From Gammaproteobacteria bacterium UBA7310 (GTDB taxonomy: Bacteria > Pseudomonadota > Gammaproteobacteria > Pseudomonadales > Ketobacteraceae), in contig DKQK01000005.1 in the NCBI GenBank assembly GCA_002471665.1, positions 61,918 to 85,917 of the forward strand: DNA of 24,000 nt. The letters are read 5' to 3'. The translations under genes and the position numbers were made by a program. The notes under the pieces are model-generated. The model was not told where the DNA came from, searched no databases, and was given only the letters and a program-made list of their open reading frames with translations. Below, piece by piece: positions 1 through 24,000 of the stretch. The first letter of the stretch is position 1. Every line of letters begins with the position of its first letter.

Positions 1-144
1 CAGGTAAAACGTATGTTCGCGGCCATCGGTAACCATGTGCTGGCACTGCACCGTTGTGCTATCGGCTCACTTCAGTTGGACCCGCAACTGGCTGCCGGAG
101 CGTATCGCCCCCTTACCACGGAAGAGATTGAACAATTGTCATGA
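1..144 (+). CDS. rsuA: 16S rRNA pseudouridine synthase, RsuA-type, C-terminal fragment (5' end lies outside the window)
   Basis: Frame 1 translates to [47 protein letters not shown]. This matches my recollection of the RsuA C-terminus ([23 protein letters not shown]...YRPLTEEEI). The TGA stop at 142-144 overlaps the next ATG (ATGA). Confidence 0.7.
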
Positions 145-1178
145 CGGATCCCGCACTGGACTTTATCTGTAATGCCCTGTCGGAAAGCTCCGGCCAACGC
201 CTGCTGGTGGCCGACGAACACCTGGACAGTTCACTTCTGCTGTCCCTGAAAACCCTGCCGGATCTGAGCTTGCTCACCAATCGCTACGATGTATACCGGT
301 CCGCACAGGACAACAATATTCCTTGTATTTTCAATGATATGGATATCAGCGCGTGCAACACTCGGTTTGATGTCATTGCCTACCGGGTGTCCAAGGAAAA
401 AGCCGTGGTGCACCACATTATCAATCAGGCCCCGGCCTCGTTAAACGCCAAGGGCTCGCTGCTGCTATGCGGCTTTAAGAACGAAGGCATCAAAACCTAC
501 ATCAGCAAAGTGGAGCAGTACCTGGGCTGCAAGGCTCTGGTGAGCAAAGGCGAACGCCAGTTGAAGCTGGCGCAATTCAGGGTGACGGAGTTAGGTGAAC
601 CCCTGGATGACCGTGAGTACCGGCAACTGACCTGCATCGGCGAGCAACGCAACCTTGCCCTGTTCAGCAAACCCGGGCAATACGGCTGGAACAAGATTGA
701 CAAGGGCAGTGAACTGCTGGTGAATGCGTTTGCTGATCACGTCAATATTGCCGGGGCCCCCGCCACCTTGCTGGATCTGGGTTGCGGCTACGGCTACCTG
801 TCTGTCATGGCCTGGGCCCTGGGCGCCGGACAGATCATGGCCACCGACAACAACGCCGCCGCCATCGCCAGTTGCCGTCACAATTTCGAAATCCATGGCA
901 TCCAGGGCGAGCTCAGTGCAGACGATTGCGCCTGTGACCTTCATCACCAGTACGACGTGGTGTTATGCAATCCGCCGTTTCACAAGGGCTTCGATACGGA
1001 ACCGGGTTTAACGGAAAAATTTCTGCGCAGTGCCCGCCATCATTTGAAAAACAATGGCGTTGCCTTTGTGGTGGTCAATCAATTTATACCGGTGGAAGCC
1101 ATCGCCCCTTCCTATTTCAAAAGTGTTGAAACGGTTTATCGCGACAAAAGCTTTAAAGTATTCAAGCTATCTTCTTGA
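141..1178 (+). CDS. rsmC: 16S rRNA (guanine-N2)-methyltransferase, RsmC-like
   Basis: 345 aa with a two-domain length like E. coli RsmC. SAM motif I is [13 protein letters not shown] and the amino-methyltransferase motif is [30 protein letters not shown] and the C-terminal FKVFKL parallel RsmC. RlmG is the closest alternative, but it is longer. Confidence 0.75.
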
Positions 1179-1968
1179 CTGCATACCGCAGGCGGCAGGA
1201 CTTGCGTTCAGGGTTCAGCCCCGGTTGCAGTTTCAAGGCCTGACGCAACATGCGGGTTTCGGTTGGTATACGCAAAAAACCCACCACGGCGTTGTGGCAG
1301 GTGGGTGTTGCAAACTGATACACCGAGGCAAAGGATTCCTGCACAAACGCTGCGGAAAAATAAGCACACTCGCGCCACTCCCGATAATTCACAAAGTTCA
1401 TCACCAGGGCGCCGTCATCCGTCAGGTGCTCCATCAGCAGATCAAACCAGCTGGCATCGGCGCTGATGGCACGTTGCGGCTCACCGTCCACTTCAAAGTA
1501 CAGATCATCAATGATCAGATCAAAAGGCGCCCCCTGGTAGTCAATGATCCAGTCGATGGCGTTGGCCTGTATCAGTTCCAGATTGTCATAATCAAGATCA
1601 AAATAGCGCTGCGCCAATTCAATATGCAGGCCACTCAGCTCAACCCCCACCAGCTGTTCCGGCCGCACAAACTGATTCAGCATATGAATAACCGCACCAC
1701 CCCCCACACCCAAAACCAGCACCCGCCGGATTGCCTGTGGCGAATAGAACTGGCTGGGTAAGAACAACAGATCCCACACGCTGCCGGTGACGCCGCAATG
1801 GGCAGGGTTGTACTGGCTGTGGAAAACCCCATCGGTATACAGCCGCCGGGTGCGGCCGGCACTGCGCACCTGATACTGACGCCCCTGGTGGTACTGCTCA
1901 AACAGAACGGCCATGACTGCCTGCTGTTGACATAAATCCTCACGAAAAAACACGGCGGAAACCGCCAT
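1162..1968 (-). CDS. Spermidine-synthase-like class I SAM-dependent transferase
   Basis: 268 aa. Gly-rich motif RVLVLGVGGGAVIHML, then GVELSG..IELAQRYF and PFDLIIDDLY, typical of the spermine/spermidine synthase-like fold. The 3' end overlaps rsmC by 17 bp. Confidence 0.6.
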   Translation of the reverse strand: MAVSAVFFREDLCQQQAVMAVLFEQYHQGRQYQVRSAGRTRRLYTDGVFHSQYNPAHCGVTGSVWDLLFLPSQFYSPQAIRRVLVLGVGGGAVIHMLNQFVRPEQLVGVELSGLHIELAQRYFDLDYDNLELIQANAIDWIIDYQGAPFDLIIDDLYFEVDGEPQRAISADASWFDLLMEHLTDDGALVMNFVNYREWRECAYFSAAFVQESFASVYQFATPTCHNAVVGFLRIPTETRMLRQALKLQPGLNPERKSCRLRYAVKKIA

Positions 1969-2020
1969 TGTAGCGTTTCCCGCTTTCCCGCGCTGAGCTT
2001 TTACATGTTATTCTTTTGCC

Positions 2021-2034
2021 TTCAATAAATTGAA
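2021..2034. repeat. 14-bp palindrome TTCAAT-AA-ATTGAA in the divergent promoter region; function unknown
   Basis: Read directly from the sequence. It lies in the 94-bp AT-rich gap between the divergent genes starting at 1968 (-) and 2063 (+). Confidence 0.3.
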
Positions 2035-2062
2035 CATTAATTTGAGAGTAAAGGTGTAATCC

Positions 2063-3043
2063 ATGCCGATTCCAAGCAGCTTTGAAGGCAGATTGAAGTT
2101 ACCGGTAGTGGCCGCCCCCATGTTTTTGGTGTCCGGCCCCAGAATGTTGATTGAGAACTGTAAGAACGGCGTGGTCGGTACCCTGCCTGCGCTGAATCAG
2201 CGCAGCAGCGAGGGCTTTGAAGAATGGCTGCTGCAGATTGAGCGGGAACTTTCGGAGTTTGAACAACAAACCGGTAACAGGGCCGCGCCCTATGGCATTA
2301 ACCTGATTGTGCACAAGACCAACCCCAGGGTACAGGCGGATCTGGAAATCTGCGCAAAACACAAAGTGCCCCTGGTGATCACCTCTCTGGGCGCGGTGAA
2401 AGAACTGGTGGACACCGTGCACAGCTACGGCGGCGTGGTCTTCCATGACGTCACCAATCGCCGCCATGCGGAAAAAGCCGCTGAAGCCGGTGTCGATGGC
2501 TTGATTGCCGTGTGTGGTGGCGCCGGCGGCCACGCGGGTACCACCAATCCGTTTGCGCTGGTGCAGGAAATCCGCAGTTTTTTTGATAAAACCCTGTTGT
2601 TGGCAGGTTGTATTAACAGTGGTTCCGATGTGGCGGCCGCACTGCAGATGGGAGCGGATCTGGCCTATATGGGTACCCGCTTCATCAATACTGTGGAAAG
2701 TGAGGCGGTGCCTGAATACAAACAGATGATCAATGACTGCGGCAGCAAGGACATAGTACACACCCCCGCCGTGTCCGGTATTCCTGCCAGTTTTATGCGG
2801 CCCAGCATGGAAGCCAACGGCTACGCAATGGATAAGCTGGGGCAGCCCGGCGAGGTGGATTACGGCACCAAACTGAAACCCGTCAGCGACGAAGCCAAGG
2901 CCTGGAAAACTGTTTGGTCCGCCGGCCAGGGTTGTGCCGGGATCCATGATGTGGTGCCGGTGGCGGAATTGATCGGCCGCATGAGCGACGAATTCCGCAA
3001 CGCCATTCAGACCCAGGCCAAGGCACTGGAAATCTACCGATAA
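2063..3043 (+). CDS. Nitronate monooxygenase / FabK-like NAD(P)H-dependent flavin oxidoreductase (NMO family)
   Basis: 326 aa. Motifs LPVVAAPMFLVSGP, VCGGAGGHAG and AGCINSGSDVAAALQMGADLAYMGTRF (FMN TIM barrel of the 2-nitropropane dioxygenase family). SD AAGGTG lies 6 nt upstream of the ATG. Confidence 0.8.
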   Translation: MPIPSSFEGRLKLPVVAAPMFLVSGPRMLIENCKNGVVGTLPALNQRSSEGFEEWLLQIERELSEFEQQTGNRAAPYGINLIVHKTNPRVQADLEICAKHKVPLVITSLGAVKELVDTVHSYGGVVFHDVTNRRHAEKAAEAGVDGLIAVCGGAGGHAGTTNPFALVQEIRSFFDKTLLLAGCINSGSDVAAALQMGADLAYMGTRFINTVESEAVPEYKQMINDCGSKDIVHTPAVSGIPASFMRPSMEANGYAMDKLGQPGEVDYGTKLKPVSDEAKAWKTVWSAGQGCAGIHDVVPVAELIGRMSDEFRNAIQTQAKALEIYR

Positions 3044-3055
3044 TACACTGCTGTA

Positions 3056-3973
3056 TCAGGCGGCATCCGCCGCCTGTTGTGCCTGCATCTCGTCAATCAA
3101 CGTCATTTCGTTACGGAAACGTTCCAGCAGATCGCGGCGCTCATCGGTTTCCCAGGGGTGAAATCCGGGGCGGAAATACTGCAGTAAAAACGGTGCCAGC
3201 GCGCGCATGATGCCATCCTGTCCCCACAGCAACCGGCGTACCGCTGCCCGATGCTGCGCATCCCACAGGCCATCCTGCTGCAACAGATAACGCATTCGAT
3301 TGCGCAGTCGCACCAGCAGATCCAGGGTGACAAACACCATGGCATAGGCCCGTTTCCAGTAACCGCCACCGGCTTCCTGGTACAGGTCGTAGCATACCGC
3401 CTTGTGTTCCACCTCCTCCATGGCATGGTAAATCAGCAGTTCCCGGAAGGGTGAACCGGCCTTTTCAATCAAATCCGGACGATGGTAAATAAAGAGGTGC
3501 GCCAGGGAGGCAGTGAAGTGCTCAGAAGCCGCCGTCATGGCCAGGCGTGTCAATGGTGTCAGGTGCTTGCGGGACCACTTATTATCGCGCTTCAGTTTTT
3601 CATCGAACATCTGCATGGCGGGGTAGCCCATCTCGATCAGGGCCTGACTCCAACCGTCGTGCTCCCGCCCGTGCATGGCTTCCTGGCGGATGAACAATTG
3701 AATCTGCTCCAGTAATTCCGCAGGCAGGTTATCCTTTCCCACGGCATCACGCACGTCCCGCGCCGAATCCATGAAAAAGCGCTCCCCTTCCGGGAACATA
3801 GCCTGCAAGGCATTGAAAAAATGCGTTTTTACGGGATCATTGTCATGCCAGTAGCGTTGCTGGCGCATGGCACCGAGATAATCAAAGCGCACACTGCGGG
3901 CAATGATTTTCAATGCGGCCGGTGTGCGGGTGCGACGCCGGCCCTGTGCCTTACTAAACACGTTACCTAACAT
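3056..3973 (-). CDS. COG3687/PF10118-type 'predicted metal-dependent hydrolase'; carries a di-iron-carboxylate-like E..ExxH x2 pattern
   Basis: 305 aa. The family-typical N-terminal segment is HFFNALQAMFPEGERFF. Candidate metal ligands are E62/E64, E98-A-M-H101, E151(H152) and E187-V-E-H190. Confidence 0.6.
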   Translation of the reverse strand: MLGNVFSKAQGRRRTRTPAALKIIARSVRFDYLGAMRQQRYWHDNDPVKTHFFNALQAMFPEGERFFMDSARDVRDAVGKDNLPAELLEQIQLFIRQEAMHGREHDGWSQALIEMGYPAMQMFDEKLKRDNKWSRKHLTPLTRLAMTAASEHFTASLAHLFIYHRPDLIEKAGSPFRELLIYHAMEEVEHKAVCYDLYQEAGGGYWKRAYAMVFVTLDLLVRLRNRMRYLLQQDGLWDAQHRAAVRRLLWGQDGIMRALAPFLLQYFRPGFHPWETDERRDLLERFRNEMTLIDEMQAQQAADAA

Positions 3974-4070
3974 AGTTATGCTGCCTCTGTTTTAATCCAT
4001 TATTAAGACTAGTTCAGCAGCGCTCAAGACGTTAGGTGAATGGATGACGATGTACTGTGCCAAAGCGACA

Positions 4071-4100
4071 GCCCAGCACCCTGCAAGCAGCATGCTGGGC
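4071..4100 (-). terminator. Stem-loop downstream of the acyl-CoA synthetase gene (possible intrinsic terminator)
   Basis: On the minus strand: GCCCAGCA-tg-CTGC-tt-GCAG-gg-TGCTGGGC, followed by TGTCGCTTTG. The stem is strong but the U-tract is weak. Confidence 0.5.
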
Positions 4101-4109
4101 TGAGGGCAA

Positions 4110-5726
4110 CTACTGGGTATACACAGACTGATACTGGTCCCGCAGCTGACGCTTCAGTAACTTACCGGTGGGGGTGTGCGGCAATTCCTCAACAAACAAC
4201 ACTTCGTCGGGCATCCACCATTTCACGATTTTGTCCGCCAGGTATTCCAGCATGGCTTCCTTGGTCAGACTGGCGCCGGGGTTCAGTACCACCAGCAACA
4301 ACGGGCGTTCATCCCATTTCGGATGCGGTACACCCACCACCGCGCATTCAGCAACCGCGTCATGGCCGATGGCGATGTTCTCCACATCAATGGAACTGAT
4401 CCACTCGCCGCCGGATTTGATGACATCCTTGGCCCGGTCCACGATGTTCATGTAGCCCTGTGCATCCAGTGTGGCCACATCACCGGTATCAAACCAACCG
4501 TCCTGCCAGTCGGATTGATCATCGTGTTTATAGTAGCTGCTGGCCACCCAGGGGCCGCGCACCTGCAGGCGGCCAAAGGCTTTACCGTCGTGGGGCAGTT
4601 CCTGCCCGGCATCGTCTACAATTCGAATTTCAATACCGTAGATGGGGCGCCCCTGCTTGGTTTGCAGTTTATAGCGCTCCTCCTGCGACAATCCGGCCAT
4701 GTAGGTGTTCATGCTGTTAAGCGTACCCATGGGGGAAAGCTCGGTCATGCCCCAGGCATGAATAACAAAGGCATCGTGTTTTTCCTGAAACGCCCTGATC
4801 ATGGACATGGGCGCCGCCGAGCCGCCTATGACCACCTCTTCCACCGAGGCCAGCTTGCGGTTTTCCTGATCACAGTACTGCAGCAGCCCCAACCATACGG
4901 TGGGCACCCCCAGCAGCAATGAAACGTTCTCACTGTCGATCAGTTCATACAGGGAGGCACCATCCATACCGGCGCCGGGCAACACCAACCTGGCTCCACC
5001 GGCGGTGGCCGCATAGGGCACGCCCCAGGCATTCACATGGAACATGGGCACTACCGGTAAAACCGACGACCGATTGCAAACCCCCAACGCATCGTTGCTG
5101 ACGGAGGCCAACGCGTGAATCACCGTGGAACGGTGGCTGTACAGCACCCCTTTGGGATTGCCGGTGGTACCGGAGGTGTAACACAGGGTGGCGGCCAGGT
5201 TTTCATCAAAACTGGGCCACTCATACTCGGCGCTGGCGGCTTCCAGCAATGCCTCATAGCACAACAAGTCCAGCTTGGAATCCGGCATGCTGGCCTTATC
5301 CACCATCAGCACGATGTGTTTCAAATGCGGCAGCTGATCGCGTATGGCTTCAATAAGAGGCACGAATTGCAGATCCAGAAACAGCACTTCGTCCTCGGCA
5401 TGATTGAGAATGTAGACGATCTGCTCGGGGAACAGGCGCGGATTCACCGTATGCAGAATGGCGCCACTGCCGGACACCGCAAAATACAACTCATAGTGGC
5501 GGTGTGTATTCCAGGCCAGTGTGGCAACCCGGTCCTGCTGCTGAACGCCCAGCTGGGCCAGCACATTAGCCGCCTGCCGGGCACGCCTGCCGGCATCCGC
5601 ATAGGTGTAGCGAAAGATGCCTCCCTCCGGTTTACGGCTGACGATCTCGCAGTGTTTATGAACTTTTTCAGCGTGACGCAGAATAGACGAAATGGAGAGT
5701 TGGGTATCCATCATCAATCCGTGCAT
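4110..5726 (-). CDS. Long/medium-chain fatty acid--CoA ligase (AMP-binding superfamily)
   Basis: Motifs LCYTSGTTGNPKGVLYSHRS, GWFDTGDVA and DRAKDVIKSGGEWIS. I chose the start at ATG 5726 (MHGLMMDTQLSISS...) because GAGGAG lies 6 nt upstream. The ORF-track start at 5786 has no SD. Confidence 0.9.
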   Translation of the reverse strand: MHGLMMDTQLSISSILRHAEKVHKHCEIVSRKPEGGIFRYTYADAGRRARQAANVLAQLGVQQQDRVATLAWNTHRHYELYFAVSGSGAILHTVNPRLFPEQIVYILNHAEDEVLFLDLQFVPLIEAIRDQLPHLKHIVLMVDKASMPDSKLDLLCYEALLEAASAEYEWPSFDENLAATLCYTSGTTGNPKGVLYSHRSTVIHALASVSNDALGVCNRSSVLPVVPMFHVNAWGVPYAATAGGARLVLPGAGMDGASLYELIDSENVSLLLGVPTVWLGLLQYCDQENRKLASVEEVVIGGSAAPMSMIRAFQEKHDAFVIHAWGMTELSPMGTLNSMNTYMAGLSQEERYKLQTKQGRPIYGIEIRIVDDAGQELPHDGKAFGRLQVRGPWVASSYYKHDDQSDWQDGWFDTGDVATLDAQGYMNIVDRAKDVIKSGGEWISSIDVENIAIGHDAVAECAVVGVPHPKWDERPLLLVVLNPGASLTKEAMLEYLADKIVKWWMPDEVLFVEELPHTPTGKLLKRQLRDQYQSVYTQ

Positions 5727-5784
5727 GGTGTTCTCCTCGCGTTGGGGTTTGTATTCCGTTAATTTTTTATTATCTCTACACAAC

Positions 5785-5808
5785 AAAAAACCGGGCTATT
5801 CAGCCCGG
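5785..5808 (-). terminator. Rho-independent terminator of the BVMO-SDR operon
   Basis: The minus strand reads CCGGGCT-GAAT-AGCCCGG followed by TTTTTTG, 22 nt after the SDR stop codon. Confidence 0.8.
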
Positions 5809-5829
5809 GTGGTGTTCCATTATTGCAGC

Positions 5830-6672
5830 TTAGCGACTGGCCATCTTGAACGAAGCGGTCACTATCCGCTGATATATCACCGGCAGTGTGCGCTGCATTA
5901 TGTCCAGTACCCGCGCATCCGGACCGATCAACGCCCGCCGCTTGTTGGCTTTCACTGCCCCCAGAATTACCTGGGCGGCTTTCTCGGAGGTGGTCAGGAA
6001 CAGTGCCTCAAATTGGTCACGCATCTTTTCCGCGCTGGCGCTTCCGGTGAGCTTTTCCACACTGTTGCTCATCCGCGCATTGCGGGCAATGTTGGTTTTG
6101 ATACCACCGGGGTGGACACAGGTACAGGACACCTTACCGCCTTCCAGATCCAGCTCCTGGCGCAGGGATTCGGTAAACCCACGCACCGCAAACTTAGACA
6201 TGTTATAACCGCTTTGTGTGGGTTGCGCAAACAGGCCGAATATACTGGAGATGTTAACGATGTGCCCTTCCTCACCGGCTTGCTTGATGTAGGGCAAAAA
6301 CGCTTTGGTGCCATACACCACGCCCCACATATTAATACCCACAATCCATTCGTAATCGGAATAATCCGTGTCTTCCACCGTACCACCAAGGGCGACACCC
6401 GCGTTGTTGTAGACCATGTTCACCTTGCCGTGATCGTGCACCACCTGGTCGGCCCAGGCATGCACCGCATCGCGATCCGCCACATTCACCTTGGCAGTGG
6501 TTACTTTAACACCCAATGCGGAGGCCTGCTTGGCGGTTTCTGCCAATCCTGCGTCGTCCACGTCGCTCAGGGCCAGATGACAATGCTGTTTGGCCAGTTC
6601 AAGGGCCAGAGCGCGACCTATTCCAGACGCCGCTCCGGTGATAGCGGCCACTTTGTTGTTGAATGATTTCAT
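5830..6672 (-). CDS. Short-chain dehydrogenase/reductase (SDR)
   Basis: 280 aa. Motifs ITGAASGIGRA (TGxxxGxG), NNAG and YNMSK (YxxxK). The start ATG overlaps the upstream BVMO stop codon (ATGA at 6669-6672). Confidence 0.9.
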   Translation of the reverse strand: MKSFNNKVAAITGAASGIGRALALELAKQHCHLALSDVDDAGLAETAKQASALGVKVTTAKVNVADRDAVHAWADQVVHDHGKVNMVYNNAGVALGGTVEDTDYSDYEWIVGINMWGVVYGTKAFLPYIKQAGEEGHIVNISSIFGLFAQPTQSGYNMSKFAVRGFTESLRQELDLEGGKVSCTCVHPGGIKTNIARNARMSNSVEKLTGSASAEKMRDQFEALFLTTSEKAAQVILGAVKANKRRALIGPDARVLDIMQRTLPVIYQRIVTASFKMASR

Positions 6673-8189
6673 GCGGATGCCCCTACTGTGTCTGGTGTTG
6701 ATGTGGTTTCTTCTGCGCCGTTGAACAGGTATGCGTCGGCATCAAAACGCCGGGTTTGCTGACGAAACTGCCAGGTAAAGCCGGGCCATAACGTCACGTT
6801 TTTTCCACTGACCGGATGCAGATACCAGCTCTGGCAACCGCCATTGTTCCACACCGATCCCTGCAGTTTGTTCTGGATACGATCGTTGTAGCGGGCTTGT
6901 GCCGTGGGCGCCACATCGATCTGCCGGATGCGTTTTTTCCCCATGAATTTCATCGCGCTCATTACATAATTGATTTGCGACTCGATCATGTACACCATGG
7001 AGTTGTGCCCCAATCCGGTGTTGGGGCCCATTAACATAAAGAAGTTCGGGAACCCGGCAATGGTGGTACCTTTGTACGCTTCCGGACCTTCGGGCCAGGT
7101 ATCCACCATATCCACGCCGCCACGGCCAAAAAACAGGCCTTTGGGAATGGGATCGGTGGCTCTGAAACCGGTGCCGTAGATGATGGCGTCCACTTTTCGT
7201 TCTTCGCCGTCCACGGTGATGACGCTGTTGGCGGTCACTTCCCGAATACCGGTGGTGATCACGTCCACGTTGGGCTGGTCCAGTGCCGGATAGTAGTTAT
7301 CCGACATCAGGATGCGCTTGCAGCCGATGGTGTAATCCGGGGTCACCTTTTTGCGCAACTCCGGATCACTGATCTGATTACGAATGTGGTTAAGAGCCCA
7401 GCGCTTGGCGATGGTCATTAAGCGCGGATTAATCAACATACCCACGACGCGGCTTTCCAGGGTCCAGTAGATTTTTTCCCGCAATAACTGCTGGGCTTTG
7501 GGAAAGCGTTTGAACAACGCTTTTTCGGCAAACTTCATGGCCCGGTCCGGCTTGCTGATGATCCAGGGTGGCGTGCGCTGATACAGATCCAGTTGCGCCG
7601 CTTCTTTCTGCACCTCGGGTACAAACTGAATAGCCGAGGCACCGGTGCCGATGACGGCAACCCGTTTGCCTTTCAGGTCATACTGATGATCCCAATCCTG
7701 GGAATGGAAGGCTTTGCCCTCAAACTTATCCAGGCCGGGAATGTTCGGGTAGGCCGGCACGGATAACCCACCCGCACCCGCCACCAGAATTTCGGCGCTG
7801 TACTGCTTACCCTGCTGGTCGGTGACCATCCACAATTGTTTGCCGTCATCCCAATGGGCGCCGGCAACCGCGTTATTGAGCTTCACATGGGGCATCACAT
7901 CATAATGATGGGCGCAGTGTTCCAGATATTTTTTGATTTCCGGCTGCGGCGCAAACATGCGGCTCCAGTTGGGGTTGGGGGCAAACGAAAAAGAATACAA
8001 ATGAGAAGGCACATCGCAGGCGCATCCCGGATAATGATTCACGCGCCAGGTGCCACCCACACCAGCCTCTTTTTCAAAAACAATGAAATCGTTCTCTCCC
8101 TCCTGCTTCAAACGAATGGCCATACCCAGGCCGGAAAAGCCGGTGCCGATGATCGCCACCTTATGATGTTCCACTGACTGCTTGCTCAT
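6669..8189 (-). CDS. Type I Baeyer-Villiger (flavin-containing, NADPH-dependent) monooxygenase
   Basis: FAD Rossmann motif VAIIGTGFSGLG and a second Rossmann motif VAVIGTGASAIQ. BVMO fingerprint FEGKAFHSQDWD (FxGxxxHxxxW[P/D]) and GGTWRVNHYPGCACDVPSHLYSFSF. I chose the start at ATG 8189 (MSKQSVEHHK..) with AGGA upstream. ATG 8231 has no SD. Confidence 0.85.
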   Translation of the reverse strand: MSKQSVEHHKVAIIGTGFSGLGMAIRLKQEGENDFIVFEKEAGVGGTWRVNHYPGCACDVPSHLYSFSFAPNPNWSRMFAPQPEIKKYLEHCAHHYDVMPHVKLNNAVAGAHWDDGKQLWMVTDQQGKQYSAEILVAGAGGLSVPAYPNIPGLDKFEGKAFHSQDWDHQYDLKGKRVAVIGTGASAIQFVPEVQKEAAQLDLYQRTPPWIISKPDRAMKFAEKALFKRFPKAQQLLREKIYWTLESRVVGMLINPRLMTIAKRWALNHIRNQISDPELRKKVTPDYTIGCKRILMSDNYYPALDQPNVDVITTGIREVTANSVITVDGEERKVDAIIYGTGFRATDPIPKGLFFGRGGVDMVDTWPEGPEAYKGTTIAGFPNFFMLMGPNTGLGHNSMVYMIESQINYVMSAMKFMGKKRIRQIDVAPTAQARYNDRIQNKLQGSVWNNGGCQSWYLHPVSGKNVTLWPGFTWQFRQQTRRFDADAYLFNGAEETTSTPDTVGASA

Positions 8190-8302
8190 GTTGTAGTCCT
8201 GATCATTGTTATGGTGTGTCGGTGGCCCCATTGGGCGGGCCCGCTGCTGCCAGCATGCGATCCGACATGTACTCCCCTGGGGAGTCCCGGTAATAAAATC
8301 TC

Positions 8303-8320
8303 GGTAGACATGTGTCTACC
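8303..8320. promoter_or_regulatory. Inverted repeat GGTAGACA-TG-TGTCTACC, candidate TetR/FabR-type operator
   Basis: Perfect 8-bp arms with a 2-bp spacer, in the divergent BVMO / TetR intergenic region. The arm/spacer layout (..ACA NN TGT..) matches the E. coli FabR box as I recall it. Confidence 0.45.
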
Positions 8321-8330
8321 TCACAAGACC

Positions 8331-8350
8331 AAGTATACAAGCGTATACTT
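8331..8350. promoter_or_regulatory. Inverted repeat AAGTATAC-AAGC-GTATACTT, second candidate operator
   Basis: Perfect 8-bp arms with a 4-bp spacer. The GTATAC core recurs a third time at 8386-8391 inside TGTATACA, flanked by direct ATTGAT repeats. Confidence 0.4.
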
Positions 8351-8414
8351 TCTGGTCAAGAGCCGGTACAATTCATCACATTGATGTATACAATTGATTA
8401 AAAGTAGACCAAAG

Positions 8415-9113
8415 ATGAGTCTTTCCAAATCCGTTCTGGCCCAGGGCAAGCGCCTGCTGATGGAAGCGGCCCTCAAGTTGAACGCCAGCACCCGCAGCCT
8501 GAATGCCCTGAGCCTGCGGGAACTGGCCCGTGAAGCCGGCCTGAACCCCAACACGTTCTACCGGCATTTCAAGGATTTCGATGAACTGGGCATGGCCATC
8601 ATTGAAGAAATGACCAAGCAAATCCGCCAACCACTGCGGGATCTGCGGCGGCGCGCGGCGGAGTCGGTGGCACCGGCAGGCACCCAGTTGGAATCCTGGG
8701 AAGACAACCCCCGTCTCAACCTGGCGAAAGCAACCCAGGTAAACCAGGCCACGGTGAAACTGTTCTTCGACTATGTGGCCGCCAACCCCAACGCCTTTAT
8801 TCTGGGTATCCGCGAGCTGCACGGGGCCTCCCCCGTACTGCGCAAGGCCCTGCGTCAGGTAATGGAAGATTTTGCCCAGGATATGGCGGATGATATTGAA
8901 GAGTTGCGGCTGATGCCGGCGCTGGAGCGCAGTCACCTGTATGACATCTCGGAAACCATCAGCCGGGAGATGTTTCAGTTGTCCATGGACTACATTGAAC
9001 AACCTGAACGCCGTGAACAGATTTGCCTGAAAGCAGAGAAAATGATTACCGCCCTGATCATGGGCAGCGCCGTACTGCATGGCCACGGCCCCACTCTGAT
9101 GCAAGCGTTGTAG
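8415..9113 (+). CDS. TetR-family transcriptional regulator, FabR-like
   Basis: The HTH region LSLRELAREAGLNPNTFYRHFKDFDELGMAIIEE closely parallels E. coli FabR ([29 protein letters not shown]) as recalled. NPNAFILGIRELHGAS resembles FabR NPNAFRLLLRERSGTS. The start is uncertain: ATG 8415 versus TTG 8394, neither with a clear SD. Confidence 0.8.
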   Translation: MSLSKSVLAQGKRLLMEAALKLNASTRSLNALSLRELAREAGLNPNTFYRHFKDFDELGMAIIEEMTKQIRQPLRDLRRRAAESVAPAGTQLESWEDNPRLNLAKATQVNQATVKLFFDYVAANPNAFILGIRELHGASPVLRKALRQVMEDFAQDMADDIEELRLMPALERSHLYDISETISREMFQLSMDYIEQPERREQICLKAEKMITALIMGSAVLHGHGPTLMQAL

Positions 9114-9154
9114 CCGGCATCAGTAAAACCAAGGCACCGCACAAAGGAAGCGCT

Positions 9155-10312
9155 ATGTCAGCCACCATTATCTTACCCAGAATTCTGCAAGTGGGGAAAA
9201 ACGCCACCGAAGCCGTGGCCACCATTGTCAGGCAGCTGGGCTGCGAGCGCCCGCTGTTGATCACCGACAACATGATGGTGGAACTGGGTTACATCACCCG
9301 CCTGCAAGCGCTACTGGCAGAAGCCGGTATCGCCAGTGACGTGTTTGCCGATACGGTACCGGAACCCACGGTTGCCTCCATTGAGGCCGGGGTTCGCGTG
9401 ACCAACGCCGGCCGCTACGACTGCCTTATCGCCCTCGGTGGCGGCAGCCCCATAGACAGCGCCAAGGCCATTGCCATACTGGCGCGCCACGGCGGCGCCA
9501 TGGCCGATTACAAGTTTCCCCGCAACGTGGCCGAAAGCGGGTTACCGGTGATCGCCATTCCCACCACCGCCGGCACCGGCTCGGAAATGACCCGTTTCAC
9601 CATCATCACCGATGACCAGGCAGATGAAAAAATGTTGTGTGCGGGCATGGGCTTTCTCCCGGTGGCAGCACTGGTGGATTACACCCTGTCCATGAGCGCG
9701 CCACCAAGAATCACGGCCGACACCGGCATCGATGCCCTGACCCACGCCATTGAAGCCTATGTCAGCCGCAAGGCAAATACCTACAGTGACAGCCAGGCAC
9801 TGGCGGCCATGGGCCTGCTGGCCCCCAATCTGCGCCGGGTCTTTCACGATGGCGGGGACGAATCCGCCCGCGAGGCCATGATGATGGGAGCGACCCTGGC
9901 GGGTGTTGCCTTCTCCGCCGCCTCCGTAGCCCTGGTGCACGGTATGAGCCGCCCTATTGGTGCTCACTTTCATGTTCCCCATGGGCTCTCCAATGCCATG
10001 CTGCTGCCCAGCGTTACCGAGTTCTCCATTGACTGCGCCGCCCGGCGCTACGCTGACTGCGCAGTGGCCATGGGCATTGCCGCCGCCGGTGATAATGTAC
10101 TGATCGCCAACAAGAAGCTGCTACAGGAACTGAAGGCCCTGAACCAGGATTTGCAGGTGCCCACCCCCCAAGAGTATGGCATTGATAAAACAGAGTTTTT
10201 TAACAAAGTTCCGGTGATGGCCGAGCAGGCGATGGCTTCCGGATCACCGGCTAACAACCCCCGCGTTCCCAGCCTTGAAGAGATGGCATCCCTCTACCGC
10301 GCACTCTGGTAA
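9155..10312 (+). CDS. Iron-containing (group III) alcohol dehydrogenase
   Basis: 385 aa from ATG 9155, with SD AAAGGAAG just upstream. Motifs GGGSPIDSAKAIA, DALTHAIEAY and HGMSRPIGAHFHVPHG. The ORF-track extension back to 9023 overlaps the TetR gene and is not supported. Confidence 0.85.
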   Translation: MSATIILPRILQVGKNATEAVATIVRQLGCERPLLITDNMMVELGYITRLQALLAEAGIASDVFADTVPEPTVASIEAGVRVTNAGRYDCLIALGGGSPIDSAKAIAILARHGGAMADYKFPRNVAESGLPVIAIPTTAGTGSEMTRFTIITDDQADEKMLCAGMGFLPVAALVDYTLSMSAPPRITADTGIDALTHAIEAYVSRKANTYSDSQALAAMGLLAPNLRRVFHDGGDESAREAMMMGATLAGVAFSAASVALVHGMSRPIGAHFHVPHGLSNAMLLPSVTEFSIDCAARRYADCAVAMGIAAAGDNVLIANKKLLQELKALNQDLQVPTPQEYGIDKTEFFNKVPVMAEQAMASGSPANNPRVPSLEEMASLYRALW

Positions 10313-10339
10313 CAGAAAATTCACTTTACTTCGGGGGCC

Positions 10340-10382
10340 GGTATGAATACTATTCGAACATCATTCGAATAGTATTCATACC
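10340..10382. promoter_or_regulatory. Perfect 43-bp palindrome (19-bp arms, 5-nt centre), candidate operator / RNA hairpin in front of the efflux TetR gene
   Basis: GGTATGAATACTATTCGAA-CATCA-TTCGAATAGTATTCATACC, verified base by base. It ends 2 nt before ATG 10385 and starts 27 nt after the ADH stop codon. Confidence 0.6.
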
Positions 10383-10384
10383 CT

Positions 10385-11110
10385 ATGCCAGCCCCGAAAT
10401 TCTCCTGCCAGGAGCAGGAAAACCGCATACTGCAAGCCGCCGCCGCCTGCATTGAAGCCAGCTCCCTGCTGGATTTCACCATGTCGGGCATTTCCAAGGC
10501 TGCGGGGCTGTCCATGGGCTCCATCTACAAACACATCCAAAGCAAGGAAGATGTGCTGGTGGCACTGGGTTACCACTACCAGGTGCATTTCATGGCCGTG
10601 GTGAAACAGATCTTCGCCCTGCCTTTGCCGGCGGTGGCCCGTATCCCGGCAGTGCAACTGATGGACCACAGCCTGGTTTCCCCATTCGGTTTCGCCCCCC
10701 AGCTGGAGACCCTGCTGGGCAACGAAGCCATCCTGAAGCGGGCCTCGGCGGGCTGGCTGGAAAAGTTCATCACCATTGATATCGCCGTGGAAGACCTGTT
10801 CCGGGAGGAAGTCCTGCGCGCCTGTCGGGACGGAGAACTGCAGGTGGATCAAGCACAGCAGGAGGCCATCGCCCATGAGCTGGTCACCAGCATGTGGTCC
10901 ATCTGCGTTGGCCACACCCAGGTGCAGATGCAACGCAATGCCCGTCACCTGCTGGATCAGGAGGTACAACCCTCCGGCCGGCTGGAAAGCGATTCTGTCA
11001 TTGTGCGCAGCATGACACGCATGATGAACACCTACCCATGGACAACACCATTGACGGAAACATTGCTGGCCTCCACCTGCCGGCTGCTTGAGGAACACGG
11101 CCTGCGTTAG
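10385..11110 (+). CDS. TetR-family transcriptional regulator (efflux operon)
   Basis: 241 aa. The HTH is FTMSGISKAAGLSMGSIYKHIQSKEDVL. It lies 31 bp upstream of the MFP gene on the same strand. Confidence 0.85.
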   Translation: MPAPKFSCQEQENRILQAAAACIEASSLLDFTMSGISKAAGLSMGSIYKHIQSKEDVLVALGYHYQVHFMAVVKQIFALPLPAVARIPAVQLMDHSLVSPFGFAPQLETLLGNEAILKRASAGWLEKFITIDIAVEDLFREEVLRACRDGELQVDQAQQEAIAHELVTSMWSICVGHTQVQMQRNARHLLDQEVQPSGRLESDSVIVRSMTRMMNTYPWTTPLTETLLASTCRLLEEHGLR

Positions 11111-11141
11111 GCAGGTGCACCATAACACAGGGACCAACACC

Positions 11142-12317
11142 ATGAGTTTACGAAAATGGGGCATTACCGCTTTAAGCTGCGTACTGATCTTTGCCGCACT
11201 GGCCGCGTTTAAAGTCCTGGAAATCCGGGCCGCCATCGCCTTTGGGGAATCTTTTCCTGAACACTCGGAATCGGTTGAGCTGGCTGTGGTGGCCACCACC
11301 CAATACACCCCCGCCATTCGTGTCATCGGCGAAATGGTGGCACCACAACGGCTGGATCTGCGCAATGAGCTGGCGGGCGAAATTACCCGGGTCGGTTTCG
11401 AATCCGGCGCCAGCGTACGCCAGGGTCAGGTGCTCCTGCAACTGGACACGGCGGTAGAAGAAGCCAACCTGCAGGCGGCCCAGGCCCGGCTGGAGCTGGC
11501 GCAATCGGTGTACGAACGCTCCCAGGGCCTGTTTCAATCCAAAGCCACCAGCAAGGATCAACTGGATCGCGCCAAAGCGGACCTGAGCACCGCCCGCGCT
11601 GAACGGGAAGCTTTAAAGCGCACCATCGAAAAGAAAACCCTGCGTGCGCCCTTTGCTGGCAAAGCGGGCCTGCACACCTTTGAAGTGGGCCAGTTTCTGA
11701 TGGACAACACCTTCATCACCACGCTCATCAGCCAGCAGGATTTTATCTGGGTGGACTTCAAGGTACCGCAATTCTATCGCCCCCTGGCGGACAACACCGA
11801 AGTCACCGTGACCACCATCGGTGAGGCCAACAACCAACATCAGGGGCAGGCGGTGGTGGTGGCGGAAAACACCATCATCGAAAGCGCCAACCGCAGCCGT
11901 CAGTATCGCGCCAGATTGCCCAACCCCCGCGGCCAGTTCAGCGCCAATACCATGGTCAATGTGCAAGTACCGGTGGCCGACACCGAATCCGTACTGCAGG
12001 TACCGGCACTGGCCATTCAGCAGGACCCCCTTGGGCAGTTCGTCTATGTGCTGCTGGAAGACGACGCCAACCAGGGCTACCGGGCGAGCCGGCGCCAGGT
12101 CAAAATCAAACACCTGGGCGCCAAACAGGCACTCATTGAAAGCGGCCTGCAGGCCGGAGACAAAGTGGCCGCCGCCGGAGCGTTTAAACTGCACGAAGGT
12201 TTGTTGGTGTTTGCCCGCGAGCGGCCCGGCCAGAAACCATCTGCGCCGATGTCCGAGGCACTGCCGGAGGTAGCCACCGACACCGCATCACGGCGGCAGG
12301 ACGAGGGAAATCTGTAA
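11142..12317 (+). CDS. RND efflux periplasmic adaptor (membrane fusion protein)
   Basis: N-terminal membrane anchor MSLRKWGITALSCVLIFAALAAF. Coiled-coil hairpin LQLDTAVEEANLQAAQARLELAQSVYERSQGLFQSKATSKDQLDRAKADL and the motif LRAPFAGKAG. I chose ATG 11142 (AGGGA upstream) rather than 11088, which overlaps the TetR gene. Confidence 0.85.
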   Translation: MSLRKWGITALSCVLIFAALAAFKVLEIRAAIAFGESFPEHSESVELAVVATTQYTPAIRVIGEMVAPQRLDLRNELAGEITRVGFESGASVRQGQVLLQLDTAVEEANLQAAQARLELAQSVYERSQGLFQSKATSKDQLDRAKADLSTARAEREALKRTIEKKTLRAPFAGKAGLHTFEVGQFLMDNTFITTLISQQDFIWVDFKVPQFYRPLADNTEVTVTTIGEANNQHQGQAVVVAENTIIESANRSRQYRARLPNPRGQFSANTMVNVQVPVADTESVLQVPALAIQQDPLGQFVYVLLEDDANQGYRASRRQVKIKHLGAKQALIESGLQAGDKVAAAGAFKLHEGLLVFARERPGQKPSAPMSEALPEVATDTASRRQDEGNL

Positions 12318-15300
12318 TGGATATTTTCGTACAACGTCCGCTGCTGGCGATCGTCATCTCGGTGGTGCTCCTGTTGGCGGGGTTGGCCGCCGCCAGCAAG
12401 ATTCCGGTGCTGCAGTTTCCCCAGATTGAAAGCGCGTCCCTGGTGATCACCACCACCTATCCGGGCTCATCCGCCGAGGTGGTACAGGGCTTTATCACCG
12501 ACCCCATCGAGCAGGCCGCCATGACCATCCCCGGTGTGGATTATGTGGACAGCACCACTACTGCCGGCCTGAGCACCGTCACCGCCTGGCTGGAACTGAA
12601 CGAAGACAGCACCCGTGCCCTGGCGGAACTTTCCACCCGCCTGGCACAATTGCGTTACGAATTGCCCGAGGGTGCCGAAGACCCCGCCGTGGAGGTGGTG
12701 CGCGCCGACCGCCCGGCGGCACTTTTTTATCTGGATGTGCACGGCGAGGCCTGGACCCGCTCCGAACTAACCGATTACCTGGAGCGGCAGGTTAACCCGT
12801 TGTTCGCAGCCATCAACGGTGTCCAGCGGGTGGGCCTGGAAGGTGGCCGCTCCCCGGCCATGCGCGTGTGGATAGACCCGGATCGACTGGCCGCCCTGAA
12901 CCTGGGTGCCGATGACGTTATGAACGCCATCCGCGCCAACAACGTCATTGCCACCATAGGTAAAACCGAAAACGCGGCCCAGCAGTTCAACCTGCTGAGT
13001 AACGCCACCCTGCAAACGGTCTCCGACTTTGAGCAACTGATCATCTCCAACGTCAACAACGGCGTGATCCGGCTGGGGGATATTGCCCGGGTGGAAAAAG
13101 GCGAAACCCGCGGCACCATCAAGGCCCGCTACAATCAGGACACCACCGTCTACATTTCCATCTGGCCCCTGCCCGGCGCCAACGAAATAGCCATCGGCGA
13201 CCAAGTGTACGAGCGCCTGGCCAGCATTAATCAATCCCTGCCCAGAGGGTTGTCCATCAACACCGGCTACGACGGCACCATCTACATGCGGCAATCCCTC
13301 AAAGAAATCTTCACCACCCTGTTTGAAACCATATTGCTGGTGGGTCTGGTGGTGCTGTTGCTGATGGGATCGTTCCGCACGGCGCTGGTGCCCCTGGTGA
13401 CCATTCCCATCTCCATTCTGGGCAGTATTGCCATCATCTATGCCATGGGCTTCGCCCTGAACCTGCTGACGATCCTGGCAGTGGTGCTCTCGGTGGGTCT
13501 GGTGGTGGATGACGCCATTGTGGTGGTGGAAAATGTAGCGCGCCATCTGCGCGAAGGCCGCACCCGGGTGGAAGCGGCCCTGGTCAGCTCCCGCGAATTA
13601 CTGTCCCCCATCATCGCCATGACCTTCACTCTGGCCGCCGTCTACACCCCCATCGGTTTTGTGTCCGGTTTCACCGGCAGCCTGTTCAAGGAATTTGCCT
13701 TTACCCTGGCCATCGCCGTCATTATTTCCGGGGTGGTGGCGATCACGCTCTCCCCCATTATGAGCGCCTGGGTCTGTGCGTACAACGGCCGCGAAAGCGC
13801 CATGACGCGACGGGTCAACGCAGGCTTTGAACGGCTGCGACAACGCTATCAGGCGCTGCTGATGAAGAGCTTTGGCTGGCGCAATCAGATCCTGTTTTCT
13901 GCGTTGTTTGTTTCTCTGCTGGTGGTACCGTTCTATCTGTTTTCCGGTAAGGAACTGGCACCCATCGAAGATCAGAACAGCATTAATATCATCATCGAAT
14001 CACCGCCCCAGGCTTCCCTGGCCTATACCGACGATTACATGAATGATGTCATTGACCTGATACAAAACAACGTGCCGGGGCTGGATATGGTGTGGCAAAT
14101 CATCTCGCCCAATGGTGGCTTCGGCGGCATCGAGCTGGTGGACTTCGATCAGCGCGAACAGTCGGTACAGGAGCTGCTGCCGTCCGTATATGGGATGCTC
14201 TCCGCGATCACCGGGGTCAAGGTGTTTCCGATTCTGTTCCCCAGCCTGCCCACGGCCGGCCAGTTTGATGTGGAGATGGTGGTACAGTCTCCGGATGATT
14301 ACCCGCAAATGGAAACCTACGCCCGCCAGCTGATCGCCGCCGCCTATGAAAGCGGGCAGTTCATGTTTGTGGATACCGACCTGACGGTAAACCTGCCCCA
14401 AAGCCGGCTGCGCTTCGCCCACGATCGCATCGCGGACCTGGGCATGGACATCGATGATGTGAGCCGGCAACTGGCTTCGCTTCTGGCCGAGATGGACGCC
14501 AACCGGTTTAATGCCCAGGGCAAAGCCTATCGTGTTATTCCCATGGTGGAGCAGCTTGCCCGCGATACACCCGACACGGTTCTGGATCTGTTCATCCGCA
14601 CACCTGAGAGCGAATTGGTACCATTACGCTCACTGGTGGAAATGGAATCCGTCACCGGTCCCCGGGCCCTGGGCACCTTCAATCAACAACGGGCGTTCCG
14701 CATCTACGGTGGCCTGCTGCCGGGCACCACCAATGGTCAGGCACTGAGCACGCTGGAACAGGCCGCCGCCGACATTCTGCCCACCAACTACACGGTGGAT
14801 TACGCCGGTATTTCCCGCCAGCTGCGTAAAGAAGGTAACAGCATGCTGTCGGTTTTGGTGGTGGCCATACTGGTGGTCTATCTGGCACTGGCGATTCAGT
14901 TCAATAATTTTCGGCTGCCCTTGGTGGTACTCATGGGATCAGTCCCCCTGGCGCTCTCCGGTGCCATGCTGTTCAGCTTTCTGAGTTTTACCACCGTCAA
15001 CATCTATGCGCAGATCGGTTTCATTACCCTGGTAGGCTTGATTGCCAAGAACGGTATCCTGATCACGGAATTTGCTCACGAACAACAACGGCAGGGAGCC
15101 ACAAAATCAGCCGCCATCAGCGCTGCGGCCGCATTGCGCTTACGTCCGGTGCTGATGACCACCGCCGCCACCGTACTGGGACATTTTCCACTGGTGCTGG
15201 TCACCGGGGCCGGCGCCGAGGCACGCAACAGTATCGGCATCATTCTGGTGGCGGGTATGGCCATCGGCACCCTGTTCACCTTATTCATTTTGCCTTCGGT

Positions 15301-15412
15301 GTATTTATGGCTGGCACGGGAAACCGATCAGGAATTTACCCCGGCAAACAGCTCTGCAATGGATGGCACCAACCAGGCTCCGGCGGGTAATCCGGCTTCA
15401 TCACCGGCCTGA
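12317..15412 (+). CDS. RND efflux permease (AcrB/MexB-type inner-membrane transporter)
   Basis: 1031 aa with the 12-TM RND layout and conserved segments such as VLSVGLVVDDAIVVVENV and GLIAKNGILITEFA. The start overlaps the MFP stop codon (TAATG). Confidence 0.9.
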   Translation: MDIFVQRPLLAIVISVVLLLAGLAAASKIPVLQFPQIESASLVITTTYPGSSAEVVQGFITDPIEQAAMTIPGVDYVDSTTTAGLSTVTAWLELNEDSTRALAELSTRLAQLRYELPEGAEDPAVEVVRADRPAALFYLDVHGEAWTRSELTDYLERQVNPLFAAINGVQRVGLEGGRSPAMRVWIDPDRLAALNLGADDVMNAIRANNVIATIGKTENAAQQFNLLSNATLQTVSDFEQLIISNVNNGVIRLGDIARVEKGETRGTIKARYNQDTTVYISIWPLPGANEIAIGDQVYERLASINQSLPRGLSINTGYDGTIYMRQSLKEIFTTLFETILLVGLVVLLLMGSFRTALVPLVTIPISILGSIAIIYAMGFALNLLTILAVVLSVGLVVDDAIVVVENVARHLREGRTRVEAALVSSRELLSPIIAMTFTLAAVYTPIGFVSGFTGSLFKEFAFTLAIAVIISGVVAITLSPIMSAWVCAYNGRESAMTRRVNAGFERLRQRYQALLMKSFGWRNQILFSALFVSLLVVPFYLFSGKELAPIEDQNSINIIIESPPQASLAYTDDYMNDVIDLIQNNVPGLDMVWQIISPNGGFGGIELVDFDQREQSVQELLPSVYGMLSAITGVKVFPILFPSLPTAGQFDVEMVVQSPDDYPQMETYARQLIAAAYESGQFMFVDTDLTVNLPQSRLRFAHDRIADLGMDIDDVSRQLASLLAEMDANRFNAQGKAYRVIPMVEQLARDTPDTVLDLFIRTPESELVPLRSLVEMESVTGPRALGTFNQQRAFRIYGGLLPGTTNGQALSTLEQAAADILPTNYTVDYAGISRQLRKEGNSMLSVLVVAILVVYLALAIQFNNFRLPLVVLMGSVPLALSGAMLFSFLSFTTVNIYAQIGFITLVGLIAKNGILITEFAHEQQRQGATKSAAISAAAALRLRPVLMTTAATVLGHFPLVLVTGAGAEARNSIGIILVAGMAIGTLFTLFILPSVYLWLARETDQEFTPANSSAMDGTNQAPAGNPASSPA

Positions 15413-16089
15413 TATTTGCCGGTCTGCACCAGACAACCCTGCAGACCGGCATCGACAGCACCAATCACATCACTGACCAGATCATCCCCCACCATCAGGC
15501 AGGCGCTGGCAGGCACTCCGGTGGACGCCACCACCTGCTGGAAAAAGGCAGCACTGGGCTTACCCATGATGACCGCCTCCACGTCCGCGGCCCATTCCAC
15601 CAAACGGATAAATCCTCCGGCATCCAGCTTCAGACCTTCGTCATCCTTGAAATACTTATTCATACCGATACCAATCAACGGTGCCCCGCTTTTACACAAC
15701 CGAAACGCCGCATTGAGATTGTCGTAATTCAGATCCTGCCGCGCATCACCCAGCAGCACGCAGTTCGGCCTGGTTTGCTGCAGGTCGTCGAATTCCTTTT
15801 TCAGATTGTCGTGCAACAGGCAGAACGGCCGCAATCCCTGTTGCTGCAGATAGGCTTTCGCCGCCATCGGCGCGGTAAACAATTCATCAGCAGCCACATC
15901 GATGCCCATCGCTTTCAGATCGGTGAGCAGGGCGGAAGATGAACGAGTGGCTGTATTGGTGACAAACCGCAGTATCAGATTTTGTGCCCGGGCCTGCCCA
16001 ATGGTGTCGGTTGCACCGGCAATCAATTGACTGCCGTCATAAATCACGCCGCTGAGATCGAGTAATAATGCTTTTCGGTCTGAAGCCAT
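15328..16089 (-). CDS. HAD-superfamily subfamily IIA hydrolase, LHPP-like (TIGR01458-type)
   Basis: 253 aa from ATG 16089, with SD GGAGG upstream. Motif I LLLDLSGVIYDG (DxS instead of DxD, as in LHPP DISGVLY), FVTNT, and C-terminal MVGDDLVSDV. The last 85 bp overlap the RND gene on the opposite strand. Confidence 0.7.
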   Translation of the reverse strand: MASDRKALLLDLSGVIYDGSQLIAGATDTIGQARAQNLILRFVTNTATRSSSALLTDLKAMGIDVAADELFTAPMAAKAYLQQQGLRPFCLLHDNLKKEFDDLQQTRPNCVLLGDARQDLNYDNLNAAFRLCKSGAPLIGIGMNKYFKDDEGLKLDAGGFIRLVEWAADVEAVIMGKPSAAFFQQVVASTGVPASACLMVGDDLVSDVIGAVDAGLQGCLVQTGKYQAGDEAGLPAGAWLVPSIAELFAGVNS

Positions 16090-16160
16090 GTTCACCCCTC
16101 CTGCAGTGCATCCATGCCCCATAGCTTAACACGGCCCCGCCACGGCTCATCAAAGCAAGC

Positions 16161-16889
16161 TCAGAAATGCCATTTCACCAACAAGCAGGGATTGCGCTCA
16201 TTAACGCCATCGATGCCAAATTTGTTGTTCCAATACGCATATTCCATACCAACATAAAAAGGGGCTGTGGCCCCAATCAAAGGGCCCAGATCCCATTTGA
16301 CCTGAGAGGTGAAATTCATTTCCCGGGCATTGCTATCAGAGGCGGTGGAGTAATCCAGAAAACCATCAAAGAGGAAATTGGCACCAGCCAAGGTAAAAGG
16401 CAGGCCCCAGGTAAGGGTCATCTGTTCGTCGTCATCCCACAAATCGTTATCGACCTGATACAGGTTAATATTAAAGTACCTGAAACCCGGCACAGCCAAC
16501 GCCATCCCCAGCCCGTACAAATAATTATTGAACCCATCACCACTTTCCCAGGTGGATGCAATCAGCAGGTCCTTGATTATGCCCACACTCATCTGCTTAT
16601 TGGTTACGTAAGTCAGGCTCAGTCGCGGCGCCAGTTCAAAATAGTTTTTGACGGTGCCGTCGTCGGAACTGAGATTATCCAGGAAAAAGAAATTATCACC
16701 CCAGGTATGCTTGCTTGCATGTTCAACCGTCAATACCCGCCTGGAATCATCACCCACTTGATAATGATCCCCCCGCAAATAGCTCAAACTGAACGTACTC
16801 CAAACCATTTCCGCCTGCGCCCCGGTGGATGTAAAACCGGACACCAGCAGCAGCCCTGCCCCCATGATCATGAACGCACACCTGCCCAT
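16161..16889 (-). CDS. Tsx/OmpK-family outer-membrane nucleoside-type channel
   Basis: Signal peptide MGRCAFMIMGAGLLLVSGFTSTGAQA. Alternating beta-strand pattern with NYFELAPRLSL and YLYGLG segments like OmpK/Tsx, and a C-terminal LLVKWHF. I chose the start at ATG 16889 with GGAAG upstream. Confidence 0.6.
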   Translation of the reverse strand: MGRCAFMIMGAGLLLVSGFTSTGAQAEMVWSTFSLSYLRGDHYQVGDDSRRVLTVEHASKHTWGDNFFFLDNLSSDDGTVKNYFELAPRLSLTYVTNKQMSVGIIKDLLIASTWESGDGFNNYLYGLGMALAVPGFRYFNINLYQVDNDLWDDDEQMTLTWGLPFTLAGANFLFDGFLDYSTASDSNAREMNFTSQVKWDLGPLIGATAPFYVGMEYAYWNNKFGIDGVNERNPCLLVKWHF

Positions 16890-17046
16890 ATCGCCACTTC
16901 CCTTTGCATACTGGTTTCTGATGAGTATAGTCGGTTGCCAGCGATACACCGGTTTCTCTGCGCTGGCCGGTCACCGAAATCGCAGCAGACAGTTACCCGA
17001 GAATTTCTGCTACCATAAGCCGATATCCGATTTCAGGAAGCATTGC

Positions 17047-18381
17047 ATGCCCAGCGCTGAACACTCACGAGCCTACCGCGCCGCTATTTTGTATTTTGTC
17101 GGTGATCCCCTGCAGTTGGGAGAACAGGCGTGGCACTTCCATGAAGATGGGATTTTGTGGGTAGAGCAGGGCCTGGTGAAAGCAGTGGGCGCGGCGGCGG
17201 ACATGCTGGAACGCTTGCCCAGGCGGATTTCCCTGGAGTGTTTTCCGCACCATTTGATCACCCCCGGCTTTATTGACTGCCACGTTCATTATCCGCAGAC
17301 CGAAATGATTGCCGCCTACGGTGAACGCCTGCTGAGCTGGCTCAACACTTATACCTTTCCCACCGAACTGAAATTCCAGGACAGAGCCTACGCCGCTCAG
17401 GTATCTGAATTTTTTCTGGATGAGCTTTTGCGCAACGGCACGACCACAGCACTGGTATTCGGCACTGTATACCCGGAGTCGGTGGACGCATTGTTCCAGG
17501 CCGCCCAGCAACGCAACCTGCGCATGATTACCGGCAAAGTCATGATGGATCGGCATGCGCCCCAGGAGCTTTGTGATACGGCACAGCAAAGCTACCAGGA
17601 CAGCAAGATGTTGATTGAGCGCTGGCATGGTGTGGACCGCCTCCAGTATGCGGTCAGCCCGCGCTTTGCTCCCTGCAGCAGCCAGGAGCAACTCAACAAG
17701 GCGGGACAACTACTGCGGGAACACCCCGGCGTCTACCTGCATACTCATCTGTCTGAAAACCAGGAAGAAGTGGCCTGGGTTAAGGCGTTGTTTCCCCAAT
17801 CCCGACACTACCTGGATGTGTATGAGCAAGCCGGATTGCTCACCCGCCGCAGTGTATTTGCCCACGGCATTCACCTGTGTGACGACGAATGCCAGCGTCT
17901 GGCCGCCACCGGCGGCGCCATTGCCCACTGCCCTACCTCCAATTTATTCCTGGGGTCCGGGCTGTTTCCACTGGACAAACTGCAGCAATGGGGTGTCCAC
18001 ATTGGCCTGGGTACCGACGTGGGGGGCGGTACCAGTTTTTCCCTGCTGCGCACACTGGATGAGGCCTATAAAGTCCAACAACTTCAGGGGGCCAGCCTGG
18101 ACCCGTTTCAAGCCCTCTATCTGGCCACCCTGGGCGGTGCCAGAGCGCTCGACCTGGAGCACACCATCGGCAGCCTGCAACCGGGCTATGAAGCCGACTT
18201 TTGTATTCTGGACCTGCATGCCACCCCATTGCTGGCCTTTCGCATGCAACACTGCCACACACCGCGGGACATTCTGTTTGCATTGAATACCCTGGGCGAC
18301 GACCGCGCGGTGGCTAGGACCTATTCCCTTGGCCGCTGTGTGCATCAGGCTGAATCGAAACCCCATGCCAGAGATAAGTAA
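17047..18381 (+). CDS. guaD: Guanine deaminase
   Basis: 444 aa from ATG 17047, with SD AGGAAG 6 nt upstream. PGFIDCHVHYPQTEMIAAYGERLLSWLNTYTFPTE closely parallels E. coli GuaD. Also HLSENQEEV and GLGTDVGGG. The upstream ORF extension to 16825 overlaps the tsx-like gene. Confidence 0.9.
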   Translation: MPSAEHSRAYRAAILYFVGDPLQLGEQAWHFHEDGILWVEQGLVKAVGAAADMLERLPRRISLECFPHHLITPGFIDCHVHYPQTEMIAAYGERLLSWLNTYTFPTELKFQDRAYAAQVSEFFLDELLRNGTTTALVFGTVYPESVDALFQAAQQRNLRMITGKVMMDRHAPQELCDTAQQSYQDSKMLIERWHGVDRLQYAVSPRFAPCSSQEQLNKAGQLLREHPGVYLHTHLSENQEEVAWVKALFPQSRHYLDVYEQAGLLTRRSVFAHGIHLCDDECQRLAATGGAIAHCPTSNLFLGSGLFPLDKLQQWGVHIGLGTDVGGGTSFSLLRTLDEAYKVQQLQGASLDPFQALYLATLGGARALDLEHTIGSLQPGYEADFCILDLHATPLLAFRMQHCHTPRDILFALNTLGDDRAVARTYSLGRCVHQAESKPHARDK

Positions 18382-18487
18382 ATGGTTTGCGTTCGCAGTA
18401 AAAGGGTAACACTTGCATTACGGTACAAATCGGCCATATTAAGACATCGGATACTCTATAACCTGATCATATACAGGGATTTTCCAT

Positions 18488-20470
18488 TTGCAGATTCGGG
18501 ACACCACGGCCAGCAGCCCGCCGCTGATCAGGCGCCGGGTCAAGCACATCATTTGGCTGCTGCTTGCCGTCAGCCTACTTATTCTTGTTCTCGGTACCTT
18601 ACAGGCACAACTGATGAGCGGCGTGCGCGCCTACGTTCGTGGCGAAGGCCTGTGGGCCAAGGCGCAGAAGGATTCCGTTCTGCTGCTGTATCGCTACCTT
18701 GAAAACCCTTCAGACTATCTGTTTGAAGGCTTTGAGCGCGCCCTCCAGATTAACCTGAACGACCGCATTGCCCGGCTGGCACTACAGAAAAAAAATCCAA
18801 ATTATGCTGATGCCCGCCAGGGTTTTCTCGCCGGCGGCAATCATCCCGACGATATCGATAACATGATTTATCTGTTTGTCTGGTTTCAGAACATCAAACA
18901 CATGAAAAACGCCATTGCTATCTGGACCGCAGCCGACGCTGAAATCGATCAGTTGAGATCTCTGGCGTATCGAATCCGCGAGGCACATTTTCACGCCTCC
19001 AATGCAGACCTCTCCCGCTTCAAACAGGAACTCGAACAACTGGATCTCAGACTGAACAAACTGGAAATCGATTTTTCCAGCGAGCTGAGCGAAGGTGCGC
19101 GCTGGCTAAAACGCACCTTGCTTCTGGTAAATTTGAGCATGTTGATGACAATGCTGTTGCTGGTCTGGTTTATATCACGCCGTGTGCTGGCAGAAATCGA
19201 CGACGCTGAAAGCAAACTGCGGGACAGCGAAACCCGCTTCAAAACGCTCTACGACTCCAACATCATCGGCATCCTGATCTGGCGTGAAAACGGTGAGATC
19301 TATGATGCCAACGACCAGTTCCTCGATATCCTTGGCTACACCAGGGCTGAACTGCAGCAGGGCCTGCTCAACTGGCGTGACCTGACCCCGGCAGAATTCC
19401 AGTCCTCTGACGACCATGCCTTGCAACAAATTGCCGAACAAGGCTATTGCCTGCCGTTTGAAAAAGAATTCTTTCATAAAACCGGTAGACGCACCCCTGT
19501 TTGCGTAGGCGGAGCGCTGCTCCATGGCGAGCAGGATCGCGGGCTTGCCTTTATGGTGGATCGAACCAGTGAGAAGAAAATGGAGGCACAGATACAGTTA
19601 TCCGCCACCGTACTGGAAGCCAGCCGCGATGGCATACTGATTTGTAATCAACAGCGCAACATCATCACCACCAATGCCTCCTACCGGAAAATGACCGGTT
19701 TTACCAACACTGAACTGGTGGGCACCAAGGCCTGTTTCTACCGCACCAGTGACCAGGACGAAGCACAGAAGATTGAATCCAAACTGCAACAGCGCCACTA
19801 CTGGCAGGATGACACGGAGATTCCACTGGCGAACGGCAATCTGCTACCGGTACGGGCCAGCATAGCCACTGTTACCGGAGACGACGGGCAATTCAGTCAT
19901 TACGTGGCCGTGTTTTCGGATATCAGCGCACGTAGAGACCTGGAAGAAAACCTGAAGAACATGGCGCACTTTGATCACCTGACCGGACTGGCCAATCGCA
20001 TCCTGTTCTCGGATCGACTTTGCACCGCCATCAGCCGGGCTCATCGGCATAAAACGCAATGCGCCCTGCTGTTTATTGATCTGGATAAGTTCAAGCCGGT
20101 GAATGATCAATACGGCCACGCCATCGGCGATGAGTTACTAAAGCAAGTGGCGCTGCGTTTAAGCAGTTCAAGCCGCGAGAGTGATACCGTCGGCAGGCTG
20201 GGGGGCGATGAATTCGTCATGATTGTAGAAGACCTGAACGATCCTGACTACGCTACCCAGATTGCAGAGAAAATTGCCCATCAACTGCAACAACCCTTTA
20301 CGGTAAACGAGCAACCTATTACCGTTGGTTGCAGTATCGGCATTGCAGTGTACCCCATCGACGGCAAGGACGATGTTGAACTGATCCGTGCCGCAGACAT
20401 CGCCATGTACGCAGCCAAAGGCAAACCAGACACCCACTATTACCTATACAGCGGCCAACAGAAAAACTGA
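18488..20470 (+). CDS. Membrane sensor diguanylate cyclase (2 TM + periplasmic domain + 2 PAS + GGDEF)
   Basis: 660 aa. TM helices at about aa 20-38 and 210-229. PAS-like segments (FKTLYDSNIIGILIW..., LSATVLEASRDGILICN...). GGDEF at 20201-20215 and an I-site RESD five residues upstream. The only canonical start in the open frame before TM1 is TTG 18488 (AGGGA 9 nt upstream). Confidence 0.9.
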   Translation: MQIRDTTASSPPLIRRRVKHIIWLLLAVSLLILVLGTLQAQLMSGVRAYVRGEGLWAKAQKDSVLLLYRYLENPSDYLFEGFERALQINLNDRIARLALQKKNPNYADARQGFLAGGNHPDDIDNMIYLFVWFQNIKHMKNAIAIWTAADAEIDQLRSLAYRIREAHFHASNADLSRFKQELEQLDLRLNKLEIDFSSELSEGARWLKRTLLLVNLSMLMTMLLLVWFISRRVLAEIDDAESKLRDSETRFKTLYDSNIIGILIWRENGEIYDANDQFLDILGYTRAELQQGLLNWRDLTPAEFQSSDDHALQQIAEQGYCLPFEKEFFHKTGRRTPVCVGGALLHGEQDRGLAFMVDRTSEKKMEAQIQLSATVLEASRDGILICNQQRNIITTNASYRKMTGFTNTELVGTKACFYRTSDQDEAQKIESKLQQRHYWQDDTEIPLANGNLLPVRASIATVTGDDGQFSHYVAVFSDISARRDLEENLKNMAHFDHLTGLANRILFSDRLCTAISRAHRHKTQCALLFIDLDKFKPVNDQYGHAIGDELLKQVALRLSSSSRESDTVGRLGGDEFVMIVEDLNDPDYATQIAEKIAHQLQQPFTVNEQPITVGCSIGIAVYPIDGKDDVELIRAADIAMYAAKGKPDTHYYLYSGQQKN

Positions 20471-20472
20471 TA

Positions 20473-20787
20473 ATGCAGATCATCTATCGTGCCAAAGACA
20501 TTGCTGAGGCTCATATTCTTTCCGGTTATTTACGCGCCCAGGGTGTGGACAGCCACGTGGATGGACACTATTTGCAAGGTGCAATCGGCGAGATCGGCAT
20601 GGCCGATTTTGCCCTGGTGCGGGTAGCCGATGAGGATGTGGAGAAAGCACGCAAACTGGTGCTGGATTATGAAAGCAATCGGGGCGAAAACCCGGTACAT
20701 TCACACTCTTCAAACCCACCCTCACCACTGCTGATCATGGCTCTGTTTCTGGTATCAGCGTTCCTGCTAGTGATGCTTGTCAGTTAG
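20473..20787 (+). CDS. DUF2007-like small protein ('putative signal transducing protein') with a C-terminal TM anchor
   Basis: 104 aa. MQIIYRAKDIAEAHILSGYLRAQGVDSHVDG...VRVADEDVEKARKLV fits the DUF2007 pattern as recalled. The C-terminus LLIMALFLVSAFLLVMLV is hydrophobic. The ATG lies 2 nt after the cyclase stop codon. Confidence 0.55.
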   Translation: MQIIYRAKDIAEAHILSGYLRAQGVDSHVDGHYLQGAIGEIGMADFALVRVADEDVEKARKLVLDYESNRGENPVHSHSSNPPSPLLIMALFLVSAFLLVMLVS

Positions 20788-21900
20788 GGATTCAGACTGC
20801 TTGGGATACAGTTGCGGAACAACACCCACTGAATCCAGGTCCGGAAACGCCTCTTTCACCGCCAGCAGTTTGTGTAACTGCGACTTGAAACAGGCGACAA
20901 TCGTCGGGTCAAAAGCCCGCCCACCCTGATCATCAATGAACTTAATGGCCTCTTCCACCGGCCAGGGCGCTTTATAGGGGCGCCGGGAGGTCAGCGCATC
21001 GAACACATCGCACACACTGGTGATGCGGGTAAACAGTGGAATTTCCTCACCTTTCAAACCATTTGGATAGCCAGTACCATCCCAACGCTCATGGTGATTC
21101 AGGGCAATCTCCGCAGCCACCCGCAACAACTCTGAATCGTTATGATCGCCGCTCAGGATGTGTGCCCCCAGGGAAACATGGGTTTGCATGGTGCTCCATT
21201 CCTCACCTTCAAGCTTACCTGGCTTCAGTAACACCCGATCAGGAATCCCGATTTTACCAATATCGTGCATGGGGCTGGCCTGCTCAACCAACTCCACATC
21301 CCGAGGCTGTAAACCAAGCGCCCGCGCCACAATTCCGGTCATCTTACTGATGCGCATCACATGGGCGCCGGTTTCGTTATCTTTAAACTCAGCCGCCCGC
21401 CCCAGGCATTCAATCAGTTTCACCTGAGAATAATGCAATTGCCGGGTGCGTTGCTGCACCTTTTCCTCCAGCAATTCGTTCTGGTGCCGTAACGCTTTCT
21501 GCAGGTGCACGGTTTCCAGTAAATTGCGAAACCGCAGCAACACCTCACGATGATTGAACGGCTTTTGAATAAAATCCCGGGCACCGCTGGCCAACGCCAG
21601 ATCACGGGTGTAGTGATCTTCATCGGCGGTCAACACCACGATGGGGATGAACTCACCAGCAAAGGAATCCGACAATGCCGCCATCACATCAAACCCGTTC
21701 ATAACCGGCATATGGATGTCCAGGGCAATCAAATCATAGGCATGCTGGCCATACTCCAATGCCACCCGGGTCGGGTCATCCAGGGCAGTCACATTGTGAT
21801 AACCATCCCTTTTCAGAATCACCTGCAAAATCTGCAAACTGGTCGCATCGTCATCCACCAACAATATCTTGCTTCGATGCAGCACTTCCAGATCAAACAT
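20767..21900 (-). CDS. Response regulator with HD-GYP domain (RpfG-like c-di-GMP phosphodiesterase)
   Basis: REC domain: ILLVDDD, DLIALDIHMPVMNG, FIQKPF. HD-GYP domain: HDIGKIGIP, HHERWDGTGYPNGL. I chose the start at ATG 21900 with GAGAGG upstream (ORF track: TTG 21906). The 3' end overlaps the DUF2007-like gene by 21 bp. Confidence 0.9.
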   Translation of the reverse strand: MFDLEVLHRSKILLVDDDATSLQILQVILKRDGYHNVTALDDPTRVALEYGQHAYDLIALDIHMPVMNGFDVMAALSDSFAGEFIPIVVLTADEDHYTRDLALASGARDFIQKPFNHREVLLRFRNLLETVHLQKALRHQNELLEEKVQQRTRQLHYSQVKLIECLGRAAEFKDNETGAHVMRISKMTGIVARALGLQPRDVELVEQASPMHDIGKIGIPDRVLLKPGKLEGEEWSTMQTHVSLGAHILSGDHNDSELLRVAAEIALNHHERWDGTGYPNGLKGEEIPLFTRITSVCDVFDALTSRRPYKAPWPVEEAIKFIDDQGGRAFDPTIVACFKSQLHKLLAVKEAFPDLDSVGVVPQLYPKQSESLTDKHH

Positions 21901-22009
21901 GCTCAACCTCTCAGCCGATCTATCATCACTACAGTATAAATTACGGCAGCCGGTTTTGAGTACGTTGATAGATTCTATTGCTATAAGGCGCGTTCCTGAT
22001 ACGCCTAAA

Positions 22010-22522
22010 CTATTTGAAATAATAATTAAAGCTGGCGTTGGGATAATTGATATCCCCGGTCTTTACCTCATAACGGATGTAATTCAAACCAAGCTGAAGG
22101 TGCTCACTGGGTTTGAACCCCATTCCCACCCCATAGTGCAAATCGGTACCGCTCAAGTCAGCGACCTTGCCAAAGCCCGCCTCATGCACCTGGGTATCCC
22201 AGTGGTGGCCACCCACCCGTATATTCAGCTCAAACACCTCACTCAATGGATACACGGCCAGCGCGGCCAGCGCCACCGCATCAGTACTGTATTCCCACAC
22301 CGGTTCCAAATCATCTTCGGCATCCCCGAAATCGATGTAAGATAATTCCAATGCCAGATTTCTGTGAACGCGGCCTCCCAGCTTGATCTCAAAGCCGGTG
22401 GGACTATTCAGTTCGTCGTCGGAATAATCCACCTTTCCGGCGGTGCCCCCCAGATAGGGATTGGCAAAAGCAGTGGAACCCAATGAAATAAGTAATGCCC
22501 CAAACACAATACGATAATGCAT
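22010..22522 (-). CDS. Small outer-membrane beta-barrel protein (OmpA-N/OmpX-like, PF13505-type)
   Basis: 170 aa from ATG 22522. Signal peptide MHYRIVFGALLISLGSTAFA. Alternating hydrophobic strands (LALELSYIDF, HYGVGMGF, LQLGLNYIRY) and an aromatic C-terminus NYYFK. Confidence 0.6.
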   Translation of the reverse strand: MHYRIVFGALLISLGSTAFANPYLGGTAGKVDYSDDELNSPTGFEIKLGGRVHRNLALELSYIDFGDAEDDLEPVWEYSTDAVALAALAVYPLSEVFELNIRVGGHHWDTQVHEAGFGKVADLSGTDLHYGVGMGFKPSEHLQLGLNYIRYEVKTGDINYPNASFNYYFK

Positions 22523-22687
22523 AGTAAACGCCCTGTTCTGTAACGGATTTGTTTCATGTACAGAGACAGACGAGGGTAAAAAAACAGACTGATCTTGGTT
22601 TCTTGCCGGCCAGGCACAATAAAATACGCAAGCAGCCAATTTTTAGTGTTCGATTAGCAACATTCGGGTCGCCCCATTTTATCTAAC

Positions 22688-22717
22688 CCTCTAGTGTAAA
22701 CACACATTACCTAGAGG
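22688..22717. promoter_or_regulatory. Imperfect palindrome CCTCTAG-N16-CTAGAGG upstream of the second SDR gene
   Basis: Perfect 7-bp arms read directly from the sequence. The inner GTAA..TTAC extends the symmetry with one bulge. The right arm overlaps the putative SD (AGAGGA). Confidence 0.3.
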
Positions 22718-22727
22718 ACGTATCACG

Positions 22728-23483
22728 ATGATTGATTTGACCGGAAAAATAGCGCTTATCACGGGTGGAACCAGTGGCATTGGTTATACAACAGCCGGAG
22801 TGCTCAAAAAATTAGGTGCAGATGTCACAGTCACTGGCCGCAATCGAGAGGCCCTGGATAAGGTTGCATCCGAACTAGGTGTGCATGCAATATTTGCCGA
22901 TCAGGCAAAGGTCAGCGATCTAGAAAGCCTGGCTACGCAAGTTAAATCCAGGCATGGAGGTATTGATATTTTGTTCATCAACGCCGGCATTTCGGCTTTT
23001 GCTCCCATCGAGCAATTTACGGAAGCCCAATTCGATGACATTATGAATATCAATTTCAGAGGCGCATTTTTTACGTTACAGAAATTTCTGCCGGTATTAA
23101 ATGACGGAGCATCAGTGATCAATCTTGGCTCAATCAACGCTTACACCGGCATGCAAAATACGGCTGTCTACGCTGCGAGTAAGGCCGCACTAAATTCTCT
23201 TACACGTACGGCCGCCACTGAACTGGCCCCCAGAAATATTCGTGTCAACGCAGTCAACCCCGGGCCTGTTAACACCCCTATTTTTGGAAAGCTGGGCATG
23301 TCAGACGATGACATTAAAGCGTTTTCGGCTACCATGCAGAAACGCATTCCATTGAGCCGGTTTGGTGAACCCAGCGATATTGCGCATGTAGTCGCCTTTC
23401 TCGCCTCAGACACCGCCAATTTTATCACGGGAGCCGAATACAATATTGATGGAGGCACCAATGTAAACCCTGTGCTTAATTAA
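22728..23483 (+). CDS. Short-chain dehydrogenase/reductase (SDR)
   Basis: 251 aa. Motifs ITGGTSGIGYTTA, INAGI and YAASKAAL (YxxxK), with the C-terminus ITGAEYNIDGG typical of classical SDRs. Confidence 0.9.
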   Translation: MIDLTGKIALITGGTSGIGYTTAGVLKKLGADVTVTGRNREALDKVASELGVHAIFADQAKVSDLESLATQVKSRHGGIDILFINAGISAFAPIEQFTEAQFDDIMNINFRGAFFTLQKFLPVLNDGASVINLGSINAYTGMQNTAVYAASKAALNSLTRTAATELAPRNIRVNAVNPGPVNTPIFGKLGMSDDDIKAFSATMQKRIPLSRFGEPSDIAHVVAFLASDTANFITGAEYNIDGGTNVNPVLN

Positions 23484-23568
23484 AGAACCTGAGATAAGCA
23501 AACCAAATCCAGGTTGAAATCAGATGAAAGGATTTTTGTTGTTTGGAACAACTTAAAACTTCAGCACC

Positions 23569-24000
23569 CTATACAAACAATTCTTCAGGCTTAGCAAGGT
23601 CAAATCCATCCGCTATTAGTTCCCTCCCCCAATGCTCATACATCTTTAGATATATAGTTTCAAAAAAGCTCCGTGGACTTTTAATCTCCCAAGACCAAGG
23701 TAAACAAAAATAATCATCTTGATGATGAATAATTGTTTCAAAGTCATAATCCGTATCTGCCAATGCAATACCCAATACTCTCATCAGTTCGTATTTATGA
23801 CCTAATGAAAACTTAAGTAACCTTCCGCCATTAAAGAATTTTTCTTCAAGTAGCTTACACAGCTGTTCAGTATCATTAGGGTCAAAATTACTCAAGTATT
23901 CACCCAGCGTTTCTTCACGATCATACACATCAAAATCGCCAAGGAAATACGCTGGAGTGACTACAAAATCAACATCACTATCTGGAAACTTTAAACTCAT
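23569..24000 (-). CDS. Hypothetical acidic, aromatic-rich protein (143 aa or longer); function unknown
   Basis: The open frame runs to the window edge. The ATG at 23998-24000 may be the start or an internal Met. The ORF is strongly AT-rich: hand counts of two 60-nt lines give 22/60 and 16/60 G+C. I recognise no family with confidence. Confidence 0.5.
   Translation of the reverse strand: MSLKFPDSDVDFVVTPAYFLGDFDVYDREETLGEYLSNFDPNDTEQLCKLLEEKFFNGGRLLKFSLGHKYELMRVLGIALADTDYDFETIIHHQDDYFCLPWSWEIKSPRSFFETIYLKMYEHWGRELIADGFDLAKPEELFV

Follow-up and report, generated by a model that had tools for sequence, protein, structure and literature searches.

A PF10118 "metal-dependent hydrolase" gene beside a Baeyer-Villiger monooxygenase operon in Ketobacteraceae encodes a candidate ferritin-like di-metal oxidase

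The DNA analysed here (the window) comprises 24,000 nucleotides of Gammaproteobacteria bacterium UBA7310 (Ketobacteraceae; contig DKQK01000005.1). The gene under study, a PF10118 (Metal_hydrol / COG3687) ORF of 305 aa, lies at 3056..3973 on the minus strand. Directly upstream on the same strand is an acyl-CoA ligase gene (AMP-binding; 4110..5786; Pfam AMP-binding 2.5e-75), followed by a short-chain dehydrogenase/reductase (SDR; 5830..6672; Pfam adh_short 1.3e-47) and a type I Baeyer-Villiger monooxygenase (BVMO; 6669..8231; Pfam FMO-like), whose sequence contains the two BVMO fingerprints, FEGKAFHSQDWD (residue 170) and GGTWRVNHYPGCACD (residue 59). The ligase scored just above two NCBIfam cutoffs, those of a long-chain-fatty-acid--CoA ligase subfamily (776 bits, cutoff 766) and of 3-(methylthio)propionyl-CoA ligase (823.4 bits, cutoff 822). 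A TetR-family regulator (8394..9113, plus strand; Pfam TetR_N) is divergent from the BVMO operon and has a partial FabR-like match (108.8 bits, cutoff 151). On the other side, an NMO/FabK-like FMN oxidoreductase (2063..3043, plus strand; Pfam NMO 3.4e-26) is convergent with the PF10118 gene. ORF 10376-11365 (minus strand) was considered as a hidden esterase and rejected: it has no family match, is of low complexity and overlaps an HlyD ORF on the opposite strand.

A spacer of 136 nt separates the ligase from the PF10118 start. Its minus-strand fold (3974-4110) has a free energy of -47.2 kcal/mol (z=-2.0), and a stable RNA hairpin directly 3' of the ligase stop (4069..4102, minus strand) is common to the predicted MFE and centroid folds. 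Since the hairpin has no U-tract, it is not a canonical terminator, and a terminator scan of the spacer found no canonical terminator either. A sigma-70-like promoter match, TTGAGC-17-AATAAT, is located at 3999..4027 (minus strand), 26 nt upstream of the PF10118 start (9/12 positions, a consensus match only). This suggests that the PF10118 gene may have its own promoter.

The same order of genes, a divergent TetR gene and BVMO-SDR-acyl-CoA ligase-PF10118, was found in the window and in K. alkanivorans. The divergent TetR arrangement recurs at loci L086, L092 and L070, and the NMO/FabK-like oxidoreductase adjoins PF10118 convergently in L086 and L087. In L087, where the relative is 73% identical, PF10118 is parted by two unrelated genes from the SDR and ligase genes, and the neighbourhoods of relatives at 49-68% identity differ from that of the window. 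Linkage of PF10118 to the BVMO operon is loose, given the spacer with its hairpin and promoter-like site, the interruption in L087 and these differing neighbourhoods. The idea of a tight, conserved operon joining PF10118 to the BVMO was rejected, since only close relatives in Ketobacter keep the synteny and L087 breaks it.

Paralogous clusters combine similar functions in other orders. L092 reads BVMO-Abhydrolase_3-SDR-PF10118 with its TetR gene divergent; its PF10118 protein is 31% and its BVMO 49% identical to those of the window. In Pseudomonas (L070), PF10118 is followed by TetR and then by BVMO-SDR, with an Abhydrolase_3 gene further on. A Moraxellaceae locus (L009) contains P450-GMC oxidoreductase-PF10118-BtrH_N and two PaaI genes, beside AraC-esterase-BVMO-SDR, the esterase being of the Abhydrolase_1 type. 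Acinetobacter plasmids carry AraC-ferredoxin-P450-reductase-(IS)-PF10118. Of about 77 genome loci, 25 had a divergent AraC regulator immediately beside PF10118; these loci are from Pseudomonas, Marinobacter, Alcanivorax, Limnobacter, Fontimonas and others. A ferredoxin or reductase gene was not consistently adjacent among the loci examined.

The 305-aa protein matches Pfam PF10118 over its full length (E=3.9e-76, 256.4 bits, cutoff 33.2), residues 25-277 corresponding to positions 2-247 of the 247 in the HMM. The family name was evaluated by motif scans of the window protein and two paralogues, in which HExxH, HxHxDH and GxSxG were all absent; the first two had already been noted as missing. 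Neither a signature motif nor a fold of metal-dependent hydrolases or serine esterases was found, and nothing in these analyses supports calling the protein a "predicted metal-dependent hydrolase". Literature searches returned no paper on PF10118, COG3687, UCP07580 or IPR016516, no characterised member and neither biochemical nor genetic data on a member. Searches for "metal-dependent hydrolase" together with CYP153, BtrH, PaaI or alkB likewise found no PF10118 study. A Rhodococcus BCP1 "metal-dependent hydrolase" near prmABCD was set aside, as no link to PF10118 was established. In Acinetobacter venetianus RAG-1, the adjacent "metal-dependent hydrolase" ORFs 1533 and 1534 were upregulated 143-fold and 28-fold on dodecane compared with dodecanol (PMC5074533); by annotation name only, these ORFs are possibly related to PF10118.

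Candidate ligands were located in the translation, the codon of residue i being placed at 3973-3(i-1). By this numbering E62 is encoded at 3790-3788 and H190 at 3406-3404, so the span 3404-3790 singled out by the first-pass annotation runs exactly from E62 to H190. All seven residues listed there (E62, E64, E98, H101, E151, E187 and H190) are present. There are exactly two ExxH, at 98 and 187, while the longer pattern E-(30-40)-ExxH can be read from 62, 64 and 151. By our own arithmetic, about 0.8 ExxH are expected by chance in 305 aa with 20 Glu and 12 His, and the count in one sequence is therefore not significant. What makes the motif significant is its conservation across the family.

Conservation was determined in 143 sequences, each representing a 50%-identity cluster, that are ~28-55% identical to the window protein. 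E64, E98, H101 and E151 are each kept in 142/143 and E187 and H190 each in 143/143 representatives; the candidate ligands are also invariant in alignment A2 (mean column identity 32%). The first-pass annotation had named a lack of such conservation as a point against its reading, and the opposite was found. Its two E-(34 to 36)-ExxH units hold when counted from E64 and E151. The start at E62 does not, as this residue is conserved in just 27% of representatives (D, A and others occur there), which leaves E64 as the first-helix candidate ligand. H183 is kept in 143/143, extending the second motif to H183xxxE187xxH190. Further invariant or near-invariant residues beyond the original list are Q97 (143/143), H105 (141/143), H152 (141/143), E186 (143/143), E189 (138/143) and H272. 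Five of these (H105, H152, E186, E189 and H272) are unexplained by a canonical di-iron site.

In the DNA, all on the minus strand, the E64 codon occupies 3782..3784, E98-A-M-H101 3671..3682, E151-H152 3518..3523 and H183-A-M-E186-E187-V-E189-H190 3404..3427. The first ExxH sits within the family motif QEAxHxxEH, which includes Q97 and H105. A C-terminal family motif, F271-H272-P273-W274 (3152..3163, minus strand), is invariant among close homologues (alignment A1), and its F, H and P are conserved at 94%, 95% and 99%. The pattern [WY]H[ASG]xEExEHK, applied to genome sequences, yielded 599 confirmed relatives from 600 genome stretches.

Structures were predicted with AlphaFold for the window protein (pLDDT 93.5, pTM 0.90) and for the paralogue P0332 (pLDDT 92.9), which is 40% identical to it over 260 residues. 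Both models are all-helical. In the window model the two E...ExxH units are distributed over four separate long core helices: E64 on helix 60-78, E98/H101 on 85-114, E151 on 140-164 and H183/E187/H190 on 176-200. The P0332 model likewise has the four motifs on four long helices. Judged from the helix boundaries of the window model, the ligand heights would match within each antiparallel pair, 64 with ~99 and 151 with ~189. We infer that the seven candidate ligands converge on one dinuclear site.

Models were compared with the PDB using Foldseek, as the first-pass annotation had proposed. Among the best 50 matches of the window model, 45 were ferritin-like di-metal carboxylate proteins and none was a hydrolase chain. 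R2lox ranked first (prob 0.99-1.00, E 0.067, TM 0.40-0.47, ~270 aligned columns), and RNR R2, ADO, ACP desaturase and AurF were also included. The best matches of the P0332 model were again almost all of this superfamily, namely R2, R2lox, CmlI, sMMO hydroxylase (7tc7_D, prob 0.99, rmsd 4.4 Å over 197 columns) and ADO; one hydrolase chain, the peptidase DPP11 (5jwi_A), appeared among its best 50 at rank 26 with prob 0.12. Both models thus returned a ferritin-like, R2-type helical bundle, at the level of weak fold matches (E 0.067-1, TM 0.40-0.48, rmsd 7-10 Å apart from the 4.4 Å for sMMO hydroxylase and P0332). Phmmer and profile hmmsearch against all PDB sequences (E ≤ 10), performed with the window protein, alignment A2 and the member P0242, returned only noise and detected no solved structure. 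Alignment of A2 with the single E. coli NrdB sequence (hhalign) gave one spurious match of 33 columns.

Weak family-level similarities pointed the same way. Pfam AurF (PF11583) was weakly matched by 19/93 PF10118 members (best E 5.5e-6), COQ7 by 6/93 and Rubrerythrin by 6/93. In P0242 the AurF-, COQ7- and Rubrerythrin-type matches run collinearly from the first to the second ExxH. This member, the one for which a score is given, reached 16.7 bits against Pfam AurF (gathering cut-off 29.6). The window protein had no match to Pfam AurF at E ≤ 10 and remained below the gathering score. Among characterised families, AurF/CmlI alone shows recurrent sequence-profile similarity to PF10118. AurF has the ligands E101, E136, H139, E196, H223, E227 and H230 (PMC11775713), in the same order E-(35)-ExxH ... 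E ... HxxxExxH as E64, E98, H101, E151, H183, E187 and H190 of the window protein. H183 would take the place of the third His of AurF (H223), four residues ahead of the second ExxH. The candidate site resembles that of AurF, with seven ligands (4 Glu and 3 His). Of the six-ligand di-iron pattern originally proposed, all six residues (E64, E98, H101, E151, E187 and H190) were retained, but the number was not, since H183 is equally invariant. Structurally, CmlI (5hyh) matched the P0332 model with prob 0.95 and TM 0.44, and AurF (3chi_A) the window model with prob 0.57. The contexts differ: PF10118 genes are found in lipid and alkane catabolism, whereas AurF/CmlI belong to arylamine natural-product biosynthesis.

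R2lox (M. tuberculosis Rv0233 and Geobacillus kaustophilus), the best structural match of the window model and among the best of the P0332 model, is similar in size (~285-300 aa) and has the same two E...ExxH units on four helices. Its Mn/Fe site carries a bound long-chain fatty acid and a Tyr-Val ether crosslink. The fatty-acid binding makes the likeness fit the lipid context of PF10118. Unlike R2lox, PF10118 has the extra invariant H183 as well as H105, H152, E186 and E189, and no sequence homology of the window protein to R2lox or R2 was detected (phmmer and profile hmmsearch, PDB, E ≤ 10). Stearoyl-ACP desaturase, cyanobacterial aldehyde-deformylating oxygenase (ADO) and soluble methane monooxygenase (sMMO) hydroxylase, ferritin-like di-iron enzymes for fatty chains or CoA/ACP thioesters, share with the di-metal reading of PF10118 the ligand architecture and hydrophobic substrates. 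Their matches (2uw1, 2j2f, 4kvs and 4kvq for the window model; 7tc7_D, 4rc7 and 4v0j for the P0332 model) are weaker than those of R2lox and R2, and they have no sequence similarity to PF10118. Multicomponent monooxygenases depend on dedicated reductase and effector subunits; such subunits are not encoded at the PF10118 locus.

Three independent lines, ligand conservation, the PDB matches of two models and the weak AurF, COQ7 and Rubrerythrin profiles, thus support the ferritin-type di-metal carboxylate protein which the first-pass annotation had suggested. On balance we favour, as the probable function, an uncharacterised O2-activating Fe/Fe or Mn/Fe oxidase of the ferritin-like R2 type that acts on an alkane- or lipid-derived substrate and is not an esterase. 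The product would be a soluble, all-helical protein of ~35 kDa, in which four long helices would hold a dinuclear metal-carboxylate site formed by E64, E98/H101, E151 and H183/E187/H190. By analogy with the structurally similar proteins found, this site would bind Fe/Fe or Mn/Fe. Reduction is proposed to come from a general cellular reductant because no dedicated partner is encoded nearby. The reduced site would then react with O2, and a hydrophobic substrate held in the helical bundle would be oxidised. Metal identity, O2 activation and substrate class are those we infer for the PF10118 protein. The neighbours in these oil-degrading bacteria (BVMO, SDR, acyl-CoA ligase, esterases, P450 alkane-hydroxylase genes, PaaI thioesterases, acyl-CoA dehydrogenases and AraC-type regulators) point to an alkane- or lipid-derived substrate, whether alkyl chain, fatty acid or acyl thioester.

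A more specific proposal, to which we assign a small chance, is that the soluble metal-dependent C-H hydroxylases still missing from subterminal oxidation of medium- and long-chain alkanes are PF10118 proteins. The PF10118 enzyme would hydroxylate the alkane to a secondary alcohol, which the co-located SDR would convert to a ketone. The AlmA-type BVMO would turn the ketone into an ester, to be processed by esterase and acyl-CoA ligase. This role is suggested because, in L092 and the window, initial hydroxylation is the sole step without an enzyme and PF10118 the sole gene without a role. AlmA has been reported to be a BVMO, and the alkane hydroxylase activity of LadA not to be reproducible (PMC12449030); an alkane hydroxylase role of PF10118, if true, bears on the question reopened by these reports.

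Instead of an oxidase acting on a pathway substrate, the protein could be a ferritin-like protective or accessory protein that is co-expressed with uncoupling-prone oxygenases: a rubrerythrin- or Mn-catalase-like peroxide scavenger, a ferroxidase, or an R2lox-like lipid binder without turnover. Even taken together, we regard these variants as unlikely. They would account for the six members with weak Rubrerythrin matches, for the lack of a reductase partner encoded nearby and for the company of different oxygenase types (BVMO and P450). To our knowledge, R2lox, the best structural neighbour, also has no known physiological reaction. However, a protein of ~300 aa with extensive helices round the core has the size of R2 and AurF, not of rubrerythrin or ferritin, and a Pfam scan found no rubredoxin domain. 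The divergent AraC gene at about a third of the loci and the place between catabolic enzymes also fit a pathway enzyme better.

A di-metal hydrolase, either an esterase cleaving the BVMO-made ester or a thioesterase, is quite unlikely, although the gene content of the window would suit it. The window operon has BVMO, SDR and acyl-CoA ligase but no alpha/beta-hydrolase esterase, and the L092 esterase finds no match in the window. PF10118 is the sole gene nearby without an assigned role, the directly upstream ligase would activate the released acid, and the database name reads "metal-dependent hydrolase". Against this stand the missing hydrolase motifs and the structural neighbours, which are nearly all redox di-metal proteins; we know of no ferritin-like hydrolase. 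Moreover, a dedicated esterase co-occurs with PF10118 in L092 and L070 (Abhydrolase_3) and in L009 (Abhydrolase_1), for which reason PF10118 was rejected as the BVMO-route esterase. These paralogous BVMO clusters weaken the fallback of the first-pass annotation, in which a di-metal esterase completes the BVMO route.

A heme-oxygenase-like di-iron oxidase (HDO; UndA/CADD/SznF type) would use E98/H105 (i, i+7), E151 and H183xxxE187xxH190. The HDO pattern consists of E...H(i+7), E and HxxxDxxH; invariant H105 and the helix with HxxxExxH are reminiscent of it, and E151 and H183 are spaced by 32 residues. The heme-oxygenase-like fold was represented among the structural matches by TenA/THI-4 (4lqx_B, prob 0.13, window model; 4lqx_A/B, prob 0.77-0.87, P0332 model), yet these ranked below the R2-type ferritin-like proteins, which were the best matches of both models. 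An HDO site would leave the invariant E64 and H101 without a function. The recurrent Pfam matches are AurF, COQ7 and Rubrerythrin, and the 25 families matched most often include no heme-oxygenase-like one. We consider an HDO highly improbable. That the motif is a product of chance or purely structural and the protein binds no metal is hardly credible: two ExxH in one sequence are near the chance expectation, but seven Glu/His are kept almost without exception at this low column identity, and they lie on four separate long helices in a protein that structurally resembles, for the most part, di-metal proteins bearing carboxylate/His ligands on core helices.

The PF10118-type family is large, comprising 2,619 clusters at 50% identity (E ≤ 0.001). 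Plasmids carry it too: Acinetobacter accounts for 56 of the 81 plasmid records with a member. Its hosts are chiefly bacteria that degrade hydrocarbons and lipids (Ketobacter, Marinobacter, Alcanivorax, Oleispira, Acinetobacter, Pseudomonas and sphingomonads), and everywhere it is annotated as hydrolase or hypothetical. Should a ferritin-fold hydrolase prove true instead, it would itself be unusual. An O2-activating di-metal enzyme, as favoured here, would change pathway reconstructions for alkane and ketone degradation and would add a soluble, engineerable candidate to the few enzymes that may functionalise long alkyl chains.

The 305-aa product of the minus-strand ORF at 3056-3973 matched Pfam PF10118 ("Metal_hydrol, predicted metal-dependent hydrolase") over its full length (E=3.9e-76), and no NCBIfam model matched it. 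The codon of residue i lies at 3973-3(i-1), and the span 3404-3790 is exactly E62 to H190. The nearest relatives, all labelled "metal-dependent hydrolase", were from gammaproteobacterium HdN1 and from Ketobacter, among them Ketobacter alkanivorans (84% identity), which marks the window as DNA of a Ketobacter-like alkane degrader. When 1.84 billion cluster representatives were searched exhaustively with HMMER, 2,619 PF10118 relatives were found. A literature search found no paper on the function of PF10118 or COG3687. HExxH, HxHxDH and GxSxG motifs were searched for and are absent from the window protein, in agreement with the first-pass annotation, which had seen no typical hydrolase motif. 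"Hydrolase" in the family name found no support in these analyses and appears wrong.

All residues named earlier as candidate metal ligands (E62/E64, E98xxH101, E151, E187xxH190) are present in the window protein. It contains exactly two ExxH motifs, at E98 and E187; about 0.8 would be expected by chance from 20 Glu and 12 His among 305 residues. In one sequence alone the Glu/His pattern would be no more than chance; across the family it is clearly more, because these residues are kept in nearly all aligned relatives. Conservation in a family alignment had been set beforehand as a test. When 142 full-length relatives (about 28-55% identical) were aligned with the query, E64, E98, H101 and E151 were each found in 142/143 sequences and E187 and H190 in 143/143, so that all named residues except E62 are near-invariant. 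They were likewise conserved in A2, an alignment of 93 family members with 32% mean column identity. E62 was conserved in only 27% and is therefore placed outside the site. Q97, H105, H152, H183, E186, E189 and H272 were also invariant or nearly so. H183xxxE187xxH190 is the same extra-histidine motif as in AurF, whose ligands are E101, E136, H139 and H223 on Fe1 and E196, E227 and H230 on Fe2 (PMC11775713). Given the conservation counts and the AurF-like H183, the candidate site is best described as a 4-Glu/3-His pattern, E64 / E98xxH101 / E151 / H183xxxE187xxH190. The original ligand list thus loses E62 and gains H183 and other residues; several conserved His/Glu are left over, unexplained by the pattern.

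All 93 A2 members were scanned singly against Pfam at a permissive threshold. AurF (PF11583) was matched by 19 of them (best E 5.5e-6), COQ7 and Rubrerythrin by 6 each; no further family recurred, every other one being matched by at most 2 members. In family member P0242 the three matches were collinear, from the first ExxH (E94) through the second (E182xxH185). These hits show weak homology to the AurF, COQ7 and rubrerythrin profiles. Since the window protein itself stayed below all three models and neither phmmer nor a profile HMM detected any PDB sequence, PF10118 is, at sequence level, a separate, remote family without a solved structure.

An AlphaFold2 model of the window protein, built from 29 homologues, was helical throughout (mean pLDDT 93.5, pTM 0.90). 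The motifs fell on four long helices, with E64 on helix 60-78, E98/H101 on helix 85-114, E151 on helix 140-164 and H183/E187/H190 on helix 176-200. From the helix boundaries, two antiparallel hairpins are predicted in which residue 64 would face about 99 and residue 151 about 189, opposed positions such as a ferritin-type site would need. Foldseek gave no strong match to this model in the PDB (best E 0.067); ferritin-like di-metal carboxylate proteins accounted for 45 of the best 50 matches. R2-like ligand-binding oxidase (R2lox) was matched with prob 0.99-1.00 and TM 0.40-0.47 over about 270 aligned columns. RNR R2 (several classes), aldehyde-deformylating oxygenase (ADO), acyl-ACP desaturase and AurF were also among the matches. 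As a replicate, a different alignment was used to model paralogue P0332, which shares 40% identity with the window protein across 260 residues (model pLDDT 92.9). It again matched R2, R2lox and ADO, together with CmlI (prob 0.95) and methane monooxygenase hydroxylase (prob 0.99, rmsd 4.4 A over 197 columns). Both models point to the R2-type ferritin-like fold class, in line with the ferritin-type reading made at first pass.

On the minus strand the gene order is type I Baeyer-Villiger monooxygenase (BVMO; 6669-8231, both BVMO fingerprints found), short-chain dehydrogenase/reductase (SDR; 5830-6672), acyl-CoA ligase (4110-5786) and PF10118. A TetR regulator (8394-9113) is divergent from the BVMO-side genes, and an NMO/FabK-like FMN oxidoreductase (2063-3043, plus strand) is convergent with PF10118. 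The arrangement in K. alkanivorans is identical. The link of PF10118 to the BVMO operon is not tight, because the 136-nt spacer before it holds a stable hairpin (4069-4102(-), perfect 11-bp stem directly 3' of the ligase stop) and a sigma-70-like promoter match (3999-4027(-), between hairpin and PF10118 start), a 73%-identical relative is split from SDR and ligase by two unrelated genes, and relatives at 49-68% identity have other neighbours (glyoxalase, AraC regulators, WS/DGAT wax-ester synthase, MaoC dehydratase, acyl-CoA dehydrogenase). PF10118 may form its own transcription unit. The NMO/FabK-like oxidoreductase is convergent with PF10118 also in K. alkanivorans (L086 9975-10955) and the 73%-identical relative (L087 8162-9139), even where BVMO-side synteny is interrupted, and may be its functional partner or supply it with electrons.

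The acyl-CoA ligase scored 823.4 against the NCBIfam cut-off of 822 for 3-(methylthio)propionyl-CoA ligase, just at threshold, and 776 against 766 for a long-chain-fatty-acid-CoA ligase subfamily; with both cut-offs passed, its substrate assignment is ambiguous. Judging by the 538-aa orthologue of K. alkanivorans, the true start probably lies about 20 codons downstream of the TTG given for this ORF. In the syntenic K. alkanivorans locus (L086) Fe-ADH directly adjoins a PAS-GGDEF gene; in the window some 8 kb of additional genes are present (10313-18487), namely an RND efflux pair (HlyD-type 11088-12317, AcrB 12317-15412) and genes for a HAD hydrolase (15328-16122), for a Tsx-like channel (16161-16949) and for an amidohydrolase (16825-18381). 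This looks like an insertion in the window or a deletion in the relative. ORF 10376-11365(-) is probably not a real gene, because its translation is of low complexity, lacks a family match and overlaps the HlyD ORF. At 9023-9148(+), the start of the Fe-ADH ORF (9023) overlaps the TetR gene; given this overlap and a Pfam match only from residue 53, its real start is probably later.

Gene context was surveyed at 80 genome loci with PF10118 relatives, about 77 of them analysable. The commonest neighbour was an AraC-family regulator (Arabinose_bd + HTH_18; 27/~77 loci, immediate neighbour in 25 and divergent in 23), in genera including Pseudomonas, Marinobacter, Alcanivorax, Oceanobacter, Limnobacter, Fontimonas and Nevskiaceae. 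SDRs were near PF10118 in 18 loci. Diverged paralogues again lie beside BVMO modules: BVMO-Abhydrolase_3-SDR-PF10118 with divergent TetR on a Ketobacter-like contig (L092; PF10118 31% and BVMO 49% identical to those of the window), PF10118 / TetR / BVMO-SDR ... Abhydrolase_3 in Pseudomonas, and BVMO and SDR within 8 kb in a Burkholderiales locus. A second paralogue subfamily shows the order PF10118-BtrH_N/DUF4872-PaaI-PaaI(-acyl-CoA ligase-acyl-CoA dehydrogenases). This module, with two PaaI/4HBT thioesterase genes, is shared by Alcanivorax, Moraxellaceae, Acinetobacter plasmids and Ketobacter (L007 7998-10823, L009 7854-10835, L089 7989-11478, L092 9001-11817); ligase and dehydrogenases follow 3' in places only. 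In the Moraxellaceae genome it is preceded by cytochrome P450 and GMC alcohol oxidoreductase, opposite AraC-esterase-BVMO-SDR. PF10118 was found on 56 Acinetobacter plasmid records; the one inspected carries AraC-ferredoxin-P450-reductase, a set typical of P450 alkane-hydroxylase systems, and then PF10118. Because of these BVMO, SDR, P450, PaaI, ligase and acyl-CoA dehydrogenase neighbours, the family is placed in alkane and lipid oxidation islands.

Multiple copies occur: L092 has two PF10118 genes, each in an oxidation operon of its own (2412-3344, 9001-9870; identity to the window protein 31% and 40%), and tandem pairs are present in Oceanobacter and Pseudomonas loci (L008 7914-9611, L034 7995-9798). 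A 44%-identical homologue (L003 8001-8837) lies on a contig attributed to a Promethearchaeota (Asgard) MAG, which bacterial contamination of the bin or horizontal transfer could explain. On Marinobacter adhaerens HP15 plasmid pHP-187 (L090 1-8771), PF10118 adjoins an outer-membrane transport protein, an OmpA-family protein and two large Ig-like-domain proteins. An Ig-like domain is predicted in AlmR, the only reported AlmA repressor (PMC11784139).

The window protein is very probably a ferritin-like di-metal protein; conservation, both models and the AurF/COQ7/Rubrerythrin profiles support the first-pass reading for fold and cofactor type. As a whole, the evidence is best explained, with some confidence, by a putative O2-activating di-metal oxidase acting on a hydrophobic substrate. 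The 4-Glu/3-His residues would make up a dinuclear site, Fe/Fe or Mn/Fe, which a general ferredoxin or flavoprotein would reduce. The reduced site would bind O2, and the substrate would be hydroxylated, desaturated or oxidised by two electrons in a related way. That the SDR/BVMO/esterase route receives its secondary alcohol from this protein is doubtful. A protective or lipid-binding role of a ferritin-like protein is unlikely, and a di-metal hydrolase slightly more so. A di-metal esterase completing the BVMO route, offered earlier as an alternative, is disfavoured, since a dedicated alpha/beta-hydrolase esterase lies beside PF10118 in three cases. An HO-like di-iron oxidase fold is very improbable, and the lack of any metal site scarcely credible.

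In its proposed working the putative oxidase would most resemble R2lox and AurF/CmlI, and it belongs to neither. Sequence homology to R2lox is lacking; the protein falls below the PF11583 threshold, and its biological setting differs from the arylamine-oxygenase context of AurF/CmlI. In a transcriptome of Acinetobacter venetianus RAG-1, two neighbouring hypothetical genes annotated as "metal-dependent hydrolase" were 143-fold and 28-fold up on dodecane vs dodecanol; A. baumannii, P. aeruginosa and A. borkumensis have homologues (PMC5074533). They are possibly PF10118 genes. Tandem PF10118 pairs occur (L008, L034), and genome loci and plasmid records place PF10118 in the genera with homologues of the two. 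AlmA has been reclassified as a BVMO and alkane hydroxylation by LadA was not reproduced, which reopens the issue of what soluble enzymes carry out the initial oxidation of long alkanes (PMC12449030). PF10118 is rated as a new, uncharacterised family among ferritin-like di-metal oxidases. Should Pfam/InterPro list it under the ferritin clan already, the fold assignment would not be new; the functional context is new regardless.
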